Part shown: one piece after another, positions 1 to 64,000 of the stretch
Position numbering within the stretch: position 1 is the stretch's first letter
Layout: every line of letters begins with the position of its first letter
Assembly: GCA_963763115.1 (NCBI GenBank)
Contig: CAVXNM010000027.1
Location: 70,703 to 134,702, forward strand
Direction: 5' to 3'
DNA length: 64,000 nucleotides
Source of the DNA: an uncultured Gammaproteobacteria bacterium
GTDB lineage: Bacteria; Pseudomonadota; Gammaproteobacteria; UBA9214
Notes under the pieces: generated by a model
The model's database searches: none
Seen by the model: only the letters and a program-made list of their open reading frames with translations
What the model was told of the DNA's origin: nothing
Program-made: the position numbers and the translations under genes

Positions 1-1543
1 GTACGAAGGTCACGCCGATGATGAAGACCGCCACACCGAAGTGCGCCACCACCATGCCGTAATAACTGCCGCTGCCTTTTGCGCCCAGGTCCCGCCACAG
101 ACCGGCCAGACCCATGCGGTAGCGCAGCCGTTGCCGCAGGCTGAGCGCCAGCGAGCTGACGATCCACAGCGAGAGCATGACCGCCAGGCCGGCCCAGATC
201 GAGCCCTCATGCAGCAGCGGCAGCGCGGCGAGGATGCCGCCGCCGAGACTGACCAGTAGCGCGACGCGCAGTTGCCGCGCGAGCGCGGCCGGATCCTGAT
301 GTTTCCAGCGCGCCAGCGGTCCCATGCCCATGAGCACGACCAGGAAGGGAGTAAAGATGACGAACATACGGTTGAACCAGGGGAATCCCACGGAGATCTT
401 GCCCCAGCCGAGGGCGTCATAGACCAGCGGGGCGAGGGTACCCAGCAGGACGAAAGCCGTGATGATCACCAGCAGCATGTTGTTACCGAGCAGCAGAGTC
501 TCGCGCGAGAATGCGTCAAATCTGCCTCCCGAGGAAACGCTCGGCGCCCGCGCGGCATAAAGACTCAGGGAACCCCCGATCACGATACACAGGAAAATCA
601 GGATAAACAGCCCGCGCGCCGGGTCTGCGGCAAAAGAATGCACGGAGGTGAGTACGCCGGAGCGCACCAGGAAGGTGCCAAGCAGGCTGAGCGAGAACGC
701 CAGCAGCGCCAGCAGCACCGTCCAGCGTTTGAAGGCGCCGCGTTTTTCGGTCACCGCCAGCGAATGGATCAGCGCCGTGGCCGCCAGCCAGGGCATGAAC
801 GAGGCGTTTTCCACCGGGTCCCAGAACCACCAGCCGCCCCAGCCCAGTTCATTGTAGGCCCACCAGCTGCCCAGCGTGATGCCGATGGTGAGAAACACCC
901 AGGCCACCGTGGTCCACGGCCGCGACCAGCGCGCCCAGGCCGCGTCCAGCCGGCCGCCGATGAGCGCGGCGATGGCAAAGCTGAAGGCGACCGACAAGCC
1001 GACGTAGCCCATATAGAGCATAGGTGGATGAATTGCCAGTCCCGGGTCCTGCAGCAGCGGGTTCAGGTCGCCGCCCTCCAGCGGAACCGGGAACACTCGC
1101 GCGAAGGGATTGGAGGTGAACAGCAGAAAGGAGAGGAAGCCGATGCTCACCAGACCCATAACGGAGAGCACGCGCGCCAGTACCACGGCAGGCAGGTGGC
1201 GCGCCAGCAGCGAGACGGCGACCGTCCAGCCGCTGAGGATGAACACCCAGAGCAGCAGCGAACCCTCGTGCGCACCCCAGACGGCGGACACCTTGTATAC
1301 ATCGGGCAGCAGGGTATTGCCGTTTTCGGCGACGTAGACCACCGAGAAATCGTCGGTCAGGAAGGAACTGACCAGGCAGCCGAAGGCGATCGCGATAAAG
1401 AAAAACTGTCCCCAGGCGGCAGGACGCGCCAGAGCGATCCAGCTTGGGGTGTTGTTGAGGCTGCCGATCATGGGAAAGATCGAGAGCACCAGCGCCAGGG
1501 ACAGCGCCAGGATCAGGGCGAAATGACCGAGTTCTGGAATCAT
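1..1543 (-). CDS. ccmF: Cytochrome c maturation protein CcmF (heme lyase subunit), N-terminal part; the gene runs off the left window edge
   Basis: Absent from the ORF track because it is open to the edge. My minus-strand translation from ATG 1543 (RBS GGAGGAG at about 1551-1557) reads MIPELGHFALILALSLALVLSIFPMIG. Around 797-850 it reads ELGWGGWWFWDPVENASF, the Trp-rich WWD heme-handling motif. The start overlaps the ccmE stop (ATGA). Confidence 0.93.
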   Translation of the reverse strand, partial: MIPELGHFALILALSLALVLSIFPMIGSLNNTPSWIALARPAAWGQFFFIAIAFGCLVSSFLTDDFSVVYVAENGNTLLPDVYKVSAVWGAHEGSLLLWVFILSGWTVAVSLLARHLPAVVLARVLSVMGLVSIGFLSFLLFTSNPFARVFPVPLEGGDLNPLLQDPGLAIHPPMLYMGYVGLSVAFSFAIAALIGGRLDAAWARWSRPWTTVAWVFLTIGITLGSWWAYNELGWGGWWFWDPVENASFMPWLAATALIHSLAVTEKRGAFKRWTVLLALLAFSLSLLGTFLVRSGVLTSVHSFAADPARGLFILIFLCIVIGGSLSLYAARAPSVSSGGRFDAFSRETLLLGNNMLLVIITAFVLLGTLAPLVYDALGWGKISVGFPWFNRMFVIFTPFLVVLMGMGPLARWKHQDPAALARQLRVALLVSLGGGILAALPLLHEGSIWAGLAVMLSLWIVSSLALSLRQRLRYRMGLAGLWRDLGAKGSGSYYGMVVAHFGVAVFIIGVTFV

Positions 1544-2007
1544 GGTGTTACTCCTCCGCTTGCGGTGCCATCAGCGCCGTTTTTGTGAGCTGTCTTGAGC
1601 GCGTCGGCTACTTCCGGCGGCATGTATTTCTCGTCGTGTTTGGCGAGCACTTCCTCGGCGATGAACAGGTTGCCATCCTGCAGTCTTCCCCGCGCCACGA
1701 TGCCCTGTCCCTCGCGGAACAGGTCGGGCAGGATGCCGGTGTACTGCACCTTGATAGTCTCGGCGTAGTCGGTGATATCGAAGGTTACGGTCAACCCGTC
1801 CGGCTGGCGTTTGACGCTGCCGTTGGTGACCAGCCCGCCGACCCGGATCAGGTGTCCGGTCGGGGCCTCGCCACCCGCCACGGCGCTGGGGGTGTAGAAG
1901 AACATCAGGTTTTCGTTGAAGGCCTTGAGTGCGACGGCGATGGCGACGCCGACGCCGGCGACCATCATGGCAATCAGGATCAGGCGTTTTCTGCGTTTTG
2001 GTGTCAT
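1540..2007 (-). CDS. ccmE: Heme chaperone CcmE
   Basis: 155 aa with an N-terminal TM anchor, an OB-fold-like core and the C-terminal LAKHDEKYMPPEV motif (heme-binding His/Tyr). Sits in ccm operon order. Confidence 0.95.
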   Translation of the reverse strand: MTPKRRKRLILIAMMVAGVGVAIAVALKAFNENLMFFYTPSAVAGGEAPTGHLIRVGGLVTNGSVKRQPDGLTVTFDITDYAETIKVQYTGILPDLFREGQGIVARGRLQDGNLFIAEEVLAKHDEKYMPPEVADALKTAHKNGADGTASGGVTP

Positions 2008-2174
2008 GTGGTTCTCCTCGCGCGGCGTGCGCTGCGCGCGATATCAGCCAGCAGCTTCCTGCGCTGCCGCGCCGGCAGCAGGATATTGGCCAGCAGGACG
2101 ATCAGGGCGATGCCGTAGGACGTCCACACGTAGAACGCGTATCCGCCCATGTTCAGGAATTCATTCAGACTCAT
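2004..2174 (-). CDS. ccmD: Heme exporter protein CcmD
   Basis: Small single-TM protein (MSLNEFLNMGGYAFYVWTSYGIALIVLL...). ATG at 2174 overlaps the ccmC stop (ATGA), and the stop overlaps the ccmE start. The track ORF begins 27 nt upstream at 2201. Confidence 0.85.
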   Translation of the reverse strand: MSLNEFLNMGGYAFYVWTSYGIALIVLLANILLPARQRRKLLADIARSARRARRTT

Positions 2175-2908
2175 TTTGTCTCCGCAAGTTCTCTGACCCA
2201 CTGGGTGTTTCGCTCGCGCTCCAGCACTTCGCAGCGGGCGCGCATCAGTACCACCAGTGCATAATACAGTTTAAAGGCCACGGCCATCAGCAACAGGGGG
2301 ATCAGCATACTGATATCGATGGATGGCGCGCCGAGTTTGGTGACCGTTGCCCCCTGGTGAAGGGTGTTCCACCATTCCACCGAGAAGTGAATGATGGGAA
2401 TGTTGACCACGCCCACGATGGCGAGGATGGCGGTGGCGCGGGCCGCCGTGCGCTTGTCATCGACGGCGTTGTAGAGCGCGATGACGCCGAGGTAGAGGAA
2501 CAGCAGGATCAGCTCCGAGGTCAGGCGCGCATCCCATACCCACCAGGTTCCCCACATCGGCTTGCCCCAGAGCGAACCGGTGATCAGCGCGAGGAAGGTG
2601 AACGACGCCCCGATGGTCGCGCTGCTGATGGCGATCACTTCGGCCAGTTTGATGCGCCAGACCAGGCCGATAATGCCGGCGCCGGCCATGACCACGTAGA
2701 CGAACATCGACATCCATGCAGCCGGCACATGGATGAACATGATGCGGTAGCTGTCGCCCTGCTGGTAATCCGGCGGCGCCTTGATCAGGCCGTAGTAGAG
2801 TCCGGCAAGGATGAACAGCAGGCAGGATACGCCCAGCCACGGAATGAGCCGGCCGGCGATGTTGTAGAAGTATCGCGGCGAGGCCATCTTGTGAAAGAAC
2901 TGCATCAT
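2171..2908 (-). CDS. ccmC: Heme exporter/handling protein CcmC
   Basis: 245 aa polytopic membrane protein with WGKPMWGTWWVWDARLTSE (WWD motif). Collinear with E. coli CcmC as I remember it. Confidence 0.95.
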   Translation of the reverse strand: MMQFFHKMASPRYFYNIAGRLIPWLGVSCLLFILAGLYYGLIKAPPDYQQGDSYRIMFIHVPAAWMSMFVYVVMAGAGIIGLVWRIKLAEVIAISSATIGASFTFLALITGSLWGKPMWGTWWVWDARLTSELILLFLYLGVIALYNAVDDKRTAARATAILAIVGVVNIPIIHFSVEWWNTLHQGATVTKLGAPSIDISMLIPLLLMAVAFKLYYALVVLMRARCEVLERERNTQWVRELAETK

Positions 2909-2929
2909 GGGATTTTTTCCTGATTATTT

Positions 2930-3141
2930 CACCGCAGAGGCGCAGAGGACGCAGCGAGATTTATCAAACGGGTACCATGAAAACTTGATATATAAACTTT
3001 TGGAGCGGGCTTGCCCGTGAATGTGTCGTTCACCAAAACCGTATTCGCGGGCAAGCCCGCTCCTGCAGGTGAAAGCTCAATCATTCGTTGTGCCCAACTA
3101 TTCATTGTCTGGTTTCTCCGCGTTCTCAGCGTCTCTGCGGT
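2930..3141. repeat. MITE-like element of family A (CACCGCAGAG-type inverted ends) with a nested REP pair, inserted between ccmC and ccmB
   Basis: The left end 'caccgcagaggcgcagaggacgcag' (2930-) is inverted at the right end '...gcgttctcagcgtctctgcggtt' (to 3141). An internal inverted pair 'gagcgggcttgcccgtgaa...ttcgcgggcaagcccgctc' lies at about 3004-3072. Related copies occur at 4643, 36838, 51608 and 54374. Confidence 0.8.
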
Positions 3142-3164
3142 TGGCGCATTTATACCGCATCACT

Positions 3165-3848
3165 TCAACTCAGGCTGATGCGCAGAGCCGCAGCCGTAGC
3201 CGGCGGCGACAGGCTCAGGGCCAGGACCAGTAGCGCGCTGATGAACAGCAGGTGAGCGGAAACCGGCAGGCCGGCAGCGGCCGTATCAACCGCGCTTGCG
3301 GCGAAGATCAACAGCGGGACGTACAAGGGTAGCACGAGCAGTGACAGAATCATCCCTCCCTTGCGCAGTCCTACGGTCAGGGCGACACCCACGGCGCCGA
3401 GGAGGCTAAGCACCGGCGTACCCAGCAACAGGGTGAGCATCAGGATTCGGATGCCGTCCCCGGTCAGACCCAGCAGCACGCCCAGCAGGGGAGAGACCAG
3501 CAGCAGCGGCAGGCCGGTGACCAGCCAGTGGGCGATCACCTTGGCCAGAACCAGGATCGACACCGGATGGGAACTCAGCAGAAACTGTTCGAGCGTGCCG
3601 TCCTCGAAGTCGGAACGGAAGATATTGTCCAGCGACAGCAGGGCGGCGAGCAGGGCGGCTACCCAGATGACGCCCGGGCCGATGGCCTGCAGCAGGTTGG
3701 GGTTGGCGCCGACCCCGAGCGGAAACAGGCTGGTGACCAGAATGAAAAACAGCAACGGGTTGATCATCTCGGCACGGTGGCGCACCGCCAGGGTCAGGTC
3801 GCGTTTCAGCATCAGTGCGAACGCGCGGGTAAGGGAATCGGTACTCAT
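3165..3848 (-). CDS. ccmB: Heme exporter permease CcmB
   Basis: 227 aa, six predicted TM segments, typical CcmB N-terminus (LKRDLTLAVRHRAEMINPLLFF). Overlaps ccmA by 4 nt. Confidence 0.93.
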   Translation of the reverse strand: MSTDSLTRAFALMLKRDLTLAVRHRAEMINPLLFFILVTSLFPLGVGANPNLLQAIGPGVIWVAALLAALLSLDNIFRSDFEDGTLEQFLLSSHPVSILVLAKVIAHWLVTGLPLLLVSPLLGVLLGLTGDGIRILMLTLLLGTPVLSLLGAVGVALTVGLRKGGMILSLLVLPLYVPLLIFAASAVDTAAAGLPVSAHLLFISALLVLALSLSPPATAAALRISLS

Positions 3849-4483
3849 GCGGACAGGTTGATGTGATGCACCGGGGTGTTGACCAGATTGACGTTATGGT
3901 GCGAGGTCATCGCCAGCATGCCGCCTTTACGGGTATGTTCTTCCAGCAGAACCTCGATCAGTCCGATCCCGTGCACATCGAGCGAGGTAAACGGTTCGTC
4001 CAGGATCCACAGAGGCGCATCGACCACCAGCAGGCGGGCGAGCGCCAGCCGGCGCTGCTGCCCGGCCGAGAGATTGCGTGTCAACACGTCCTCGTAACCG
4101 TACAGGTCGACCTGTTCCAGCACCGTCTCCAGCGCCGATTCCCCGGGTTTGCCCAGGGCGCGCGCCACGGCGAGGTTTTCCAGTGGCGTCAGGTCCTGCT
4201 TGATGCCGTCGCGGTGCCCGACATAAGCCGTGTGTTCATGGTAGTCGGGCCCCAGGCGGCTGATGTTCTTACCGCACCAGTTCACGCTCCCGGCATCCGG
4301 CAGGCGGATGCCGCACAGGATGCGCAGCAGGGACGTCTTGCCGCTGCCGTTACGGCCTTCCAGCACGAGCGCCTGACCGGCTTCAAGCCGGAACGCCAGG
4401 TCACGAAACAGGATGCGGTCATCGCGAATGCACTCCAGGCCGTCGGCCTCGAGTGTCAGCATGTTGTCGAACGATCGGGTCAC
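3845..4483 (-). CDS. ccmA: Heme exporter ATP-binding protein CcmA
   Basis: Walker A GRNGSGKTS, ABC signature LSAGQQRR, Walker B LWILDEP. First gene of the ccm operon. Confidence 0.93.
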   Translation of the reverse strand: MTRSFDNMLTLEADGLECIRDDRILFRDLAFRLEAGQALVLEGRNGSGKTSLLRILCGIRLPDAGSVNWCGKNISRLGPDYHEHTAYVGHRDGIKQDLTPLENLAVARALGKPGESALETVLEQVDLYGYEDVLTRNLSAGQQRRLALARLLVVDAPLWILDEPFTSLDVHGIGLIEVLLEEHTRKGGMLAMTSHHNVNLVNTPVHHINLSA

Positions 4484-4642
4484 TGCGTTACGATTCGGAA
4501 TGGATTCATTTATTGTTAATGTTTCATATGGCTGGTCATCATACTACCTCGGAGTAATGAGCCCAACAGGGGAACACACTGGCTTTGATTACCCCCAAAG
4601 CCGAATGGTAGTTACCTGGTATTCGTCCATAAACACCATCTC

Positions 4643-4802
4643 CACCGCAAAGACGCGAAGTACACAGAGAAGTTCTTAAAGAAAACAATAAAACAACGTT
4701 GCGTTCTTTCGTTACCTGCTCTGCGTTACTCTACCTCCTAATATCCCTGTAGTCGTGCACCTTTGCGGTGAGTTTATGATTCAGTGGATGAGCACCAAGT
4801 AA
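4643..4802. repeat. MITE-like element, family A
   Basis: 'caccgcaaagacgcgaagtacacagaga' is inverted at 'cacctttgcggtg' (4761-4770). The tail 'agtttatgattcagtggatgagcaccaagtaa' resembles the tails at 51679-51706 and 54400-54425. Confidence 0.7.
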
Positions 4803-5129
4803 CGCCTTTCCCTTAAGTTATCGTTTCAGCGCCAGCCGGTGAGGGATGACAATGGATGTTTGGGTCATCTTAATAAAGGGGCGAGAATGCCGCCCCTTGC
4901 TAGCAAGGCCATCGCCATGAAAAAGCTCGGTCCCAGAATCGGATGGAATAACATCATATCGCGGGATGTCAGGCCACCTGCCTGGACCGCCGCAGTTCCC
5001 GGGAGGTATCCTCGCGTGACTGCTTCCGGCTCCGTGTCAATCGTCCGCCATTTGGCAGGACCCACACATTAACTCACTGCAAATTGCGTGCCGTATATTA
5101 TAGACTCTTTACGTTACAATGATTTGTCG

Positions 5130-5160
5130 AAATGGTATGTTGCTTCATACCATTTTTATC
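5130..5160 (+). terminator. Rho-independent terminator-like hairpin upstream of the sigma-54 activator gene
   Basis: 10 bp stem 'aaatggtatg/cataccattt', 6 nt loop, followed by a T-run (catttttatc). What it terminates is not explained by any confident gene. Confidence 0.5.
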
Positions 5161-5279
5161 ATGACAATTATGACAGGATGGACTAGGGTTGTGGGAACTA
5201 CTTATGACAGTAATGTCATAGCAGGTAGTCGTGAGTCGTGTGTAATGACAATTTACCAGAAAAATAATGGGGCATAACA

Positions 5280-6695
5280 ATGGACGCTAAAACTACCCAT
5301 ACCGCACATTCGGTTCCTTTCGAACTGCAATCGCTGGTGGACTGTCACGAAAACCCGTTTGTCGTGGTCGATCGCGACTACCGTATCGTGGCGATCAACA
5401 GGGCCTATGAAAAACTCTACGGTGCCGGGCGAGAATTCGCCGTGGGTCAGTACTGCTACAAGGTCAGTCACGACAATGATGCCCCGTGCTGTCGCTCCGG
5501 TGAGGACTGTCTGCACGAGAAACTGTTCAAAAACGGTACCCAGACTTCCTGCCTGCATTTCCACTACGACGAACAACACCGCATGCACCAGGTGCGGGTG
5601 ACGGCCTATCCCTTGCGCAGTGGCGACGGGGAACTCTACATGGGGGAGCTGATCGAGCCGATTTCATCGCTGGAACAGGACAAGACGGGCTGCAGCCGCA
5701 TGGTGGGTCAGGCCCGTACGTTTACTGCCTGCATGGAACAGCTCAAGCTGGTGGCGGCGACCGCGGCGCCGGTGCTGCTGCAGGGCGAGACCGGTACCGG
5801 CAAGGAACTGGCCGCAAGCTTCATTCACAGCCACTCCCCGCGTCGTGAACGGCCCTTTCTCACCGTGGACTGTACCTCCTTGACAGACAGCCTTTTCGAG
5901 GCGGAGGTCTTCGGCCATGCCCGTGGTGCGTACACCGGCAGCGTCGGAGAGAAAGCCGGCCTGTTCGAACAGGCCAACGGCGGCACCCTGTTTCTCGATG
6001 AAGTGGGCGAATTGCCCATGAACCAGCAGGCGAAGCTTTTGAGAATACTGGAAACCGGGCAATACCGGCGGGTCGGGGGGCGCGGTAATCGCAAGGTTGA
6101 TGTGCGCGTTATCTGCGCCACCAACCGGCACCTGTGGGAGGCCGTCCAGGCGACCAACTTCCGCGAGGATCTCTATTACCGTATCGCCTGTCTGACCGTG
6201 CGCCTGCCGAATCTGCGCGAGCGTCTCGAGGACATACCGGTGCTGGCGAACAGCCTGCTGGAACCGGTCAACCTCACGATGAGGCGGCGGTTTGCGCTGG
6301 CGCCGGATGCCATGGACCGTCTGAAGACCTATCACTATCCCGGCAACATACGTGAGTTGCGCAATATCCTGTACGTCGCCGCGACCCACAGTACCGATGA
6401 AATGATCCACGCCGGCGTGATTGACACCGTGATTGGTCAAATGACGTGCAACCAGGCGTCGCCGAAGTCGTCAGCGGACGAGTCGGCCACGCCGCCTGCG
6501 CCCGCGGAATCTCCAGTCGGACCAATTCAGACACGGCGGAACGGTAACGGATGCAGTTCGCTCGTCGACGTCGAGGCGCGGCACATCAGGGAACTGCTCG
6601 ACCGTTATACCGGCAACCGCCGCCGTGTGGCCAGCGATCTCGGAATCAGCGAACGCACCCTGTATCGCAAATTGAAGAAGTACGGGTTGACCTGA
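5280..6695 (+). CDS. Sigma-54-dependent transcriptional activator (bEBP): N-terminal Cys-rich PAS-like sensor, AAA+ sigma-54 interaction domain, C-terminal Fis-type HTH; no receiver domain
   Basis: Walker A GETGTGKE, Walker B LFLDEVGEL, GAFTGA-loop variant GAYTGS, C-terminal HTH 'RRRVASDLGISERTLYRKLKKYG'. The N-terminal 130 aa is PAS-like and carries CYKVSHDNDAPCCRSGEDC. Confidence 0.9.
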   Translation: MDAKTTHTAHSVPFELQSLVDCHENPFVVVDRDYRIVAINRAYEKLYGAGREFAVGQYCYKVSHDNDAPCCRSGEDCLHEKLFKNGTQTSCLHFHYDEQHRMHQVRVTAYPLRSGDGELYMGELIEPISSLEQDKTGCSRMVGQARTFTACMEQLKLVAATAAPVLLQGETGTGKELAASFIHSHSPRRERPFLTVDCTSLTDSLFEAEVFGHARGAYTGSVGEKAGLFEQANGGTLFLDEVGELPMNQQAKLLRILETGQYRRVGGRGNRKVDVRVICATNRHLWEAVQATNFREDLYYRIACLTVRLPNLRERLEDIPVLANSLLEPVNLTMRRRFALAPDAMDRLKTYHYPGNIRELRNILYVAATHSTDEMIHAGVIDTVIGQMTCNQASPKSSADESATPPAPAESPVGPIQTRRNGNGCSSLVDVEARHIRELLDRYTGNRRRVASDLGISERTLYRKLKKYGLT

Positions 6696-6823
6696 GTACC
6701 CGCAGAACTGCCTGCTAACGTTTTCAGGATGCGGTAGCCGAGGAAGATCAGAATAGAGTAATGCAGTCGTCGGTCCAGCTGTTTACGGGAATGCCCATCT
6801 CATCTGCCACAATAACGGACTGG

Positions 6824-6860
6824 CAGATATGACAGGTAACCTGTCATATCTGTCATGACA
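6824..6860. promoter_or_regulatory. Candidate upstream activator sequence: 14-1-14 palindrome followed by a TGTCATGACA palindrome
   Basis: 'cagatatgacaggt a acctgtcatatctg' spans 6824-6852 and 'tgtcatgaca' spans 6851-6860. The same ATGACA(GG)/TGTCAT half-sites recur at 5161-5250, upstream of the activator gene. Confidence 0.5.
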
Positions 6861-6976
6861 TGCCGGTGCGATAGACAACCCGCAATTGAATATGTTTGCT
6901 GATAAGAATTAATTATCTGGTTGATATTCCAGTCAGAATTGTTACAGCACGTCGCTCTCTTTTATGTGTTGGTAGT

Positions 6977-6991
6977 TGGTATATTAATTGC
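6977..6991 (+). promoter_or_regulatory. Candidate sigma-54 (-24/-12) promoter
   Basis: 'TGGTATATTAATTGC' has GG at 6978-6979 and GC at 6990-6991, exactly 10 nt apart (GG-N10-GC). It lies about 120-150 bp downstream of the palindromes with AT-rich DNA in between, the classical UAS-to-promoter geometry. Confidence 0.45.
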
Positions 6992-7638
6992 CTTGTTCTT
7001 TATACACGGAATTACTCGTTTGTATCCCGGTGGCCGGGGTTGAGAATATCACCGAGAGGCTTTGGGATATGAAGAATTATTACATTACTCAAACTACACG
7101 TTATCTTCACATTTCATTCGTTGGTGTTTCCTGACGGGCTGTTCCGGCGTTTAGTGAGGTGTATTGCGCAGGCAGTGTGGTATTTTGCAAAAATTGTGCT
7201 AGTGTCTTACGAACAAAGGGTCGACCCGGATATAACGACATCAGCAACGACCGTAGAAAATAACGTAGATTCCCGCAGGAAATATAGTTCCATAACAAGT
7301 GCGGGAGATTGAGGAGCAGAATTGCATCATGGGCAGAAAACTCATTCCTGGAATGAGGAACGGGTCTTTCTCGTTCGCATTCATTAACCCTGTGTCGTGG
7401 CGCTCACCGTCCGGGTCGGTCTCGAAATCGCCCAAGGCGGAAATGGCGGCAGCGTCAGGTACGCGAACTGCCGCTCCGGCAAACTCAAAACCCGATTACA
7501 GACATCCCACCTCAAGATCCAGCGCATCGGCGGATGCACCAGGCAATACACGACCAGTCGTGACCATCACGGTTCTCTCAATGCTTAACATGAAGGATGT
7601 ACCAATGCCCAGGCAGACATTTGTCAGGAGGAGCAATA

Positions 7639-10600
7639 ATGAAAATGCCATCAGGTAGCTGTACCTTTTTTGCACGCCTAGTTATCTCCATAGTTACCGG
7701 AATCGCACTGGCGGCCCTTGCCGCGACGGCGGATGCCAAGAAGAATAAACCACCCGTGCCGCCGTTCGGTTGCTCGATCATGGACCCCGGTGAGATCCTA
7801 ATGAATACCCCGGTGGATATGACCGCCATGCTCGAAGGTGGTGCCACGCCATACAAGAAGGTGAAGTGGAAATTCGCCAAGAAGAAGAAGGCAAATCCGA
7901 ATAAGGTGGAGACAACGGATGTGGAACCGGGCGCCGTCACGGCGACGACAACCTTCAGTAAAGCCGGATCGCAAAACGTCGTCCTGATCGTCAAGGATCA
8001 ATATAAGAAGACCTGCAAGGCCAGTTTGACTGTGGCAGTCGTCGAGGAGTCGCCGCCTGTCACTGGCGTGCCTACGGCACGCGGTGACACCTACGCGACC
8101 CCGATCGGGAAAGAGCTGACGGTGGGGGCTTCGCGCGTCTCGGGCGTGCTCTACAATGACTTCGATACCGACCCGGACACCGGCGCGAATCTCGGCAATG
8201 CGGGTCTTACCGTCGTCCAGGATAGTGACCCGGCGCATGGCACGGTACACCTGCATGCCGACGGTTCGTTTACGTATACACCCGACGGGACTCTAAACGA
8301 CAACGATAACGACAGTTTCACCTATCACGCCGTGGATAGCGACGCCAACTCATCTGACGTGGCGATTGTGAATATCCACATTACGGCCGACCAGCCTGAC
8401 TTCAAGATCCTGATGAACTATGAACTCGGCATGCACTGCACCGGCTTCGAGTTCTCCTACTGTTGTGTGCTGCCCCCGTACAACTCGATCGTGGCACAGG
8501 TGGTGAAGTCACAGACACCCGGTTTCCCGACTTCCAATGCGGACTATCCGCGACTGCTTACGGCCGACCCGGACAACGGTCTGGATGGACTGGGCCGCGA
8601 GACCGTGCTGCGCGATTACGACAGTGACGGGAACTTCAACAAGTACTACCTGGAGTATTACCACGACATCATGCCGCGCCTTGAAGGCAACATGCCCGGT
8701 TCATTCAATTCTTCGGCGGGGAAGGACACCCTCATCAGCGCCGTCGAGGGCAACTCGCTGCTCTACTGGAATACCCCGTATGATTCGGCGCAGGTGGATA
8801 CCGACGGGTCGATCACCGGGGTGCCCGGCAAGCTGGTCACCGGCACCTACGCCGGGGAATTTAATGTAGTGTTGGGTGATGGGTCTTTCCAGACCCCCTG
8901 TAAAACCGGTCCGGACGGGTGTACCGACAACTTCGCCAATGGCTGGCTGAACCACTTCTATATCTACCAGGACCTGGAAGGGAGCAATCCCGCCGACACC
9001 AGCCTGGAGATCGACAAGATGCGTCTCGGGGTGGCCAACATGGTCGAGTATCCATCCGATTCCGGCGCGGCCCTGCAGCCTATGGGACCGACCGGCAACG
9101 ATGCGGGATTCGATAACGTGCTGACCTTCTCCGGCGACACCGGCACGGTGGTGTACACCCAGATGAAAGTGCTGGAGAACCTGCCGATCATGCTGACCGC
9201 ACCGAAGATCTGGGAGGCCCTCGGCCTGCCGCTGACGCCGTTCGAGGATTCGATCGACTTCTTCGCCGATCCGGGTGCGGTGGACGAGGATACGATCCGT
9301 CCCTTTGTGGCGATGAAGGCGCAGTTGTTTGAAGCCAACTGCGATGAATCGACGGGCGACTGCACCAAGGGTGCTGCGGTTATGAGCAATGGACGGCCAG
9401 TGCTTGGTTTCGGCTCGGCGCCGATCGATATCCCGAACTGTGAGCGTTGTCACTCGGCACCGGCCTATCAGGCGGATGGTGTCACGCCGAACGTCAACAG
9501 CCCGAGTTACGTGAGGCGACAGGACGGACCAGACCCTTACGTTGGACCGTCCGGCGAGACCCTCGAGGCGATGATCGATCTGGAGGTCAACTACTGGAAG
9601 GCCTTCTACGACCTGGATACCACCATGGGTGACACGGACTGGTATGCGCGGCTCAAGGGTGCGGCCATCAGTATCGAGGTCATGCATGACTTCGATAACG
9701 GTACCAACTTCACCGCCAACTATCCGACCTCCGGTCTGAATCCGGACGGCACGCCTGAACCACCCAATGACATTTTGGGCATGCCAGCTGAAAAGGCCAT
9801 GATCATGCAGAACACCCGCATGGGTCATGAATCGGTCATCTGCCAGAAGTGCCACGCCGACAACGTGATCGCGGTAGTCAAGTCGGCGAACATCGGCGCC
9901 AGCGATGGCCCCCTCGTCCCGCCCATCTCGGAGGCGATCCATAACGCTCACAGGGCAAACAGCGCGGGTGGAGTGATCGTCTTCAACGACGCCCTCGGGC
10001 GCTTCGGCGGCTGCCAGGGCTGTCACCCGGCGCACCGCTCCGACGGCGTGATGGACAACTATCCCATCACGGTTAACGGTGATAACGTCAGAGCCGAAAG
10101 CGACAACCGCCTGGGTGCGGGTGGCTGCTTCGTCGGCCGTGACGTGCACTCCAACCCCTTGAAGGACGTGGATGGAGCGGAGACGCCGGAGCACCTGAAT
10201 ACGGTGGGGCAGTGGCTGAAGGACAATGTCGCGCGCAACCAGGCGGGACTGGGTAACAGCGATGAGGACTACCGGGGCATCTGGTGCACCAACTGCCACA
10301 CCCAGCTCAGCCAGGAGCTGTGGCGCACCGAGGACTGCAATGACCTGATCCACAGCAATCCAAACCAGGTCTCGTCTCCGGATTGCCTGGTCAACCCGCG
10401 TGCGGCGGGACCCGGCCTCAGTGATGTCGCCGCTGCAGTCGGACTGACCGAGCAGGAGGCGATCAACTACCTTGATCCGAAGAACCCGGACGTGCAGCCT
10501 CCAGGTGTGCCTCAGGTCACGGTGGACAGGACCCATGCGGCCTGGGATCCGTTGATTGACGATGCCAACTTGGCGACCATCGAGGTGGCCGCGGCAGATT

Positions 10601-11652
10601 CCCCCGGGAGCTGTGCTCCCCTGTCAAGCGTGTTCAACGCAACCTTCAACGTCAATGTCTGTGTCAGTCTGGACGGGGATGGGGATCCGAGTGTCAATAT
10701 CCTGACCTTCTGCACGACGGACGACTGTGTGAAACAGGTGAATGATCCGGCAAACAGAACCGTGCCGGGCAGCTGGCGATATCCCGAAGCGGGTACCGTC
10801 GACCGTGTTTCGGGCTTCGCCGGTACGGGGACAGTTGGTGCGGCGGTGCCCTTCTCGGCAGCGGACGACGCCCGCGACCATTGGCTGTCAGCGGGTGAGC
10901 CCCACTGCGCGGATTGCCATGCGGCACCCTACACGGAGCAGAGCGGTAACATCAACCCGTTCCCGCCCTTCAACTACCCGGCGAAGGCGGGCCTGAATCG
11001 CTACTCGTTCGGCCATCAAGGCATCACTTGCCAGGGCTGCCACGAGTCGATCCACGGTCTCTATCCGGTGGGGCCGGCGATCGATAACACGACCTACGCG
11101 CAGGCGGCGGCACTGAACGCAGACGGCTCCCATGGTCCGCTGAAGTGCGGTACCTGCCACACGGTCAATGGCAACGGCATCCCGAGCTGGATTTCCCCAT
11201 TAGGTGACGGAGCCGTCGGCAACCAGATCAACGGCAGTTTCGACAATGCCGTGGGTTGGGCGCATACCTACACGGCCGAGGCCAATGTGCTCAACACGAC
11301 ATGCCAGAACTGTCACGGCGTGGATGGTGATTTTGACAGCAGCACTGTCAACACCAACAGCGTCCCGGCGGACTGGACCAAAGTCGCTAGTCACGAACCG
11401 GCATTCCTGAAACATTCATTCAGGGGATATACTTCGCGGCTGATGATGGACAATGCCGAGACGCTCGTCTCGGGGTCGGTCGACGGAACAACCGACGGTT
11501 CGGACGGCGTCTGCCTCGGTTGTCATGCAAACTTCAGTGGTGGAGTGAGTTGCAGTGACGGGTGGAAGCAGCACCTGACCCAGGGACGCGTCGCCGAATC
11601 GGTCTGGGAACAGGTCTCCGAAATGAAGACCGGCTCACTCTGCGGCTGGTAA
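7639..11652 (+). CDS. Large secreted multiheme cytochrome c (nine CxxCH sites) with N-terminal Ig-like/cadherin-like domains
   Basis: RBS AGGAGG about 6 nt before ATG 7639 (the track ORF starts at 7597). Signal peptide ...IALAALAATADA|KK. A PKD/Ig-like segment is followed by a cadherin-like segment (GVLYNDFDTDPD...GSFTYTPDG...DSFTYHAVD). CxxCH sites sit at ORF residues 615, 749, 806, 897, 1104, 1145, 1184, 1236 and 1306 (CERCH, CQKCH, CQGCH, CTNCH, CADCH, CQGCH, CGTCH, CQNCH, CLGCH). Confidence 0.9.
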   Translation: MKMPSGSCTFFARLVISIVTGIALAALAATADAKKNKPPVPPFGCSIMDPGEILMNTPVDMTAMLEGGATPYKKVKWKFAKKKKANPNKVETTDVEPGAVTATTTFSKAGSQNVVLIVKDQYKKTCKASLTVAVVEESPPVTGVPTARGDTYATPIGKELTVGASRVSGVLYNDFDTDPDTGANLGNAGLTVVQDSDPAHGTVHLHADGSFTYTPDGTLNDNDNDSFTYHAVDSDANSSDVAIVNIHITADQPDFKILMNYELGMHCTGFEFSYCCVLPPYNSIVAQVVKSQTPGFPTSNADYPRLLTADPDNGLDGLGRETVLRDYDSDGNFNKYYLEYYHDIMPRLEGNMPGSFNSSAGKDTLISAVEGNSLLYWNTPYDSAQVDTDGSITGVPGKLVTGTYAGEFNVVLGDGSFQTPCKTGPDGCTDNFANGWLNHFYIYQDLEGSNPADTSLEIDKMRLGVANMVEYPSDSGAALQPMGPTGNDAGFDNVLTFSGDTGTVVYTQMKVLENLPIMLTAPKIWEALGLPLTPFEDSIDFFADPGAVDEDTIRPFVAMKAQLFEANCDESTGDCTKGAAVMSNGRPVLGFGSAPIDIPNCERCHSAPAYQADGVTPNVNSPSYVRRQDGPDPYVGPSGETLEAMIDLEVNYWKAFYDLDTTMGDTDWYARLKGAAISIEVMHDFDNGTNFTANYPTSGLNPDGTPEPPNDILGMPAEKAMIMQNTRMGHESVICQKCHADNVIAVVKSANIGASDGPLVPPISEAIHNAHRANSAGGVIVFNDALGRFGGCQGCHPAHRSDGVMDNYPITVNGDNVRAESDNRLGAGGCFVGRDVHSNPLKDVDGAETPEHLNTVGQWLKDNVARNQAGLGNSDEDYRGIWCTNCHTQLSQELWRTEDCNDLIHSNPNQVSSPDCLVNPRAAGPGLSDVAAAVGLTEQEAINYLDPKNPDVQPPGVPQVTVDRTHAAWDPLIDDANLATIEVAAADSPGSCAPLSSVFNATFNVNVCVSLDGDGDPSVNILTFCTTDDCVKQVNDPANRTVPGSWRYPEAGTVDRVSGFAGTGTVGAAVPFSAADDARDHWLSAGEPHCADCHAAPYTEQSGNINPFPPFNYPAKAGLNRYSFGHQGITCQGCHESIHGLYPVGPAIDNTTYAQAAALNADGSHGPLKCGTCHTVNGNGIPSWISPLGDGAVGNQINGSFDNAVGWAHTYTAEANVLNTTCQNCHGVDGDFDSSTVNTNSVPADWTKVASHEPAFLKHSFRGYTSRLMMDNAETLVSGSVDGTTDGSDGVCLGCHANFSGGVSCSDGWKQHLTQGRVAESVWEQVSEMKTGSLCGW

Positions 11653-11700
11653 CTGGAGGGGTTCCGCCCGTTCAGCGAGATGGAGCGGGCACACCAACCA

Positions 11701-11735
11701 ATGGAGGGGAAACGTGTTTCCCCTCCATTTCTTAA
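11701..11735 (+). terminator. Rho-independent terminator after the multiheme cytochrome gene
   Basis: Perfect hairpin 'atggaggggaaac gt gtttcccctccat' followed by 'ttctt'. Confidence 0.75.
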
Positions 11736-11840
11736 CAGAGTCAGCAATCCTCCGGGATAGTTGTTCACGGCGCGGCCAACGGCTGCCTGCCCGGTGGCAC
11801 CCTGAGGTTTGAGATTCAGCAAACGATGAGGGCAACAATA

Positions 11841-13340
11841 ATGAAAGTAATACTTGCGTTTATGACCGCGCTGCTCATGCTCCCGGTTTGCGCGACCGGC
11901 ACGTTGGCCAGTGCCGCCGACACGGAGCCCAGGGCCACTATGGTCGATGATGTGATCGCCCGGGTGGGCGATCAGACGATCACCTTCAGCGAGATCAACA
12001 CCGCGCTCAACAGCTCGGCGATCGTCGGCTTATCCATCCCGGCACTGGGCACACCGGAGCGGGACACGACGCGGATTGTGCTGCTGGACCGGTTCGTCAG
12101 CGCCAACCTGCTGTATCTCGATGCGCTCAAGCAGGGTGTCGACAAGGATCCGGGCTACCAGAGGGCGATCACCCGCTTCTCCGATGCGATCCTGGCCGGG
12201 CTTTATCGGAAACGTAACCAGGGGGGCGACATTCCAATCAGCGAGGAAGAGGTACAGGCCTACTACAAGCAGTATGTGGCGCCGGATACGGAATTGACCG
12301 CTGATCTGCATCTGCAGATCGAATCGACACTGCGCCGGCAGAAACTCCATGAACGGCTGGCAATGGCCGAGAAGACCTTGCGTGACGATGTCAAGGTGGT
12401 GATCCATCCGGAAAATCTGGCGCTCAAGGATGACGGGTACCGTGCGGACAGCACACCGCTGGCCGAGGTCGGTACGGAAACCATCACCTGGGGTCAGGTC
12501 AGTGACAGGATCATTGCCGCCGGCAAGGGGGCGATGATGACCGACCCGTCGGCCTCGGAGGACCAGGCGCGCCGGGATGCCCTGGAACACCAGATCGACC
12601 TGCGTATCATGGTGCAAAAGGCCAGGTCGGCGGGAATCGAGGACGACCCGTTGTACAAGAGACGGATGAAGGAGTACCAGAAAACGCTGCTGATCAATCG
12701 GCATCGCGAGCAGCTGGCAAAGACCATGGAACCCACGGCACAGGAACTCAAGGCCTGGTATGAAGCGAACAAGAAGCGCTTCGTCGTGCCGGAGGCTCGC
12801 AAGCTGCAGATGGTCGTCGTCAAGACCAAAGAGGAAGCCGAGAACCTCAAGGGCAGGATCGAAGCGGGTGAGCTGACCATCTACCAGGCGGCACGCGATC
12901 ATTCCATCGCCGCAAAGGCCAAGCAGGATCTGGGCGAGGTGGGCTGGGTGAAGCAGGGTGAGGTGGTGCCGGCGCTGGATCAGGTGATTTTCACGCTGGG
13001 ACCGGATGAGATCGGTGGTCCGGTGGAGACGCCGGCCGGCTGGCACCTGGTGAAGGTGCTCGAGGTGAAAGAGGCCAAGTTCACGGACTTCTACGATGAG
13101 ACGACGCGCAAGCAGGTTCGGCGCAAGTATCTGCATGAGAAAATGGATGCCTACACCGCGGAACTGCGCAAGCACGAGTTTCCGGTGGAGGTTTACCAGG
13201 AGCGCCTGGTGCAGCTCGAGCAGCAGGAGGCGGACATGGTGAAGTCACTGGCGGAGAAGGCTAAGCAACCGGGGTCAGTGACACAGAAACGCATCGAGGA
13301 ATTGCAAAAGCTCATGAAACCACCGCCACCGCCCATGTGA
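11841..13340 (+). CDS. Secreted PpiC/parvulin-type peptidyl-prolyl cis-trans isomerase (SurA/PpiD-like)
   Basis: Signal peptide MKVILAFMTALLMLPVCATGTLASA. Rotamase core '...LQMVVVKTKEEAENLKGRIEAGE...DLGEVGWVKQGEVVPALDQVIFTLGPDEIGGPVETPAGWHLVKVLE'. RBS GAGGG 8 nt before ATG 11841 (the track ORF starts at 11826). Confidence 0.85.
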   Translation: MKVILAFMTALLMLPVCATGTLASAADTEPRATMVDDVIARVGDQTITFSEINTALNSSAIVGLSIPALGTPERDTTRIVLLDRFVSANLLYLDALKQGVDKDPGYQRAITRFSDAILAGLYRKRNQGGDIPISEEEVQAYYKQYVAPDTELTADLHLQIESTLRRQKLHERLAMAEKTLRDDVKVVIHPENLALKDDGYRADSTPLAEVGTETITWGQVSDRIIAAGKGAMMTDPSASEDQARRDALEHQIDLRIMVQKARSAGIEDDPLYKRRMKEYQKTLLINRHREQLAKTMEPTAQELKAWYEANKKRFVVPEARKLQMVVVKTKEEAENLKGRIEAGELTIYQAARDHSIAAKAKQDLGEVGWVKQGEVVPALDQVIFTLGPDEIGGPVETPAGWHLVKVLEVKEAKFTDFYDETTRKQVRRKYLHEKMDAYTAELRKHEFPVEVYQERLVQLEQQEADMVKSLAEKAKQPGSVTQKRIEELQKLMKPPPPPM

Positions 13341-13560
13341 GGAGTGACAGTTCAGACAGGGGTCTAACCGGCATAAACGATTCACCCCTGTTCAGTCCTG
13401 GCAATCTGCGGAGTGCGGGCACGCGACCCTTCACCAGGCCCTCCGGCACGGTGATCAATACCACACACGATCGGGACAACGACAACGCCGGCAACCGATG
13501 GTAACGGTAACGTGTATTCTACGCTCCGTGGCATCACCCTGGCGAACTGAGCGCGGTCGG

Positions 13561-14088
13561 TTATTTCGCCTCAAGATTAGATGCCCGTGAGCTGCCGATC
13601 AGCTGCTCGATGGTCTCAATCATCTCCGGGTCATCCCAGTTGCGCGGTCCGTACGCGACATAGTGAACGCGGCCTTGCGGATCGACCAGAAAACTGGTCG
13701 GATAGAGATCGATTCCCCAGTCGTAAGCGGTCTGGCCTTCACGGTCCAGCAACAGGGGAAAATGAACTTTCGCCCTGGCGGCGAACTTCCACACCGTGCC
13801 GGGCGATTCCTCGACATTGACAGCGAGGAGGGTGAAGGGTTTTCCGGTCATGGCCTCCTGCAGGCGCTGCAGGCTGGGCATCTCCATCACACAGGGTCTG
13901 CACCAACTGGCCCAGAAATTCACCAGCACCACCCGGCCGCGATAATCCTGCAGCGCATGGACCTTGTGTCCCAGGTCCTCCAGTGACAGCGCGGGTGTCC
14001 GGGTGAAGCCACGGTAGGGCTCCAGTTGTCCTGCCGCAGCGCAGGACAGATGCAACAACATCAGCAGGCCAGTGAGGAATTTGATCAT
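13561..14088 (-). CDS. TlpA/ResA-like periplasmic thiol:disulfide oxidoreductase (thioredoxin fold)
   Basis: 'VVLVNFWASWCRPCVMEMPSL' carries a WCxxC motif. Probable start at the internal ATG 14088 gives the signal peptide MIKFLTGLLMLLHLSCAAAG. The 72 codons upstream in the track ORF look non-coding. Confidence 0.85.
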   Translation of the reverse strand: MIKFLTGLLMLLHLSCAAAGQLEPYRGFTRTPALSLEDLGHKVHALQDYRGRVVLVNFWASWCRPCVMEMPSLQRLQEAMTGKPFTLLAVNVEESPGTVWKFAARAKVHFPLLLDREGQTAYDWGIDLYPTSFLVDPQGRVHYVAYGPRNWDDPEMIETIEQLIGSSRASNLEAK

Positions 14089-14231
14089 GAGAGTTCCGGT
14101 AATTGCCTTTATGCCGCCGGCCCCGATCTGCATCACAGACGTCGATTGCCCAGGGCAGGCAGGACGCACAACCAGGGTCCGGCTTCGGTCTGCGCGCACT
14201 ATGTCAACACAAAGCCGTAACCCCGCCGTAC

Positions 14232-14546
14232 ATGAAGCATATCCAAAATCAGAGCACCCCGCCACGCGGCCGGATCCGGGTTGCCGCGCTTCTGCTGGCG
14301 GCACTGGCCGGTGGGGCCGTCATGGTAGTGGAGCTGGATGTGGCGCGCAGCCTGACGCCGGTACTCGGCGGGTCCATTTCGGTCCGGGCCATCGTCATCA
14401 TCACCACAATGCTGGCGTTGATCCCGGTGGTTGTCCTGCGACCGGGTCCAGGCGTGACGTCCCTGATTATCAGCGGCATACTGAAAAGGCCCAGCAGCCG
14501 GGCTCCGGGACCGGGAAGCGCATCGGGGAATTCCAGAAACTGCTGA
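14232..14546 (+). pseudogene. Probable gene remnant: N-terminal TM fragment resembling spermidine-synthase-family membrane proteins, fused to unrelated sequence
   Basis: 'RVAALLLAALAGGAVMVVELDVARSLTPVLGGSISVRAIVIITTMLALI' resembles the first TM pair of that family and then homology stops. In another frame the last 70 nt (14478-14548) are about 70% identical to the 3' end of the PPIase gene (13255-13322). Confidence 0.3.
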
Positions 14547-14693
14547 AGCAGTAAGCGCGTTATAATGGTACCCGGGATGCGGGAATAACGGTGCAGGGAG
14601 AAGATGAGACCGGGAACCGGTCGTGAGTCTGGGCTGCCATGCGCCGTTTGCAGGTCGAAAGGTCGGGCCCGTAACTCCTGAGCACGAAGAGTC

Positions 14694-14718
14694 GGATTCC
14701 CGCTTTCGCGGGAATGAC
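14694..14718. repeat. REP-like palindrome, family C ('ggattcccgctttcgcgggaatgac')
   Basis: Perfect stem tcccgc/gcggga. A second copy at 39313-39341 is nested inside the family B MITE. Confidence 0.7.
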
Positions 14719-14768
14719 CGGCATAATCAGAACGTCCGTGATTCGGCGTCGATCGGTAACGTCGCCGG

Positions 14769-15233
14769 ATGAGGCGGGAAGATAGACACATGCGGATGCC
14801 ACTCATAACCTGGTATACACTTTCGCGCTTGACTGCCGGCGTCTTCCTGCTGGTCATTGGTGCACTGGCTGTTCAGGCCGACGATCTCATGTCACCGGTC
14901 ATACCGGCAGCGGAAGTCAAGGAGCGGCTGGACACGCCACAAGCGCCGCTCATGGTGGACCTGCGCACACCGCCGGAGTTCGCTGTTGCGCACCTGCCCG
15001 GCGCCGTCAACATTCCGCTGTCGGAGCTGGTGAAACGTCTGGATGAAGTGCGTCCTGCCGAGGACCATGACCTTCTCATCTATTGTTTCAACGGCTCCCG
15101 GACGCGGCAGGCCGAGCCGCTGCTCTATGCGCATGACATCAGTAATTTTTACCACCTCGAAGGTTCGCTCGAGGGATGGCTGCTGAAAAACTATCCGATC
15201 GAGAAGGGCGGCGTGCACCGAAAGACCTGGTAA
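14769..15233 (+). CDS. Rhodanese-domain sulfurtransferase, membrane-anchored or secreted
   Basis: Active-site loop 'IYCFNGSRTRQ' (CxxGxR), an N-terminal hydrophobic segment, and 'PPEFAVAHLPGAVNIP' typical of rhodanese. The exact start is uncertain (14769, 14790 or 14796). Confidence 0.8.
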   Translation: MRREDRHMRMPLITWYTLSRLTAGVFLLVIGALAVQADDLMSPVIPAAEVKERLDTPQAPLMVDLRTPPEFAVAHLPGAVNIPLSELVKRLDEVRPAEDHDLLIYCFNGSRTRQAEPLLYAHDISNFYHLEGSLEGWLLKNYPIEKGGVHRKTW

Positions 15234-15377
15234 ACGGGAATGACCGCCATCCGGTGCATGTCCCAGTCCAGACTCTCGACCGGTTCCCGGTCTCTCTGCC
15301 TCCCTGCACCGCCACCCCTGAATTTTTTAACGTGGTCGATGCAGTTTGAGTGGTTGCGATTACATGCGCAAGCTGAT

Positions 15378-15517
15378 TGCAGGAGCGGAATCGCCCGCGA
15401 ACTTTCTTGGTTAGTCACCACCGTGTTCGCAGGTGAACCCGCTCCTTCATGGTAATTCGATAATTCGTGGTGCCCTGGATTTGATTGTCTTACTGCAGGA
15501 GCAAGCCCGCTTCGACA
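15378..15517. repeat. REP-like elements, family D (TGCAGGAGCGG...CCCGCGAA type)
   Basis: Inverted pair 'tgcaggagcggaatcgcccgcgaac' (15378-15402) and 'gttcgcaggtgaacccgctcc' (15425-15445), plus a single copy 'ctgcaggagcaagcccgcttcgac' (15494-15517). Same family as 3004-3072. Confidence 0.7.
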
Positions 15518-15548
15518 AAAAGATTGAATGCGGATTTTTCGGATCGTC

Positions 15549-16007
15549 CTATTTTTCGGTGTCCGCACCGATCATCTGCTGCAACTCGCCGATGTGCTCC
15601 TGCAGGCGCTGCATGGCCAGCTGGTTGCGCTGCTGGACCAGCTCGGGCAGGCGCTCAAGCACCTTCTGGCCGGTGGGCGAACTGTAAAAGGCGTTCATCT
15701 CGTCGAGTTCCGCCTCGGTGAAAGTTTGCAGGTACATGTCCGTTAGATCGACTTTCAGGGCTTGCCAGCCGATGTATTTCCGGAGGAAGGCGCGCAGCAC
15801 CTCCCTGTGCTCCGTCAGGGCGGGATTCTGCGTGATTTGCAGGGCGAGAACACCGTCGACGCTGTCCTCGATCAACCGCTGCATATGCGTCAGTTCGAAG
15901 AGCCTTGCCACGGCCTCCCGGTGGCTGTCCGGTCCGGCGTGAGGCGGGGTTGGGCAGGCAAAAACCAGCAGCAAGGCCAATATTCCGGTCAGGGTGCGGG
16001 AATTCAT
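15549..16007 (-). CDS. Periplasmic DUF2059-like protein
   Basis: ATG 16007 with RBS GAGGAG. Signal peptide MNSRTLTGILALLLVFA, and 'ELDEMNAFYSSPTGQKVLERLPEL' typical of DUF2059. Confidence 0.7.
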   Translation of the reverse strand: MNSRTLTGILALLLVFACPTPPHAGPDSHREAVARLFELTHMQRLIEDSVDGVLALQITQNPALTEHREVLRAFLRKYIGWQALKVDLTDMYLQTFTEAELDEMNAFYSSPTGQKVLERLPELVQQRNQLAMQRLQEHIGELQQMIGADTEK

Positions 16008-16293
16008 GTGCAGTCTCCTCGGTCGACTATCGCGCAACAGGCAGAAGTGCTACTGTTGGTCGACGATAATAATAAAGAAAAGGCCATAGCGTGAATTTCG
16101 AAATGAATCTGTCTTGCAGGAGCCCGTTCCTGCAAGGAGAAGTATCAATCGTTCGAGGTTCTGTAACACAAATAACCAAAAACTGTTGATCGCTTGGCCC
16201 GGTCATCCTGCACAAGCCGTCTTGCTGTTTCGAAATGTTCAGGAGGACGTATCGGCAGGAAGTTGGCGGCGCTATTTTCACCAGGAGGCATTC

Positions 16294-16752
16294 ATGCAAC
16301 TCGACAAGCCGCTCCGGACAGCATCCGGAAAAAGACCCGGATCAGGGGATGCCACCTGCACAGAGCCGTGTGTGACGGGTAGGCTGTCACAATCGCTTGC
16401 GCTACTGATGCTCGGCGGAATTCTCGGCGTTGGCGGTGCCTTGGGAACGGCAAATGCCACACAGTTCAACCCGCCCGGGCTGGATGGTTACAGCCTGAGC
16501 GATGAACACGATGCCGATGGCGATGGCGATGGCGTCAAGGAGACGCATGTCCAGCAGTATTTCAACTCGAACGGTGATAGCATCTACAGCATGACCACCA
16601 ATGGCCATCTGTGGGCCTGGAGTCTGGAGACGAAGGGTGTATCGACCAGCGGACCGATGAACTACGTCATACGCGACAGCGATTGCGACGGCGTGTTCGA
16701 CGAGGTCTACAGTCTGGAGGACAAGTATTACCTCCCCGACTGCGTCAAGTAG
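16294..16752 (+). CDS. Hypothetical secreted or membrane-anchored protein with an acidic DADGDGDG motif
   Basis: RBS AGGAGG 5 nt before ATG 16294, a hydrophobic segment LALLMLGGILGVGGALGTANA, and coding-like composition. I recognise no family. Confidence 0.55.
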   Translation: MQLDKPLRTASGKRPGSGDATCTEPCVTGRLSQSLALLMLGGILGVGGALGTANATQFNPPGLDGYSLSDEHDADGDGDGVKETHVQQYFNSNGDSIYSMTTNGHLWAWSLETKGVSTSGPMNYVIRDSDCDGVFDEVYSLEDKYYLPDCVK

Positions 16753-16839
16753 TGGTGCCGAGAAGAGGACTTGAACCTCCACGGGGTTACCCCCACTAGC
16801 ACCTGAAGCTAGCGCGTCTACCAATTCCGCCATCTCGGC
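16753..16839 (-). tRNA. tRNA-Leu (anticodon CAG)
   Basis: The reverse complement GCCGAGATGGCGGAATTGGTAGACGCGCTAGCTTCAGGTGCTAGT...GAGGTTCAAGTCCTCTTCTCGGCACCA folds as a class II tRNA. Anticodon loop is TTCAGGT and CCA is encoded. Confidence 0.93.
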
Positions 16840-16945
16840 CGTGCAGCCGCGAACTCTACCCGCAGATATTGTGCTTGTCAATTTGCGGCTGGCGGGCACA
16901 CTTTAGCCTTCATTTAGCCTTCATAAAGAGTAAAATGCCGGTCCC

Positions 16946-19207
16946 ATGAAAAAAAAACAGAAATCCGGCGCCCATGGACAGCAACAGCACGATCCGCAGG
17001 CGCAGCGCGAGGCGAGACGCTACGAAAAACCGATCGCCAGCCGCGAATTCATTCTGCAGATCATCACCGAAGCGGACCATCCGATCGATCAGGATGCCCT
17101 GGCCGGGGTGCTCGGCCTGCATGATGAGGAAGCCCGTGAGGCCCTGCGCCGCCGCCTGAAGGCGATGGTCCGCGATGGCCAGCTGGTACGCAACCGGCGC
17201 GACTGCTACGCCCTGGCCGACCAGTTCAATCTGATACCGGGCCGGGTCATCACTCACCCGGACGGCTTCGGTTTCCTGGTGCCGGATGCCGGCGGCGAGG
17301 ACGTGTACCTGTCCGCGCGCACCATGAACGCCGTGTTTCACAACGACCGGGTGATGGTGCGCATCACCGGCAAGGACCGCCGCGGCCGCCTCGAAGGCGA
17401 TGTGGTCGAGGTGCTGCAACGCAATACCCACCGCGTGGTCGGACGCTTCCATCGCGAGAGCGGCGTCAGTTTTGTGGTGCCCGACAACAAGCGTATCACG
17501 CACGATATCGCGGTGCCGGAGCAGCAGAGCGGCGGAGCGGTGAACGGGCAGATCGTCACCGTGGAAATCATTGACCAGCCGGCGAAGCGTGCCCGTCCGG
17601 TGGGTCGTGTCGTCGAGGTGCTGGGCGAGCACATGGCCCCGGGGATGGAGATCGATATCGCGATCCGCAGTTATGATATTCCCGAGGCGTGGCCGGAGGC
17701 CGTTACCGATGAGATCCAGGCGTACGGGACCGGAGTGGCCGAGGCCGACAAGGCGGGACGCACCGACCTGCGCGGTCTGCCGCTGGTGACCATCGACGGC
17801 GAGGATGCACGCGACTTCGACGATGCCGTGTACTGCGAACGCACACACTCTGGCTGGCGCCTGATCGTGGCCATCGCCGATGTTTCGCACTATGTGCAGC
17901 CCGGCACGGCGCTCGACCGGGAGGCGGAAACCCGCGGAAATTCCGTGTATTTCCCGGAGCGGGTGATTCCGATGCTGCCGGAGGTGCTCTCCAACGGCCT
18001 GTGTTCTCTCAATCCCGAGGTCGACCGCCTGTGCATGGTCTGCGAGATGATGATCAGCCAGGAAGGAAAGATCACCCGTTCGCGCTTCCTCGAGGCTGTT
18101 ATGCGCTCGCAGGCGCGGCTGACCTATACCGAGGCGGCCGCTATCGTCGTGGAGAATGACAAGACGGCACGCAGCCGCTGTAAGCCGCTGGTGCCGCATC
18201 TCGAGGAACTGTACCGGCTCTACCAGGTGCTGCGCGCGGCGCGCGAGGCGCGTGGCGCCATCGACTTCGAGTCCACCGAGACCCGTATCGTATTCGGTGC
18301 CGAACGCAAGATCGAACGCATCGTGCCGCTGGTGCGCAATGACGCCCACAAGCTGATCGAGGAATGCATGATCGCCGCGAACGTGGCGTCCGCGCGTTTT
18401 CTGGTCAGACACAGGATGCCGACCCTGTTTCGCGTGCACGGGACACCGGATGCGGAGAAGGTCGAGGAGGTGCGTGAGTTTCTCAAGGAACTCGGACTGT
18501 CGCTTTCGCGCAGCAAGAAACCGGCGGCCAAGGATTACGCCAGCCTGCTGGGCAAGGTGCGCGGCCGTCCGGATGAACACCTGATCAATACCGTGCTGCT
18601 GCGCTCGCTGCCGCGCGCCGAGTACAGCCCGCACAATATCGGCCATTTCGGGCTGGCGCATGAAAAGTATCTGCACTTCACCTCGCCGATCCGGCGTTAT
18701 CCCGACCTGCTGGTGCACCGGGCCATTCGTCACGTGCTGGCGGGCGGGAAGGCTGAGGAGTTCGCCTACGACAACGCCAATATGCAGGTCTTCGGCGATC
18801 AGTGCTCGCTGACGGAACGGCGCGCCGATGATGCCACCCGCGACGCGGTCGACTGGCTGAAATGCGAATACATGCTCGACAAGATTGGTGAAACCTACGC
18901 GGGCATTATCAGCAGCGTGACCTCGTTCGGGATCTTCGTCGAATTGCAGGCGATCTACGTCGAGGGTCTGGTGCATGTCACGGCGCTGGGTAACGACTAT
19001 TACCGCTACGACCCGGCCAGGCATCGCCTGCTCGGGGATCGTACCAACCAGATCTACCGTCTCGGTGACCTGGTCACCATCAAGGTAGTCCAGGTGAACC
19101 TCGACGAGCGCAAGATCGATTTCGAGCTGGTGCAGAAACAATCGGTCCTGGACAAGCGCAGAAGCCGGGGCAAGGGAACATCCTCGTCCCGCCGCCGGCG
19201 GCGATGA
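16946..19207 (+). CDS. rnr: Ribonuclease R
   Basis: 753 aa with cold-shock-like domains, an RNB catalytic domain (ITIDGEDARDFDDAV), an S1 domain (GIISSVTSFGIFVEL) and a basic C-terminal tail. Confidence 0.93.
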   Translation: MKKKQKSGAHGQQQHDPQAQREARRYEKPIASREFILQIITEADHPIDQDALAGVLGLHDEEAREALRRRLKAMVRDGQLVRNRRDCYALADQFNLIPGRVITHPDGFGFLVPDAGGEDVYLSARTMNAVFHNDRVMVRITGKDRRGRLEGDVVEVLQRNTHRVVGRFHRESGVSFVVPDNKRITHDIAVPEQQSGGAVNGQIVTVEIIDQPAKRARPVGRVVEVLGEHMAPGMEIDIAIRSYDIPEAWPEAVTDEIQAYGTGVAEADKAGRTDLRGLPLVTIDGEDARDFDDAVYCERTHSGWRLIVAIADVSHYVQPGTALDREAETRGNSVYFPERVIPMLPEVLSNGLCSLNPEVDRLCMVCEMMISQEGKITRSRFLEAVMRSQARLTYTEAAAIVVENDKTARSRCKPLVPHLEELYRLYQVLRAAREARGAIDFESTETRIVFGAERKIERIVPLVRNDAHKLIEECMIAANVASARFLVRHRMPTLFRVHGTPDAEKVEEVREFLKELGLSLSRSKKPAAKDYASLLGKVRGRPDEHLINTVLLRSLPRAEYSPHNIGHFGLAHEKYLHFTSPIRRYPDLLVHRAIRHVLAGGKAEEFAYDNANMQVFGDQCSLTERRADDATRDAVDWLKCEYMLDKIGETYAGIISSVTSFGIFVELQAIYVEGLVHVTALGNDYYRYDPARHRLLGDRTNQIYRLGDLVTIKVVQVNLDERKIDFELVQKQSVLDKRRSRGKGTSSSRRRRR

Positions 19208-19256
19208 CGCCACCGGGAGAGCCTGGCCGACGGAAGCGCGCCGGGTGTGTCGATCC

Positions 19257-20006
19257 ATGACGCATACGGACCACGCCTATGGCCTGCATTCGGTCGAGGG
19301 CCTGATTTCGGCAAACCCGGAACAGGTCCGCCTGATCACGGTTGCCGCCGGCCGGCATGACCGGCGATTGGCGGGTCTGGTCGCCGCGGCAGAATCGCGA
19401 GGCATTGCGGTACGCAGTCTGCCCGGAGCGGAACTCGACCGGCTGCTGCCCGGGGTGCGCCATCAGGGTGTTGTCGCAACACTCGTCCCGCAGTCCACTG
19501 AAAGTTTTCGCGAGCAGGACCTGCCTGAGTTTCTGGCCGGACTCGCCGGGCCGCCCTTCCTGCTGATCCTCGACGGCATTCAGGACCCGCACAATCTGGG
19601 CGCCTGTCTGCGCACCGCGGATGCGGCGGGCGTGCAGGCCGTGATCGTGCCGCGCGATCGAGCCGCCGGGATCACCCCGGTGGTGCGCAAGGTCGCCTGC
19701 GGAGCGGCCGAGACAGTCCCGGTGTTCACGGTGACCAACCTGGCGCGCAGCCTGAGGACACTCAAGGAGGCCGGCGTGTGGATCTTCGGAGCCAGCGATG
19801 ATGCCGACAGGACCCTCTACGACGCCGACCTGCGCGGTCCGCTGGCGCTGGTGCTGGGCGGCGAGGGAAAAGGACTGCGGCGGCTGACGCGCGAACTATG
19901 CGATTTCCTGGTGGTGATCCCCATGGCTGGACGGGTGGAAAGCCTCAATGTGTCGGTTGCGGCAGGTGTCCTGTTGTTCGAGGCGCGCCGCCAGCGCGGC
20001 GGCTGA
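19257..20006 (+). CDS. rlmB: 23S rRNA (guanosine-2'-O)-methyltransferase RlmB (SpoU family)
   Basis: 'YGLHSVEGLI' N-terminus and SpoU motifs 'ILDGIQDPHNLGACLRTADAAG' and 'IPMAGRVESLNVSVAAG'. Conserved rnr-rlmB pairing. Confidence 0.9.
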   Translation: MTHTDHAYGLHSVEGLISANPEQVRLITVAAGRHDRRLAGLVAAAESRGIAVRSLPGAELDRLLPGVRHQGVVATLVPQSTESFREQDLPEFLAGLAGPPFLLILDGIQDPHNLGACLRTADAAGVQAVIVPRDRAAGITPVVRKVACGAAETVPVFTVTNLARSLRTLKEAGVWIFGASDDADRTLYDADLRGPLALVLGGEGKGLRRLTRELCDFLVVIPMAGRVESLNVSVAAGVLLFEARRQRGG

Positions 20007-20072
20007 TATTGCATCCGCGAAGCGCCTCACGTACAATCCGCCGGCTTACAACAAACCGATTTTCAACTCCTT

Positions 20073-20094
20073 GCCTTTCACCCTGACGAAAGGC
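20073..20094 (+). promoter_or_regulatory. Hairpin in the rpsF 5' leader (possible S6:S18 autoregulatory element)
   Basis: 'gcctttc accctgac gaaaggc' lies 23 nt upstream of the rpsF ATG. The function is inferred from the known rpsF leader motif only. Confidence 0.3.
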
Positions 20095-20116
20095 TGTCAA
20101 TCCATAAGGGGTCTTC

Positions 20117-20545
20117 ATGAGACATTACGAAGTAGTGTTTCTGGTCCACCCTGACCAGAGCGAGCAGGTGCCTGCCATGATCGAGCGTTATCGCGCGACC
20201 ATCGAGTCGGGCAGCGGCACGATCCATCGACTGGAAGACTGGGGGCGACGCCAACTTGCCTATCCGATCCAGAAAATTCACAAGGCGCACTACGTGCTGA
20301 TGAATATCGAGTGCGGCACCGACACGCTCGAGGAACTGACCAGTGCATTCCGCTTCAATGACGCGGTGTTGCGCCATATGTTAATCACCCGAAAGGAAGC
20401 CGTCACCGAGCCTTCTCCGCTGATGAAAAGACCGGAGGAGCGGCGCGAGCGCAGCGCGCGCGAAGATGGTGATGCCACGGAGCTGGCGGAAGAGGGAAAC
20501 GAGGAGACGGAGTCGGAAGATGCCGGCGCCGAGGACAGTGCATAA
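20117..20545 (+). CDS. rpsF: 30S ribosomal protein S6
   Basis: [25 protein letters not shown]... with an acidic C-terminal tail. Confidence 0.97.
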
Positions 20546-20622
20546 GGCACAGTTGCATTTCTGCAAGATTGCACCGCGAATTCTGACCCGTTCACTTACA
20601 AGATTTTGACAAGGTATTCACT

Positions 20623-20847
20623 ATGGCCCGTTATTTCCGTCGTCGAAAGTTCTGCAAGTTTACCGCCGAAGGCATCGAGGAAATCGATTACAAGGACATC
20701 AATCTGCTGAGGCAGTACGTTACCGAAACCGGCAAGATTGTGCCCAGCCGCATTACCGGCACCAAGGCGAAGTACCAGCGCCAGTTGTCAACGGCGATCA
20801 AGCGTGCGCGCTACCTGTCGCTGTTGCCATACTGCGACGCTCACTGA
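20623..20847 (+). CDS. rpsR: 30S ribosomal protein S18
   Basis: [46 protein letters not shown]... Confidence 0.97.
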
Positions 20848-20905
20848 GCGGATTAATCCGGCACAGCATTTTTTCTGACTGTGTCCTGACCAGAGTGCTC
20901 AGGGT

Positions 20906-21832
20906 ATGAAGGCACTGGCTGGTTTTATTGTCAGCGGTCGCTTCCAGGCGATCCTGTCGGCGTCGTTATGCGGGATGCTGGCGTTCGTTCTGCCGCCCTT
21001 CAGTACGCTGACGAACTATCTGGGCGCGGCAGTCGTGTCACTGGTAACCCTGCGTATCGGTGTGTCGCAAGGGCTGCTGGTTATGGTGGCCGCCACGGTG
21101 GTCACCATGCTGTTTTACCGGCTCATGGGCGTGCCGCCGGCAACAATCGCCGTCACGGTGCTGCTGCTGTGGGTGCCCTGCTGGGTGATCAGTCTGGTGT
21201 TGAGGCGTACGGTGAGCCTGGCGGGCGCCCTGCTCGCGGCGGCCGTGATCGGTCTCGTGGCGCTGGCTCTGATCTATGCGGTGGCGGGTGACCCTGCGCC
21301 GTGGTGGTATGAGCACCTGTTGCAGATCCGGTCGGTGCTGGAAGAAGCGGGGCTGTTTCCGCAAGGCGTATCGGTAGACACGTTGCTGCAGGACCTCTCC
21401 CGCCTGATGACGGGCGTGGTCGTCGCCTCACTGGCGCTCGGTGCGGTGTGCAGTCTGCTGGTGGGACGCTGGTGGCAGGCACTGCTGGTCAATCCGGGCG
21501 GGCTGCACAGCGAATTCTGCGGTTTGCGTTTTCCGCAGTCGACGGGATTGATAGTGCTGGGCCTGATGATCGTTACCCAGTTCATCCGGGGTCCGGCAAG
21601 CGATATGTCTGCACAGGGTGTCCTGGTGATGCTGGTGCCCTATCTGTTTGCCGGCCTGGCGGTGTTGCACGGCCTGGTGGCGCGGCACGGTCGCGGCAAG
21701 GGCTGGCTGATTGCGGTCTATGCGCTGCTTGGCATTATTCCGCAAACGGCGCTGCTGCTGTCCGGGCTCGGACTGGTCGATACCTGGGTTGATTTTCGCC
21801 GGCGTTTGGGCGGTGGCAAGCCGGAACAATGA
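20906..21832 (+). CDS. Polytopic membrane protein (DUF2232/YybS-like) between rpsR and rplI
   Basis: 308 aa with about 8 hydrophobic helices. The position upstream of rplI matches the conserved YybS-type placement. Confidence 0.65.
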
Positions 21833-21860
21833 ATTAAGCTATAAGCTGGAGGTTGTAACG

Positions 21861-22307
21861 ATGGAAGTCATATTGCTTGAAAAAATAGAACACCTGGGCG
21901 TCATGGGTGACCGCGTCAAGGTGAAACCCGGTTATGGTCGTAATTTCCTGATCCCGAAGGGCAAGGCAGCGGCGGCCACGGCGGAGAATATTGCCACGTT
22001 CGAGGCGCGCCGGGCGGAACTGGTACAGGCCGCGGCCGAGGCTCTCGCTGCGGCGCAGGCGCGTCGCGACCAGTTTGCCGGTCTGATCATCAGGCTGTCC
22101 GCCAAGGCCGGAGATGAAGGCAAGCTGTTCGGTTCGGTCGGCACGGTGGATATCGCGCACGCCATTAGCGCTGCCGGCGTCCCGGTTGAACGTCATGAAA
22201 TCCGCCTGCCCAATGGTCCGCTGCGCCAGGTGGGCGAACATGATGTGCACCTGCACCTGCACAGTGACGTCAATGTCGAAATAAAACTTGTCGTTGAAGC
22301 GGAATAA
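21861..22307 (+). CDS. rplI: 50S ribosomal protein L9
   Basis: [44 protein letters not shown] 8 nt upstream. Confidence 0.97.
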
Positions 22308-22357
22308 TCAAACGCTTTCTCAATCAGTCAGAGCAAGCTGTTGATACGAGTAGCCAA

Positions 22358-22388
22358 CGGGCAGTCGCAATGACTGCCCTTTTTTTTG
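22358..22388 (+). terminator. Rho-independent terminator after rplI
   Basis: 'gggcagtc gcaat gactgccc' followed by T9. Confidence 0.85.
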
Positions 22389-22606
22389 GTGCAGGGATGG
22401 CCGCTTCGGACTGCCTGTCCTCCCTCGGTTCTTGCACCTCCATATGTAACGTCCTGTGCTCCGCGACACTCGAACTTCCTGTACGTTGTTGCGAACGCAT
22501 AAAGCTCATCCGAATACAAGATGTTCTTCGCCATGTGTTTGTGCTATTAATGCGCTCGGGGATAGCAGTACACAAACACATACTATAAACAGAGAACGTT
22601 CATTTC

Positions 22607-24004
22607 ATGGCTGAATCGCTACGTTCCGCTGATGTAATACGCGCCGATACCGATGTCCTGAAAGTCCCGCCGCATTCGCTGCAGGCGGAGCAGGCCGTAC
22701 TGGGCGGGTTGATGCTCGACAACACCGCCTGGGACAGGGTTGCGGACCATGTCATCGAAGAGGATTTCTACCGCCGCGATCACCGCCTGATATTCCGCGC
22801 CATCGCCGAGCTGGCCGACCGCAGCAGCCCGTTCGATGCCGTCACACTCTCGGAATGGCTGGGGCAGCACAAGCTACTGGAAGACGTGGGCGGTCTCGCC
22901 ACCCTGGGCGCCCTGGTGCAGGGCACGCCGAGCGCGGCAAACATCCAGGCCTATGCCGATATCGTCCGCGAACATTCCGTGCTGCGGCAGTTGATCTCGG
23001 TGGGCAACGAAATCGCCGGCAGCGCCTTTGTCACCGACGGCCGCAGTTCGGGTGAGCTGCTGGAACATGCCGAGCAGCGGGTCTTCCAGATCGCCGAACG
23101 CGGCAAGCGCGGTCAGCGCGGCTTTCGCAGTATACGCAGCCTGCTCGGTGCGGCTGTTGACCGCATCGACAAGCTGTTCCAGCAGGACGAGCCGCTCACC
23201 GGCGTTTCCACCGGCTTTTCCGACCTGGACGAGATGACGGCCGGACTGCAGCCCTCCGACCTCATCATCGTGGCCGGGCGACCCTCCATGGGCAAAACCA
23301 CCCTGGCAATGAACTTCGCCGAGAATGCCGCCATCCGGCACAAGGTGCCGGTGGCCATCTTCAGCATGGAAATGCCGGGCGAACAACTCGCCCTGCGCAT
23401 GATGTCTTCGCTGGGCCACATCGACCAGCACAAGATCCGCACCGGCAAGCTGGACGATGATGACTGGCCGCGTCTGACCTCGGCAGTCAGCCTGCTTGAT
23501 TCCGCGCCGCTGTTCATCGACGACACGCCGGCCCTGTCGCCGACCGAAATGCGTGCGCGTGCCCGGCGTCTCAAACGCGAGCACGATATTGGCATGATCG
23601 TTATCGACTACCTGCAACTCATGCAGGTTCCCGGGACGCGTGAAAACCGGACCACGGAAATCTCGGAGATATCGCGCAATCTCAAGGCGCTGGCCAAGGA
23701 ACTGGAGGTGCCGGTGGTGGCGCTCTCGCAGCTCAATCGCGGCCTCGAGCAGCGCACCGACAAGCGCCCGGTCATGTCCGACCTGCGCGAGTCCGGGGCC
23801 ATCGAGCAGGATGCCGACCTCATCCTGTTCATCTACCGCGATGAGGTTTATCACGAGGACAGCCCGCGCAAGGGCATCGCCGAGATCATCATCGGCAAGC
23901 AGCGCAACGGCCCCATCGGCACACGGCATCTTACGTTCCGCGGCCAGTTTACACGGTTCGAGAATTTCGCCGACGATGTCTACACCGGTGGTGAGTTTGG
24001 ATGA
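22607..24004 (+). CDS. dnaB: Replicative DNA helicase DnaB
   Basis: 'PPHSLQAEQAVLGGLMLDN' N-terminus, Walker A GRPSMGKTT, 'VIDYLQLM', 'ALSQLNRGLEQRTDKRP'. Confidence 0.97.
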   Translation: MAESLRSADVIRADTDVLKVPPHSLQAEQAVLGGLMLDNTAWDRVADHVIEEDFYRRDHRLIFRAIAELADRSSPFDAVTLSEWLGQHKLLEDVGGLATLGALVQGTPSAANIQAYADIVREHSVLRQLISVGNEIAGSAFVTDGRSSGELLEHAEQRVFQIAERGKRGQRGFRSIRSLLGAAVDRIDKLFQQDEPLTGVSTGFSDLDEMTAGLQPSDLIIVAGRPSMGKTTLAMNFAENAAIRHKVPVAIFSMEMPGEQLALRMMSSLGHIDQHKIRTGKLDDDDWPRLTSAVSLLDSAPLFIDDTPALSPTEMRARARRLKREHDIGMIVIDYLQLMQVPGTRENRTTEISEISRNLKALAKELEVPVVALSQLNRGLEQRTDKRPVMSDLRESGAIEQDADLILFIYRDEVYHEDSPRKGIAEIIIGKQRNGPIGTRHLTFRGQFTRFENFADDVYTGGEFG

Positions 24005-25077
24005 CACGCCCTGTGCGGGCGCGCATCGACCTGCCAGCCCTCCAGCATAACTTCGAGCGCGTCAGACAATGCGCCCCGGCCAGCCGGATCATGGCCGTCG
24101 TCAAGGCGCATGCCTATGGCCATGGACTGATATTCGCCGCGCGGGCCCTTCCGGGGGCCGATGCCTTCGGCGTCGTGTCCATGGACGAGGCGATCTCCCT
24201 GCGTGAAGCCGGGTTCGACCGGCGCATCGTGCTGCTGGAAGGTCTCTATGGCGCGGACGAGACCGGCCCCGCCGACGGTTACCGCGTCGATGTCGTCATT
24301 CATCACGCCGGACAGATCGGTTTCCTCGAACAGGTACGCTCAGAGCGACCACTGGATGTCTGGCTCAAGATCGATACCGGCATGCACCGCCTGGGCTTCG
24401 AACCGGGCGTTGTCCCCGCTGTTGTGGAACGCTTGCGACGCACCGGACAGGTGGGTGATATCCGGTTCCTCTCGCATTTCTGCTGCGCCGATGAGGCGAG
24501 CGCCGATCACACCCCGCGCCAGCACCGGCTTTTCCTGCAGTCGATCGAAGGCCTGGCGGGGGAGCGTTCGCTCGCCAATTCCGCCGCCGTGCTGTCCTGG
24601 CCCGACACTCACCTCGAGTGGGTGCGTCCCGGGGTCATGCTCTACGGCAGCTCGCCGCTGCAGCACGCCTCCGCCGCCGATCTCGGCCTGCGGCCGGTGA
24701 TGACGCTGGGTACGCAACTGATCGCCGTGGCGCAGCGCCGGCAGGGCGATCCCGTGGGATACGGCGCCGCCTGGGAATGTCCGGAGGCAATGCCGGTCGG
24801 TATTGCGGCGATCGGCTACGGGGACGGGTATCCGCGCCATGCCCCGAGCGGGACGCCGGTGCTGGTCAACGGCCGGCGGGCCGCGCTTGCCGGGCGCGTA
24901 TCCATGGACATGATCGGCATCGATCTGCGCGGACATCCCGAAGCACGTGTCGGTGATCCCGTCACCCTGTGGGGTGAGGGGCTGCCTGTCGATGAAGTCG
25001 CCTCTGCGGCCGGCACGATTTCCTACGAATTGTTCTGCGGCGTGAACAGACGGGTGCTTTTCGAATATGTCGAATGA
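24001..25077 (+). CDS. alr: Alanine racemase
   Basis: PLP-lysine motif 'AVVKAHAYGHG' and C-terminal 'ISYELFCGVNRRV'. Overlaps the dnaB stop by 4 nt. Confidence 0.93.
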   Translation: MTRPVRARIDLPALQHNFERVRQCAPASRIMAVVKAHAYGHGLIFAARALPGADAFGVVSMDEAISLREAGFDRRIVLLEGLYGADETGPADGYRVDVVIHHAGQIGFLEQVRSERPLDVWLKIDTGMHRLGFEPGVVPAVVERLRRTGQVGDIRFLSHFCCADEASADHTPRQHRLFLQSIEGLAGERSLANSAAVLSWPDTHLEWVRPGVMLYGSSPLQHASAADLGLRPVMTLGTQLIAVAQRRQGDPVGYGAAWECPEAMPVGIAAIGYGDGYPRHAPSGTPVLVNGRRAALAGRVSMDMIGIDLRGHPEARVGDPVTLWGEGLPVDEVASAAGTISYELFCGVNRRVLFEYVE

Positions 25078-25122
25078 GCCGCTGGTCGATTCCGGGTGCG
25101 CTCCGGTGCACAGGTCCGGCTG

Positions 25123-26493
25123 ATGGCAAAAACAAAATCGGTTTATGCCTGCAGCGCCTGCGGTGCGCAGTTCCCCCAGTGGGCCGGTCAGTGCGGCGAC
25201 TGCGGCGCCTGGAACACGCTCGCCGAGGTGAGCGCCCTGGCGCCGCAGCGCAGCGGACGCTTCGCCGGCTTTGCCGGTGATGCCGGTGTCAGTGTGACGC
25301 GCCTCTCGGCAGTCAGACCGGAATCCGGCACGCGGACCTCGGTTGGCCTGCTGGAGCTCGACCGCGTACTGGGCGGCGGGCTGGTCACGGGCTCCGTGGT
25401 GTTGATCGGCGGCGATCCGGGAATCGGCAAGTCCACGCTGCTGCTGCAGGTGCTCTCCACCCTGTCCGCCGACATGAACTCTCTCTATGTGACAGGCGAG
25501 GAGTCGCCGGAACAGATCTCCCTGCGCGCCGCCCGTCTCGGCATCAAGGGCGACAATGTGCAGCTGGTCTCGGAAACGTCGGTAGAACGGATTATCGACA
25601 CGGCAGGCCGGGAAAAACCTCAGGTCATGGTGCTGGATTCGATCCAGACACTCTATACCGAGGCCCTGCAATCGGCGCCGGGCTCGGTCGCGCAGGTCCG
25701 GGAAAGTGCCGCGCAGCTGGTGCGTTTCGCCAAGCAGACCGGCACCGCCATGTTCCTGGTCGGCCATGTTACCAAGGAAGGCATGCTGGCGGGGCCGCGG
25801 GTGCTTGAGCACATGGTGGACACCGTGCTGTATTTCGAGGGTGATCCGGGCGAACGCTACCGGATACTGCGTGCCATCAAGAACCGCTTCGGCGCCGTCA
25901 ATGAAATCGGCGTGTTCGCCATGACGGAGGGGGGACTGCGGGAGGTACGCAACCCGTCCGCCATCTTCCTGTCACGCCACCCGGAGGCTGTGCCCGGTAG
26001 CGTGGTAATGGTGACCTGGGAGGGAACCCGGCCGCTGCTGGTGGAGGTCCAGGCGCTGGTGGACCAGAGCCAGCTCGGCACGCCGCGTCGGGTGACGCTG
26101 GGCATGGAGCAGAACCGGCTTTCCATGCTGCTGGCGGTGTTGCATCGCCATGGCGGACTGCTGACCGGGGACCAGGATGTCTTCGTCAATGTCGTCGGCG
26201 GGGTACGCGTCTGCGAAACCGCAGCCGATGTGGCCGTGTTGCTGGCGGTGGTGTCCAGTTTCCGCAATCAGCCGCTGCCGCGGGAACTTGTCGTATTCGG
26301 GGAAATCGGTCTTTCCGGCGAGCTCAGGCCCGTGCCGAATGGTCAGGAGCGACTCCAGGAAGCAGCCAAGCACGGCTTTCACCGGGCTATCATTCCCGCC
26401 GCCAACAAGCCGAAGCAGCCGGTTCAGGGCCTGGAGGTCATGGCTGTCGAACGTCTCGCGCAGGTGCTGGACGTGTTATCAGGAGAGATCTGA
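25123..26493 (+). CDS. radA: DNA repair protein RadA/Sms
   Basis: Zn-ribbon CSACGAQFPQWAGQCGDCGAWN, Walker A GDPGIGKST, KNRFG motif, Lon-like C-terminus. Start at ATG 25123 (MAKTKSVYAC). Confidence 0.95.
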   Translation: MAKTKSVYACSACGAQFPQWAGQCGDCGAWNTLAEVSALAPQRSGRFAGFAGDAGVSVTRLSAVRPESGTRTSVGLLELDRVLGGGLVTGSVVLIGGDPGIGKSTLLLQVLSTLSADMNSLYVTGEESPEQISLRAARLGIKGDNVQLVSETSVERIIDTAGREKPQVMVLDSIQTLYTEALQSAPGSVAQVRESAAQLVRFAKQTGTAMFLVGHVTKEGMLAGPRVLEHMVDTVLYFEGDPGERYRILRAIKNRFGAVNEIGVFAMTEGGLREVRNPSAIFLSRHPEAVPGSVVMVTWEGTRPLLVEVQALVDQSQLGTPRRVTLGMEQNRLSMLLAVLHRHGGLLTGDQDVFVNVVGGVRVCETAADVAVLLAVVSSFRNQPLPRELVVFGEIGLSGELRPVPNGQERLQEAAKHGFHRAIIPAANKPKQPVQGLEVMAVERLAQVLDVLSGEI

Positions 26494-27453
26494 AAGTTCG
26501 TGTTTCAGCAGGGAGGTGTCACCCAGGTTGATCTCCATCAGCCAGCGGATCACGTCTCTGCCGTGCTCGTCCAGGTCGGCGAAGGCCATGCCCAGACGGT
26601 CGCCGTCGGCCTGCCGGATGACGACTTCGGTACTGAAATAGGAATGGTTGGCCAGCTGCACGCGCAATGTATAGTGAATGCCCGTGCGGCCCGTCCAGCC
26701 GTCCGGCAGTTCAACCAGAGCGCCGGTCAGCGACAGATCGATCAAGCGCGTCTCCCACTCTTCATCCAGTGTCGACAGCAGGGCAGGAGCGTGCAGTGAA
26801 ATGCGGGTGAAATGGCGCTGGCTCGTGGTGCCGACGCCTTTATCCGCACCGGCCTCTCCGGCATTCTGCAGCGTGTCGACGTTGTACTCGAACTCGAGTC
26901 CGCCCATGACGATTCTGTCGCCTGCATTCAGCGGATAGGCGTCCTCGCCGATGGTTACCCGGTTGACCTGAGGGAAGGCCTCGCCTTCCAGGTGTGACAG
27001 GTAATAGCCGTCTTCATGGCGGCTGATCATGGCCGCGAGCGAACCGGCACTGCCGAAGCGCGTGACCGGGCTGTCGAGATTGATGAGCCTGCCCTGGTGT
27101 TTGCCGCCCAGTATCCTGAGCGCCCCCTGCGGTGCAGGCGTGGCCGTGGTCAGCTGTACATGGGAGTGTTCATCGGAGAAGACCAGCGTGTAGGCGCCGA
27201 GAACGATGGCATCTCCGTCCTGGAGCAGGTGTTCGTGTGAGTGTCCGTGATTTATCTGCAACTCGCCGCTGTCGGCGGTCGCAGCGAGGTGATAATTCCT
27301 GCCGTCGCAGGCGATTCTGGCGTGTACCGATCGCAGGGATAAGTCGTCGATCGGGAGATCGCAGGAAGGATCGGACCCGATCAGGATGTCCCTGCCGGTC
27401 AGGATCAGGGACTTCAGTGGTTTGCTGCCGAGACTCAGTGTCAGTTTCGCCAT
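26479..27453 (-). CDS. Tandem FHA-domain protein with a C-terminal PilZ (c-di-GMP-binding) domain
   Basis: Two FHA-like segments (ILIGSDPSCDLPIDDLSLRSVHARI...; ...TRFGSAGSLAAMISRHEDGYYLSHL...). PilZ motifs 'RHFTR' (RxxxR) and 'DLSLTGA' (DxSxxG). ATG 27453 is preceded by GGTGGA. Confidence 0.75.
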   Translation of the reverse strand: MAKLTLSLGSKPLKSLILTGRDILIGSDPSCDLPIDDLSLRSVHARIACDGRNYHLAATADSGELQINHGHSHEHLLQDGDAIVLGAYTLVFSDEHSHVQLTTATPAPQGALRILGGKHQGRLINLDSPVTRFGSAGSLAAMISRHEDGYYLSHLEGEAFPQVNRVTIGEDAYPLNAGDRIVMGGLEFEYNVDTLQNAGEAGADKGVGTTSQRHFTRISLHAPALLSTLDEEWETRLIDLSLTGALVELPDGWTGRTGIHYTLRVQLANHSYFSTEVVIRQADGDRLGMAFADLDEHGRDVIRWLMEINLGDTSLLKHELSDLS

Positions 27454-27574
27454 GGCGTCCACCCTGGTGTCATTTGTTACCGCACTGATATTCCCAGACT
27501 CGAACGGCCATGTAAAGCAGGACCGTCCGGTTTATGGCTGTTTTCCGAAAGCTGGAGTATGCAGGGCGCATCGA

Positions 27575-28861
27575 TCAGGTTTTACCGGTATCGGTGTGCG
27601 ACTCCGCGAGTGCCGGATGGATGCGCACTGTCTTGACCATGTTTTCCTTGATCAGCAGGATATCGACCGGATGGCGGTCGAGCAGCACGGTGGTGCCGCC
27701 GTCCGGGATCATTTCCAGATATTCGATAATCAGTCCGTTCAGAGTCTTGGGACCATCGGTTGGCAGTGCCATGTGCAGGGCGGTATTCAGGGCGCGGATG
27801 TTGATGGATCCGTCGACCAGCCAGGTGCCGTCCTGCTGGGGCAGGATTTCGTCGAACTGCGCCGCCGGATCGGAGGTGAATTCCCCGACGATTTCCTCGA
27901 GGATGTCTTCAAGGGCGATCAGCCCCTGCATGTCACCGTATTCATCCACGACAAAGCCGATGCGGCGTTTGTTGTGCTGGAAATTAAGCAGTTGCCGGTT
28001 CAACGAGGTGTTTTCCGGGATGAAGTAGGGCTCGCGCGCGATGCGTTGAAGGGCGGCACGGTCGAGTTCACCCCGGTACAGCAACGGCAGGACATCGCGC
28101 ATGTGCAGGATGCCGATAACGTGATCGATATTCTCCCTGAACAGCGGCAGGCGGGTGTACTGGCTGCCCGAAAGCTGGGTGATGATGGCCTCCCAGTCGG
28201 CGTCCATGTCGATTCCGAAGACGTCGTGGCGCGGCACCATGATGTCCTCGACCGTGACCTTCTCGAGGTCCATGAGATTCAGCAGCATCGCCTGGTGACG
28301 CTTCGGAATCATGGCGCCGGCCTCTTTCACCACGGTACGCAGTTCCTCGGTGGACAGGGCATGGGACATCGTCGCCTCAATCGGCACGCCCAGTAGTTTG
28401 AGAACGGCGTTGGCGATGAGATTTACCAGCCACACCAGCGGATTCAGCAGCTTCATCAGCGGGATGTAGATCCAGGCCGCGGGCAGGGCAATGCGTTCGG
28501 GGTGCAACGCGGCCAGGGTTTTCGGCATGACCTCCGCGAAAATCAGGATCACCAGCGTGAGGATGCCGGCCGCGACGGCGATCCCGGACTCGCCCCAGAG
28601 TTTGAGTGCGATCAGGGTGGTGAGCATCGAGGCGAGAATGTTGACGAAGTTATTGCCGAGTAGAATCAGGCCGATCAGGCGATCGGGCCGTTCGAGCAGC
28701 CGCGCCGCGCGATGTGCGCCGGGGTGACCCTTATCCGCGAGGTGGCGCAGCTTGTAGCGGTTCAGGGTCATCAGCCCGGTTTCGGAGCCGGAGAAAAAGG
28801 CAGACAGCAGGATCAGGATAAACAGCGCAAAAAAAAGTACGCCGAGGTGGATGTCGTCCAA
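27575..28861 (-). CDS. CNNM/HlyC-CorC family transporter (DUF21 + CBS pair + CorC_HlyC)
   Basis: 'LLSAFFSGSETGLMTLNRYKLRHLA' is the DUF21 signature. CBS region 'VEDIMVPRHDV' and CorC C-terminal domain. Confidence 0.9.
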   Translation of the reverse strand: MDDIHLGVLFFALFILILLSAFFSGSETGLMTLNRYKLRHLADKGHPGAHRAARLLERPDRLIGLILLGNNFVNILASMLTTLIALKLWGESGIAVAAGILTLVILIFAEVMPKTLAALHPERIALPAAWIYIPLMKLLNPLVWLVNLIANAVLKLLGVPIEATMSHALSTEELRTVVKEAGAMIPKRHQAMLLNLMDLEKVTVEDIMVPRHDVFGIDMDADWEAIITQLSGSQYTRLPLFRENIDHVIGILHMRDVLPLLYRGELDRAALQRIAREPYFIPENTSLNRQLLNFQHNKRRIGFVVDEYGDMQGLIALEDILEEIVGEFTSDPAAQFDEILPQQDGTWLVDGSINIRALNTALHMALPTDGPKTLNGLIIEYLEMIPDGGTTVLLDRHPVDILLIKENMVKTVRIHPALAESHTDTGKT

Positions 28862-28937
28862 ACGGTGACAGTCTCTAGTAGGGTGGTAGAGCTTATAGTA
28901 CGGAAATTTAGCCGATCTGTCAGTTCGCGCGGCTGAA

Positions 28938-29747
28938 TCAGCGGTTTAGCACCAGTTCCAGCACGAACTTGCTGCCAAAATAGGCCAGCATCAGGAACAT
29001 GAATCCGCCCACGGTCCAGTTGATCGCAAGGCGGCTGCGCCAGCCATAGCGCCAGCGACCCCAGAGCAGGGTGGCGAACACCAGCCAGGCGATGATGGAC
29101 AGCACGGTCTTGTGTACCAGGTGCTGGGCAAAGATGTCCTCCAGAAACAAAATCCCCGTAACCAGCGCCAGGGTGAGCAGGGTAAACCCGATGGCGACCA
29201 TCTGGAACATCAGGGATTCCATGGTCTGCAGGGGCGGTAATGAGCGAATGAATCCGCCCGGCTGCCGGTTGTGCAGGTGGCGGTCCTGTATCGCCAGCAG
29301 CAGCGCCTGCAGCACCGCGAGTCCGAGGATGCTGTAGGCGAGCAACGAGATCAGAATATGGGCATCGAGCTGCCAGGAGCCCGACGGGGTGACAACCTCT
29401 CTTTCAGGATACAGCATCATCATCCCGATGCTCAGCGCGGCCACCGGGAACACCGGTATCCCCAGGTTTTCCACCGGCTCCTGGAACGAGGCCAGCATCA
29501 GCAGGGCCGCGGTGATGAGGAAGATCAGCGAAACCGCATTGAAGAACGCCAGATTCAGCCCGTCCGGCGTCAGGATGGTCGGATAGAGCAGGCTGGCGTG
29601 CAGCAGAACGGCGATGCCGCTGATCAGCAGGATCTGGTTTCGGTGGCAGCCGGGGCCGGAGTAACAGTGCGCGAGCCGCAGCGCGAGCAGTACGCTGGCC
29701 AGCAGGTACAGCACGATGGCGATCGATCCGGCGATGATGGTCGTCAT
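28938..29747 (-). CDS. CcsA-like / YpjD-family inner membrane protein (cytochrome c assembly family)
   Basis: 269 aa polytopic protein, divergent from ffh as E. coli ypjD is, with a Trp-rich C-terminal region 'ATLLWGRWRYGWR'. Confidence 0.75.
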   Translation of the reverse strand: MTTIIAGSIAIVLYLLASVLLALRLAHCYSGPGCHRNQILLISGIAVLLHASLLYPTILTPDGLNLAFFNAVSLIFLITAALLMLASFQEPVENLGIPVFPVAALSIGMMMLYPEREVVTPSGSWQLDAHILISLLAYSILGLAVLQALLLAIQDRHLHNRQPGGFIRSLPPLQTMESLMFQMVAIGFTLLTLALVTGILFLEDIFAQHLVHKTVLSIIAWLVFATLLWGRWRYGWRSRLAINWTVGGFMFLMLAYFGSKFVLELVLNR

Positions 29748-29913
29748 GACGAGGGTCGGGATCCCGATTTCAGGGCGTCATCATCGCACAACTCGACAGG
29801 GCATTGAAGTGAGGGTGTGTACTCGAGGGCATCGAGAGACATTTCCGTGCCGGGATTTCCTGTTCCGGTTATAATTCCCCGCCTGATTCCGCATCAACCA
29901 CGGTTACCCGTCC

Positions 29914-31281
29914 ATGTTTGACAATCTCACCGAACGGCTGTCCCGCACCATCAGGAACCTGCGCGGCCAGGGGCGGCTGACCGAGGATAACATCAAGGAG
30001 ACCCTGCGCGAGGTGCGCATGGCGCTGCTCGAGGCCGATGTGGCGCTGCCGGTGGTCAAGGATTTCATCGACCGGGTGCGCGAGCGGGCATCCGGGCAGG
30101 AAGTGCTGAAGAGCCTGACGCCGGGCCAGACGCTGGTAAAAGTCGTCAATGACGAACTGATCCGGGTCATGGGCGAGTCCAACGATGCCCTGAATCTGAA
30201 TGTGCAGCCGCCCGCGGTGATACTGATGGCCGGTCTGCAGGGTTCCGGCAAAACGACCAGCAGCGCCAAGCTGGCGCTCTGGTTGCGGGAGCGATCCAGA
30301 AAGAGCGTGCTGCTCGCCAGCTGCGATATCTATCGCCCGGCCGCCATCGATCAGCTGAAGACCCTGGCTGCTCAGGTCGAGGCCGAATTCTTTCCCAGCT
30401 ACCCCGATCAGGATCCGGTGGAGATCGCACGGGGCGCCGTCACTCAGGCCCGCAAGCAGCACATAGACGTGGTCATCATCGATACGGCCGGCCGCCTGCA
30501 CATCGATGCGGATATGATGATCGAGATCCGACGGCTGCATGAAACGCTGCAGCCGGTAGAAACCCTGTTCGTCGTCGACAGCATGACCGGCCAGGATGCC
30601 GCTGTCACGGCACGCACCTTCAATGAGGCCCTGCCGCTCACCGGGGTGATTCTCACCAAGACGGATGGCGATGCCCGCGGCGGCGCCGCCCTGTCGATCC
30701 GCGCCATTACCGGGAAACCCGTCAAATTCCTGGGCATCGGCGAAAAGATCGCGGCGCTGGAGCCGTTTCACCCGCAACGGCTTGCCTCGCGCATCCTGGG
30801 CATGGGCGATGTGCTCAGCCTGGTCGAGGAGGCCGAGCGGAAAGTCGACAAGGAGAAGGTCGCACGACTTGCCGGCAAGCTATCGAAGGGCAAGCGCTTC
30901 GATATGGATGATTTTCGCGAGCAGCTGGAACAGATGCTGAACATGGGCGGGCTGACGGGTCTGATGGACAAGCTGCCGGGCATGGGCCAGTTGCCGCAGA
31001 ATGCCAAAAGCCTGGTAAATGACCGCGAAATCCACCGCATGGTCGCGATCATCAATTCCATGACCCGGCAGGAACGCAGCTTTCCCGATGTCATCAAGGG
31101 ATCACGGCGTCGTCGCATTGCCATCGGTTCCGGTACTCAGGTGCAGGATGTCAACCGGCTGCTCAAGCAATACCTGCAGATGCGCAAAATGATGTCGAAG
31201 ATGTCGCGGGGTGGCATGGGGAAGATGCTGCGCAGCCTGAAGGGCAAGACAACCCAGGGATTTCCGTTCCAGGGTATGTGA
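29914..31281 (+). CDS. ffh: Signal recognition particle protein Ffh
   Basis: MFDNLTERLSRTIRNLRGQGRLTE, GLQGSGKTT, DTAGRLH, and a Met-rich M domain. Confidence 0.97.
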   Translation: MFDNLTERLSRTIRNLRGQGRLTEDNIKETLREVRMALLEADVALPVVKDFIDRVRERASGQEVLKSLTPGQTLVKVVNDELIRVMGESNDALNLNVQPPAVILMAGLQGSGKTTSSAKLALWLRERSRKSVLLASCDIYRPAAIDQLKTLAAQVEAEFFPSYPDQDPVEIARGAVTQARKQHIDVVIIDTAGRLHIDADMMIEIRRLHETLQPVETLFVVDSMTGQDAAVTARTFNEALPLTGVILTKTDGDARGGAALSIRAITGKPVKFLGIGEKIAALEPFHPQRLASRILGMGDVLSLVEEAERKVDKEKVARLAGKLSKGKRFDMDDFREQLEQMLNMGGLTGLMDKLPGMGQLPQNAKSLVNDREIHRMVAIINSMTRQERSFPDVIKGSRRRRIAIGSGTQVQDVNRLLKQYLQMRKMMSKMSRGGMGKMLRSLKGKTTQGFPFQGM

Positions 31282-31306
31282 AACAGGTTTCCGCGATGCA
31301 AATAAA

Positions 31307-31328
31307 AACGGTGGCCTTGGCCACCGTT
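31307..31328 (-). terminator. GC hairpin that reads as a rho-independent terminator on the minus strand (possibly bidirectional)
   Basis: 'aacggtggcc tt ggccaccgtt'. On the minus strand it is followed by 'tttttatttg'; on the plus strand no T-run follows. Confidence 0.55.
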
Positions 31329-31911
31329 GAACACTGCGCTTGATCGGCTTAAGTGTTGTCGTTAGATTTGTTCTGCAGTCTCTTTTTACAATGCCGTGCG
31401 CGAACCCGTTTATTATTTAGTGATCAGTGTCCTGGTATGTGGCACTGACATCCGGGTTGATAGCTCCCCCACCTGAATTATTGTCTGTTGCTTGTTGAAC
31501 TTGCATTGAAATAATTGCAATCCTCATGCCAAGTATAAAAATGCCATTGATTGTAGTGAGTTGCAGTTCCTGGCTTCGAGCCGTGCAGGTTGCAATGTTC
31601 AAATGAGTAAACAAATCCGACAATCGACTACCTGTATGGAGCAGGGCATACTTGCACGTAATTACACTGATTAACAATAAGATGAAAATTGTTCTTCGAA
31701 TTTATAATAAGCACATTCCCGATGTAATGAATATCGACATCCGCGTTTCGAATCTGCCTTTGTGCGTCGAGTACCGTCCGGCGCGGCAAACCCTTGCAGG
31801 CAGGTGTTCAGCACTTCACATTTACTGGCATTGGCGTAGAATTACGCGGTTTTCAGCTTGCGGCCCAATGGTTGGCGGCAGTCACGCAGACAAGACAGAG
31901 GATATACATTA

Positions 31912-32157
31912 ATGGTGACGATCAGGATGTCACGCGGCGGCGCCAAGAAGCGTCCCTTTTACCACATCGTGGTGACCGACAGCCGCAACCGGCGGGACGG
32001 GCGCTACATCGAACGTATCGGTTTTTTCAATCCGATCGCGACCGGTGGTGAAGAGAAAGTCAGAATTGATACCGAGCGTGCGGATTTCTGGTGCGCCAGG
32101 GGCGCCCAGCTCAGCGATCGTGTCGCCCAGTTATTAAAGACGCAGCGGCAGCAATAA
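31912..32157 (+). CDS. rpsP: 30S ribosomal protein S16
   Basis: [41 protein letters not shown]. Confidence 0.97.
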
Positions 32158-32192
32158 TTCCGTACCTGCCGGATGATTCCGTCCGGGGTGAG

Positions 32193-32729
32193 ATGGCGAC
32201 TGATAGTGACCGTCATGCGCCAGGGACCGATGACGAACCGATCATTATGGGTCGTATTGCCGGCCCGTATGGCGTCAAGGGGTGGCTGCGGGTGGTGTCC
32301 TATACCGAGCGGCCGGACAGGCTGATCGAATATGCGCCCTGGTATCTGAAGCAGGACGACACGTGGCTGCCGACCAGGGTATCCGAGGTAAAGCGCCACA
32401 CCAGGGGCTTGCTGGTGCGTTTGCCGGGCTGTGAGGACCGTGACAAGGCGGCTGAACTGTCAGGGTCGGATATCGGCATCTACAGGTCGCAGTTGCCGGC
32501 GACGGCAGCGGATGAGTACTACTGGGACGACCTCATCGGTTTGTCCGTGGTGACACTGGATGGCCTGCTGATCGGGACGGTCGATCATCTCATCGAGACG
32601 GGTGCCAATGATGTCCTCGTGGTAAGGGGTGCACGGGAACGCCTGATTCCATTCATCCAGGGAAGCGTCATAGCGCGTGTCGACCTCGATGCCGGTGTCA
32701 TACGGGTCGACTGGGATCCTGATTTCTGA
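32193..32729 (+). CDS. rimM: 16S rRNA processing protein RimM
   Basis: 'IIMGRIAGPYGVKGWLRVVSYTE' and a PRC barrel at the C-terminus. Sits in the rpsP-rimM-trmD-rplS operon. Confidence 0.93.
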   Translation: MATDSDRHAPGTDDEPIIMGRIAGPYGVKGWLRVVSYTERPDRLIEYAPWYLKQDDTWLPTRVSEVKRHTRGLLVRLPGCEDRDKAAELSGSDIGIYRSQLPATAADEYYWDDLIGLSVVTLDGLLIGTVDHLIETGANDVLVVRGARERLIPFIQGSVIARVDLDAGVIRVDWDPDF

Positions 32730-32741
32730 GCCGAGGGTAAC

Positions 32742-33494
32742 GTGCGGATCGATGTGGTTACCCTGTTTCCCGAGATGATCCGGGCGCAGACCGGTTTCGG
32801 GATCCAGGGCCGGGCAGTTGCACGGGGACTGGTTGAACTGGTGACCTGGAATCCCAGGGACTACACCCTGGACAGGCATGGTTCGGTGGACGACAAGCCC
32901 TATGGTGGCGGCCCGGGCATGGTCATGCAGGTGCAGCCGCTGCGCGCCGCCATACAGGCGGCGAAGTCGGCCGGGCCGGAAGCCCCGGTGATCTACCTGT
33001 CCCCGCAGGGTGGCAGGCTCACCCAGGACACGGCGCGCCGCCTTGCCGGACGGGAGCGCCTGATCCTTTTGGCCGGACGCTATGAAGGCATCGATGAACG
33101 GCTCATCGACCTGGAGGTGGATGAGGAGATCTCAATCGGCGACTATGTCCTGAGTGGCGGCGAACTGCCGGTGCTGGTGGTCATGGATGCCATCACGCGT
33201 CTGCTGCCTGGTACCCTGGGTGATGCGGATTCCGCCCTGGAGGATTCCTTCATGGACGGTCTGCTGGACTATCCGCATTACACGCGGCCGGAGCAGATCG
33301 AGGATCGCCAGGTGCCGGAGGTGTTGCTGAGCGGTAACCATGCCGCGATCCACCGCTGGCGTCGCAAGCAGGCGCTCGGCAGGACCCGCCTGAGACGCCC
33401 GGACCTGCTGGAATCGCTGGCGCTCGATGATCACGATCAGGCCTTGCTGAACGAGTTTTTTGAAGAGTATGACAAAGGGATCGCCGGTAGCTGA
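32742..33494 (+). CDS. trmD: tRNA (guanine37-N1)-methyltransferase TrmD
   Basis: GTG start. '[11 protein letters not shown]', '[10 protein letters not shown]', '[13 protein letters not shown]'. Confidence 0.96.
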
Positions 33495-33524
33495 CGGTCT
33501 ACGAATGCAACAGAGGATTGAGTC

Positions 33525-33869
33525 ATGAGCAATATTATCGAACAGCTTGAACAGGAACAGATGAAAACGGATATTCCGGATTTCAGTCCCGGTGATACGG
33601 TTGTCGTGCAGGTCAAGGTCAAGGAAGGCAACCGCGAGCGTCTGCAGGCCTTTGAAGGGGTGGTGATCGCCAGGCGTAACCGCGGCATGAACTCGGCGTT
33701 CACGGTACGCAAGATATCCCATGGCGAGGGTGTCGAGCGCGTCTTCCAGACGCACAGCCCGGCCATTGCCTCCATCGAGCTCAAGCGCCGTGGCGATGTA
33801 CGCCGCGCCAAGCTCTACTATCTGCGCGAGCGTTCCGGCAAATCGGCGCGCATCAAGGAGAAGCTCTGA
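33525..33869 (+). CDS. rplS: 50S ribosomal protein L19
   Basis: [48 protein letters not shown]. Confidence 0.97.
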
Positions 33870-34087
33870 GGCCTGTACGGTCCTGCCTGCCGCCAGCATG
33901 CGGGCGTCCTGGCTTCAGGGCGCCCGTTTTGATTGGGGGTTGATCGGCGGCTGATGCAGGTGGACTATCGGCCGAATCTTGAAATCGCCGGGCGGTGACC
34001 CTATTTCCTGTGTCATAGCGTCGACCTGCAAGGAGAACCATCGTTACCTGTACTTCGCTGTCCACCGATGCAGTGGAAAAAAACTTA

Positions 34088-34196
34088 CCCCCCCTCTCCC
34101 TTCGGGAGAGGGCCGGAGTGAGGGAATAGCAAGCGAGAAAATCAACTGATTTTCTTTCTGCCCTCACTCTAGGCCTCTCCCTGAAGGAGAGGGGAT
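34088..34196. repeat. MITE/REP-like inverted pair, family E ('ctctcccttcgggagagggccggagtgaggg')
   Basis: Left arm 34088-34125 and inverted right arm 'ccctcactctaggcctctccctgaaggagagggg' 34161-34196. Each arm is itself a hairpin. Confidence 0.7.
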
Positions 34197-34247
34197 TCAT
34201 ACAACACCTGGATTTAGTTAGCTATCAAAGTCAGGAGATTCCATCCC

Positions 34248-36149
34248 ATGAGCGTCGAAACCCACAAGGAAACACTGGAGTTCCAGGCCGAGGTCAAGCA
34301 GCTGCTCAACCTCATGATTCACTCCCTGTACTCCAACAAGGAGATCTTTCTGCGCGAACTGGTATCCAATGGCTCGGATGCCTGCGACAAGCTGCGCTTC
34401 GAGGCCCTGGGTAATGACAGTCTGTATGCCGGCGATACCACCCAGCGCGTGCGGGTCGATTACGACAAGGACGCGAAAACGATCACCATCAGAGACAACG
34501 GCATCGGAATGACACGCGACGAGGTCGTCGACAATATTGGCACCATCGCCAAGTCCGGTACGCGGCAATTCTTCGAGTCACTGACCGGCGACCAGGCGAA
34601 GGATGCTCAACTTATCGGTCAGTTCGGCGTGGGTTTCTACTCCGCCTTCATCGTGGCCGACAAGATCACGTTGACGACACGGCGTGCCGGACTGGCGGTG
34701 GACCAGGGTGCGCGCTGGATCTCCGGCGGTGACGGACGTTACACCCTGGAGAGCTGTGAAAAGACCGAACGCGGCACCGAGGTGGTGTTGCATCTGCGCG
34801 AGGGGGAGGAGGAGTTCCTCGACGGTTTCCGCTTGCGTGCCATCATCCACAAGTATTCGGAGCATATTCCGCTGCCGATCGAGATGCGCGTCGAGGGTGA
34901 TGAGGGGCGCAAGGATGAATACGAGGTCGTCAACAAGGCCTCGGCGCTGTGGGCCCGATCCCGGACTGACATCACGGACGAGGAGTACAAGGAATTCTAC
35001 AAACACATTGCCCACGATTTCGAGGACCCGATGAAATGGGTGCATTCCCATGTGGAAGGGACGCAGACCTACACCTCGCTGTTTTATCTGCCGGCGCGGG
35101 CGCCGTTCGATCTGTATGACCGCGACAGCCGTCACGGCATCAAGCTGTATGTGCGGCGGGTGTTCATTATGGATGATGCCGAGCAGCTGATGCCGTTCTA
35201 CCTGCGTTTCGTTCGCGGCCTGGTGGATTCGGACGACCTGCCGCTGAATGTCTCGCGCGAGATCCTTCAGCACAACAAGCTGATCGACACGATCCGCGCG
35301 GCCTCGGTGAAGAAAGTCCTGGCGCTGCTGGAGGAGATGGCAAGCGACAACCCGCAGGACTATGCCGAATTCTGGAAGCAGTTCGGCAACGTCCTCAAGG
35401 AAGGTCCGGGCGAGGATCATGCCAATCGCGAGCGCATCGCGAAACTGCTGCGCTTTGCCTCCACGCACACCGACGGCGCGGAGCAAACGGTGTCGCTGGA
35501 TGATTACATCGGGCGCATGAAGGAAGGTCAGGAGAAAATCTACTACCTCACGGCCGACAATCCCGCCGCCGCGCGGAACAGTCCACACCTGCAGATTTTC
35601 CGCCGCAAGGGCATCGAGGTGCTGCTGCTCTCCGACCGGGTCGATGAGTGGCTCGTTTCGCACCTGAATGAATTCGGTGGCAAGCCGCTCGCCTCCGTCG
35701 CCAGAGGCGAACTGGATCTCGACAAGCTCGCCGACGAACAGGAGAAGGAGGCGGCCAGAAAGACCGGAGATGAGTACGCCGATGTGGTCAATCGCATGCA
35801 GGGGGCGCTCGGCGAGCGCGTCAAGGAAGTGAGGGTCAGCCAGCGTCTGACGGATTCGCCTTCCTGTGTGGTGGCTGATGAACACGACATGGCGGTACAC
35901 TTGCAACGCATGCTCAAGCAGGCCGGGCATGAGGTACCGGCGTCCCGACCGATTCTGGAGATCAATCCGGCGCATGCCCTGGTGAATCGCCTGAAGGATG
36001 AGAAGGACGAGCGGCGCTTCGCCGATTGGTCCGCACTGCTGCTGGACCAGGCCCTGCTCAGTGAGGGCGGGCAACTGGAAGATCCGGTGGCTTTCGTGAA
36101 CCGGTTGAACGATTTGCTGCAGGAAATGACAAAACAGTCAGGCGGCTGA
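34248..36149 (+). CDS. htpG: Chaperone HtpG (Hsp90)
   Basis: '[39 protein letters not shown]', '[12 protein letters not shown]', 633 aa. Confidence 0.97.
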
Positions 36150-36176
36150 GAAAACCCCCGCCAGAGGAGGGTGTTC

Positions 36177-36818
36177 ATGGGGGAAACTGCAAAACCCACC
36201 CTGCTGGCCACAGTATTCTCGGATTACATCTGTCCGTTCTGTTACGTGGGTGATGTGCGGCTCGACCGGCTGCGTGAGGACTATGAACTCAAGGTGAGCT
36301 GGTGTTTCGTGGAGATCCACCCCGAGACGCCGGCGCAGGGCATGTCGACGAGCCAGCTGGGATATTCGCAGCCAAGGTGGGAGCGAATGATGGACAACCT
36401 CGATGAACTGGCGCGGGAGGAGGGCATCGTGTTCTGTCCACGTCAGTTCACCACCAATTCACGCAAGGCTCTGCTGCTGGCCGAGGCCGCCAAGGAGAAC
36501 GGGGCCGACATCTTCTATCGCTTGCACCGGCGACTGTTCGAGTCTTTCTTTACCGGGGGCCGAAACATCGGCGACGAGGCGGTACTGCGTGACCTCGCCA
36601 ATGAGGTGGGTGTTTCACCCCAGACGGTGCAACGTGCCTGGACGGAGGATCATTACGTACAACGCCTCGAATTATACCTGGCGGCCGCGCAGCAACTGGG
36701 GGTGTGCGCTACCCCGACGATATTCTTCGGGGAGCGGCAGCGCCTGGACGGCGCCTTGCCCTGGGCCGACTTTGAGCAGGCCGCGCACGAGGGTCTCGCG
36801 GCACAGCAGTCGGGTTGA
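36177..36818 (+). CDS. DsbA-family (FrnE-like) thiol oxidoreductase
   Basis: 'VFSDYICPFCYVG' carries a CPFC motif in a DsbA-like fold. RBS GAGGAGG 6 nt before ATG 36177 (the track ORF starts at GTG 36171). Confidence 0.8.
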   Translation: MGETAKPTLLATVFSDYICPFCYVGDVRLDRLREDYELKVSWCFVEIHPETPAQGMSTSQLGYSQPRWERMMDNLDELAREEGIVFCPRQFTTNSRKALLLAEAAKENGADIFYRLHRRLFESFFTGGRNIGDEAVLRDLANEVGVSPQTVQRAWTEDHYVQRLELYLAAAQQLGVCATPTIFFGERQRLDGALPWADFEQAAHEGLAAQQSG

Positions 36819-36837
36819 AAGTGACACCGGTAATCGG

Positions 36838-37046
36838 CACTGCAGAGTCGCGGAGAACACAGAGATTTTGAAATCGCTAAAACTTGATACATCTTGATAA
36901 AAGACGGATCCAGAGACTGTGCGGGAAACTGGGTGCGTACAGACCAGCTAGTCAGCCAGGAATGTCAACCTGACGGGTAACTGTCATGAAAGCCAAAAAA
37001 CTACATTGGCAGAATTATTGTTTATATCTCTGCGACTCTGCGGTTG
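36838..37046. repeat. MITE-like element, family A
   Basis: 'cactgcagagtcgcggagaacacagaga' is inverted at 'tctctgcgactctgcggttg' (37027-37046). The right end abuts or overlaps the annotated hslR start region. Confidence 0.7.
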
Positions 37047-37058
37047 CTGTGCCTGATT

Positions 37059-37448
37059 GTGACACCTGAAACAGTCAGCAGCGTTCGTGCCGACAAGTGG
37101 CTCTGCGCGGCGCGCTTCTACAAAACCCGTACGCTGGCGATGCAGGCGATCAACGGCGGCAAGGTGCATGTCAACGGCGAGCGCGTCAAGCCCGCGCGCC
37201 GGCTCGTCACGGGCGACCGGCTGACCGTGCAGAAGGGGCCCTGTCGCTTTGTCATCACAGTCGAGCGGCTGTCGTTGCAGCGCGGTCCTGCGGAACAGGC
37301 GCGTGAGCTCTACAGTGAATCTGAACAGAGCAGGCTGGAGCGTCAAACCTTGGCTATGGAGCGTCGACTGCAGGGTCATGTACCGGGCCGGCATGAACGA
37401 CGACCGGACAAGCACGCGCGGCGGCAGCTGCGCGAGCTGAAACGATGA
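37059..37448 (+). CDS. hslR: Ribosome-associated heat shock protein Hsp15 (S4 RNA-binding domain)
   Basis: 'VRADKWLCAARFYKTRTLAMQAINGGKVHVNGERVKP' and C-terminal 'RRPDKHARRQLRELKR'. I favour GTG 37059 because the track start TTG 37044 lies inside the MITE end. Confidence 0.85.
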   Translation: MTPETVSSVRADKWLCAARFYKTRTLAMQAINGGKVHVNGERVKPARRLVTGDRLTVQKGPCRFVITVERLSLQRGPAEQARELYSESEQSRLERQTLAMERRLQGHVPGRHERRPDKHARRQLRELKR

Positions 37449-37891
37449 GCGCCGATATGAGCACACCGAAGACGCCGTTGCTGACCGTAGACATCATTAT
37501 CGAAATGGTCGACCGGCCCGCGCGTCCCATCGTCCTGATCGAGCGGCGTTACCCGCCGCATGGATGGGCCTTGCCCGGCGGCTTCGTCGATGTGGGTGAG
37601 ACGCTGGAGACGGCGGCGCGGCGTGAAGCGCGCGAGGAAACCGCCCTGGAAGTGGAACTGAGGCTGTTGCTCGGTTGTTATTCCGATCCCGCTCGCGATG
37701 CTCGCGGTCATTCCGCGAGCGCCGTCTATATCGCGGAGGCCCAGGGAGAACCACGGGCGGGTGACGATGCCGGCCACCTCGCACTGTTCGACCCTGCAGA
37801 CTGTCCGCCATTGGCCTTCGATCACGCGCGGATCATCGCGGATTATCGCACCTGGCTTGAAACCGGCCGCGTGGTGCCGCTGCGCGGCTAG
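37445..37891 (+). CDS. NUDIX hydrolase
   Basis: Nudix box 'GGFVDVGETLETAARREAREETAL'. ATGA overlap with the hslR stop. Confidence 0.88.
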   Translation: MSADMSTPKTPLLTVDIIIEMVDRPARPIVLIERRYPPHGWALPGGFVDVGETLETAARREAREETALEVELRLLLGCYSDPARDARGHSASAVYIAEAQGEPRAGDDAGHLALFDPADCPPLAFDHARIIADYRTWLETGRVVPLRG

Positions 37892-38054
37892 CGTGTGTAT
37901 CTGTCTGGTGCCGGATTCCGGCCATGATTTTCACGAGCAAAGCCAGTAAGATCCTTCCAGTGATATCACAACGGATTTTTTATTATCCTTGTCATTATTG
38001 AGAAATTCAGTATTCATGGCGCATCCTGATTCACACTGCAGCCATGCCGGTGTA

Positions 38055-38080
38055 GCCACGTGTCGGGAGCGACACGTGGC
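38055..38080. promoter_or_regulatory. Perfect 11 bp inverted repeat containing CACGTG, upstream of the MoxR-type ATPase gene
   Basis: 'gccacgtgtcg ggag cgacacgtggc' lies 78 nt upstream of ATG 38158 with no T-run after it. It could be an operator or an RNA hairpin. Confidence 0.3.
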
Positions 38081-38157
38081 CACTGATCACAGATGAAAAT
38101 TTCATACGGTGTCATGAATTTCGTAATCCCTGTAAATTAAGAATAGGACGAGCAAGC

Positions 38158-39204
38158 ATGCGACCCGCGCAGTTGCTGACAGTACTTGAGAGAGAGTTCC
38201 GGAGTACCCAGGAAGGACATCACACGCCCGTGATGCTGTGGGGGCCGCCGGGTGTGGGCAAATCACAGATGGTTGCCCAGATCGGAGAGCATCACGGCAT
38301 GCCGGTGATCGACATCCGCCTCTCACAGATGGAGCCGAGCGACCTGCGCGGCATTCCGTTTCGCGTCGGCGCGCAGGTGGAATGGGCCGTGCCCGCCATG
38401 CTCCCGGACGCCGAACGTCACGGGGAGCAGGGCATACTGTTTCTGGATGAAATCACTTCCGTACCACCCAGTGTCTCGGCTGCGGCTTATCAGCTGATTC
38501 TCGACCGCCGCCTGGGTGCCTATGTGGTTCCGGATGGTTGGGCCATTTTCGCTGCGGGAAACCGCCAGGGAGACCGGGGCGTGACCTACACTATGCCCGC
38601 GCCGCTCGCCAACCGTTTTTCCCACTATGAAGTCGATATCAACCTGGACGACTGGGTGGCCTGGGCCTATGCCAACAACATCGATGAACGCCTGATCGCC
38701 TTCCTGCGTTTCCGGCCCGAATTGCTGTTCGAATTCGACCCCGCGCACAACCCGGTGGCCTTCCCCTCGCCGCGCTCCTGGGAATTCAGCCACCGCGCCC
38801 TGCAGAAGTTCGGCGATCTCCCGAATCTGCTGACCGGCACGCTGCAGGCTTGCGTGGGGCCGGCGGCCGGGGTCGAACTCTCCGCCTTCGTCGAGAACCT
38901 CGACAAGCTGCCGGACATCGACGCCATCGTGCGCGGTGACGTGGTCAAGGTGCCGCGGGAGACCGATCTTCAGTATGCCATCGCGGCGGCCCTGGTGGGG
39001 CGCGCCATCCGCGCAAAGCAAGAAAGCGATGCGCAGTCAATATTCGGCAATATCATCGAATTCGCGGGCAGCTTCCCGCAACGCGAAATGGGTGTGATGC
39101 TGGTCTCCGACATGTACCGTGCGATCGGTCAGGACATCTTCCGCGTGCCGCAGTTCGCGCGCTGGGCGAACATCGTCGCAGATGTCATGCTCTACGACGT
39201 GTAG
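38158..39204 (+). CDS. MoxR-like AAA+ ATPase (AAA_5 type)
   Basis: Walker A GPPGVGKSQ, Walker B 'GILFLDEITS', 'FAAGNRQGDRG', 'PLANRFSHYEV' (sensor / Arg finger region). 348 aa. Confidence 0.88.
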   Translation: MRPAQLLTVLEREFRSTQEGHHTPVMLWGPPGVGKSQMVAQIGEHHGMPVIDIRLSQMEPSDLRGIPFRVGAQVEWAVPAMLPDAERHGEQGILFLDEITSVPPSVSAAAYQLILDRRLGAYVVPDGWAIFAAGNRQGDRGVTYTMPAPLANRFSHYEVDINLDDWVAWAYANNIDERLIAFLRFRPELLFEFDPAHNPVAFPSPRSWEFSHRALQKFGDLPNLLTGTLQACVGPAAGVELSAFVENLDKLPDIDAIVRGDVVKVPRETDLQYAIAAALVGRAIRAKQESDAQSIFGNIIEFAGSFPQREMGVMLVSDMYRAIGQDIFRVPQFARWANIVADVMLYDV

Positions 39205-39227
39205 TGCGCCTTTGGTCCCTGATAGAT

Positions 39228-39468
39228 AGCCACGGAATCCACGGAAGTACACGGAAAGATTTTTTGTATTATTAAGACTTACATAAATAACTGACGGAAT
39301 ATCTACTGTCGTCGTTCTTTCCCGCGAAAGCGGGAATCCGGAATTTCTTGATTTCCGGGATTCCGGCTTGCACTGGCCATGCTCGTTTAGCCGGAATGAC
39401 GATGAATTAGTGTCAACCGTTTATTTATAGTCAATAATTTTTCCGTGTTCTTCCGTGGATTCCGCGGC
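39228..39468. mobile_element. Nested MITE: family B element (CCACGGAA-type inverted ends) carrying a family C palindrome
   Basis: 'agccacggaatccacggaagtacacggaaag' (39228-) is inverted at 'tttttccgtgttcttccgtggattccgcggc' (to 39468). The interior holds 'ttcccgcgaaagcgggaatcc' (39313-39341). A short family B copy lies at 57161-57232. Confidence 0.8.
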
Positions 39469-39567
39469 CGTTTGTGCTCTTGTGCGGACGCTAGCCTCGA
39501 CGCAAGGCATCATTCAGGCAGGGTGGGTTTTATCCTCAGGCAAGACGGGGAGCGATCGAGGCCAATC

Positions 39568-40794
39568 ATGACAGACGAACTGGAAACCAAGCTCAGCGCT
39601 GCGCGCACCCGCCTGATACTGGACCGGCCCTTCCTGGGCGCGTTGGTGCTGCGCATGCCCATGAAGGCGGGCGATCCCCGGTGGTGCAAGACCATAGGGA
39701 CCGATGCGCGTGCCTTCTATTACAACCCCGGCTACATTGCCGGTCTGACGCTGGAACAGACCCAGTTCGCCCTGGCGCACGAGGCGCTGCATTGCGCACT
39801 GTCGCATTTTGCCCGACGCGAGCATCGCGTCAAGGCTCGCTGGGACAAGGCCTGCGACCTTGCCATCAACCCGATACTGATCAGGGAAGGCATGGCGGCG
39901 GTGCCGGGCGCGCTCTACGACGTCGGTTTCGAGGGGATGATGGCAGAGGAAATCTACCCCTATGTCAAGGAAGCGGACGAGGAAGAGCCGCACGATCAGC
40001 ATTTGTACAGCAACGAGAAGTCATCCCGGAACAAGCCCTCTGATCAGTCGAGCAGCACGGAGGGTGAACGGGGCCAGGCCCGGGAGGAGGATGCCGGGTC
40101 GGGAACAGGGCAGGGCACGGGTGAGGCAACCGACAGTGCGCCGCCGGAGCCGCTCGGCGAGATGGAAAAGGAGCAGCTCTCCGTGCAGTGGAGACAACGG
40201 CTGGCCGGCGCCGCACAGCAGGCCATGCAGGCCGGCAAGCTGGGCGGTAATCTGCGCCGTCTGGTGGATCACCTGCTGCAGCCGCAGTTGCCCTGGCGCA
40301 TGCTGCTGGCGCGTTACATGACCGCCGTCAGCCGGGATGACTACAGCTACATGCGGCCCTCGCGTCGAGAGGGCGAGGCGATCTTTCCCACGCTCAGAAG
40401 CGCACAGGCCGATATTGTGGTGGCGCTGGATACCAGCGGCTCGATCCGGGAAAGCGAGATGCGTGAATTCGTTACCGAGATCGATGCCATCAAGGGTCAG
40501 GTACGCGCGCGTATCGTATTGCAGGCCTGCGATGCACGGCTGTCCAGTGACGGCCCCTGGCGATTCGAGCCGTGGGAGTCCTTCGAGTTGCCGGATACCA
40601 TTCGTGGCGGTGGCGGCACCCGCTTCACACCGGTGTTCGACTGGATACGCCAGGAGGGGTGCAATCCGGATCTGCTGGTTTACTTTACCGATGCCCGGGG
40701 AGAATTCCCCAGGCAGGAGCCGTCCTTTCCGGTCATCTGGCTGGTCAAGGGACGCGCCGAAGTCCCCTGGGGACAGCGCATCCAGTTGAACTGA
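39568..40794 (+). CDS. Putative metallopeptidase (HExxH) + VWA-like domain protein (DUF2201-type), partner of the MoxR ATPase
   Basis: 'FALAHEALHCALSHF' (HExxH), an acidic low-complexity linker, and a VWA MIDAS motif 'VVALDTSGSI'. ATG 39568 with GAGG 6 nt upstream (the track ORF starts inside the MITE at 39445). Confidence 0.82.
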   Translation: MTDELETKLSAARTRLILDRPFLGALVLRMPMKAGDPRWCKTIGTDARAFYYNPGYIAGLTLEQTQFALAHEALHCALSHFARREHRVKARWDKACDLAINPILIREGMAAVPGALYDVGFEGMMAEEIYPYVKEADEEEPHDQHLYSNEKSSRNKPSDQSSSTEGERGQAREEDAGSGTGQGTGEATDSAPPEPLGEMEKEQLSVQWRQRLAGAAQQAMQAGKLGGNLRRLVDHLLQPQLPWRMLLARYMTAVSRDDYSYMRPSRREGEAIFPTLRSAQADIVVALDTSGSIRESEMREFVTEIDAIKGQVRARIVLQACDARLSSDGPWRFEPWESFELPDTIRGGGGTRFTPVFDWIRQEGCNPDLLVYFTDARGEFPRQEPSFPVIWLVKGRAEVPWGQRIQLN

Positions 40795-40830
40795 AAGGAT
40801 TCGCCGCAGAGATGCCGGGCCATGGGGTAA

Positions 40831-41613
<783 letters not shown>

Positions 41614-41635
41614 TTTTTTAAAAAGAAACTCTAAG

Positions 41636-41664
41636 AGGCTAGCACTGCTGGCCTTTTTTTATTT
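41636..41664 (+). terminator. Rho-independent terminator after adk
   Basis: 'aggctagc act gctggcct' (8 bp stem including one G-U pair) followed by T7. Confidence 0.8.
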
Positions 41665-42017
41665 CCATCACTGCAGAATCGGTGCTGACGTCTTGTTGAC
41701 CTTAGGTACAACTACCAACCGAGGCGAATTAACTGTTAAACTCTCCAAAACGTCAAATATGTGACATTATGGGGGTGATATATAACGGATTTTATTTTTT
41801 AATCGCCAGGATCGCGATGCTTGCCGACACGATGTCAAGCTCACACTGACTGTTGAGTGACTTAATACGAATAGCCTGTAATTAACTGAAATTTAATATT
41901 AATAACTGTTATTTTTGTTTTGGCGCCGGAGAGAACTCAGGTGGTCGCAAGCGCAACAAACAAGCCGGTGGGAATGGGGGCGACCTGCTGCAGGAACACG
42001 GACAGGCAGGAGCGCAT

Positions 42018-43667
42018 ATGGTTGCGGGTTTAAACAGACCAGAGGAAATCGATCCCTGCGGCATTCGCAAAATGCTGCGCCTGATCAATTCTCTGTGTGA
42101 CTCACCGGCGGGTAGTGTTATCTATCGCCAGCTCGAGTGCATGCTCGATGAAGTCGCCGCCAGTCATCTCAAGACGGAAATCGCCTATGCCGGTTTCGTC
42201 AATTCACTGCTGGAAGCGTTCATCTCGCACCTCACGCCGGGTTCCTCGCGTTATGTCCAGGTAAAACTGCTGCAGGCGCGGTTGCAACCGCCGTTAACCG
42301 CCACCGAGTTGAACACGCTCAGTGAGTTCGTTGCCCAGTGTGCTGATGACATTAGGAATGCGCGCGACGCCGGTTCCTCGACTTTGTACACGGCTATCAA
42401 CCCGCTGCTGCGCGCCTTCGGTATCGAAGAACTGGTATCGGCGGAGACTCCTGTGCCCGTGAGTAGGTGCGGCACCGCTGCAGCGTCGGAGCCCGTTCCT
42501 CGGACGCCGGTCGTCAAACCGGCAGCGCCGCCGGTAACGTTGACGGACGAGGAGGCGGACCTCTCACCCGAGGAGGAGGACGAAGCCGAGACGGACCTCT
42601 CGCCCGGGGAGGAAGATGAAGCCGTGACGGAACTCTCTCCCGGGGAGGAGGATGAAGCCGTGACGGAGCTCTCTCCCGGGGAGGAGGATGAAGCCGGGAC
42701 GTACCTCTTGCCCGAGGAGGCAGAGGAGGAAGCCGGTGCCGATGAGCTGTATGAAGCGGGTGATGATGCCGTTGCACCCAGGCTGCCCGGCATGGGCGAA
42801 GAGGAATATAACTGCGAACTCGACGCCCGGCGTGAGGATATCCGGCAACTGCAATCCAGTCTGGGACAGCAGGTCATGGAGACGATTTCCCAGAATGAGG
42901 AATTTGGCGTAATTCTCGAGGTGATTCTGGCCGAGTTGCGCCAGGCCGAAGAGGTCTCCGGTATCGAGAATGCGCGCTGGACGCTGATCCGCGAGGTCGA
43001 GAAGCTCATGAAGGGGCACAATGAGCTTGCCGACAAGCTCGACAGTACCCACCACTATCTGCAACTGGTCGAATCGGACAGCCGCGAGTTGACCGATGAA
43101 TTGAGCCGGGTGCGGATGCTCAGTCTGACCGATGAGTTGACTGGTCTCGCGAATCGCCGCGCTTTCATGCGGCGACTTGAGGATGAGGTGGCGCGGGTGC
43201 AGCGTTACGGGTTCCCCCTGTCTTTCGCGCTCATGGACCTCGACCATTTCAAGGGCGTCAACGACGAGTACGGTCATGCCGCCGGCGACGAGGTTCTGCG
43301 TGTCTATTCCAAGAATATCCTCTCGGTATTCCGCCACCACGACATGGTGGCCCGCTATGGCGGCGAGGAATTCGCCGTCCTGCTGCCGAATACCGATGCC
43401 GACGGCGCCATACGCGCGCTGAACAAGGTCAGGCGCCGCGCCGCGGAAACACGCTGGCAAAACAACGGCACCATTTCGCAGGTGCCGTCGTTTTCCGCCG
43501 GCGTATCACTGTTCAAGCCCGGCGAATCGGCCAGCGCGTTCATCGAACGCGCCGACAAGGCCCTCTACCGCGCCAAGCGCCTGGGGCGCGACCGTATCGA
43601 GCTGGATGTAACCTACGAAACCGAGGAAAGTCACCGCTCCCCGCGCCGGCGCAGCACCGATCTCTGA
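42018..43667 (+). CDS. Diguanylate cyclase (GGDEF) with a long N-terminal region containing an acidic tandem repeat and a coiled-coil-like segment
   Basis: Active site 'RYGGEEFAVLLP', I-site RHHD five residues upstream, 'LTGLANRRAF', 'DLDHFKGVNDEYGHAAGD'. The start could be 42018 or the ATG 18 codons downstream. Confidence 0.88.
   Translation: MVAGLNRPEEIDPCGIRKMLRLINSLCDSPAGSVIYRQLECMLDEVAASHLKTEIAYAGFVNSLLEAFISHLTPGSSRYVQVKLLQARLQPPLTATELNTLSEFVAQCADDIRNARDAGSSTLYTAINPLLRAFGIEELVSAETPVPVSRCGTAAASEPVPRTPVVKPAAPPVTLTDEEADLSPEEEDEAETDLSPGEEDEAVTELSPGEEDEAVTELSPGEEDEAGTYLLPEEAEEEAGADELYEAGDDAVAPRLPGMGEEEYNCELDARREDIRQLQSSLGQQVMETISQNEEFGVILEVILAELRQAEEVSGIENARWTLIREVEKLMKGHNELADKLDSTHHYLQLVESDSRELTDELSRVRMLSLTDELTGLANRRAFMRRLEDEVARVQRYGFPLSFALMDLDHFKGVNDEYGHAAGDEVLRVYSKNILSVFRHHDMVARYGGEEFAVLLPNTDADGAIRALNKVRRRAAETRWQNNGTISQVPSFSAGVSLFKPGESASAFIERADKALYRAKRLGRDRIELDVTYETEESHRSPRRRSTDL
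42558..42737 (+). repeat. In-frame 36 bp tandem repeat (5 units) inside the GGDEF gene
   Basis: Units encode DLSPEEEDEAET / DLSPGEEDEAVT / ELSPGEEDEAVT / ELSPGEEDEAGT / YLLPEEAEEEAG. Units 2-4 are nearly identical at the DNA level. Confidence 0.9.
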
Positions 43668-43742
43668 CGATACGGGTTCCGGCGGCATGCCCAGCCTGTA
43701 TAATCGGCTCCCATCTTTCATACAGCGCGGGACGGCGGTATC

Positions 43743-44108
43743 ATGGCAACGGTCGATCTAACCCTCGAGTCGTTCGAAGGGACAATCAATGGAAACGATA
43801 TCGTGCTGGTGGATTTCTGGGCGCCATGGTGCGGACCCTGTCGCCAGTTTGCACCCGTGTACGATTCCATGTCGGAGCGCTACCCCGATGTGGTATTCGC
43901 AAAGATTAACACCGAAGAACAGCGTGAGCTCTCCCACCATTTCCAGATTCGTTCCATTCCCACGCTGATGGTTTTCCGGGAACAGATTATCGTGTTTTCC
44001 CAGCCGGGAGCCCTGCCGCCGGCGGCGCTCGCCGACATCCTGGAGAAGGTGCGCGACCTCGATATGAACCAGGTTCGCAACGATATTAGGGAAGCAGGGA
44101 AGGGCTGA
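43743..44108 (+). CDS. Thioredoxin
   Basis: 'VLVDFWAPWCGPCRQFAPV' (WCGPC). 121 aa. Confidence 0.92.
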   Translation: MATVDLTLESFEGTINGNDIVLVDFWAPWCGPCRQFAPVYDSMSERYPDVVFAKINTEEQRELSHHFQIRSIPTLMVFREQIIVFSQPGALPPAALADILEKVRDLDMNQVRNDIREAGKG

Positions 44109-44114
44109 AAGGTC

Positions 44115-44849
44115 ATGACCGGGACATCACGATTCGGCGTGGTGGCTCCATTGCGCCATTACCTGCAAGTCAGGGTGACCGCCCTGTTGCTGGCCAGCTT
44201 CATGGGCGCGGTTCATGCGGACACCGACAGCCATTACAACCGGGTCCAGTTACAGGCGCAGCAGCTCGAGTCGGTCAGCAATGACACGATGCATGTCACC
44301 CTGAATACCTCCGGCGAAGCGCGCGACCCCGCCGGCCTGGCGGCCCGGATCAATGAAGACATGGAGTGGGCCCTTGGGATTGCCAAACGCCAGGCGGGTG
44401 TTACGGCCGGGACCGGCGGCTACCAGACCTACCCGGTATACAAGGACAATGTCCTCAAGGGATGGCGTGGTGAGCAGAGCCTGGAACTGGAGGGCAGGGA
44501 CAGCCGCGTCATGAGCCGTCTGGTGGGCGAATTGCAGGAAAAGCTGCAGGTGAAATCCATGTCGTTTTCCGTGTCGGACGAAAAACGCGCCGAGGTTGAG
44601 AACCGCCTGATCAGCCGGGCGCTGGATGCCTTCAAGGCGCGGGCGGCTATCGTTGTCGGCAATCTGCACGCGACCGGTTACCGCATCGTGGATATCACGA
44701 TCAGCACCTCTTCCCAACGACCGCCGGCACCCTATCCGGTCGCCAGGATGGCCGCAACGATGCAGGCCGAATCCCGTGTCGCCGTGGAAGCCGGCGAGAG
44801 CAATGTCAGTGTCATGGTCAGCGGCACCGTCGAGCTGTCGCTTCCCTGA
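44115..44849 (+). CDS. SIMPL/DUF541-domain periplasmic protein (YggE-like)
   Basis: Signal-like N-terminus and a SIMPL-like body 'VQLQAQQLESVSNDTMHVTLNTSGEARD...ALDAFKARAAIVV'. Confidence 0.7.
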   Translation: MTGTSRFGVVAPLRHYLQVRVTALLLASFMGAVHADTDSHYNRVQLQAQQLESVSNDTMHVTLNTSGEARDPAGLAARINEDMEWALGIAKRQAGVTAGTGGYQTYPVYKDNVLKGWRGEQSLELEGRDSRVMSRLVGELQEKLQVKSMSFSVSDEKRAEVENRLISRALDAFKARAAIVVGNLHATGYRIVDITISTSSQRPPAPYPVARMAATMQAESRVAVEAGESNVSVMVSGTVELSLP

Positions 44850-44852
44850 ACC

Positions 44853-46028
44853 CTACCGGTCATCAGTTACTTCTCCACTGGTGCAGGTACTCTCCACCAG
44901 ATCCGGTTCCCCGCACCAGGCACTGATTTCCCGCCTCGCAGCATCACGCACTCCCAAAGCATCCTGCCAGCTCTCACCAGACGGTGGGATGGGTGGACGG
45001 ATGATGACTTCGATTCGCGTGCGTCTGGGCAACCAGCTCTCGCTGCCCAGGGCGTTGCGCGCTCCGCGAATCGCAACCGGCACCACGGCCGCGCCGCTGT
45101 GCGCCGCCGCCACGAACGCGCCCATGCGGAAGGGCTGCAAGCCCGCGAAACTGATGAAGGTTCCTTCCGGGAAGAACACCAGTGAGTGACCGTTTTTTGC
45201 CTGTCTTGCCATGCGTCGCACCGACATGGCCCCGCGATGGGCATTGAAACGGTCAACGAATTCGACACCGAAGCGTTGCAGGATGAGGCGAACGGGCAAG
45301 ATCCGAGACAGTTCACCCTTGACGATGAAGCGGATCGGGATCTCCAGCGCGGCGATGAGCGTGAAGGCATCCAGGTAACTGGTGTGATTGGCCACCACGA
45401 TCATGGGCTTTGTGGTGTTCAGATGTTCCTGTCCGCTAACTGTAAACGGTGTGAACGTGCACTTGAACAGCAATCTGGCACAGATGCGCGCGATGCGCGT
45501 GCGCCAGCGTCGCACCGGTGTGAATACCATCAGCAACCAGACGGGCACGCTCAGGACGAGCACGACCAGCCAGGCGTAGATGCCATAAAGCCAGTCACTC
45601 AGGGTGCTTCGCAATCGTCTGCGGGCCGCGGTTTCAGGGTCGGGGTCTCCGTATCCACCCATCAGCAGCGTGCCGGCATTGCTCTGCAAGGGGGTCGTCG
45701 CCGCTTCCGCCCGGGCCGCGCCAACCAATTGTCCGCCGCTGTCCTGTGTGACGATTGCCTGCATCAGTTCATGGGGAGTGAAGGCGCAGACGGCGACTTT
45801 TTCATCCAGGCGGATGCTGAACACCCGTTCGATACGGTTGCGCAACTCCATGCGTGCAAGACTGTCCAGGCCAAGTTCACGATCCAGCAGGGTATGCGGT
45901 GTGAAGTGGATATGTTTCCACTTCGGATGAACCTCGCCCACCATGGAGCGGATAACGTCAATCAGTGCATTGATGTCCGGCAAGTGGCCAGGGTTAGAAG
46001 CGGGGAATATGTCGCGCTGTTCCTTCAT
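44853..46028 (-). CDS. Fusion protein: acyl-carrier (phosphopantetheine-binding) domain + TM segment + PlsC-type lysophospholipid acyltransferase
   Basis: PP-binding site 'LDRELGLDSLARMELRNRIE' (DSL Ser) and acyltransferase motifs 'VANHTSYLDAF' (HxxxxD) and 'VFFPEGTF'. Probable start is ATG 46028 (the track ORF starts at 46097). Confidence 0.8.
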   Translation of the reverse strand: MKEQRDIFPASNPGHLPDINALIDVIRSMVGEVHPKWKHIHFTPHTLLDRELGLDSLARMELRNRIERVFSIRLDEKVAVCAFTPHELMQAIVTQDSGGQLVGAARAEAATTPLQSNAGTLLMGGYGDPDPETAARRRLRSTLSDWLYGIYAWLVVLVLSVPVWLLMVFTPVRRWRTRIARICARLLFKCTFTPFTVSGQEHLNTTKPMIVVANHTSYLDAFTLIAALEIPIRFIVKGELSRILPVRLILQRFGVEFVDRFNAHRGAMSVRRMARQAKNGHSLVFFPEGTFISFAGLQPFRMGAFVAAAHSGAAVVPVAIRGARNALGSESWLPRRTRIEVIIRPPIPPSGESWQDALGVRDAARREISAWCGEPDLVESTCTSGEVTDDR

Positions 46029-46128
46029 GGTATCAACGCAGTATACCCGGTCATATGCCGCCGCGACATGGCCACCGGCCTGTATGAATGACCTCAATCC
46101 CCTGCGTTTATGCTAAGGTAAATGCACC

Positions 46129-47508
46129 ATGAACTATATCGCCGGTTTCCGCAATTCCCGCTACGGAAAGCTGCTGTTACTGCTGCTGTGCCTGGCCCCG
46201 TTCTGGGCGCCGGCGGCGGGAGTACACAGCGTCGTGGTGCTCGACGTGAAGGGCGCCATCGGACCGGCAACCAGTGACTACATTCATCGTGGCATCGAGC
46301 AGGCCGTCTCACGAAACGCGGTGCTGGTTATCCTGCGCATGGATACACCGGGTGGTCTCGACAGCGCCATGCGCGAGATCATTCAGGATATCCTCGTCTC
46401 GTCCGTTCCGGTGGTTAGCTATGTTTCTCCGAGCGGCGCCCGAGCGGCCAGTGCGGGAACCTATATCCTCTATGCCAGCCAGGTGGCGGCGATGGCGCCC
46501 GGTACGAATCTCGGCGCGGCCACGCCGGTGGAAATCGGCGGCATAGGACCGGATCTTCCGGGTGACAAGGGCAAGGATGACGAGGGATCCGGCAAGGGCG
46601 GCGGTGGCGACAATCAGGATGCCATGAAACGCAAACAGGTCAATGATGCCGCCGCCTATATTCGCAGCCTGGCCAAGCTGCGTGGCCGCAACGCCGACTG
46701 GGCCGAACTCGCCGTGCGCGAGGCCGCCAGCCTGCCCGCCGACGAGGCGCTCGAGAAGGGAGTTATCGACTTGGTGGCTACCGACATGGATGATCTGCTG
46801 CAGCAGTTGCAGGGACGCACCGTCACCGTGCTGGGGACATCCCGGGTGCTGGACACGGCCGGCGTGCAGATCGAAACCATAGCGCCGGACTGGCGCAGCC
46901 GGCTGCTCGCCGTGATCACGGATCCGAATGTGGCCTATGTGCTGATGCTGATCGGCATCTACGGTCTGTTTTTCGAATTCGCCAACCCGGGCTATATCCT
47001 GCCGGGGGTGGCCGGCGCCATCAGTCTGGTCCTCGCGCTCTATGCCTTCCAGATCCTGCCTGTGAACTATGCCGGTCTCGCCCTGTTGTCGCTGGGTCTC
47101 ATGTTCATGCTGGCAGAGGCGTTCGTTCCCAGCTTCGGAGCCCTGGGTATCGGCGGCGTCATCGGGTTCGTGATCGGTTCGATCATTCTGTTCGATCAGG
47201 GGGAAGCGGGCTATGCCGTATCACTGCCGCTGATTCTGGCGCTTGCACTGTTAAGTGCCAGTTTCTTTCTGTTTGTCGTCGGGGCCGCTATCAAGGCCCG
47301 CAGGCGGCCGGTGGTGAGCGGCCGGGAGGAACTGCTGCAGGCACGCGGCGAGGTGCTGGACGACTTTGACGGCAGTGGGCGGATTCGCGTCCACGGAGAG
47401 GTCTGGCAGGCGGTGACGAAGGTGCCGCTCAGGCGCGGCGAAAAGGTACGGGTGCGCTCCGTCGAGGGTCTTGTGCTGAGCGTCGAACCGGAAACTGAGG
47501 AGAAATGA
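46129..47508 (+). CDS. NfeD-family membrane-bound ClpP-class serine protease
   Basis: Signal peptide, a ClpP-like domain '[40 protein letters not shown]', four TM helices and a C-terminal OB domain '[13 protein letters not shown]'. It directly precedes an SPFH gene. Confidence 0.9.
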
Positions 47509-47509
47509 G

Positions 47510-48269
47510 ATGGCAATACCAGGCGTATTTGTCGGACTGATTATCTTTATCGCGTTAATGCTCTACACCTTTCGTATTCTCCGGGAATACGAACGCGGTG
47601 TCGTCTTCATGCTGGGACGGTTCTGGAAGGTCAAGGGTCCCGGTCTGATCATCATTATTCCGATTGTCCAGCAGATGGTGAGGGTCGATCTGCGCACGGT
47701 TGTCATGGATGTGCCCAGCCAGGACGTCATCTCGCGCGACAACGTCTCGGTCAAGGTCAATGCCGTACTCTATTTCCGCGTCATCGATCCCCGAGCGCGC
47801 CATCATCCAGGTCGAGGATTTCCTGGCCGCAACCAGTCAGCTCGCACAGACCACGCTGCGCTCCGTGCTCGGGCAGCACGATCTGGATGACATGCTGGCC
47901 GAGCGCGACAAGCTCAACGCCGATATCCAGTCGTTGCTGGACCAGCGGACCGACGCGTGGGGCATCAAGGTGGCGAATGTCGAGATCAAGCATGTCGATA
48001 TCGACGAAACCATGGTGCGCGCCATTGCCCGCCAGGCGGAGGCCGAGCGCGAACGGCGCGCCAAGATCATTCATGCCGAGGGTGAAATGCAGGCCTCCGA
48101 GAAACTCGTCGAGGCGGCGCGCATTCTCAACCAGCAGCCCCAGTCGCTGCAATTGCGCTACCTGCAGACACTGACGGAAATCGCAGGTGACAAAAACTCG
48201 ACCATCGTGTTTCCCCTACCGCTGGACAGCATTGGCCGCCTGTTCGATCGCCCCCGTAGCGAAGGCTGA
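47510..48269 (+). pseudogene. SPFH/stomatin-family (band 7) gene with a +1 frame disruption at a C4 run
   Basis: The track splits it into 47510..47890 and 47700..48269. Homology reads ...[10 protein letters not shown] (frame of 47510) then [27 protein letters not shown]... (frame of 47700). The junction is 'gat ccc c gag' with CCCC at 47789-47792, one extra C. Confidence 0.85.
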
Positions 48270-48274
48270 ACGGC

Positions 48275-49213
48275 TTGGCGGCCGGACAGCAGGATGCCGC
48301 CCCAACCGCGGCCAGCCATGATGACGCGGCGCGCCAGGCCATCGAACAGTTCCTCGACGCGCAATGGATGGAACGCGGGCTGAGCGAGAACACCCTGGCG
48401 GCCTATCGCAATGACCTCAACGGGCTTGCCGCCTGGCTGTTAGGACGCGGTGGCGGCCTAGTCGCGGCCCGCCGGGAGCATCTGCTAGATTACCTCTCGG
48501 AACGGGTGATCAACGGTGCCAGGCCGAGAACCACGGCGCGGCTGCTGTCCTCCCTGCGCCGTTTCTATCGTTATCTTGTCCGGGAGGGCCGGCTCACCGG
48601 CGATCCCACGGTGCGCATCGACACACCGCGCATCGGCCGACCCCTGCCGGATTCCCTGAGCGAGGAGGAGGTCGAAACACTGCTCGACGCGCCTGCTGTC
48701 GGCGAGACGCTGGGCCTGCGCGATCGTGCCATGCTGGAACTCCTGTATGCCTGCGGCCTGCGTGTCTCGGAACTGATCACTCTGACCATGGAGCAGGTCG
48801 ATCTCACCCAGGGGGTGGTGCGCCTGATGGGCAAGGGCAGCAAGGAACGTCTGGTGCCGCTGGGTGAAGAGGCGGCGGAGTGGCTGCAGCGCTATAGCGC
48901 TCAAAGCCGCCCGGAACTGGCCGCCGGGGCAAGCGCCAGAGCGCTGTTCATTACCCGCCGCGGCAAGGCCATGACCCGCCAGGCCTTCTGGTACCGGCTG
49001 CGCCACTATGCTGTAAAATCAGGGATTAACAAGAATTTGTCACCCCATACCCTGCGTCATGCCTTCGCCACGCACCTGCTCAATCACGGTGCGGACCTGC
49101 GTGTGGTGCAGATGCTGCTCGGTCATAGTGACCTGTCGACCACGCAGATATATACTCATGTGGCACGCGAGCGTTTGAAGGAACTGCATGCCCGGCATCA
49201 TCCGCGGGGTTGA
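48275..49213 (+). CDS. xerD: Tyrosine recombinase XerD
   Basis: 'IEQFLDAQWMERGLSENTLAAYRNDL', 'HTLRHAFATHLLNHGADLRVVQMLLGHSDLSTTQIYTHV'. The start codon is uncertain (TTG 48275). Confidence 0.92.
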   Translation: MAAGQQDAAPTAASHDDAARQAIEQFLDAQWMERGLSENTLAAYRNDLNGLAAWLLGRGGGLVAARREHLLDYLSERVINGARPRTTARLLSSLRRFYRYLVREGRLTGDPTVRIDTPRIGRPLPDSLSEEEVETLLDAPAVGETLGLRDRAMLELLYACGLRVSELITLTMEQVDLTQGVVRLMGKGSKERLVPLGEEAAEWLQRYSAQSRPELAAGASARALFITRRGKAMTRQAFWYRLRHYAVKSGINKNLSPHTLRHAFATHLLNHGADLRVVQMLLGHSDLSTTQIYTHVARERLKELHARHHPRG

Positions 49214-49322
49214 GCTGATCCTTTCCCCTGCCAGTGCAACGCGTGCCGAAGCACGACATGAAACTTCTCCCCGCGATCGGGTGTCGAAACACGATCGGAT
49301 CTGACGGAAATACAGGATTCCT

Positions 49323-50051
49323 ATGATGAATATACGATGGGTCAAGGCATGCCTGATGGCATTGCTGTTTGCGGTTATGAACACGGCGCTCGCCGGTCCC
49401 GGCAGTCATGAGGCGATCGAGGCCTCGCTCAGGAAAGTGCTGCCGGACATGAAAACAGACCAGATCCGGCCATCCCCGATCGAGGGGGTTTCCGAAGTGC
49501 AGGTCGGGCCACGCCTGTTTTACGTGACCAACGATGGCAGGTATCTGCTGCAGGGCAGCCTGATTGATCTGCATACCCGCCAGGATATCAGCGAGGAGCG
49601 CCGCAAGACCTTTCGCCTGGAAGCGGTCAACGACGTCGGCGAACAGAACATGATCATCTTTCCGGCAAAGGATCCGCGCCACACCATTACCGTGTTTACC
49701 GATGTGGACTGCACCTATTGCCGCAAGCTGCACAGGGAAATCAACCGCTACAACGACCTCGGTATTACGGTGCGTTACCTTCTCTACCCGCGTTCCGGTG
49801 CGAATACACCGTCTTACTACAAGGCGGTCACGGTCTGGTGCAGCGGGAATCGCCAGGATGCCCTGACCCGCGCCAAGGCGGGGGAAGATCTCAAGCGGCT
49901 TGATTGTCCCAACCCTGTTATGGATATGATGGATCTGGGCCAGGCAGTGGGACTGCAGGGTACGCCCGCAATCATTCTGGATGACGGCGAGATGGTGCCC
50001 GGCTATGTCCCGCCCGAAAAACTGGCCCAGGCGCTGGATGCGGCGAAGTAG
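49323..50051 (+). CDS. dsbC: Thiol:disulfide interchange protein DsbC
   Basis: Signal peptide, dimerisation domain, 'VFTDVDCTYCRKLH' (CxxC). Conserved xerD-dsbC pairing. Confidence 0.92.
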   Translation: MMNIRWVKACLMALLFAVMNTALAGPGSHEAIEASLRKVLPDMKTDQIRPSPIEGVSEVQVGPRLFYVTNDGRYLLQGSLIDLHTRQDISEERRKTFRLEAVNDVGEQNMIIFPAKDPRHTITVFTDVDCTYCRKLHREINRYNDLGITVRYLLYPRSGANTPSYYKAVTVWCSGNRQDALTRAKAGEDLKRLDCPNPVMDMMDLGQAVGLQGTPAIILDDGEMVPGYVPPEKLAQALDAAK

Positions 50052-50111
50052 TCAGACCTTGAGGAACAGATTACCCGGACAGCATACTTGACGGCGCGGT
50101 TGCCCGCGATT

Positions 50112-50990
50112 TCAGAGCATGGCCGATGACAGCTTGCGGCGGTAGGTCGTAACCAGCTCGTCTTCCTCACCCAGCAGTTCGAACACGGCCAGCAGCCCTT
50201 TGCGAGCGGCGTCATCATTGAATGAGCGGTCGTTCCTGATGATATACAGCAGTTCGTCCATGGCTTCCTGCAGCCTGTCGGCAAGTACGTAGCGCGCTGC
50301 CAGTCGATAGCGGGTCTGGCTGTCACCGGGCTGGTTACCGCGCTGTTGTTCGAGTTCCGCGATCGGCGCGGCATGCTCCGCGATCCGGGCGAAGTCCACC
50401 AGGGCGCGCAGTCTGCGGGCATCCGCTTCTTCCTGAACCGCCCAGGGAAGGGCTTCCAGCAAAGACTCCGCCTCGCCGAGGCGACCCGCATCGAGGTATA
50501 GCCCGATCAGTGAAAACTGCACACGGTTGTTCTCGGGATCGGCTTCCTGCGCGGTGCGCAGCATGGCCAGCGCCTCCTCCGTGCGGCCCTGCCGATGGGC
50601 ATCGAGCGCCGCGAGGCGAAGCTTGTCCGAATCGCGTTCGATGTAGGGATCGAGCAGGGCGCGCAGCGTCGCCTCGGTCTGGGCGCCGAGGATCTCCTCG
50701 ACCACCTCGCCGTCCCTGTACAGGCGCATGGTGGGCAGGCTGCGGATTCCGTGCTCCTGCGCAAGACGGCGTTCCGTGTCGGTGTTCACCTTGGCGAGCA
50801 GGAATTTCCCGGCGTATTCACCGATGAGTTTGACCAGCACCGGCATCTGCATGTGACAGGGCCCGCACCAGTCGGCCCAGAAATCGACCAGTACCGGCAC
50901 GGTGTGCGACGCCTCGATGACCTGGTTCTGGAAGGTATCCTGGGTGACGGTGTGGATGTAGGGGGAATCGGTCATGACTGTCTGTTGCAT
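50112..50990 (-). CDS. Thioredoxin-domain + TPR co-chaperone (YbbN/CnoX-like)
   Basis: 'VLVDFWADWCGPCHMQMPVL' followed by a helical TPR-like C-terminal half of about 170 aa. Confidence 0.85.
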   Translation of the reverse strand: MQQTVMTDSPYIHTVTQDTFQNQVIEASHTVPVLVDFWADWCGPCHMQMPVLVKLIGEYAGKFLLAKVNTDTERRLAQEHGIRSLPTMRLYRDGEVVEEILGAQTEATLRALLDPYIERDSDKLRLAALDAHRQGRTEEALAMLRTAQEADPENNRVQFSLIGLYLDAGRLGEAESLLEALPWAVQEEADARRLRALVDFARIAEHAAPIAELEQQRGNQPGDSQTRYRLAARYVLADRLQEAMDELLYIIRNDRSFNDDAARKGLLAVFELLGEEDELVTTYRRKLSSAML

Positions 50991-51039
50991 GTTGGTTGCG
51001 GATAACGGCGGATGGCCTGCGATCGAAAACCCGGCTTAC

Positions 51040-51363
51040 TCAGCGCTCCAGATACTGCAGCTTGTCCGGCACATCCTTCCATTCCTCAGAATCGGGTGGC
51101 GGGTCCTTTTTCTGGGTGATCACTGGCCATTGGCTGGCCAGTTCGGCATTGAGCGCGAGGAACTGTTCCTGGCCGGCGGGGAGGTCATCCTCGGCGTAGA
51201 TGGCATTGATCGGGCATTCCGGTTCACACAGGGTGCAATCGATGCATTCATCGGGGTCGATGACCAGGAAATTGGGACCTTCGTGGAAACAGTCGACCGG
51301 ACAGACTTCAACACAGTCCGTATATTTGCACTTGATGCAGCTTTCAACGACGACAAAGGTCAT
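51040..51363 (-). CDS. fdxA: 7Fe ferredoxin (3Fe-4S / 4Fe-4S), FdxA type
   Basis: [51 protein letters not shown]. Confidence 0.95.
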
Positions 51364-51607
51364 GAGGTTCTCCTAAATCCACAAATTTTCCGGTGATTCC
51401 GCCTCGACGAGATCGGTAACCAAGAATGTTAACAAAGCCGGCTGTTCGGCGGGTATCCCGAATCACCCGTTTCGCACCTGGATCGGGCGGTTGATCGGGG
51501 TGTGACGGGATTATATACCGGCACCCTCCGGGTTTTCTTCCCGTTGGTGTGCCCCGGGGGCGTAACCACACTCTTGATCAGTGTTCATCCATCGTAAACC
51601 GTGTTTT

Positions 51608-51706
51608 CACCGCAGAGACACAAAGGACGCAGAGAAATCCTGCAATAAAAACAATCAAACACTTTGCGGCTTTGCGGTGAATTTATTTCTTTAAGGCTGG
51701 GCACTA
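51608..51706. repeat. MITE-like element, family A, abutting the mutS stop codon
   Basis: 'caccgcagagacacaaaggacgcagagaaa' is inverted at 'ctttgcggctttgcggtga'. The tail 'atttatttctttaaggctgggcactaa' includes the mutS TAG at 51704-51706. Confidence 0.75.
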
Positions 51707-54280
51707 ACTGTTGAGTTTCTGTTGTGACAGTTCCTTCAGTGCATACAGCAGGTCATGGGCCTGCCGCGGCGTCAGGTCGTCCGGGTTGATACCCTCCAGG
51801 ACATCGACCAGCGGATGACGGATTGCGTCGAACAGTCCCGGCTGAACACCGGGTTGGTGATCCACGGCGGTCGTTTGTACGGCGGTTTCCAGTTCCTGCA
51901 GCCGCTGCCGCGCCTGCGCGATGACCGTCTGCGGCACGCCGGCCAGCGCCGCGACGTGCAAGCCGTAACTGCGATCCGCCGCACCGTCCTTGACAGCGTG
52001 CAGAAACACGATCCGGTCGTCATGCTCGATAGCATCGAGGTGCACATTGGCGATGCCCTCGTGCAGGTCCGGCAGCACCGTCAGTTCGAAATAATGCGTG
52101 GCGAACAGGGTGAAGGATCGCAGGCGGGTGGCCAGGTCCACCGCGCAGGCCCAAGCGAGCGACAGACCGTCGTAGGTGCTGGTGCCGCGCCCGATCTCGT
52201 CCATCAGCACCAGGCTGTGTTCGGTGGCGTTGTGCAGGATATTCGCCGTTTCGCTCATTTCGACCATGAAGGTGGAGCGGCCGCCGGCCAGATCGTCCGA
52301 GGCGCCGATGCGGGTGAAGATGCGGTCCACCGGACCGATGACGGTCGACTCCGCCGGGACATGGCAGCCGATATGCGCCAGCAGCACGATCAGTGCCGTC
52401 TGGCGCATGTAGGTGGATTTGCCGCCCATGTTGGGACCGGTGATGATGAGCATGCGCCGCCGTGGATTGAGCCGGACATCGTTCGCGATAAAAGGTTCGT
52501 CCAGCATTTGTTCAACCACCAGATGCCGGCCGCCCTCGATGGCAATCCCGGAGCGCTCGTCCAGGACCGGGCAAGCGAGGTTCAGCGTGAGGCTGCGTTC
52601 CGCGAACGTGGCCAGGGTATCGAGTTCGGCAAGCGCCTCGGCGCAGCGTCCCAGGGGTTCCAGGGAAGCGCCGAGGGTTTCCAGCAGGTCATTGTAAAGG
52701 GCCTTTTCCAGCGACAGAGCGCGTTCGCGCGCGCTCAGCACCCGATCTTCATGGGTCTTGAGTTCCGGCGTGATGTAACGCTCGACGCCCTTGAGTGTCT
52801 GTCGGCGCTGGTAGTCGAGCGGGACTCTGTCGGCCTGCGTGCGACTCACCTCGATGTAGTAGCCGTGCACCCGGTTGTAGCTGATCTTGAGATTGGCGAT
52901 GCCCGTGCGCTCCCGCTCGCGGGTCTCGAGATCGAGCAGGAACCGGTCGCCATGCTCACTCAGATCGCGCAATTCATCGAGCGTGGCATCATAACCCGCT
53001 GCCAGCACGCCGCCGTCACGAATCAGCACCGGCGGTGTCGCGATGATGGCGGTGGACAGCAGGTCGTGGACTTCGGGATGCAGGCCGATACGCTCCGTCA
53101 GCTCGCCGAGGAGGGGATCGGTACTGTCGTTGAGCGCGTCCTGCAGGGAGGGCAGCCGCCCCAGGCTGTCGCGCAGGGCGGCAAGGTCGCGAGGCCGGGC
53201 CGATTTTAGCGCCACCCGCGCCAGGATCCGTTCGATGTCGGCGATGCCGCGCAGGATGTCGTGCACGGCCTCGAACTGGCGGTTTTCCAGCAACTGTCCC
53301 AGACACTGATGGCGCCGGCGCAGCTCCGCGTGATCGCGCAGGGGGCGGTGCAGCCAGCGCCGCAGCTGCCGGCTGCCCATGCTGGTTGCCGAATGGTCGA
53401 GAACGGCCGCCAGCGTATGGCCGCTCGCCCCGGATACGGAATGTTCCAGTTCCAGGTTGCGCCGCGTGGCCGCATCCACCACCAGGGTGGCGCTGCGGTC
53501 CTCGACACGCAGGCCACGCAAGTGCGGCAGGGCGCTGCGCTGCGTGTTCTGCACGTACTGCAGCAGGCAGCCCGCGGCGCCGATGGCGCAGTCGAGGGCT
53601 TCACAGCCGAAGCCGCCGAGATCCCGGGTTCCGAACTGCTCATTCAGTTGCCGGCGTGCGCTGTCCGGGTCGAACAGCCAGGGCGCCTGCTGGCGCAGGC
53701 CGTTTCTGTCCTTCAGGGGCTCTGGCAGACGGATGGCCTCGTTGACGACGAGTTCGGCCGGCCGCAGCCGTTCCAGTTCATCCATCAGGGCTTCCTCGTC
53801 GCCGCTGAATTCCTGGACGCTGAAGCGCGCCCCGGCGAGGTCGAGCACCGCCAGTCCCCAGACCGCGCCCGACTGGTTCACCGCGACCATGAGATTGTCC
53901 TGGCGCTCGTTCAGCAGGGCCTCGTCCGTGAGCGTTCCCGGCGTCACGATCCGCACCACCCGGCGTTCCACAGGGCCCTTCGCGGCGCCGACCTCCCCGA
54001 CCTGCTCGCAGATGGCCACCGACTCGCCCTGACGCACCAGCCGCCCGAGATACTGTTCGGCGGCATGCACCGGCACCCCGGCCATGGGGATGGGTTCCCC
54101 GGCCGACTGCCCGCGCGAGGTCAGGGTGATGTCGAGCAGCCGGGCGGCGCGCCGGGCGTCGTCGTAGAACAGTTCGTAGAAATCCCCCATGCGGTAGAAC
54201 AGCAGGATGTCCGGATGCTCGGACTTGATGCCTAGGTACTGCTGCATCATGGGGGTGTGGCCGGGGGTGTTCTCGCTCAT
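51704..54280 (-). CDS. mutS: DNA mismatch repair protein MutS
   Basis: '[31 protein letters not shown]', Walker [10 protein letters not shown], '[16 protein letters not shown]'. 858 aa. Confidence 0.97.
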
Positions 54281-54373
54281 GGCGCGTCAGTCTACCGCAT
54301 CAATGGATATTTGCGCAGTTTGACGCGGGGCCGGGAGTCTGGACAGAATGCAAGCCGGACATAAACATCGTTT

Positions 54374-54425
54374 AACCGCAGAGACGCAGAGAACGCAAAG
54401 AATTTCTTTATGGATGGGCACTAAG
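54374..54425. repeat. Truncated family A element upstream of mutS, same orientation as the 51608 copy
   Basis: 'aaccgcagagacgcagagaacgcaaag' is joined directly to the tail 'aatttctttatggatgggcactaag', about 24/27 identical to 51679-51706. Confidence 0.7.
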
Positions 54426-54477
54426 AGTATGTGCCATACATATCAGAACATCCGTAGCGGCTTCAGAAGGAGACACG

Positions 54478-54966
54478 ATGGACGCACTGGAAGAACTGGC
54501 CGGCAGGGTGGGTAGCCTGCTGCTCGAACAGGACCGCCTGCTTGCCACGGCCGAATCCTGCACCGGCGGCTGGGTGGCCAAGTGCATCACCGATATCGCC
54601 GGCAGCTCCGCCTGGTTCGACCGCGGTTTCGTGACCTACAGTAACCACGCCAAGCAGGACATGCTGGGTGTAACGGCGGCGACGCTGCAGGTTCACGGTG
54701 CAGTGAGCGAGGCCACCGTCAGCGAGATGGCGCGGGGGGCGCTCGCACACAGCGCGGCGGATATCGCCGTGGCCGTGAGCGGCATCGCGGGTCCCGGCGG
54801 CGGCGTTCCGGACAAGCCGGTCGGCACGGTATGTTTTGCCTGGCTCGTCTCGGGCGGTGCGCCGCGGGTGGAAACGCGGCAGTTTGACGGTGACCGGGAG
54901 GCAGTCCGACGCCAGTCGGTCGCCCGGGCGCTCGAGGGACTGGTGGATGTGCTCGGCGCCGGCTGA
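54478..54966 (+). CDS. pncC: Nicotinamide-nucleotide amidohydrolase PncC (CinA C-terminal domain)
   Basis: 'LATAESCTGGWVAKCITDIAGSSAWFDRGFVTYSN', 'AVAVSGIAGPGGG'. Confidence 0.92.
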   Translation: MDALEELAGRVGSLLLEQDRLLATAESCTGGWVAKCITDIAGSSAWFDRGFVTYSNHAKQDMLGVTAATLQVHGAVSEATVSEMARGALAHSAADIAVAVSGIAGPGGGVPDKPVGTVCFAWLVSGGAPRVETRQFDGDREAVRRQSVARALEGLVDVLGAG

Positions 54967-55486
54967 ACCGACCCGGCGGCTGTTCTTTGCGCTGTGGCCG
55001 GACGATGAGACCCGCGCGGCAATCGCCGACCTGGCCAGAGAGCAGATTCACCGTAAGGCCAGACGGGTCGCGGCGGATAATCTGCATATCACGCTGGCGT
55101 TTCCCGGTAACGTGACGGCCCGCGTGCAGGCGTGTCTGGAGGAGGCCGCCAGCGGCATCACCGGGGCGCCGTTCGAACTTGCCGTCGACCGGCTGGGTTA
55201 CTGGTCCGGGCCACGCATCATCTGGGCGGCGCCCGCACAAACCCCGCGCGAATTGTGGTCTCTGGTCACGTCCCTGCGCGAGGTCCTGGCGGCCTGCGGG
55301 CTGGAGCCGGAGAATCGTCCCTACCAGGCGCATATCTCCCTGGCGCGCAAGGCCAGCCAGGCGTTGGGCGTCACCCGGATTGCACCGATTCCCTGGTCAA
55401 TCAGACAATTCTGCCTGGTGGAGTCGGTCAGTGAACCGGCCGGTGTCAGATATCGGGTGCTTCGCATCTGGCCGCTAGAGGGCTAG
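54947..55486 (+). CDS. thpR: RNA 2',3'-cyclic phosphodiesterase / 2'-5' RNA ligase ThpR (2H family)
   Basis: Two HxT/S motifs, 'LHITLAF' and 'AHISLAR', plus 'RLFFALWPD'. ATG 54947 overlaps pncC by 20 nt (the track ORF starts at 54836). Confidence 0.85.
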
Positions 55487-55574
55487 TACCTTCTGTGGGA
55501 TAATCCCTGCCTCATCGAATACGCGGGTGGCCGACAGGGACGGCCAGGCCACGAACCACCGTTGGAGGAGCCAA

Positions 55575-56609
55575 ATGGAAGAGAACAAACGCAAGGCCTT
55601 GAGTGCGGCGCTGAGCCAGATCGAGAAGCAGTTCGGCAAGGGCGCCGTCATGCGCATGGGGGATGTCCCCGCCGTGAGTGACGTCGATGTCATTTCGACC
55701 GGATCGCTGGGACTGGATCTGGCGCTGGGCATCGGCGGATTGCCGCGCGGTCGCGTCATCGAGATCTACGGCCCGGAATCCTCCGGCAAGACCACGCTGA
55801 CCCTGCAGGTCATCGCCGAGGCACAGAAGACGGGGGGCACGGCGGCGTTCGTCGATGCCGAGCACGCCCTCGATCCCCTCTATGCACGGAAGCTCGGCGT
55901 CAACGTCGACGAACTGCTGGTTTCCCAGCCCGACACCGGCGAGCAGGCGCTCGAGATTACCGACATGCTGGTGCGCTCCGGCTCGGTGGACGTCGTGGTC
56001 GTCGACTCCGTGGCGGCGCTCACGCCCAAGGCCGAGATCGAGGGCGACATGGGCGATTCCCATATGGGGCTGCAGGCGCGTCTCATGTCGCAGGCGCTGC
56101 GCAAGCTCACCGCCAACATCAAGCGCTCGAACACCATGGTGATCTTCATCAACCAGATCCGCATGAAGATCGGCGTCATGTTCGGCAACCCCGAAACCAC
56201 CACCGGCGGCAACGCCCTCAAGTTTTACGCCTCGGTGCGTCTCGATATCCGCCGCATCGGCGCGATCAAGAAGGGGGATGAAATCATCGGCAACGAGACC
56301 CGGGTCAAGGTGGTCAAGAACAAGGTCGCGCCGCCCTTCAAGCAGGCGGAATTCCAGATTCTCTATGGCGAGGGGATCTCCCGCGAGGGCGAGATCATCG
56401 ACATGGGCGTCAGTCACGGCTATGTCGATAAATCCGGCGCCTGGTACAGCTACAACGGCGAGCGCATCGGGCAGGGCAAGGACAATGTGCGCGAGTTCCT
56501 GAGACAGAACCGCGACATCGCCGCCGCGATCGAGGAACGGATACGCACCGAGGTGCTGGGCAGGATTCCTGCCACGGTGGCCGAGGAGGAAGCCGAAGCT
56601 GAAGCCTGA
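55575..56609 (+). CDS. recA: Recombinase RecA
   Basis: [30 protein letters not shown], Walker [20 protein letters not shown] upstream. Confidence 0.98.
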
Positions 56610-56614
56610 ACGGG

Positions 56615-57061
56615 ATGATGACACCGTTCAGGCGAGATCGACGGCGCTGGACCTGCTGGCGCGCCGCGAGCACAGCGAACAGGAACTGACGCGCAAACTG
56701 TCGACCCGCGGCTACACGGACGAGGTCGTCGAGGCAACCGTCGACGCGCTGGTTGCAGCAGGGCCTGCTCAGCAATGCCCGCTATGCCGAGTCGTTCATC
56801 CATTCCCGCTTCCAGCGCGGCCAGGGGCCGCAAAAGATCAGGGCGGAACTGCGCGAGCGCGGCGTCGATGATGCCCTGATCGAGGCCGGTCTGGAACTCT
56901 ATGCCCCGCACTGGCAGCAACTGATCGAGCAGGTACGGCAGAAAAGGTTCGGTCAGGCACGCCCCGACGATTTCAGGGAACGCACCCGCCAGATGCGCTT
57001 TCTCATGCAGCGCGGTTTCACTGCGGAACAGATTGACGCGCTGTTCCGCGGTCGCGACTGA
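56615..57061 (+). pseudogene. recX: recX (RecA regulator) with a disrupted reading frame: homology runs through two frames and no canonical start codon is in the N-terminal frame
   Basis: The frame with codon starts at 3n+1 gives ...ARSTALDLLARREHSEQELTRKLSTRGYTDEVVEATVDAL (56632-56751). The 3n+2 frame (track ORF 56753..57061) continues LQQGLLSNARYAESFIHSRFQRGQGPQKIRAELRERG.... The junction 'ctg g ttg cag' has one nucleotide too many. The only ATGs after recA (56615 and 56618) are in the 3n+2 frame and meet a stop after 24 codons. Confidence 0.7.
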
Positions 57062-57160
57062 AGCGCTTAATCCTCTGACCCAGTCACAGGGTAACAGCGC
57101 GGTCTCCGGGTCGCGCCTGCAGGGAATGTCACTTAACTTAAGAACCAAACCCTAATAAAT

Positions 57161-57232
57161 AGCCACGGAAACACACGGAAAGCACGGAAAAAAAGCGCTT
57201 ATATTCCGTGTTTTTCCGTGTGCTTCCGTGGC
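57161..57232. repeat. Short family B MITE (hairpin form)
   Basis: 'agccacggaaacacacggaaagcacggaaaaaaa gcgcttat attccgtgtttttccgtgtgcttccgtggc'. Confidence 0.8.
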
Positions 57233-57482
57233 CAATGGGCTTGCATCGACGATATCCCTTAGTAAGTGCCATTCGCCTACGGACTATTAACGGCGTGTCC
57301 TGCGGCCGTGACCCGGAGGCCACCCGCCAATCCGGTCGACACCCGGTCCGGTGAGCGGTCCGGCAAAAGTCGCGCCCTTCTATCATGATGGGTGTTCCAA
57401 TCAATCCCCAAACCCTTGATAATAAAGCCCGAGAATTACCACCCCGTGACCGGTTAACCGGGATACAAGGACACTCGCTCTG

Positions 57483-60089
<2,607 letters not shown>

Positions 60090-60189
60090 ACACGCTTTTA
60101 TCCGCTCTCGTTCTGTTGTTTAATCCGCATTCTTTTGCACTTTATACCCTGCGGCGCACGGCCGCCGACAGGGTGGGTACACGTCGGTT

Positions 60190-61419
60190 ATGGCACTGAT
60201 TGTTCAAAAATACGGCGGCACCTCGGTCGGCAGTGCGGAACGCATCGGCAATGTGGCCGACAAGGTGATCGGCTGGCGCAACCGGGGTAACGACGTGGTG
60301 GTCGTGGTCTCCGCGATGAGCGGGGAGACGGACCGCCTGGTCAAGCTGGCGCGGGATATTACCGAGCAGCCATCGCCGCGGGAACTCGACGTGCTGCTGT
60401 CGACCGGCGAGCAGGTTACGATTGCGCTGCTCAGCATGGCGCTGGAGCGGCGTGGCTGCAGCGCGCGTTCCTACACCGGCACCCAGGTACATATTCGTAC
60501 CGACAGCGCTCATAACAAGGCGCGCATACGCGCTATCGAGGACAAGAATATCCGCGCGGATCTTGCTCAGGGCCAGGTCGTGGTCGTGGCGGGTTTCCAG
60601 GGCGTCGATGAAAGCGGCAATATCACCACGCTCGGCCGCGGCGGTTCCGATACCACGGCCGTGGCGCTGGCCGCGGCGCTCAAGGCGGATGAATGCCAGA
60701 TCTACACCGACGTGGATGGCGTCTATACCACCGACCCGCGCGTCGTGCCGCAAGCGCGCCGCCTGGACCGGATCACCTTCGAGGAAATGCTGGAGATGGC
60801 CAGCCTGGGTTCCAAGGTTCTGCAGATACGCTCGGTCAGTTTTGCCGGGCGTTACAATGTGCCGCTGCGTGTCCTGTCGAGCTTCGAGGAAGGCGAGGGG
60901 ACGCTCATAACCTATGAGGATGAAAAAATGGAACAGGCATTGATCTCAGGCATTGCCTTCAACCGTGACGAGGCCAAACTGACCATACTCGGGGTGCCGG
61001 ACAAGCCGGGTGTCGCCTACCAGATCCTCGGTCCGATCTCCGAGGCCAATATCGAAGTCGATATGATCGTGCAGAATATTGCACCGGATGGAGCAACCAC
61101 CGACTTCACCTTCACCGTGAACCGCAGCGAATTCGACAAGGCCCTGGCGATACTCGGGAAAACGGCCCGGGAACTGGGTGCACGCGAGGTTACGGGGGAC
61201 AACAAGATCGTGAAAATTTCCCTCGTCGGGGTCGGGATGCGCTCGCATGCCGGTATCGCCTCGACCATGTTCGCGGCCCTGGCCAGGGAAGGCGTGAATA
61301 TCCGCATGATCTCCACCTCGGAGATCAAGATTTCGGTGGTGGTAGACGAAAAATACCTGGAACTCGGCGTGCGCACCCTGCACGACGCGTTCAATCTGGA
61401 ACGCCCTGGAGATACCTGA
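60190..61419 (+). CDS. lysC: Aspartate kinase
   Basis: 'MALIVQKYGGTSVGS', 'VVVVSAMSGETDRL', two C-terminal ACT domains. Confidence 0.95.
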   Translation: MALIVQKYGGTSVGSAERIGNVADKVIGWRNRGNDVVVVVSAMSGETDRLVKLARDITEQPSPRELDVLLSTGEQVTIALLSMALERRGCSARSYTGTQVHIRTDSAHNKARIRAIEDKNIRADLAQGQVVVVAGFQGVDESGNITTLGRGGSDTTAVALAAALKADECQIYTDVDGVYTTDPRVVPQARRLDRITFEEMLEMASLGSKVLQIRSVSFAGRYNVPLRVLSSFEEGEGTLITYEDEKMEQALISGIAFNRDEAKLTILGVPDKPGVAYQILGPISEANIEVDMIVQNIAPDGATTDFTFTVNRSEFDKALAILGKTARELGAREVTGDNKIVKISLVGVGMRSHAGIASTMFAALAREGVNIRMISTSEIKISVVVDEKYLELGVRTLHDAFNLERPGDT

Positions 61420-61627
61420 GGGCGGGGGATATCCCCCAGCCTCAATAAGGGCTCTTGGGTTTATTCTTCAATTTGTATGCTATCCTCCTTATATCATTGA
61501 TAAAAATATAACAGGTGACTTCAGGATAAAGACTCGACGCCGAAACTAACACTAACATGACAGGGCGGATGGAAGAGTACGAGTCATGGACCAATCAGGG
61601 ACTACGATAAACAAGGAGATGGAAGCT

Positions 61628-61822
61628 ATGTTGATCTTAACGCGCAGGGTAGGAGAAACCCTGATGATCGGTGATGAAGTGACTGTCACCGTACTCGGTG
61701 TCAAGGGCAACCAGGTAAGAATCGGTGTCAATGCACCAAAACATGTTGCCGTTCACCGGGAAGAAATCTACGACCGGATAAAGCAGGAGCAGATCAAGCC
61801 TGACGGCACGAATTCCAGCTGA
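61628..61822 (+). CDS. csrA: Carbon storage regulator CsrA
   Basis: [56 protein letters not shown] 9 nt upstream (the track ORF starts at 61586). Confidence 0.96.
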
Positions 61823-61928
61823 GCCTTCCATTGATTACCGGATTACGCTTTACCTGAAATTAGCACGACGGTATGCTAGGCCACCTCTGCAGCAGCGAGC
61901 CTTGGTTTGCGGTTGCAGGTACATAGAT

Positions 61929-62019
61929 GGAGAGGTGGCCGAGCGGCTGAAGGCGCGCCCCTGCTAAGGGCGTATGGGTCAAAAGCCCATCGAGGGTTCG
62001 AATCCCTCCCTCTCCGCCA
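61929..62019 (+). tRNA. tRNA-Ser (anticodon GCT)
   Basis: GGAGAGGTGGCCGAGCGGCTGAAGGCGCGCCCCTGCTAAGGGCG...GAGGGTTCGAATCCCTCCCTCTCCGCCA. Class II cloverleaf with a long variable arm, anticodon loop CTGCTAA, CCA encoded. Confidence 0.93.
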
Positions 62020-62022
62020 TCC

Positions 62023-62056
62023 ATAGAAAAAGGGGCCTTGCGCCCCTTTTTCTATG
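62023..62056 (+). terminator. Terminator hairpin after tRNA-Ser
   Basis: 'atagaaaaaggggc cttg cgcccctttttctat'. Confidence 0.75.
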
Positions 62057-62057
62057 G

Positions 62058-62375
62058 ATTATTAGATGGTGGATTCGAGCCCTCGATTATTTACTGGCTG
62101 GTTCGACGAGCGGCGCAGCCGCGAAGAACGCTGCCGCGAGGCAGCGGCCCGGAGGGCGAGCCCCGGCAGGGGCGAGTAATCCCTCCCTCTCCGCCATCCA
62201 AACAAGAAGGGGGCTTGTGCCCCTTTTTCTATGGGTTGTAACCGGTGGTATCGAGTCCCCGATAATCGATTGGCGGGTTGGGCAAGCGGCGGAATCGCGC
62301 ATCAGCTGACGGGAAGCAGCGACGCTCAGTGTGTGGGTCACGGCAGATGCGAGAACCTCTCCCTCTCCGCCAATC
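62058..62375 (+). repeat. About 177 bp tandem units, each ending in a copy of the tRNA-Ser 3' end (decayed tRNA-Ser-like pseudogenes or att-type scars)
   Basis: 'aatccctccctctccgccatcca' at 62001-62023 (true tRNA) recurs exactly at 62178-62200 and degenerately ('aacctctccctctccgcca') at 62354-62372. Copy 2 keeps a terminator-like hairpin (62206-62230). The interiors retain D-arm-like 'gacgagcggcgcag' and 'ggcaagcggcggaatcgcgc' (compare 'ggccgagcggctgaaggcgcgc'). Confidence 0.8.
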
Positions 62376-62530
62376 TTTCGGTATAATGCCAACCCGTTTC
62401 GCACGTTCGCGTAGAGTGGCCCGGTCGAACCGGGACTGAATGTCCAGCGGGCATTCGCAACGCGATGGCCGGCCAGGATGGCCGGGCTGAAGGATGCACC
62501 AGGGATGGGTGTTGAAGTGCTGTCAATTAC

Positions 62531-62607
62531 GCGCCCGTAGCTCAGTTGGATAGAGTACCTGGCTACGAACCAGGCGGTCGGGAGTTCGAATCTCTCCGGG
62601 CGCGCCA
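62531..62607 (+). tRNA. tRNA-Arg (anticodon ACG)
   Basis: GCGCCCGTAGCTCAGTTGGATAGAGTACCTGGCTACGAACCAGGCGGTCGGGAGTTCGAATCTCTCCGGGCGCGCCA. Anticodon loop CTACGAA. Confidence 0.95.
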
Positions 62608-62616
62608 TAAATATCA

Positions 62617-62650
62617 AAGGGTTATCGTTTATTGATAGCCCTTTTTTATT
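62617..62650 (+). terminator. Terminator hairpin after tRNA-Arg
   Basis: 'gggttatc gtttatt gatagccc' followed by 'ttttttatt'. Confidence 0.7.
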
Positions 62651-62775
62651 GCTTGGGTAGCAGCATGGGTAGCAAAAGTGGAGAGTTTGATTGCATACCA
62701 TGTAAGAAGAACAGCCCACACCCAAGTCAGAGACCACAATATTGCCACCGGGCTCTGACAATCTGCAGCGTGCGA

Positions 62776-63003
62776 ATGAGAAATATCAAGGACGTACTGA
62801 TTGACGAGTGCGGTTTGGATTTGACAGGGTGGTTGCTCACGGACGGACTTGCAGTTTCAGATGAACCGCCCCGGGTTTATCAGTCTCCTCAAACGGGGGT
62901 TGAGACAGAGCTTTCCCTGACCACCCTGTTTCTCATCTCGGAAACACTTCAAATCAGACCGTCAAAACTCATAGCGTCCGTGGAGAGCGAACTCGCCGAC
63001 TGA
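62776..63003 (+). CDS. Small hypothetical protein, possibly a fragment of an XRE-type HTH regulator (low-GC island)
   Basis: Only the C-terminal 'ELSLTTLFLISETLQIRPSKLIASVE' resembles the last helices of XRE-family HTH domains. The upstream part of the track ORF overlaps the tRNA terminator. Confidence 0.3.
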   Translation: MRNIKDVLIDECGLDLTGWLLTDGLAVSDEPPRVYQSPQTGVETELSLTTLFLISETLQIRPSKLIASVESELAD

Positions 63004-63208
63004 TGCGTTCCGAATAGACTGGCGTCAGCAAAGTCCAGAGGGGCAGGGCAGGCAGATTTCGTTCCGTTTGGTAAAACCCGGATCATCCTGCCGGTCTGTT
63101 GGTGGGGATCACCTAGACATGCTAATATCCCAATAACTGTATATCTGTACAGTACTCGGAAAAAGTTGCAAAATAACGCCATCAGACACGGGGGAGGCTG
63201 ACGATTTC

Positions 63209-63588
63209 ATGCTCAAGAATACGAACAGGAAACTCACGTCAAAACAGCAACTTGTCATCAATCAACTGCTGATCGACCCGAGTCTCAAACGATGCGCTCA
63301 AGTCACGGATCTGAGTTATAACTACGTGCGTGCAACTGAGTCACAAAAACTCACATTATCGAGGCCCTCGAAGAGGCCCGGCAGCGCGTGGCCGAAAAAT
63401 CAGAGGTCGATGCGGCGTGGGTGTTAAAGACAGATGGTTGAGGTCTTTGAACGCTGTATGCAGCATAAGCCGGTGCTGGACAAGGATGGGAATCCGATAG
63501 GTGAATATCGGTTCGATGCAGTCGGTGCCAACCGGGCACTTGATCTGATCGGCAAACACAAGTCGTTAGCTAGCGTAGAGAAATCGTA
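63209..63588 (+). pseudogene. Phage terminase small subunit gene, broken by at least two frameshifts
   Basis: Frame 1: MLKNTNRKLTSKQQLVINQLLIDPSLKRCAQVTDLSYNYVRATESQKLT. Frame 2 (from about 63352): HIIEALEEARQRVAEKSEVDAAWVLK. Frame 3 (from about 63433): QMVEVFERCMQHKPVLDKDGNPIGEYRFDAVGANRALDLIGKHK. Together these follow the usual terminase small subunit layout (HTH, then the 'DADWVLRRL'-type segment). Confidence 0.6.
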
Positions 63589-63622
63589 GGGCGATCTGTA
63601 CCTGTCCTTGGCGAATTCCTAT

Positions 63623-64000
63623 TCATGCAGCGATTGGCGTATGAAAGAGTCCATTGCAATGTGATAGCCATGAATGGTTGCAGAGATTTGCGCGCGGAGG
63701 TAGAGGATTGCCGCTAAGCACCGCTGGTGTATCTCCACCTAACGATTGATGGACCCGTTCTCGGTTGTAGTATTGCCTGAAGTCTGCGAGTTTTCGCTCA
63801 AGGTCCTTAGCATTCCAAAAGAGGGTGTGATCAAGATATTCACGGCGAATAGTTCCGATAAGTCGCTCAATGAAGGGGTGCGATATAGGCATATACGGAA
63901 CGGCCTTGATCTCATCTACACTAAGAACTCTCAGGTTCGCTTGCCATTGGTGATATAGGAATAGTGGGTCGTTGTCAGAGCTGAGATATTTCGGCGCACA
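63623..64000 (-). mobile_element. DDE transposase/integrase (rve catalytic core), C-terminal part; the ORF stays open to the right window edge
   Basis: Minus-strand translation reads ...YLSSDNDPLFLYHQWQANLRVLSVDEIKAVPYMPISHPFIERLIGTIRREYLDHTLFWNAKDLERKLADFRQYYNRERVHQSLGGDTP, an rve-type D..E region with the conserved C-terminal 'YNxxRxHxxL'. The track ORF 63623..63892 starts at an internal Met. Confidence 0.75.

Follow-up and report, generated by a model that had tools for sequence, protein, structure and literature searches.

Does the block of genes beside ccm in this window (the whole stretch of DNA analysed, 64,000 nucleotides) form a system devoted to one unusual cytochrome, or is the neighbourhood accidental? 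A sequence-only reading had described a receiver-less sigma-54 activator, a secreted nine-haem protein, a secreted parvulin-type PPIase downstream of it on the same strand, a convergent periplasmic WCxxC oxidoreductase, a scar region and an exported or membrane-anchored rhodanese. All of these were found in place (Table 1).

Table 1. Features of the cytochrome locus and its surroundings in window coordinates
Feature	Position	Strand	Evidence
ccmF (partial), ccmE, ccmC, ccmB, ccmA	2–4483	-	NCBIfam equivalog/subfamily above cut-off (CcmA, B, C, E, CcmF/NrfE)
TGACAGTAATGTCA, exact TGACA-N4-TGTCA palindrome, 75 nt upstream of activator start	5205–5218		motif search
Receiver-less sigma-54 enhancer-binding protein, 471 aa	5280–6695	+	Pfam, NCBIfam
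17-nt inverted repeat TGGCAGATATGACAGGT/ACCTGTCATATCTGTCA (TGACA-N7-TGTCA)	6821–6855		motif search
Candidate sigma-54 promoter TGGTATATTAATTGCC, correct GG-N10-GC spacing	6977–6992	+	motif match
Long cytochrome leader	6993–7638	+	comparison with L003
Secreted nine-haem c-type cytochrome, 1337 aa	7639–11652	+	motif count, Pfam, homologues, invariant residues, AlphaFold
Sequence-conserved hairpin AATGGAGGGGAAAC-GT-GTTTCCCCTCCATT	11700–11729	+	folding and comparison
Periplasmic SurA-like parvulin (PpiC-type) chaperone/PPIase, 504 aa	11826–13340	+	Pfam, synteny
TlpA/ResA-like periplasmic thiol-disulfide oxidoreductase, WCRPC	13561–14088	-	Pfam Redoxin/AhpC-TSA
Relic of PPIase C-terminus (scar)	14483–14548	+	tblastn, blastn
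Exported single-domain rhodanese, CFNGSR active-site loop, signal peptide	14769–15233	+	Pfam
Exported DUF2059 protein	15549–16037	-	Pfam; conserved neighbour in Thiogranum-like clade
Conserved hypothetical protein, without family match	16114–16752	+	profile search, locus comparison

The open reading frame that encodes the cytochrome (7597–11652) contains nine CxxCH motifs by motif count (residues 615, 749, 806, 897, 1104, 1145, 1184, 1236, and 1306), whereas about 0.03 would be expected by chance according to our own estimate from its Cys and His content. The true start is almost certainly ATG 7639, not the edge of the frame, since AGGAGG precedes this codon and the public gene call, also of 1337 residues, begins at the same ATG. 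This start gives a Sec-type signal peptide (MKMPSG...ATADA), which is not a lipoprotein signal and has no lipobox. In the acidic, multi-domain protein, the signal peptide is followed by a variable PKD/Big_9/cadherin-like region, a haem-free beta domain of about 350 residues bearing LGMHC...YCC...LPP, four haems, a beta-sandwich, and finally five haems. No Pfam or NCBIfam family was found for the core and no PDB relative by sequence, and the AlphaFold model, which was good (pLDDT 79), had no Foldseek match. The C-terminal five-haem part weakly matched Pfam PF22113 (MtrC domain II/IV), scoring 28 bits where the cut-off is 30. Sequence comparison places the cytochrome in a large, widespread, unnamed, and previously uncharacterised superfamily, whose hosts include Thiogranum-like bacteria, Thiodiazotropha symbionts, Sulfuricaulis, and others, many of them sulfur-oxidising. 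The haem-free domain was found in this superfamily alone, and LGMHC, LPP, and C580 (core numbering) were invariant even among homologues with 22–25% overall identity. A shorter paralogue type lacks the adhesin-like domains and also occurs in non-sulfur organisms.

The neighbouring PPIase carries a signal peptide, a weak SurA_N match within a long SurA-like N-terminal region, Rotamase_2/Rotamase domains, and a coiled, Pro-rich C-terminus. NifM was its third-best NCBIfam match (57.7 bits, below the NifM cut-off). An alignment of 57 orthologues shows Gln in place of the first His in the dual-His motif; because this catalytic-motif His is missing, the parvulin may act as a chaperone but lack isomerase activity. 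Cytochrome paralogues are each accompanied by their own diverged PPIase, including old co-duplicated pairs inside single genomes, and P0272 is a single in-frame PPIase–cytochrome fusion without a second signal peptide. Another apparent fusion, P0300, looks like a miscalled read-through.

We compared the neighbourhoods of 78 related loci, of which 65 were informative for PPIase synteny and 61 for the rhodanese; many of these loci come from related lineages, so that the counts do not represent independent events. The SurA-like parvulin gene came after the cytochrome gene in 62 of the 65 informative cases, and the pairwise identities of the two proteins co-varied (r = 0.92). TlpA-like, rhodanese, and PAS–sigma-54 activator genes were 6- to 40-fold concentrated within 1 kb of the pair. 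Given this synteny, the co-variation, the co-duplicated pairs, the P0272 fusion, and the proximity of the accessory genes, the comparison indicates that the genes form a real module and that their neighbourhood is not accidental. It also supports a parvulin dedicated to the cytochrome, with near-obligate linkage. Export signals on all products were likewise counted for a module. The comparison clearly favours the proposal that the sequence-only reading had staked on conservation of the neighbourhood; the rhodanese directly followed the PPIase in a minority (13/61), and adjacency to the ccm genes was limited to one clade.

Separate regulation of the cytochrome had also been proposed. The activator has PAS, Sigma54_activat, AAA lid, and HTH_8 domains, with GAYTGS in the AAA+ loop, a Cys/His-rich PAS, and no receiver domain in the domain search. 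The PAS motif C-x3-SH-x4-PC-x3-GE[DE]CP is common to its orthologues that adjoin the cytochrome gene elsewhere, and in still other lineages a receiver-type sigma-54 activator is found instead. The palindrome upstream of the activator gene is a candidate autoregulatory site, and in related loci sites of its class showed a 24-fold enrichment upstream of the cytochrome genes. The inverted repeat, which precedes the -24/-12 box by about 130 nt, retains its TGACA/TGTCA halves in L003 and is a candidate upstream activator sequence. Taken alone, the -24/-12 match in the window was weak (consensus TGGTAT) and not significant, with 2 matches versus 0.63 expected. At the aligned position L003 has TGGCATATTTAATGCC, and TGGCA[CT]-N5-TTGC[ACT] was present 33–293 nt upstream of the cytochrome open reading frame in 12 other loci (TGGTAT in L064). 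The box of the window lies about 660 nt from the cytochrome start codon, a distance counted against the module explanation. Within the intervening leader, positions 7290–7640 were 81% identical to L003 versus 69% farther upstream; neither codon periodicity nor unusual fold stability was detected in the leader. Since the -24/-12 boxes and the candidate activator-binding palindrome recur upstream of cytochrome genes and the PAS-Cys activator is orthologous among lineages, separate sigma-54 control of the cytochrome is supported at the level of sequence.

Between the cytochrome and PPIase genes, where an intrinsic terminator had been claimed, a GGAGGGG/CCCCTCC hairpin lies about 51 nt past the cytochrome stop codon. 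Its stem of 13–14 bp (about -21 kcal/mol) is conserved, but the T tail is weak in the window (TTTCTT), and a simple terminator scan did not list the hairpin for that reason; in most related loci the T run is good. Within the window the motif is found a single time. It was counted 62 times in related DNA, 56 of these 22–63 nt past a cytochrome stop codon, and it stood at a fixed distance past 56 of 70 such codons, with T runs in 37 of the 56. The hairpin is likely a terminator or attenuator between the two genes.

The TlpA-like open reading frame remains open to 14304, with a probable start at 14088 (MIKFLTG...). An assignment as CcmG was rejected, the NCBIfam ResA/TlpA/DsbE matches being below their equivalog cut-offs. 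The scar matches PPIase residues 477–498 with 73% identity over 22 aa (tblastn, E = 1e-4) and 74% over 65 nt by blastn; L027 has a longer PPIase fragment at the same place, and in L013 and L017 a second PPIase gene is still intact. These matches identify it as the remnant of a second PPIase gene. Farther downstream, 13 loci have the DUF2059 gene, usually no more than 1 kb from the pair, and the C-terminal ~100 aa of the hypothetical protein were conserved in 15 loci. The ccm genes, divergent from the activator gene, do adjoin the block as had been noted, but this adjacency is lineage-specific: ccmA was present in 6 of the 78 loci, ccm adjacency was confined to the Thiogranum-like clade, and ccmA next to the activator recurred only in the close relatives L003, L010, L020, and L061.

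How far does the functional unit extend? It could comprise the cytochrome–PPIase pair only, with the TlpA-like, rhodanese, DUF2059, and ccm genes serving general envelope thiol, sulfur, and cytochrome-biogenesis housekeeping and lying nearby through common ancestry in one gammaproteobacterial clade. The low rhodanese and ccmA counts accord with this, as do the kinship among loci (some 14 Thiodiazotropha loci, for instance, are arranged identically) and the Sulfuricaulis-type TlpA-like proteins, which are just ~30% identical to that of the window. However, TlpA-like genes occur in at least five arrangements, on either side and either strand, yet stay no farther than 1 kb from the pair, their density falling from 2.3 per 10 kb within 1 kb to 0.05–0.13 beyond 2.5 kb; rhodanese density drops likewise from 1.1 per 10 kb to at most 0.04, and a thioredoxin-fold gene adjoins the pair even in the distant Sulfuricaulis and betaproteobacterial type. 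We consider so small a unit unlikely. More doubtful still is a parvulin that, rather than catalysing folding transiently, partners the cytochrome stoichiometrically as a subunit, tether, or export escort. The in-frame fusion, the tight co-variation, the Gln replacement, and the long SurA-like N-terminal region and Pro-rich coiled C-terminus of the PPIase would suit such a role; against it, the conserved terminator-like hairpin predicts lower PPIase expression, the PPIase evolves faster (45% mean identity versus 63% for the cytochrome core, the best-conserved protein of the module), and there is just one convincing fusion.

As for what the cytochrome does, it might be a non-catalytic cell-surface conduit that exchanges electrons with minerals, electrodes, or partner cells, like MtrC/OmcA or Uet, with Ig-like domains for attachment and accessory genes that merely aid maturation. 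Its secreted, acidic architecture with a variable N-terminus would fit, and the modelled domain order (beta, four haems, beta-sandwich, five haems) is reminiscent of MtrC. So would the PF22113 matches, a gene for an MtrC-like multihaem protein of 923 aa that separates the PPIase gene from the TlpA gene in L001, L006, and L078 (c32, a neighbour in close relatives), an upstream PEP-CTERM protein gene in five loci, the sediment habitat of hosts, and the PPIase genes that also accompany the Uet and SEEP-SRB1 conduits. The variable Ig/PKD/cadherin region, the MtrC domain II/IV matches, and the MtrC-like and PEP-CTERM neighbours at the same time speak against a catalytic role. Yet the conserved neighbour clusters showed neither a porin nor a periplasmic decahaem partner, the signal peptide is of a non-lipoprotein type, MtrC, OmcA, MtrF, and UndA were unmatched by Foldseek or sequence, the haem-free domain and non-haem Cys/His are conserved unusually strongly, and adhesin-less forms are common. 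We hold a conduit to be possible but not probable. With low confidence, we favour a catalytic extracytoplasmic oxidoreductase, given the superior conservation of the core, the superfamily-confined haem-free domain with its invariant residues, the adhesin-less paralogues that extend to non-sulfur organisms, and the lack of a porin among conserved neighbours.

Several known systems resemble the locus in part; of those discussed here, Uet, the SEEP-SRB1 operon, and MofAB were confirmed in the literature as precedents for the pairing with a PPIase. In Wolinella (MccA–MccB) and Shewanella (SirA–SirB), an octahaem sulfite reductase gene reportedly lies beside that of a dedicated periplasmic PPIase, and conserved non-haem, Cu-binding cysteines are said to be important at the active site of MccA. 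The window shares the multihaem protein with its adjoining PPIase, the conserved non-haem cysteines, and the sulfur setting; it differs in that its cytochrome has no sequence or fold similarity to MccA/SirA and nine canonical CxxCH with no CX15CH-type motif, NrfC/NrfD-like partners and a dedicated haem lyase were not seen among conserved neighbours, the PPIase is a SurA-like parvulin, and regulation is probably by sigma-54. The Uet cluster of Ca. Tenderia electrophaga and some Gallionella, in which the UetA tetrahaem adjoins the UetB peptidylprolyl isomerase and UetJ is an undecahaem, likewise pairs a multihaem cytochrome with a PPIase in chemolithoautotrophic Proteobacteria, with cytochrome-biogenesis genes nearby. 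Its beta-barrel porin, trihaem c7 proteins, cupredoxin, and NHL-repeat proteins were unseen among the conserved neighbour clusters of the module, and, set against UetA and UetJ as described, the window cytochrome is marked by a large conserved haem-free domain. The SEEP-SRB1/Desulfuromonadales operon (16-haem and 26-haem cytochromes, a beta-propeller protein, and a PPIase) has a similar conserved core of large secreted multihaem cytochromes and a PPIase, but differs in haem numbers, beta-propeller partner, and host groups, and homology was not detected. MtrC/OmcA/MtrF are also secreted, with beta-rich and multihaem domains alternating as in the window's model; unlike them, the window cytochrome has nine haems instead of ten, and no MtrAB-like genes were seen nearby. 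NifM–NifH and MofB–MofA are each encoded as a PPIase beside the single metalloprotein client it is thought to serve, here paralleled by one redox client and the NifM match; neither cytoplasmic NifH nor the multicopper oxidase served there is a cytochrome, and the window PPIase is periplasmic with a SurA-like chaperone region. ResA and CcmG reduce apocytochrome CxxCH, and TlpA reduces copper-site cysteines; the window protein shares their exported thioredoxin fold with WCxxC and is a paralogue apart from the ccm operon.

Together, we think it somewhat probable that a conserved sigma-54-controlled module makes one extracytoplasmic nine-haem cytochrome of this superfamily. The Cys/His-rich PAS would sense a redox or metal signal, whereupon the activator, bound to the palindromes, would open the sigma-54 promoter. 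The apoprotein would leave via Sec, the TlpA-like protein would keep its CxxCH and invariant non-haem cysteines reduced, and the general Ccm system would attach the nine haems. The parvulin, made at a lower level by hairpin read-through or from its own promoter, would fold the large beta-rich haem-free domain bearing the invariant LPP motif; for it and the TlpA paralogue, we infer roles in maturation. Least confidently, the cytochrome would act as a catalytic oxidoreductase in the periplasm or at the cell surface, with the invariant His-Cys of LGMHC and Cys-580, beside a haem, as the proposed active site. A tie to sulfur or metal chemistry is suggested, its basis being taxonomic distribution and conserved cysteines; an inorganic sulfur species would be the probable substrate, with electrons moving along the haem chain to or from the respiratory chain.

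Every element of the sequence-only reading, namely the sigma-54 activator, the nine-CxxCH ORF, the PPIase, the hairpin between the last two, the redoxin, the scar, the rhodanese and the ccm genes, was recovered in the window. Translation of the cytochrome almost certainly begins at ATG 7639, which lies behind AGGAGG and is kept in L003, the closest of the related loci; the public gene call agrees (1337 aa). The product starts with a Sec signal peptide, and its nine CxxCH motifs, from which the haem count is taken, predict a c-type multihaem cytochrome. Two further genes that the reading did not list recurred with the module, mostly within 2.5 kb: that of the DUF2059 protein in 13 loci and that of the unannotated protein after it in 15. 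Past the tRNA-Leu gene lie the housekeeping genes rnr, dnaB, alr, radA, ffh and htpG and a SpoU-family rRNA methyltransferase gene.

Features of the cytochrome–PPIase module and its flanks in the window
Feature	Position	Remarks
ccmF-E-(D)-C-B-A	2-4483	minus strand
Exact TGACA-N4-TGTCA palindrome	5205-5218	75 nt before the activator gene
Sigma-54 enhancer-binding protein, 471 aa	5280-6695	PAS + AAA+ + HTH_8, without receiver domain
Non-coding gap, 0.9 kb		between activator gene and cytochrome ORF
N7 variant of the palindrome	6821-6855	inside a 17-nt inverted repeat
Candidate sigma-54 promoter	6977	TGGTAT-N5-TTGCC; about 660 nt from the start codon
Better conserved part of the long leader	7290-7640	about 350 nt before the cytochrome start
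Cytochrome ORF, 1351 codons	7597-11652	nine CxxCH motifs
Conserved hairpin	11700-11729	
Exported parvulin, 504 aa	11826-13340	
TlpA/ResA-like redoxin	13561-14304	ORF, convergent; WCRPC
Gene-poor stretch ("scar")		between redoxin and rhodanese
PPIase C-terminus relic, 22 aa	14483-14548	within the scar
Exported rhodanese	14769-15233	
Exported DUF2059 protein	15549-16037	
Conserved hypothetical protein	16114-16752	
tRNA-Leu	16753-16839	past the module

The proposal that these genes are linked gained support from the kind of comparison that the sequence-only reading had called for, in which the window was set against 78 related loci, using tblastn with the window proteins and clustering of the called ORFs. 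Across these loci, whose synteny counts are not phylogenetically independent, a same-strand PPIase gene lay no more than 900 nt downstream at 62 of the 65 cytochrome 3' ends that had enough flanking DNA, and at each of the three exceptions the locus included another such pair. Where a genome encoded two or three paralogues of the cytochrome, there was one PPIase for each. The pairwise identities of cytochromes and PPIases were strongly correlated (r = 0.92, 46 pairs), and paralogues within a genome were old in both partners (59–64% identity for the cytochrome, 42–49% for the PPIase). In the homologous protein P0272 (1217 aa), the parvulin is fused in frame to a short type of the cytochrome, without a second signal peptide. 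Another candidate PPIase–cytochrome fusion, P0300, was rejected since it looks like a gene-calling read-through.

The remaining genes were concentrated around the pair. Up to 1 kb from it, TlpA-like genes numbered 2.3 per 10 kb versus 0.05–0.13 beyond 2.5 kb, rhodanese genes 1.1 versus at most 0.04 over the same distances, and activator genes 0.87 versus about 0.15 at 5–7.5 kb. The TlpA-like gene varied both in its side of the pair, upstream or downstream, and in its strand, and at least five arrangements were seen, including TlpA> CYT> PPI> in Thiodiazotropha, EBP< CYT> PPI> CYT2> TlpA> in Sulfuricaulis-type loci and EBP> [TlpA<] CYT> PPI> [TlpA<] Rhod> in Thiogranum-like loci (CYT, cytochrome; PPI, PPIase; EBP, activator; Rhod, rhodanese). 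This variety argues against simple inheritance of the neighbourhood. The ccm genes, in contrast, adjoin the module in the window but not as a general trait, being present in 6 of the 78 loci, a few gammaproteobacterial ones. Taken as a whole, the evidence establishes a conserved module made up of the cytochrome, a private parvulin, usually a thioredoxin-fold reductase, and predicted sigma-54 control.

Some loci carried additional genes. In three close relatives (L001:15561-18332, L006 and L078), an extra multihaem cytochrome of 790–930 aa, absent from the window, is encoded between the PPIase and TlpA genes; that of L001 combines CarboxypepD_reg and c554 domains with significant MtrC-II/IV ones. 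In L002, L005, L020, L035 and L071, an ORF of about 230 aa that directly precedes the cytochrome encodes a PEP-CTERM protein, a possible sign of a location at the cell surface or in a matrix. Two Sulfuricaulis loci, L047 (12205-15084) and L059, encode a 959-aa protein a few genes downstream of the module that, from its N-terminal Cys motif, looks like a molybdopterin oxidoreductase.

A database search with the cytochrome found 584 homologues. Those listed share a core of about 1000 residues, beginning near ORF residue 265, at 52–91% identity; the N-termini ahead of it vary (Ig, PKD or cadherin-like), and none of their names goes beyond "Ig-like" or "VCBS". Among species-representative genomes, the hosts were Thiogranum, uncultured Ectothiorhodospiraceae, Ca. 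Thiodiazotropha (lucinid symbionts), Sedimenticolaceae, Sulfuricaulis/Sulfurifustaceae and one betaproteobacterium; a few MAGs labelled Desulfobacterales, Nitrospirota, Methylomirabilis or Bacteroidota also carried this type. Two more distant branches were recognized. The first is a paralogue of about 790 aa with seven haems and no adhesin (Ig) domains, 34% identical, whose gene directly follows the PPIase gene in Sulfuricaulis-type loci (L047:8171-10519, and likewise in L028, L032, L053, L054, L056 and L059). This paralogue is also widespread in Nitrospinae, Gallionellaceae and methanotrophs, the cultured Methylomarinovum caldicuralii (AP024714.1, L079) among them, and is present in Magnetospira thiophila. 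The other branch, of about 1000 aa and annotated as "PKD domain-containing protein", is about 23% identical and has more than 3400 database matches, some of them from symbionts of Solemya and Lamellibrachia. At several loci, its gene adjoins one for an FKBP-type PPIase (L071:20056-22980 with L071:18179-19660; also L007 and L025), and this is a second, independent cytochrome–PPIase pairing with a different PPIase class. The FKBP-type PPIase has a long coiled coil.

Invariant across all three branches are the motifs LGMHC and LPP, both close to where a haem-free domain begins, six haem motifs, several histidines and one further non-haem cysteine, which lies within GGCFVGRDVHSN. Within the haem-free domain, a His-Cys and a Cys are invariant, as is a Cys-Cys in two of the branches.

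Searches for a known relative of the cytochrome returned little. Pfam matched N-terminal Ig-like domains only, plus sub-threshold c7 and MtrC-II/IV hits; NCBIfam held no family matching the core; and searches of the PDB by phmmer and by profile found no sequence relative beyond chance c7 or PKD fragments. A first AlphaFold model, built from 40 close homologues, was unusable (pLDDT 50) and was dropped. The second, built from a 73-sequence alignment spanning the three subfamilies, reached pLDDT 79 and pTM 0.85. It predicts that the haem-free domain is rich in beta structure and is followed by a helical region with four haems, a beta-sandwich and a second helical region, with five haems. Foldseek matched this model to no PDB structure with E < 1, a negative that is not absolute because regular secondary structure is scarce in haem proteins. 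Comparison of the haem-free domain with 1.84 billion representatives by phmmer gave only 165 matches, which appear to be members of the same cytochrome family and their fragments, with no link to other domains. The MccSep pentahaem selenoprotein (2026) was ruled out as a relative, having five haems and no sequence match, and literature searches for the cytochrome family and for the class of the MccB/SirB PPIases gave nothing usable. No member of the family is characterised or structurally solved.

Compared with the defining features of two known families, MtrC/OmcA/MtrF and MccA/SirA, the cytochrome qualified for neither. MtrC, OmcA and MtrF have two pentahaem domains (10 haems), a lipoprotein signal and MtrA/MtrB-type partners, whereas the protein studied here has four plus five haems, a signal peptide that ends ATADA|KK without a lipobox, and neither a porin nor a decahaem cytochrome among its conserved neighbour clusters; its match to PF22113 (28.3 bits) is below the cut-off of 30, no stretch of it passes, and its model has no fold match to a solved structure of that family at E < 1. 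MccA and SirA carry a special CX15CH or CX17CH haem motif, whereas the window protein has neither this motif, nor any C-x(5-20)-CH, nor CxxCK, and shows no sequence match in the PDB. A cluster of the MccA/SirA kind would comprise genes for a PPIase (MccB/SirB), for a quinol dehydrogenase like NrfC/NrfD and for a haem lyase of its own. The module has a PPIase gene; no FeS/NrfD-like or dedicated lyase gene was seen among the conserved neighbours, and general ccm genes adjoin the module in the clade of the window only.

Two functions of the cytochrome were weighed. We tentatively favour catalysis, as a possible rather than a probable role, over a pure electron conduit. The core is better conserved than any of the helper proteins, the haem-free domain holds the invariant cysteines and His-Cys, the short branch does without adhesin domains, and no porin partner emerged from the conserved neighbours. 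A surface electron conduit, which we consider somewhat unlikely, would account for the variable adhesin-like N-terminus, the weak MtrC-like signals in the protein, the MtrC-like cytochromes encoded nearby in close relatives and the PEP-CTERM neighbours. For a sulfur substrate, the only hints are the physiology of the hosts, the presence of a rhodanese and the cysteines.

The activator matched PF00158 (214 bits) and HTH_8 (44 bits); by its domains it is a bacterial enhancer-binding protein of predicted activity, with a loop (GAYTGS in the window, GAFTG[CSA] in orthologues and GSFTGS in one) that is a variant of the canonical GAFTGA. Orthologous activators, encoded beside the cytochrome in betaproteobacterial as well as Thiogranum-like and Sulfuricaulis-type loci, have in common a PAS domain with the conserved Cys/His motif C-x3-SH-x4-PC-x3-GE[DE]CP, which points to sensing of a metal or of redox state. 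L028, L063 and Methylomarinovum instead carry a sigma-54 activator of the receiver type, next to a histidine kinase gene; the last has the cytochrome–PPIase pair near this response regulator and kinase, and a hairpin, but no GGAGGGG motif and no strict -24/-12 box.

In twelve loci, a sigma-54 box (TGGCA[CT]-N5-TTGC[ACT]) precedes the cytochrome ORF by 33–293 nt. The candidate promoter in the window, aligned with TGGCAT-N5-ATGCC in L003, is the best GG-N10-GC match of the intergenic region; its consensus is weak, and with two strict matches in the window versus 0.63 expected it is not significant alone. The other strict match is at 31516-31531 on the minus strand (TGGCATGAGGATTGCA). In most loci with boxes, two or three TGACA-N4-TGTCA palindromes lay 60 to 150 nt upstream of the box. 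Exact sites numbered 29 in 1.28 Mb, 18 of them between -900 and +100 of a cytochrome start (24-fold enriched), and palindromes preceded the cytochrome in L003, L005, L011, L012, L013, L022, L025, L026, L032, L047, L053, L054, L059, L068 and L072; the window has an N7 variant there and an exact site before the activator gene. These observations suggest that the palindrome is likely the binding site of the PAS-Cys activator. The candidate promoter of the window draws support from its conservation in L003 and from the canonical boxes and palindromes of the other loci. In the long leader, the stretch of about 350 nt just before the cytochrome was 81% identical to L003 compared with 69% for the rest of the intergenic region. 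Its mismatches lacked codon periodicity, indicating that it is non-coding; its predicted fold was not unusually stable (z = 0.12), and Rfam detected only tRNA-Leu in 6600-17000.

The hairpin noted in the earlier reading proved to be a conserved element. Its motif, GGAG[GA]G[GA]-loop-[CT]C[CT]CTCC, is unique within the 64-kb window, and 56 of its 62 occurrences in related DNA lie 22–63 nt (median 51) past a cytochrome stop codon. It was present at 56 of 70 such stop codons, followed by a T run in 37 of the 56. Conservation extends beyond structure to the stem sequence itself (GGAGGGGAA/TTCCCCTCC), across lineages whose proteins are only about 50% identical. The stem arms resemble the Shine-Dalgarno and anti-Shine-Dalgarno sequences. 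Stem changes were compensated, for example in L034 and L047, and loop length varied without being a multiple of three, which argues against a coding function. A first, sequence-variable GC hairpin usually lies upstream. A looser search matched generic GC hairpins and was discarded. The conserved hairpin is best read as a putative terminator or attenuator that would set a high cytochrome-to-PPIase ratio.

We infer the roles of the helper proteins in the module from the known roles of their families. The parvulin exceeded the Pfam thresholds (Rotamase_2, 78.8 bits; Rotamase, 60.5 bits), and its dual-His motif was incomplete: in the 57 aligned orthologues, Gln replaces the first His (Par10 His8), while the second is kept. 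Because this histidine is missing, isomerase activity is uncertain; the protein may be a chaperone without such activity, and a chaperone role would be equally possible as an isomerase one. The TlpA/ResA-like protein (Redoxin, 82 bits; AhpC-TSA, 80 bits), which has an N-terminal hydrophobic signal, scored under the equivalog cut-offs of ResA, TlpA and DsbE. The rhodanese (PF00581, 59.9 bits) has a signal peptide and a CFNGSR loop, a six-residue CxxxxR with the catalytic Cys, from which its activity is predicted.

Microbial sulfur, nitrogen and metal cycling is driven largely by large multihaem cytochromes, and to our knowledge structures or functions are established for only a few families. 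The core described here matches no solved structure and no curated family, has hundreds of window-type relatives and thousands in the wider superfamily, and its carriers include sulfur oxidisers that are abundant in sediments and the chemosynthetic symbionts of tubeworms and of lucinid and solemyid clams. A more far-reaching proposal, speculative and on balance unlikely to hold as a whole, is that the LGMHC-domain cytochromes, with their three types and several thousand "PKD protein" sequences, form a new catalytic multihaem superfamily. A haem-thiolate or haem-copper centre in the haem-free beta domain would transform sulfur (or nitrogen or a metal) outside the cytoplasm in sulfur-oxidising and other chemolithotrophs. 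Each enzyme would be matured by a parvulin or FKBP PPIase of its own, and a sigma-54 regulon dedicated to it would control the window type, together with a 3'-UTR hairpin of specific sequence. The module offers an experimental handle: helpers to co-express, a regulator and a candidate site in the DNA, and cysteines to mutate. MccA–MccB and SirA–SirB each join a big extracytoplasmic redox protein to a private PPIase, and in this logic they, the Uet cluster, the SEEP-SRB1 operon and MofA–MofB resemble the module. Pairing of a big secreted cytochrome with a private PPIase recurs and looks like a general rule of multihaem biogenesis, and such a pairing rule could improve heterologous production of multihaem cytochromes.

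Follow-up and report, generated by a model that had tools for sequence, protein, structure and literature searches.

The window, the whole 64,000-nucleotide stretch of DNA analysed here, carries a nonaheme c-type cytochrome gene at 7639..11652 on the plus strand, whose ORF encodes 1337 aa plus a stop codon. Its ATG at 7639 is preceded by a GGAGGAG ribosome-binding site, and both are also kept in L021 and L011, the loci closest to this one. Read from the sequence, aa 1-33 (7639..7737) form a Sec-type signal peptide, MKMPSGSCTFFARLVISIVTGIALAALAATADA, which has an Arg in its n-region, a hydrophobic core, an AxA site and a predicted cleavage between ADA and KK; no lipobox is seen at this N-terminus. 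The first-pass annotation had described the same signal peptide, heading a 1337-aa secreted protein that joins Ig/cadherin modules to a nine-heme part, and the translation, Pfam and a motif scan bear this out. The ccmA-ccmB-ccmC-ccmE genes for cytochrome c maturation (System I), recognised from their translations, lie 3 kb upstream on the minus strand (1540..4483).

Directly 3′ of the cytochrome gene lies a gene for an exported 504-aa PpiC/parvulin-type peptidyl-prolyl isomerase (PPIase) with a SurA-like N-terminal region and a signal-like N-terminus (11826..13340, plus strand; Pfam Rotamase_2/Rotamase), and no plus-strand terminator was found in the interval between the two. The PPIase gene occupies this position in 70 of 80 loci examined by tblastn and in 68 of 79 examined by clustering, and most loci without it run off the end of a contig. 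Next comes a ResA/TlpA-like thiol-disulfide oxidoreductase on the minus strand (13561..14304; Pfam Redoxin/AhpC-TSA, NCBIfam ResA/TlpA), whose true start is likely near 14088, giving a protein of about 175 aa. Redoxins of this class work in the periplasm. The gene is present in about 40 of 79 nonaheme loci and in all seven loci of a heptaheme sister branch described below. Further downstream, an exported single-domain rhodanese with the active-site Cys loop CFNGSR (14769..15233, plus strand; Pfam Rhodanese, NCBIfam PspE-like) recurs in 17 loci (about 20%); in 16 of these it follows the PPIase on the same strand.

Upstream of the cytochrome gene, a sigma-54-dependent activator with an N-terminal PAS sensor is encoded on the plus strand (5280..6695; Pfam Sigma54_activat, PAS, HTH_8). 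It adjoins the cassette in 25-35 loci, and the Cys/His motif of its sensor (C59, H64, C70, C77, H95) is invariant in 18 of 18 such activators. A perfect palindrome, GATATGACAGGT-A-ACCTGTCATATC (6826..6850), is a candidate activator-binding site judging from its letters, and its TGACA/TGTCA repeats are conserved in L021. A candidate sigma-54 (-24/-12) promoter, TGGTAT-N5-TTGCC (6977..6992, plus strand), precedes the start codon by about 650 nt; it is missed when up to two mismatches to the strict consensus are allowed, and the aligned position in L021 reads TGGCAT-N5-ATGCC. Canonical sigma-54 sites occur upstream of the cytochrome gene in 17 of 62 related loci, versus 0.03 expected. On balance, we favour a cassette under sigma-54 control that begins with the nonaheme gene.

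The mature protein begins with modules that vary from relative to relative. Residues 34-139 (7738..8055) are its most variable part, with a mean identity to homologues of 0.15 and no Pfam match; a weak PKD match, counted for the protein as a whole, was found in an orthologue (P0005). Residues 140-253 (8056..8397) form an Ig-like module matched above gathering score (GA) at aa 140-247 by both Big_9 (34.8 bits, GA 23.6) and Cadherin_4 (31.3 bits, GA 25.1). Ig, PKD and cadherin-like modules typically belong to extracellular proteins. The Big_9/Cadherin_4 module is found in 27 of 35 close relatives; elsewhere in the family the Ig part is absent or swapped for acidic or Ser/Thr linkers, TSP3-like repeats or PKD arrays. 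The adhesin-like N-terminus noted at first pass is thus present but does not define the family, and aa 34-253, with the PKD-like and Big_9/cadherin modules, make up a spacer or tether specific to the lineage. That the protein might be mainly an adhesin with incidental or structural hemes, or a mis-assembled adhesin/cytochrome chimera, is suggested by weak matches of the N-terminal modules to BapA/LapF-type, tandem-95 and VCBS models and by the fact that sequences derived from MAGs can be chimeric. We give this reading almost no credence: that independent genomes share the architecture all but refutes it. Indeed, many independent assemblies have the same junction between Big_9 and the core, ..DQPDFKI(L/M)MNYELGMHC.., an identical protein is on record on a 150-kb contig, the GC content of the gene (0.600) matches that of the window (0.603), strong conservation extends over the core and all nine heme sites, and the dispensable portion is the Ig part.

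The family-defining core spans aa 254-1337 and consists of a heme-free beta domain, a four-heme segment, an inserted beta domain and a five-heme segment. An AF2 model (pLDDT 82.2, pTM 0.86) shows the same layout of beta / heme / beta / heme. Nine CxxCH motifs, at aa 601, 735, 792, 883, 1090, 1131, 1170, 1222 and 1292, compare with about 0.03 expected by chance at the Cys and His frequencies of this protein, and 108 of 108 aligned close homologues keep all nine. A motif scan of the protein found no CxxCK, CxxxCH, CxxxxCH or CX5-20CH; both the earlier count of nine canonical sites and the reported absence of MccA-type CX15CH and NrfA-type CxxCK sites are therefore upheld. The packing had also been called sparse. 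The gaps from site to site (134, 57, 91, 207, 41, 39, 52 and 70 aa) and the AF2 secondary structure do not support that description: the hemes form a four-heme and a five-heme cluster, each of ordinary density, and the wide gap of 207 aa between hemes 4 and 5 exists because the second beta domain is inserted there. The first cluster (aa 600-905; 9436..10353, plus strand), delimited by motifs and conservation, holds hemes 1-4 and an invariant GGC(830)FVGRDVH(837) loop. The inserted beta domain (aa 906-1080; 10354..10878), in which AF2 places strands at core residues 728-774 and 817-822, is the core's least conserved segment (identity 0.42) and carries a DGDGD motif and a conserved C1025-x4-C1030 pair (Cys in 108 of 108). 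The second cluster (aa 1081-1337; 10879..11649) holds hemes 5-9, matches Pfam Cytochrome_C7 above GA at aa 1126-1226, and is matched at aa 1088-1177 by half of the MtrC/MtrF II-IV model with a score of about GA. Hemes 8-9 and a C-terminal CGW occur in the nonaheme branch only.

The core belongs to a large conserved family, hitherto uncharacterised, in which a nonaheme branch (about 1000-1800 aa) stands beside a heptaheme sister branch (about 800 aa), and the protein is therefore not a one-off fusion. The search retrieved 746 homologues, the best 120 of which are all at least 52% identical, and tblastn confirmed 157 loci in GTDB species genomes. The best 80 of these 157 loci come mostly from sulfur oxidisers, chiefly Thiogranum, Ectothiorhodospiraceae, Ca. 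Thiodiazotropha and Sulfuricaulis; such hosts, together with the exported rhodanese in some operons, amount to a hint of sulfur. The family is compact, since just 348 matches were found in 1.84 billion representative proteins. The proposed profile-HMM check placed Big_9 and Cadherin_4 above GA and left the core uncovered by any Pfam or NCBIfam model. Neither sequence nor profile searches of the PDB found a relative, and Foldseek with the confident AF2 model (pLDDT 82) returned nothing at E<=0.001, so that the initial impression of a protein fitting no characterised cytochrome family stands. The nonaheme function must be read from context because there is no characterised homologue.

The heme-free domain (aa 254-599, about 345 aa; 8398..9435, plus strand), modelled mostly as strands, corresponds to the heme-free region of about 330 aa with an odd Cys cluster remarked on at first pass, now placed at aa ~254-600. 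It has no Pfam and no PDB match. It bears a GMHCTGF..YCC motif, with C267, C275 and C276 within ELGMHCTGFEFSYCC; these three Cys, GMH (M265-H266) and H439 are invariant, and H342 is nearly so. Its identity of 0.71 is on par with that of the best heme segment (0.74) and far above that of the inserted beta domain. C267, C275, C276 and C830 occur together in 245 of 254 family proteins; the only two intact proteins missing them have lost all four, plus H342, H439 and H1165.

The nonaheme cytochrome is possibly an enzyme. One form of this idea, which we rate as improbable, makes it a functional analogue of MccA/SirA-type multihaem sulfur-oxyanion enzymes: a catalytic heme together with a Cys-bound metal, e.g., Cu(I), or reactive thiols (C267/C275/C276/C830) would convert sulfite, thiosulfate or polysulfide in a multi-electron reaction, with the PPIase acting as MccB and the TlpA-like protein keeping the site thiols reduced for cofactor insertion. 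The joint presence or loss of four Cys and three His speaks for it, but the quartet could be two structural disulfides only, and other Cys of the protein likewise co-occur in pairs in the homologue alignment. The gene order is also suggestive, as mccB reportedly comes directly after mccA and a PPIase follows the cytochrome in both systems, as are the sulfur-oxidising hosts and the rhodanese. In two sister loci, moreover, a redoxin is additional to the CcmG-type redoxin of the ccm operon that abuts the cassette (L085), or Fe-S (Fer4_11) and NrfD genes lie 2-3 kb downstream (L084). However, the CX15CH site is missing, the nonaheme loci have no MccC/MccD-like genes, and no multihaem enzyme chain in the PDB was matched by sequence or profile, nor by Foldseek.

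Electron partners are more visible in the sister branch. Its proteins share the beta domain and hemes 1-7 and end after heme 7. Three of seven sister loci have both NapC/NirT and a dihaem class I cytochrome next to them, a fourth has the dihaem protein alone, and in one protein (P0157) class I cytochrome c domains are naturally fused to the heptaheme core. In nine loci both branches meet within one operon, in the order nonaheme - PPIase - heptaheme - redoxin. A partner for the nonaheme branch may be suggested by analogy with these seven sister loci, as no conserved redox-partner gene was found beside the nonaheme gene in 79 loci, and a porin, an MtrA and a quinol dehydrogenase are likewise missing there. 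The survey of homologues and neighbourhoods, which also established the recurrent cassette, confirmed that no MtrA/MtrB-like gene is adjacent here and extended this to the 79 related loci.

These observations bear on whether the protein is a conduit on the cell surface, exported by type II secretion, for example, or anchored by an Ig stalk, and exchanging electrons with minerals, elemental sulfur, an electrode or a partner cell in the manner of MtrC/OmcA. Surface exposure is possible given that the N-terminus varies among PKD, Big_9, cadherin and TSP3-like units, types usually seen on extracellular proteins, and given that about a third of sister proteins (38 of 120) have a lipobox and, after it, a linker rich in Ser, Thr and Ala, with +2 residues mostly of the non-Asp, outer-membrane type. 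The two heme clusters of family members weakly match the MtrC/MtrF II-IV model, and L001 encodes, just downstream, a second multihaem protein that is clearly MtrC-domain-positive. The domain order is that of MtrC (beta / multihaem / beta / multihaem), and the CX4C pair of the inserted beta domain recalls the CX8C of MtrC domain III (PMC9973256). Yet the nonaheme cytochrome has no lipobox, some family members have no N-terminal module, Foldseek retrieved none of MtrC, OmcA, MtrF and UndA, no porin, secretion gene or periplasmic decahaem of the MtrA/DmsE type is conserved across the 79 loci, and porin-cytochrome genes turn up in none of the loci. Moreover, the sisters pair or fuse with periplasmic proteins, the conserved helpers comprise a PPIase that starts with a signal-like sequence and a ResA/TlpA-like redoxin of a class working in the periplasm, and the heme-free domain is conserved well beyond what a passive barrel would be expected to show. 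We regard the surface conduit as a serious but rather unlikely alternative.

As a whole, the evidence tips somewhat towards a Sec-exported, Ccm-matured, periplasm-side or surface-tethered multihaem redox module. Such a module would face the periplasm, perhaps with a tether that reaches toward the outer membrane or attaches there. At one end, the conserved beta domain and the C830/H837 loop next to it would recognise a substrate or partner; at the other would be a soluble c-type cytochrome or the quinol pool, and electrons would pass between the two ends along the heme clusters. The leading guess for the substrate is a reduced or intermediate sulfur species. The PPIase, which may be the dedicated prolyl isomerase of the cytochrome, and the redoxin would probably see to the folding and thiol management of this large protein with its many disulfides and cofactors. 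The family, widespread among sulfur-oxidising bacteria and unstudied so far, has a redox job worth testing.

Two minor observations concern the limits of the cassette. It is self-contained between gltX and TRAP-transporter genes in L056, and an exported DUF2059 protein (15549..16037, minus strand; Pfam DUF2059) is an occasional neighbour, occurring in 11-12 loci.

The nonaheme cytochrome gene occupies positions 7639-11652 of the plus strand of the window and codes for a protein of 1337 aa. The sequence GGAGGAG lies before its ATG at 7639; a start at 7597, which would lengthen the ORF by 14 codons, is unlikely because ATG 7639 aligns with the start codons of the two nearest relatives. Read from the sequence, the N-terminus resembles a Sec signal peptide that ends in ATADA-KK, as the first-pass annotation had proposed, and lacks a lipobox. 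A motif scan located nine CxxCH sites (aa 601, 735, 792, 883, 1090, 1131, 1170, 1222, and 1292), where about 0.03 would be expected by chance at this composition, and found no CxxCK, CxxxCH, CxxxxCH, or CX5-20CH in the protein, thereby confirming the earlier count of nine canonical sites and the absence of CX15CH and CxxCK. All nine are kept in 108 of 108 aligned homologues. The gene has no paralogue within the window and its composition is native, so that recent transfer or chimerism is not indicated. The exact protein is already on record in the database, without a functional name.

The first-pass annotation had described this protein as adhesin-like domains joined to a cytochrome module and had proposed a survey of homologues and their neighbourhoods. 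That survey revealed a conserved family and a recurrent gene cassette; the protein is not a one-off fusion. A search of 5.8 billion clustered proteins returned 746 matches, the best 120 of which all show at least 52% identity and at least 62% query coverage (mostly about 90% or more) and are nearly all unnamed or titled “Ig domain,” “VCBS,” “PKD,” or “hypothetical.” Two peptide patterns applied to one genome per GTDB species yielded 157 confirmed loci. The best 80 of these belong mostly to sulfur oxidisers (Thiogranum, Ectothiorhodospiraceae, Ca. Thiodiazotropha, Sulfuricaulis/Sulfurifustaceae, and Chromatiaceae), a few lie in Desulfobacterales, Desulfocapsa, or Nitrospirota bins, and several genomes among them hold two or three family copies. 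The family thus extends from Ca. Thiodiazotropha, the symbionts of lucinid clams, to Thiogranum and Ectothiorhodospiraceae of sediments and to Sulfuricaulis/Sulfurifustaceae. Five loci (L022, L031, L058, L073, and L076) were binned as Caldilineaceae, Bacteroidota, Methylomirabilis, or Halobacteria and are 50-60% identical to gammaproteobacterial genes; they probably reflect binning contamination or recent transfer, and the taxonomic spread of the family has to be read with care. Searches of the literature on the host genera, the PPIase linkage, and sulfur oxidation retrieved no paper on the family.

An exhaustive HMMER scan of 1.84 billion representatives at 50% identity gave 348 matches, which makes the family a compact one. 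Among the 348 are proteins of about 800 aa with seven CxxCH, which share 32-50% identity with the window protein across the heme-free domain, where G-M-H is invariant, and hemes 1-7. This heptaheme sister branch (e.g., the family proteins P0143 and P0132) shares the GMH(C)TGF..YCC beta domain but lacks hemes 8-9 and the CGW end, so that its layout is 4+3 rather than the 4+5 of the window protein; its inserted domain is shorter than in the nonaheme branch, and in place of the Ig modules, which it does not have, there is often a lipoprotein anchor. A heptaheme profile search returned 881 matches, the best 120 of which are all called “hypothetical” or “cytochrome c3 family” and occur in Sedimenticola, Endothiovibrio diazotrophicus, Ca. 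Thiodiazotropha, Gallionellaceae, Rhodocyclaceae, and similar groups; Sedimenticola and Gallionellaceae mark the reach of the sister branch. The window protein carries the features that define the whole family, i.e., the NYELGMH(C)TGF..Y(CC) heme-free domain, a first haem at APIDIPNC-xx-CH, seven CxxCH in co-linear order, and a downstream PPIase gene, and the family-defining columns are invariant in an alignment of 150 sequences. It is an Ig-decorated member of a conserved and widespread multihaem cytochrome family that is unnamed, has no domain model over most of its length, and has no solved or recognisably similar structure.

The Ig decoration itself is real. Residues 140-247 match Big_9 (34.8 bits, GA 23.6) and Cadherin_4 (31.3 bits, GA 25.1) of Pfam above the gathering scores, which indicates membership at the level of the domain only, and NCBIfam gives only weak adhesin-repeat matches there. 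The adhesin-like part seen in the first-pass annotation thus stands as a description of this protein, but across 79 related loci it is an interchangeable accessory and does not define the family. Between the signal peptide and NYELGMHCTGF, the window protein and those of Thiogranum have PKD and Big_9/cadherin modules, those of Ca. Thiodiazotropha an Asp/Glu/His-rich linker, and those of Sulfuricaulis a Ser/Thr-rich one; TSP3-like repeats, or long arrays of PKD domains together with a tenth heme, fill this place at others of the 79 loci, and the proteins from Desulfocapsa, Desulfobacterales, and a Chromatiaceae bin, of about 1000 aa, have nothing there. About a third of the heptaheme proteins (38 of the 120 listed) have a lipobox followed by a Ser/Thr/Ala linker, and weak lipobox-like matches occur in 6 of the 120 listed for the nonaheme branch. 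Given so many forms, the N-terminal region behaves as an interchangeable spacer or tether. Eight loci (L008, L009, L012, L013, L014, L023, L059, and L062) encode giant members of 1477-1827 aa, in which the tenth CxxCH (..AGCQLCHG..) lies near the N-terminus, before the PKD arrays.

The core downstream of the Ig modules was modelled with AF2. A model built on 35 close homologues reached a pLDDT of only 49.5 and was set aside and not used for fold search; one built on 150 sequences, with 79 heptaheme relatives added, reached a pLDDT of 82.2 and a pTM of 0.86. In the secondary structure of the latter (core residue 1 being aa 250), a beta-rich domain (core residues 1-350) is followed by a helix/loop region with hemes 1-4 (350-650), a second, inserted beta domain (665-825), and a helical region with hemes 5-9 (830-1088). 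The inserted domain accounts for the sparse heme packing described in the first-pass annotation: the nine sites and a 207-aa gap between hemes 4 and 5 are there, but within the clusters successive sites stand at ordinary distances (134, 57, and 91 aa for hemes 1-4; 41, 39, 52, and 70 aa for hemes 5-9). Averaged over 107 close homologues, identity to the window protein is highest in the hemes 5-7 segment (0.74) and the heme-free domain (0.71), followed by the hemes 1-4 segment (0.65), the Big_9 module (0.57), the hemes 8-9 segment (0.48), and the inserted beta domain (0.42), and falls to 0.15 in the first 139 aa. Residues 1126-1226 match the cytochrome c7/c3-type Pfam model PF14522 (28.0-30.5 bits, GA 24.8), as do 34 of 35 relatives; this match is a generic haem-packing motif and denotes no functional family. 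The possibility that hemes 8-9 arose by fusion of a copy of the dihaem class I cytochrome encoded at sister loci was also considered. BLASTP aligned only the CxxCH over 20 aa (E 0.007), and the resemblance is kept as a possible functional analogy, with homology rejected.

The heme-free stretch (about aa 254-600) holds ELGMHCTGFEFSYCC with C267, C275, and C276, which, together with C830, C1025, C1030, and C1335, are the non-heme cysteines invariant in homologues. The other non-heme cysteines co-occur as pairs (900/916, 568/575, 992/1008, and 421/428), a pattern that suggests a disulfide-rich protein. C267, C275, C276, and C830 are all present in 245 of 254 family proteins, and the only two intact proteins without this quartet have lost all four, together with H342, H439, and H1165. 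Such joint loss indicates that these four cysteines and three histidines form a coupled site, which may consist of two disulfides or be a metal or active site.

The genetic context is conserved as well. In the window, ccmECBA (1540-4483, minus strand) and a gene for a sigma-54 activator with a PAS sensor (5280-6695, plus) precede the cytochrome gene, which is followed by genes for a PpiC-type PPIase (11826-13340, plus), a ResA/TlpA-like redoxin (13561-14304, minus), an exported rhodanese (14769-15233, plus), and a DUF2059 protein (15549-16037, minus), beyond which lie housekeeping genes. The PPIase gene lies directly 3′ of the cytochrome gene in 70 of 80 loci by tblastn and in 68 of 79 by clustering, most exceptions being contig ends, and no plus-strand terminator was found between the two genes. 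About 40 of the 79-80 related loci have the redoxin gene, 25-35 that of the activator, 17-18 that of the rhodanese, and 11-12 that of the DUF2059 protein. Nine loci (L028, L031, L042, L048, L052, L054, L055, L056, and L061) carry a nonaheme–PPIase–heptaheme (770-800 aa)–redoxin operon with a divergent sigma-54 activator gene. At the Sulfuricaulis locus L056 (7836-15536), a divergent activator gene followed by those for the nonaheme cytochrome, PPIase, heptaheme cytochrome, and redoxin forms a self-contained cassette between gltX and TRAP-transporter genes. The two cytochromes of such operons may work as a pair. Conservation of so tight a cassette, with a dedicated prolyl isomerase and thiol-disulfide oxidoreductase beside the cytochrome and a Cys/His sensor in the sigma-54 activator, suggests that the redox function is specific and under regulation.

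Canonical sigma-54 promoters (e.g., TGGCACGCAGATTGCT) lie about 300 nt or less 5′ of the cytochrome ORF in 17 of 62 loci, against 0.03 expected. Upstream of the window gene, no plus-strand site fits the strict consensus with at most two mismatches. A weaker candidate, TGGTAT-N5-TTGCC (6977-6992), picked out by eye and by conservation, has the correct GG-N10-GC spacing and a counterpart, TGGCAT-N5-ATGCC, in the nearest relative (locus L021); a perfect 12+1+12 palindrome (6826-6850) lies about 130 nt 5′ of it. The PAS domain of the activator (aa 59-95) carries the pattern C-x4-H-x5-C-x6-C(P)H ... H-x-H, invariant in 18 of 18 cassette-adjacent activators of 41-82% identity, which points to a thiol- or metal-based sensor. 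The interval between the candidate promoter and the start codon (6993-7638) is unusually long, at about 650 nt, and is well conserved with L021; the whole intergenic region (6696-7638) has a GC content of 0.48, against 0.60 for the window. This leader contains a hairpin, CTCATTCC..GGAATGAG (about 7341-7362), and an ORF of 119 codons (7299-7658) of doubtful reality, and Rfam detected no RNA family in it at the gathering threshold.

Candidate electron partners come from the sister branch. The order cytochrome–PPIase–redoxin holds at each of the seven heptaheme loci examined; in three of them, the cassette adjoins genes for a NapC/NirT tetrahaem protein (232 bits, NCBIfam model) and a dihaem class I cytochrome of about 205 aa, a fourth has the dihaem cytochrome and no NapC/NirT, and a fifth lies directly beside a complete ccm operon, which includes a CcmG-type redoxin of its own. 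In P0157 (1037 aa), class I cytochrome c domains (74 bits) are naturally fused to the heptaheme core. These neighbours and this fusion tie the family core to the periplasmic pool of c-type cytochromes or quinol. Another family protein, P0151 (1905 aa), joins the core to a further C-terminal multihaem region, for a total of 16 CxxCH; it has an internal PEP-CTERM-like motif and may be a merged gene call.

The view of the first-pass annotation that the protein fits no known family held against the PDB. A single-sequence search (phmmer) matched no chain, the 150-sequence profile gave no meaningful match (the best being a cytochrome c7 at E 0.18), and Foldseek with the pLDDT-82 model returned nothing at E≤0.001, the best hit being an unrelated adhesin (E 0.15) and none a cytochrome, in a search made with the whole chain only and of a kind for which multihaem folds are hard. 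The protein equals OcwA, the nonaheme surface cytochrome of Thermincola with an NrfA-like fold, in haem number, but neither the sequence and profile searches nor Foldseek linked it to a cytochrome of the PDB. The NrfA, Otr, and HAO enzymes gave no match in these searches either, and the CxxCK of the NrfA active-site haem is absent here.

In layout, the nearest resemblance is to MtrC, which consists of beta-barrel I, pentahaem II, beta-barrel III with a CX8C, and pentahaem IV (PMC9973256). At the level of AF2 secondary structure, the window protein has the same beta/haem/beta/haem order as MtrC, OmcA, MtrF, and UndA of Shewanella, and it likewise has a conserved Cys pair in the second beta domain. 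Hemes 5-7 match the MtrC-type Pfam model PF22113 once and partially (profile 82-166 of 176; 28.7-30.0 bits, GA 30), a half-model match repeated in 28 of 35 relatives at E≤0.001, and in sister proteins sub-threshold matches to the MtrC/MtrF II-IV model also cover hemes 2-4; many of the latter proteins are, moreover, lipoproteins, as the MtrC-type proteins are. An MtrC-like extracellular conduit is a live rival to the reading favoured below. In a protein of the MtrC type, however, two full-length PF22113 matches would be expected; here there are nine CxxCH arranged 4+5 rather than ten (or eleven) with five per haem domain, and the Sec signal has no lipobox. The first beta domain, of about 345 aa, is among the two most conserved parts of the protein, and neither sequence nor whole-chain Foldseek searches matched the solved MtrC, OmcA, MtrF, or UndA structures. 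The window has no mtrA/mtrB gene cluster, and neither these genes nor any porin gene occurs in the 79 related loci, which extends to the whole set the absence of adjacent MtrA/MtrB-like genes first noted for the window gene; neither a porin nor a quinol dehydrogenase was recognised among the neighbour-ORF clusters common to at least four loci, and, apart from the family itself, no cluster common to at least four of the 79 had a representative with heme sites. Unlike the MtrC-type systems, the window cytochrome comes with a dedicated PPIase, a redoxin, and sigma-54 control.

In operon logic, the nearest resemblance is to MccA. The gene directly after mccA, mccB, encodes a PPIase. Both MccA/SirA (mccABCD) and the window protein are large exported multihaem proteins with a PPIase gene directly downstream (here in 70/80 loci), conserved extra cysteines near the haem domain, and sulfur-metabolising hosts. 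MccA holds Cu(I) by two cysteines beside the active-site haem, to which the four apparently coupled cysteines of the present family may be compared. However, MccA has eight haems, one bound via CX15CH, as opposed to nine CxxCH and no CX5-20CH; it lacks the heme-free N-terminal beta domain and the Ig modules, and no sequence or fold similarity was detected by phmmer, profile, or whole-chain Foldseek. Genes for MccC (Fe-S) and MccD (NrfD-type) are absent from the nonaheme loci, and an Fe-S/NrfD pair occurs in one sister locus only (L084), 2-3 kb away. A further operon, described from SEEP-SRB1 and Desulfuromonadales, combines 16-haem and 26-haem cytochromes with a PPIase and a beta-propeller; a role in extracellular electron transfer was proposed for it (Skennerton et al., 2017; PMC5539420). 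Large exported multihaem cytochromes and a dedicated PPIase are common to both, a likeness of operon content, but the heme numbers (16/26), the six-bladed beta-propeller partner, which the window cassette lacks, and the hosts differ.

Most likely, the window protein is a periplasm-side redox module, possibly tethered to the outer membrane or the surface. Its highly conserved heme-free domain would recognise a substrate or partner, which the cytochrome would link to the cytochrome c or quinol pool, and it may plausibly act as an enzyme on a sulfur compound. A bolder version, which we regard as rather improbable, is that the Cys/His cluster (C267, C275, C276, and C830; H266, H342, H439, H837, and H1165) is a catalytic site of a new kind on a multihaem scaffold, and the family an unrecognised periplasmic or surface enzyme of sulfur oxidisers that would feed the c-type cytochrome pool from the multi-electron conversion of inorganic or solid sulfur. 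If so, it would supply a missing or alternative step of sulfur lithotrophy and a new protein fold, with lucinid-clam symbionts among the carriers. If the protein is a conduit only, it would be a porin-independent functional relative of MtrC-type proteins in hosts not known for extracellular electron transfer. Within the multihaem redox proteins, this family is accompanied by dedicated helpers for folding and thiol redox chemistry and is under sigma-54 control. Knowledge of its function could bring to light a further step of sulfur or metal redox cycling and account for part of symbiont physiology, and the family could offer electron-transfer research a new multihaem architecture.

Several minor features were observed around the cassette. 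The window also codes for a small protein, predicted to be exported, with the motifs GDGDGV.ETH and SDCDG (16114-16752, plus strand); it has no Pfam or NCBIfam match, and its gene is found again close to the cassette in 16 related loci. At L001, the closest relative on a long contig, the PPIase gene is followed by one for a second multihaem protein of 894 aa (15645-18329) that has a CarboxypepD_reg domain and clearly matches MtrC/MtrF II-IV (55 bits); the window lacks this second gene. About 17 kb from the cassette, the window carries a ccsA-like gene, so named by comparison with locus L081, followed by ffh, rpsP, rimM, trmD, and rplS (28938-33869); the same ccsA-like/ffh-rplS block directly adjoins the heptaheme cassette of L081 (13508-17968), which hints at a common chromosomal neighbourhood for the two branches. 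Finally, Rfam places an RtT RNA (RF00391, 45.6 bits, gathering threshold 45) at 62052-62196 on the plus strand, flanked by tRNA-Ser (61929-62019) and tRNA-Arg (62531-62607).

Follow-up and report, generated by a model that had tools for sequence, protein, structure and literature searches.

Among MoxR-type AAA+ ATPases, for which the subfamilies MRP, CGN, RavA, TM0930, APE2220, PA2707 and YehL have been distinguished (PMC9964418), two systems offer an obvious comparison with the genes described here, namely CbbQ/CbbO, a Rubisco activase, and NorQ/NorD, which acts in cNOR maturation. Both have a two-gene design in which a MoxR protein is accompanied by a VWA protein with a MIDAS site, and in CbbO it is through this site that an acidic residue on the client is held (PMC5385338); both are also tied genomically to one metabolic enzyme system, and are accessory in the sense of not being universal among its carriers. 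The present pair resembles them in its design, its genomic tie and its accessory occurrence. In domain architecture there is a further parallel in phages, where the MoxR and metallopeptidase-vWA pairs of the N4 gp24/gp25 type and of jumbo phages combine the same two families (phrog_1297, phrog_1314); these are likewise uncharacterised, and for them Iyer et al. (2021) suggested the function of a chaperone and co-chaperone that also process by peptidolysis, virion assembly being another proposed task (PMC7824862). Lastly, the vWA-MoxR-VMAP ternary conflict systems have a core of MoxR and vWA, in which the vWA component sometimes carries a peptidase domain as a fusion (Kaur et al. 2020, PMC7159879).

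The pair considered here lies in a window of 64,000 nucleotides (the whole stretch of DNA that was analysed) from an uncultured gammaproteobacterium, and its features are collected in Table 1.

Table 1 Features of the moxR-vwa pair and its immediate neighbours; positions are those of the window.
Feature	Position	Strand	Remarks
Nudix hydrolase	37445-37891		flanks the pair
moxR, MoxR-type AAA+ ATPase	38158-39204	+	348 aa; Pfam AAA_5, phrog_1297
Walker A, GPPGVGKS	38242-38265	+	aa 29-36 of MoxR; nearly all residues at least 98% conserved in 84 orthologues
Walker B, LFLDE	38437-38451	+	aa 94-98 of MoxR; from translation and orthologue alignment
MITE-like insert, 240 bp	39229-39468	.	36-nt inverted ends
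vwa, putative zincin (DUF2201_N) + acidic linker + VWA (DUF2201) protein	39568-40794	+	408 aa from the conserved ATG
Zincin motif, HEALHCALSH	39778-39807	+	in the VWA protein; HExxH, then a conserved His five residues on
Acidic, variable, disordered linker	39973-40155	+	approximately aa 136-196; columns not conserved
Linear motif, DDYSYxRPSRRxGxxxxPxLxS	40336-40401	+	just N-terminal to the VWA domain; family-wide conservation
VWA domain with complete MIDAS (D288-x-S290-x-S292, T351, D375)	40408-40791	+	from Foldseek and conservation
adk	40951-41613		flanks the pair

The initial annotation took the first gene to encode an AAA_5/MoxR ATPase with intact motifs and the second a zinc-peptidase-like domain, an acidic linker and a VWA domain with a MIDAS, and HMM classification bears this out for both proteins. 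MoxR scores 38.2 bits for AAA_5 against a Pfam cut-off of 22 and matches phrog_1297 with E 3e-91; its Walker A, Walker B and sensor motifs are intact, the segment AAGNRQGDRG lies C-terminal to Walker B, and at least 85% of the 84 orthologues share the motif residues (for most residues, at least 98% do). At every locus with enough sequence moxR is directly upstream of vwa, and so is regularly paired with a VWA gene. The VWA protein contains DUF2201_N (162.2 bits against a cut-off of 23.2) followed by the VWA-like DUF2201 (80 bits against 26.4), both above the Pfam gathering score and in the correct N-to-C order, and matches phrog_1314 with E 8e-85; FALAHEALHCALSHF, including HEALH at nt 39778-39792, is found in it, as is ALDTSGS, with DTSGS at nt 40429-40443. 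A control search gave a DUF2201_N match in Thermotoga maritima, and with this as a pointer we suspect that the present MoxR belongs to the TM0930 subfamily of the Snider and Houry tree.

The longest open reading frame of the second gene extends from 39445 to 40794; the start shared with orthologues is the ATG at 39568, which has GAGG upstream and from which the protein lines up at its N-terminus with those of 97 orthologues. In the longer frame, the initial 41 codons run through the MITE-like insert and are not conserved. The arms of this insert (39229-39264 and 39433-39468) are 89% complementary, and copies of its inverted ends occur on at least six other contigs of the same genome. The two genes are a pair, as had been proposed, but the tight adjacency that this might suggest is absent here, since a spacer of 363 bp carrying the MITE separates them, against a gap of 4-40 nt in most relatives. 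A scan of the locus with Rfam and for promoters and terminators gave nothing above chance.

That the pair falls outside the characterised MoxR-VWA subfamilies, a further point of the initial annotation, also stands. An NCBIfam scan of both proteins returned no equivalog and nothing above P-loop noise, and sequence searches against the PDB matched MoxR to Midasin and NorQ within their AAA+ modules and little beyond (NorQ with E 1e-4 over aa 21-119, in the N-terminal portion of the module), while for the VWA protein such searches gave no match. Membership of the CbbQ/CbbO, NorQ/NorD or RavA/ViaA systems thus finds no equivalog in its favour, and the genes for Rubisco, cNOR and LdcI are absent nearby. 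Unlike CbbQ and NorQ, this MoxR has a long C-terminal extension; unlike CbbO and NorD, its VWA partner is short and has an N-terminal putative zincin domain, which those proteins lack; and unlike either system the pair has extra helical-repeat partners (DsrS and Sel1, discussed below), while its client is only a candidate. No experimentally defined substrate was found, as expected from the initial annotation, nor any experimentally defined function for the DUF2201 zincin-VWA/MoxR family, in the literature or libraries searched; COG3864 was not found in that literature, and mentions of DUF2201 there are incidental. The wider family numbers 18,689 cluster representatives, and homologues are encoded in 655 phage records; because it is so large and so common in phages its generic function cannot be specific to Dsr, a point counted against an rDsr function (see below). 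A score gap sets a DsrS-linked group of MoxR and VWA proteins apart from the rest.

Given these phage relatives, which include N4 gp24/gp25-like pairs and jumbo-phage pairs (PMC7824862), and the strength of both PHROG matches, one might suppose that the pair is a prophage remnant, or an anti-phage (conflict) system of the vWA-MoxR type. This reading is disfavoured and scarcely tenable. The phage homologues are only 22-30% identical, which led to the rejection of a recent phage origin, and unlike them the present pair is chromosomal, vertically inherited and tied to dsrS. The suggestion of a conflict role likewise found no support from PADLOC, where MoxR gave matches at the level of P-loop noise (E 9e-5 or weaker) and the VWA protein none; for the Pfam family bpMoxR the score of 16.4 falls short of the cut-off, 27, and, in contrast to the vWA-MoxR-VMAP systems, VMAP and effector genes are absent and the context is one of housekeeping or metabolism. 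No phage genes were found near the pair, and the G+C of the locus is unremarkable.

The flanking genes are a Nudix hydrolase and adk, just as first described. The order htpG-(dsbA)-hslR-nudix-moxR-vwa-adk is found, whole or in part, in most of 80 loci, and dozens of sulfur-oxidiser genomes keep htpG-hslR-nudix-moxR-vwa-adk. Across 23 syntenic loci the median identity of MoxR is 83%, against 82-83% for Adk, pointing to a MoxR that evolves slowly, at the pace of Adk; to judge from its sequence and setting, the pair is neither mobile nor defensive, and is vertically inherited. This setting might suggest a function in general stress proteostasis together with htpG and hslR, having no tie to sulfur metabolism, the more so as some MoxR proteins are reported to be stress chaperones (PMC11432383). 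Such a function seems very improbable, however, since in other lineages the orthologous pair lies inside sel1-moxR-vwa-dsrS, its distribution tracks dsrS and not the near-universal htpG, and a response regulator encoded on the opposite strand comes between nudix and moxR in relatives. The heat-shock link through htpG and hslR was rejected as positional only. An HDOD protein and the response regulator, which occur as third genes beside the pair in close relatives, are not conserved partners.

The initial annotation also remarked that no obvious client is adjacent. While true of this locus, it does not hold elsewhere: a survey of gene neighbourhoods for recurrent third partners identified DsrS, along with a Sel1-repeat protein and, in many cases, siroheme synthase; in the present genome the genes for these are on another contig, near dsrA. 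More precisely, sel1-dsrS-cysG is on contig C58 (dsrS at G000:C58:49216-50337), approximately 8 kb from dsrA (C58:58178-59386). This gene is identified as DsrS because it is 50% identical to the 15th gene of a canonical dsrABEFHCMKLJOPNRS cluster, because homologues 64-69% identical to it bear the NCBI name DsrS, and because dsrS of Allochromatium vinosum is Alvin_1265 (PMC10892978). It lies outside the window and, unlike dsrS of A. vinosum (the last gene of the canonical cluster), is accompanied by sel1 and cysG and does not close the dsr operon. In sulfur-oxidising bacteria, DsrS has stood unexplained among the products of the dsr cluster ever since that cluster was first reported, and its function is stated to be unresolved (PMC3368242); no literature linking dsrS and MoxR was found. 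That the link joins partners neither of which has a known biochemical role was counted against the assignment of an rDsr function (see below). The model of DsrS has a pLDDT of 89.7 and is of helical-repeat type, and a Foldseek search with it gave no significant match and no catalytic fold, so that DsrS is predicted to be an all-helical repeat scaffold.

At more distant DsrS loci, in other lineages, the order is sel1-moxR-vwa-dsrS(-cysG), and the pairs inside these operons are 53-62% (VWA) and 72-76% (MoxR) identical to the present one; on these identities, and given dsrS and dsrA in the same genome, the present pair belongs to the DsrS-linked orthologue group. From the arrangement sel1-[moxR-vwa]-dsrS-cysG the pair has, in the present genome, been relocated to the nudix/adk site. 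Its being unlinked from dsrS, and split by the MITE, was again counted against an rDsr function. An unlinked pair is likewise found in all five named DsrS-bearing genomes, including that of Thiocapsa roseopersicina DSM 217; the pair of A. vinosum was not located among the 80 loci listed. As the unlinked arrangement also occurs in purple sulfur bacteria that can be cultivated and are not pathogenic, direct experiments are feasible.

In a class-wide sample of 401 Gammaproteobacteria genomes, 127 of which carry dsrA, vwa and dsrS were found together in 106, vwa only in two and dsrS only in two (Fisher p 2e-92). If just the 127 dsrA-positive genomes are considered, 101 have both, none has vwa only, two have dsrS only and 24 have neither (p 7e-24). 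Sfum_1244/DUF6866, which belongs to the same dsr neighbourhood and served as a control, gave 74, 26, 10 and 16 for the four corresponding counts; this gene loosely tracks dsrA and not the pair, and was rejected as a member of the module. The profiles thus indicate a strong link, in which the pair and dsrS co-occur and are co-absent across the class, even among genomes with dsrA. The 24 dsrA-positive genomes that lack both represent 21 families, 11 of which have a sampled member with both genes, and because of these 24 it is clear that rDsr works without the module. Among the exceptions, a 98%-complete relative (G367) has dsrS and neither moxR nor vwa, while a genome with no Dsr (G135) has a diverged pair, 47% and 55% identical. 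As to physical linkage, dsrS directly follows vwa in 51 of the 106 genomes with both, or about half (the gap being below 75 nt in 31 of these). The link is strict and yet survives repeated unlinking of the genes, so each unexplained partner becomes a handle on the other, and both the pair and DsrS gain a working partner that can be tested.

The reverse dissimilatory sulfite reductase (rDsr) pathway oxidises stored sulfur. On this distribution, the pair rather probably forms the core, ATPase plus adaptor, of a conserved module accessory to that pathway, whose other parts are DsrS and usually a small Sel1-repeat protein. The mechanism inferred for such a module is by analogy with CbbQ/CbbO and NorQ/NorD: a MoxR hexamer would supply force from ATP, the VWA protein would use its invariant MIDAS site to hold an acidic residue on the client or on DsrS, specificity would come from DsrS and Sel1 as scaffolds, and the whole would remodel a Dsr component. 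DsrAB would be the likeliest target, since the gene that follows is so often that for siroheme synthase, and the remodelling might consist of cofactor loading or of release from a dead-end state. The zincin domain would then add a processing or self-processing step, usually kept but capable of being lost. In its most specific form, the proposal is a tentative one, that MoxR, zincin-VWA, DsrS and Sel1 may make up a dedicated rDsr activase or maturase, for loading or exchange of siroheme or siroamide in DsrAB or for release of dead-end DsrAB, with DsrS as the scaffold that holds the client. Were DsrAB indeed remodelled by the pair, this would be a third enzyme-specific MoxR-VWA activase or maturase, after those for Rubisco and NO reductase, and would act at a key step of the global sulfur cycle; an rDsr activase or maturase would also be the first function assigned to DsrS and to the DUF2201 / N4 gp24-gp25 family.

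The proximity of cysG, found no more than 1.5 kb downstream of dsrS at 41 of the 64 loci with enough sequence and likewise in the present genome, may also be read differently, as the mark of a tetrapyrrole motor resembling the AAA+/VWA pairs of Mg- and Co-chelatases, one that drives the making of siroheme or siroamide, its amidation or its hand-over, and so acts with CysG and not on the DsrAB protein. A weak match of MoxR to phrog_249 ('porphyrin biosynthesis', CobS-like; E 4e-10) and the position of dsrS after dsrN, a siroheme amidase homologue, in the canonical operon would fit such a motor. It is nonetheless distinctly improbable: the similarity to CobS is limited to the AAA+ core (aa 21-118), there is no chelatase catalytic subunit of the CobN/BchH type in the neighbourhood, CysG already includes a chelatase domain, and the link to cysG is looser than that to dsrS.

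Conservation within the VWA protein bears on what the zincin domain might contribute to an rDsr module. Among 127 cluster representatives from outside the DsrS-linked group, conservation reaches at least 95% for each of H71, H75 and H80, and 88% for E72; the protein also has a conserved D97. In a profile search the minimal zincin MJ1213 was matched marginally (E 0.036), and in the structure model its predicted strand-helix-helix layout is compatible with a zincin fold. HExxH, along with the conserved His and Asp downstream of it, is kept in 94 of 97 orthologues, because of which peptidase activity probably matters; the analogy with chaperones does not explain this retention, a point that was also counted against the rDsr module. 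It would be readily accommodated if the pair were a regulatory ATP-dependent protease, in which MoxR unfolds or presents a protein that the zincin domain cleaves, thereby setting levels of Dsr proteins after transcription, the target being DsrS or a Dsr component delivered by DsrS or Sel1. DsrS and DsrR have reportedly been discussed as post-transcriptional actors, which was counted in favour of a protease, and the conserved, apparently unstructured motif that lies after the peptidase domain and ahead of the VWA domain could serve for cleavage or docking. A further supporting point comes from A. vinosum, where dsrS is provided with a promoter of its own (PMC3368242). A protease of this kind is still unlikely, in that characterised MoxR ATPases remodel their clients and do not thread them for degradation (PMC5385338), and the motif that is never lost is the MIDAS and not HExxH. 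In three of the 97 orthologues KQALH replaces HExxH, removing both the catalytic Glu and the first His; these sequences are from one lineage (in different MAG studies), and in them the sel1-moxR-vwa-dsrS-cysG operon is complete and all other conserved residues are retained.

Loss of these residues in orthologues had been put forward as an argument against catalytic roles, and the outcome differs between the two sites: HExxH can be lost, as just described, with Glu also missing in about 10% of the wider family, but the MIDAS never is. D288, S290 and S292 are invariant in 140 of 140 cluster representatives, while T351 and D375 are 99% conserved. Foldseek searches with the model of the whole VWA protein recovered the VWA domain alone, which matched integrin I domains with probability 1.0 (best E 3e-4). 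Of the remaining parts, the linker has a pLDDT of 26-52 over aa 148-189, and the motif preceding the VWA domain, although modelled at low confidence (pLDDT <50), has invariant residues at R256, D258, R263, P264, S265, R267, G269, P274 and S278.

The moxR-vwa pair forms part of a conserved module that is not mobile and whose occurrence is linked to dsrS and, via dsrS, to the reverse dissimilatory sulfite reductase (rDsr) pathway, which oxidises stored sulfur. The two co-directional genes described in the initial annotation are present in the window (see table), and HMM classification, as proposed there, recovers AAA_5 for gene 1 and both DUF2201_N (162 bits) and DUF2201 (80 bits) for gene 2. 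In MoxR the motifs GPPGVGKS (Walker A) and LFLDE (Walker B) and the sensor segments, all described as intact, are conserved across 84 orthologues. The AlphaFold2 model of the VWA protein (mean pLDDT 75) has five parts: an N-terminal strand-helix-helix domain carrying HEALHCALSH is followed by a disordered acidic linker and then a helical segment, while the C-terminal part is a VWA domain that matched integrin I domains in Foldseek; the intervening motif DDYSYxRPSRR..G....P.L.S is conserved, yet modelled with low confidence. A profile of the VWA-protein orthologues gave only a marginal match (E 0.036) to the minimal zincin MJ1213.

Features of the pair and its surroundings, in window coordinates
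Feature	Position	Size	Remarks
Near-perfect palindrome	38052-38083	14 nt	GTAGCCACGTGTCG/CGACACGTGGCCAC; CACGTG cores; ~75 nt upstream of moxR start
moxR (gene 1)	38158-39204	348 aa	Pfam AAA_5 match above cut-off
MITE-like element	39229-39468	240 bp	Between moxR and vwa; 36-nt inverted ends (GCCACGGAATCCACGGAAG...)
vwa (gene 2), longest ORF	39445 (GTG start)		
vwa, start common to 97 orthologues	39568 (ATG start)	408 aa	GAGG just before
GGDEF protein gene	42018-43667		Downstream of adk; N-terminal half has several copies of the acidic tandem repeat LSPGEEDEA[VE]TE

All or part of the gene order trmD-rplS-htpG-(dsbA)-hslR-nudix-moxR-vwa-adk-ggdef-trx is found in most of 80 pair loci fetched from sulfur-oxidiser MAGs and isolates (e.g. 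Thiohalobacter, Thiogranum, Ectothiorhodospiraceae). Over the 23 loci with a full set of marker genes, MoxR and Adk reach median identities of 83% and 82%, HtpG and the VWA protein 70.5% and 69%, so that the pair is under housekeeping-grade constraint; its G+C content is unremarkable. Both proteins match PHROG families strongly, and homologues are encoded in 655 phage records, including N4 gp24/gp25-like pairs, jumbo phages and a Thermus phage, all at no more than about 30% identity to the window's pair; for the same architecture in jumbo phages, a chaperone/co-chaperone role with peptidolytic processing has been proposed (Iyer et al., PMC7824862). PADLOC and NCBIfam scans of both proteins returned nothing specific, which speaks against the conflict-system reading of vWA-MoxR modules raised in the initial annotation, and given this lack of a specific PADLOC match, the low phage identity and the conserved synteny, a mobile element, defence system or phage remnant was rejected. 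Two observations concern the phage records themselves: phrog_1314, to which the zincin-VWA protein belongs, carries the label “HNH endonuclease”, which looks like a mis-annotation and has spread to many phage records (H2-H7, H13), and in phage Pollock (L166) a genuine HNH homing endonuclease is inserted next to the gp24-like ATPase gene.

A survey of gene neighbourhoods for a third partner found dsrS, with sel1 and cysG. Contig C58 of the window's own genome carries a 46%-identical homologue of the gene that overlaps the vwa stop codon in Sedimenticola selenatireducens, and this homologue lies within sel1-dsrS-cysG about 8 kb from dsrA. Its identification as DsrS rests on three points: homologues at 64-69% identity are named “sulfur reduction protein DsrS” by NCBI; a 50%-identical gene in genome G019 is the 15th of a canonical dsrABEFHCMKLJOPNRS cluster (nine of the 14 other genes verified by NCBIfam, the remaining five by size and order only); and the A. 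vinosum dsrS gene is Alvin_1265 (PMC10892978). Across 80 DsrS loci, the order is duf6866-orf218-sel1-dsrS-cysG in close relatives of the window's genome and sel1-moxR-vwa-dsrS(-cysG) in more distant ones, the pair in the window's clade therefore sitting outside an otherwise intact cluster; cysG comes after dsrS at 41 of 64 loci. The confident DsrS model (pLDDT 89.7, pTM 0.86), a small N-terminal beta unit with an all-helical repeat body, has no significant match in the PDB and looks like a scaffold or adaptor, not an enzyme. The Sel1 protein is likewise a helical-repeat adaptor.

In 401 Gammaproteobacteria spread evenly over families, orthologous vwa and dsrS each occur in 108 genomes, together in 106, with two having vwa only and two dsrS only (Fisher p 2e-92). 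As to the discordant cases, G076 has a dsrS pseudogene fragment without the pair; G251 is only 72% complete and lacks dsrA too; G367 has dsrS without the pair; and G135, without Dsr genes (dsrA and dsrS included), has a diverged pair (L256; G135:C14:17500-28500; moxR 55%, zincin-vwa 47% identical) between yidC-mnmE and argH, a sister lineage without evident client. Within the 127 genomes with dsrA, 101 have both genes, none has vwa alone, two have dsrS alone and 24 lack both (p 7e-24), so the association cannot be put down to a sulfur-oxidising lifestyle alone; for Sfum_1244/DUF6866, a control gene from this dsr neighbourhood, the counts were 74, 26, 10 and 16. The 24 genomes lacking both are spread over 21 families, 11 of which also hold a sampled member with both, and this scatter suggests that the two genes were gained or lost together many times independently. 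Because these 24 have dsrA without the module, the module is accessory, in agreement with the A. vinosum dsrS deletion, which reportedly slowed sulfur oxidation without abolishing it. Of the 106 genomes with both genes, 51 have dsrS immediately after vwa on the same strand (gaps below 75 nt in 31) and the other 55 have the two unlinked, both arrangements being found within one family in at least seven families. An adjacent moxR-vwa unlinked from dsrS, as in the window, was seen in all five named DsrS-bearing genomes (Thiocapsa roseopersicina DSM 217, two Thiohalocapsa species, the Solemya velum symbiont and a Chromatiaceae isolate). The control gene (G000:C58:52369-53376; L083:13310-14395), divergent from orf218-sel1-dsrS, is itself a further uncharacterised Dsr-associated gene, nearly confined to dsrA-bearing genomes (84 of 89 class-wide) and following the MoxR/VWA/DsrS trio only loosely.

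The main rival to a remodelling role is that the pair is a regulatory ATP-dependent protease. The zincin-VWA family comprises 18,689 cluster representatives (E 1e-3 or better), of which pairs highly identical to those directly upstream of dsrS form the top-scoring set, with a score gap below. In 127 representatives outside this DsrS-linked group, conservation is at least 95% for each of H71, H75, H80 and D97 but only 88% for catalytic E72. The initial annotation had noted that loss of either motif would argue against catalytic roles: MIDAS residues D288, S290 and S292 are never lost (140/140 representatives; T351 and D375 99% conserved), whereas HExxH is lost in one lineage of the DsrS-linked group, three Thiotrichales-type MAGs from different studies (L138, L153, L159) in which KQALH replaces HEALH. 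There the first His and the catalytic Glu are gone, while the MIDAS and all other conserved residues, and the full sel1-moxR-vwa-dsrS-cysG operon, are kept, which weakens the protease reading. In CbbQ/CbbO, the best-studied analogue, the CbbO MIDAS site grips Asp82 of the Rubisco large subunit and the CbbQ hexamer carries out ATP-driven remodelling (PMC5385338). On the remodelling reading, MoxR would similarly drive a MIDAS-mediated step on a Dsr component, the most plausible task being to load DsrAB with its cofactor or to reactivate it; DsrS and Sel1 might act as specificity scaffolds for this, and the zincin domain may add a processing step that is usually kept but dispensable.

Neither the domain families nor the MoxR-VWA principle is new; that the zincin-bearing version lacks a defined function was borne out by the literature and libraries searched, where it is uncharacterised, and our literature search found no paper treating dsrS and MoxR together, nor one covering both A. 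vinosum and a relevant VWA protein. What the window contributes is the unlinked case of the pair and dsrS, a quantitative profile across the class that includes an internal control, and the HExxH loss in one lineage.

Some minor observations concern the immediate surroundings of the pair. The moxR-vwa spacer (363 bp) contains the MITE, whose right arm is read through by the longest vwa ORF and whose inverted ends have copies on contigs C35, C36, C50, C63 and C86 and at other sites on C27. In the window's clade this spacer is a hot spot for insertions, the gaps ranging from 180 to 1970 bp, and in some close relatives (L012:6062-8134; also L014, L022) a large opposite-strand membrane-protein gene separates moxR from vwa, so that the pair there cannot form a single transcript; by eye, the inserted gene's product resembles a Na/Pi cotransporter with a PhoU-like tail. 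Since no T-run follows it, the palindrome upstream of moxR looks more like a putative protein-binding site than a terminator.
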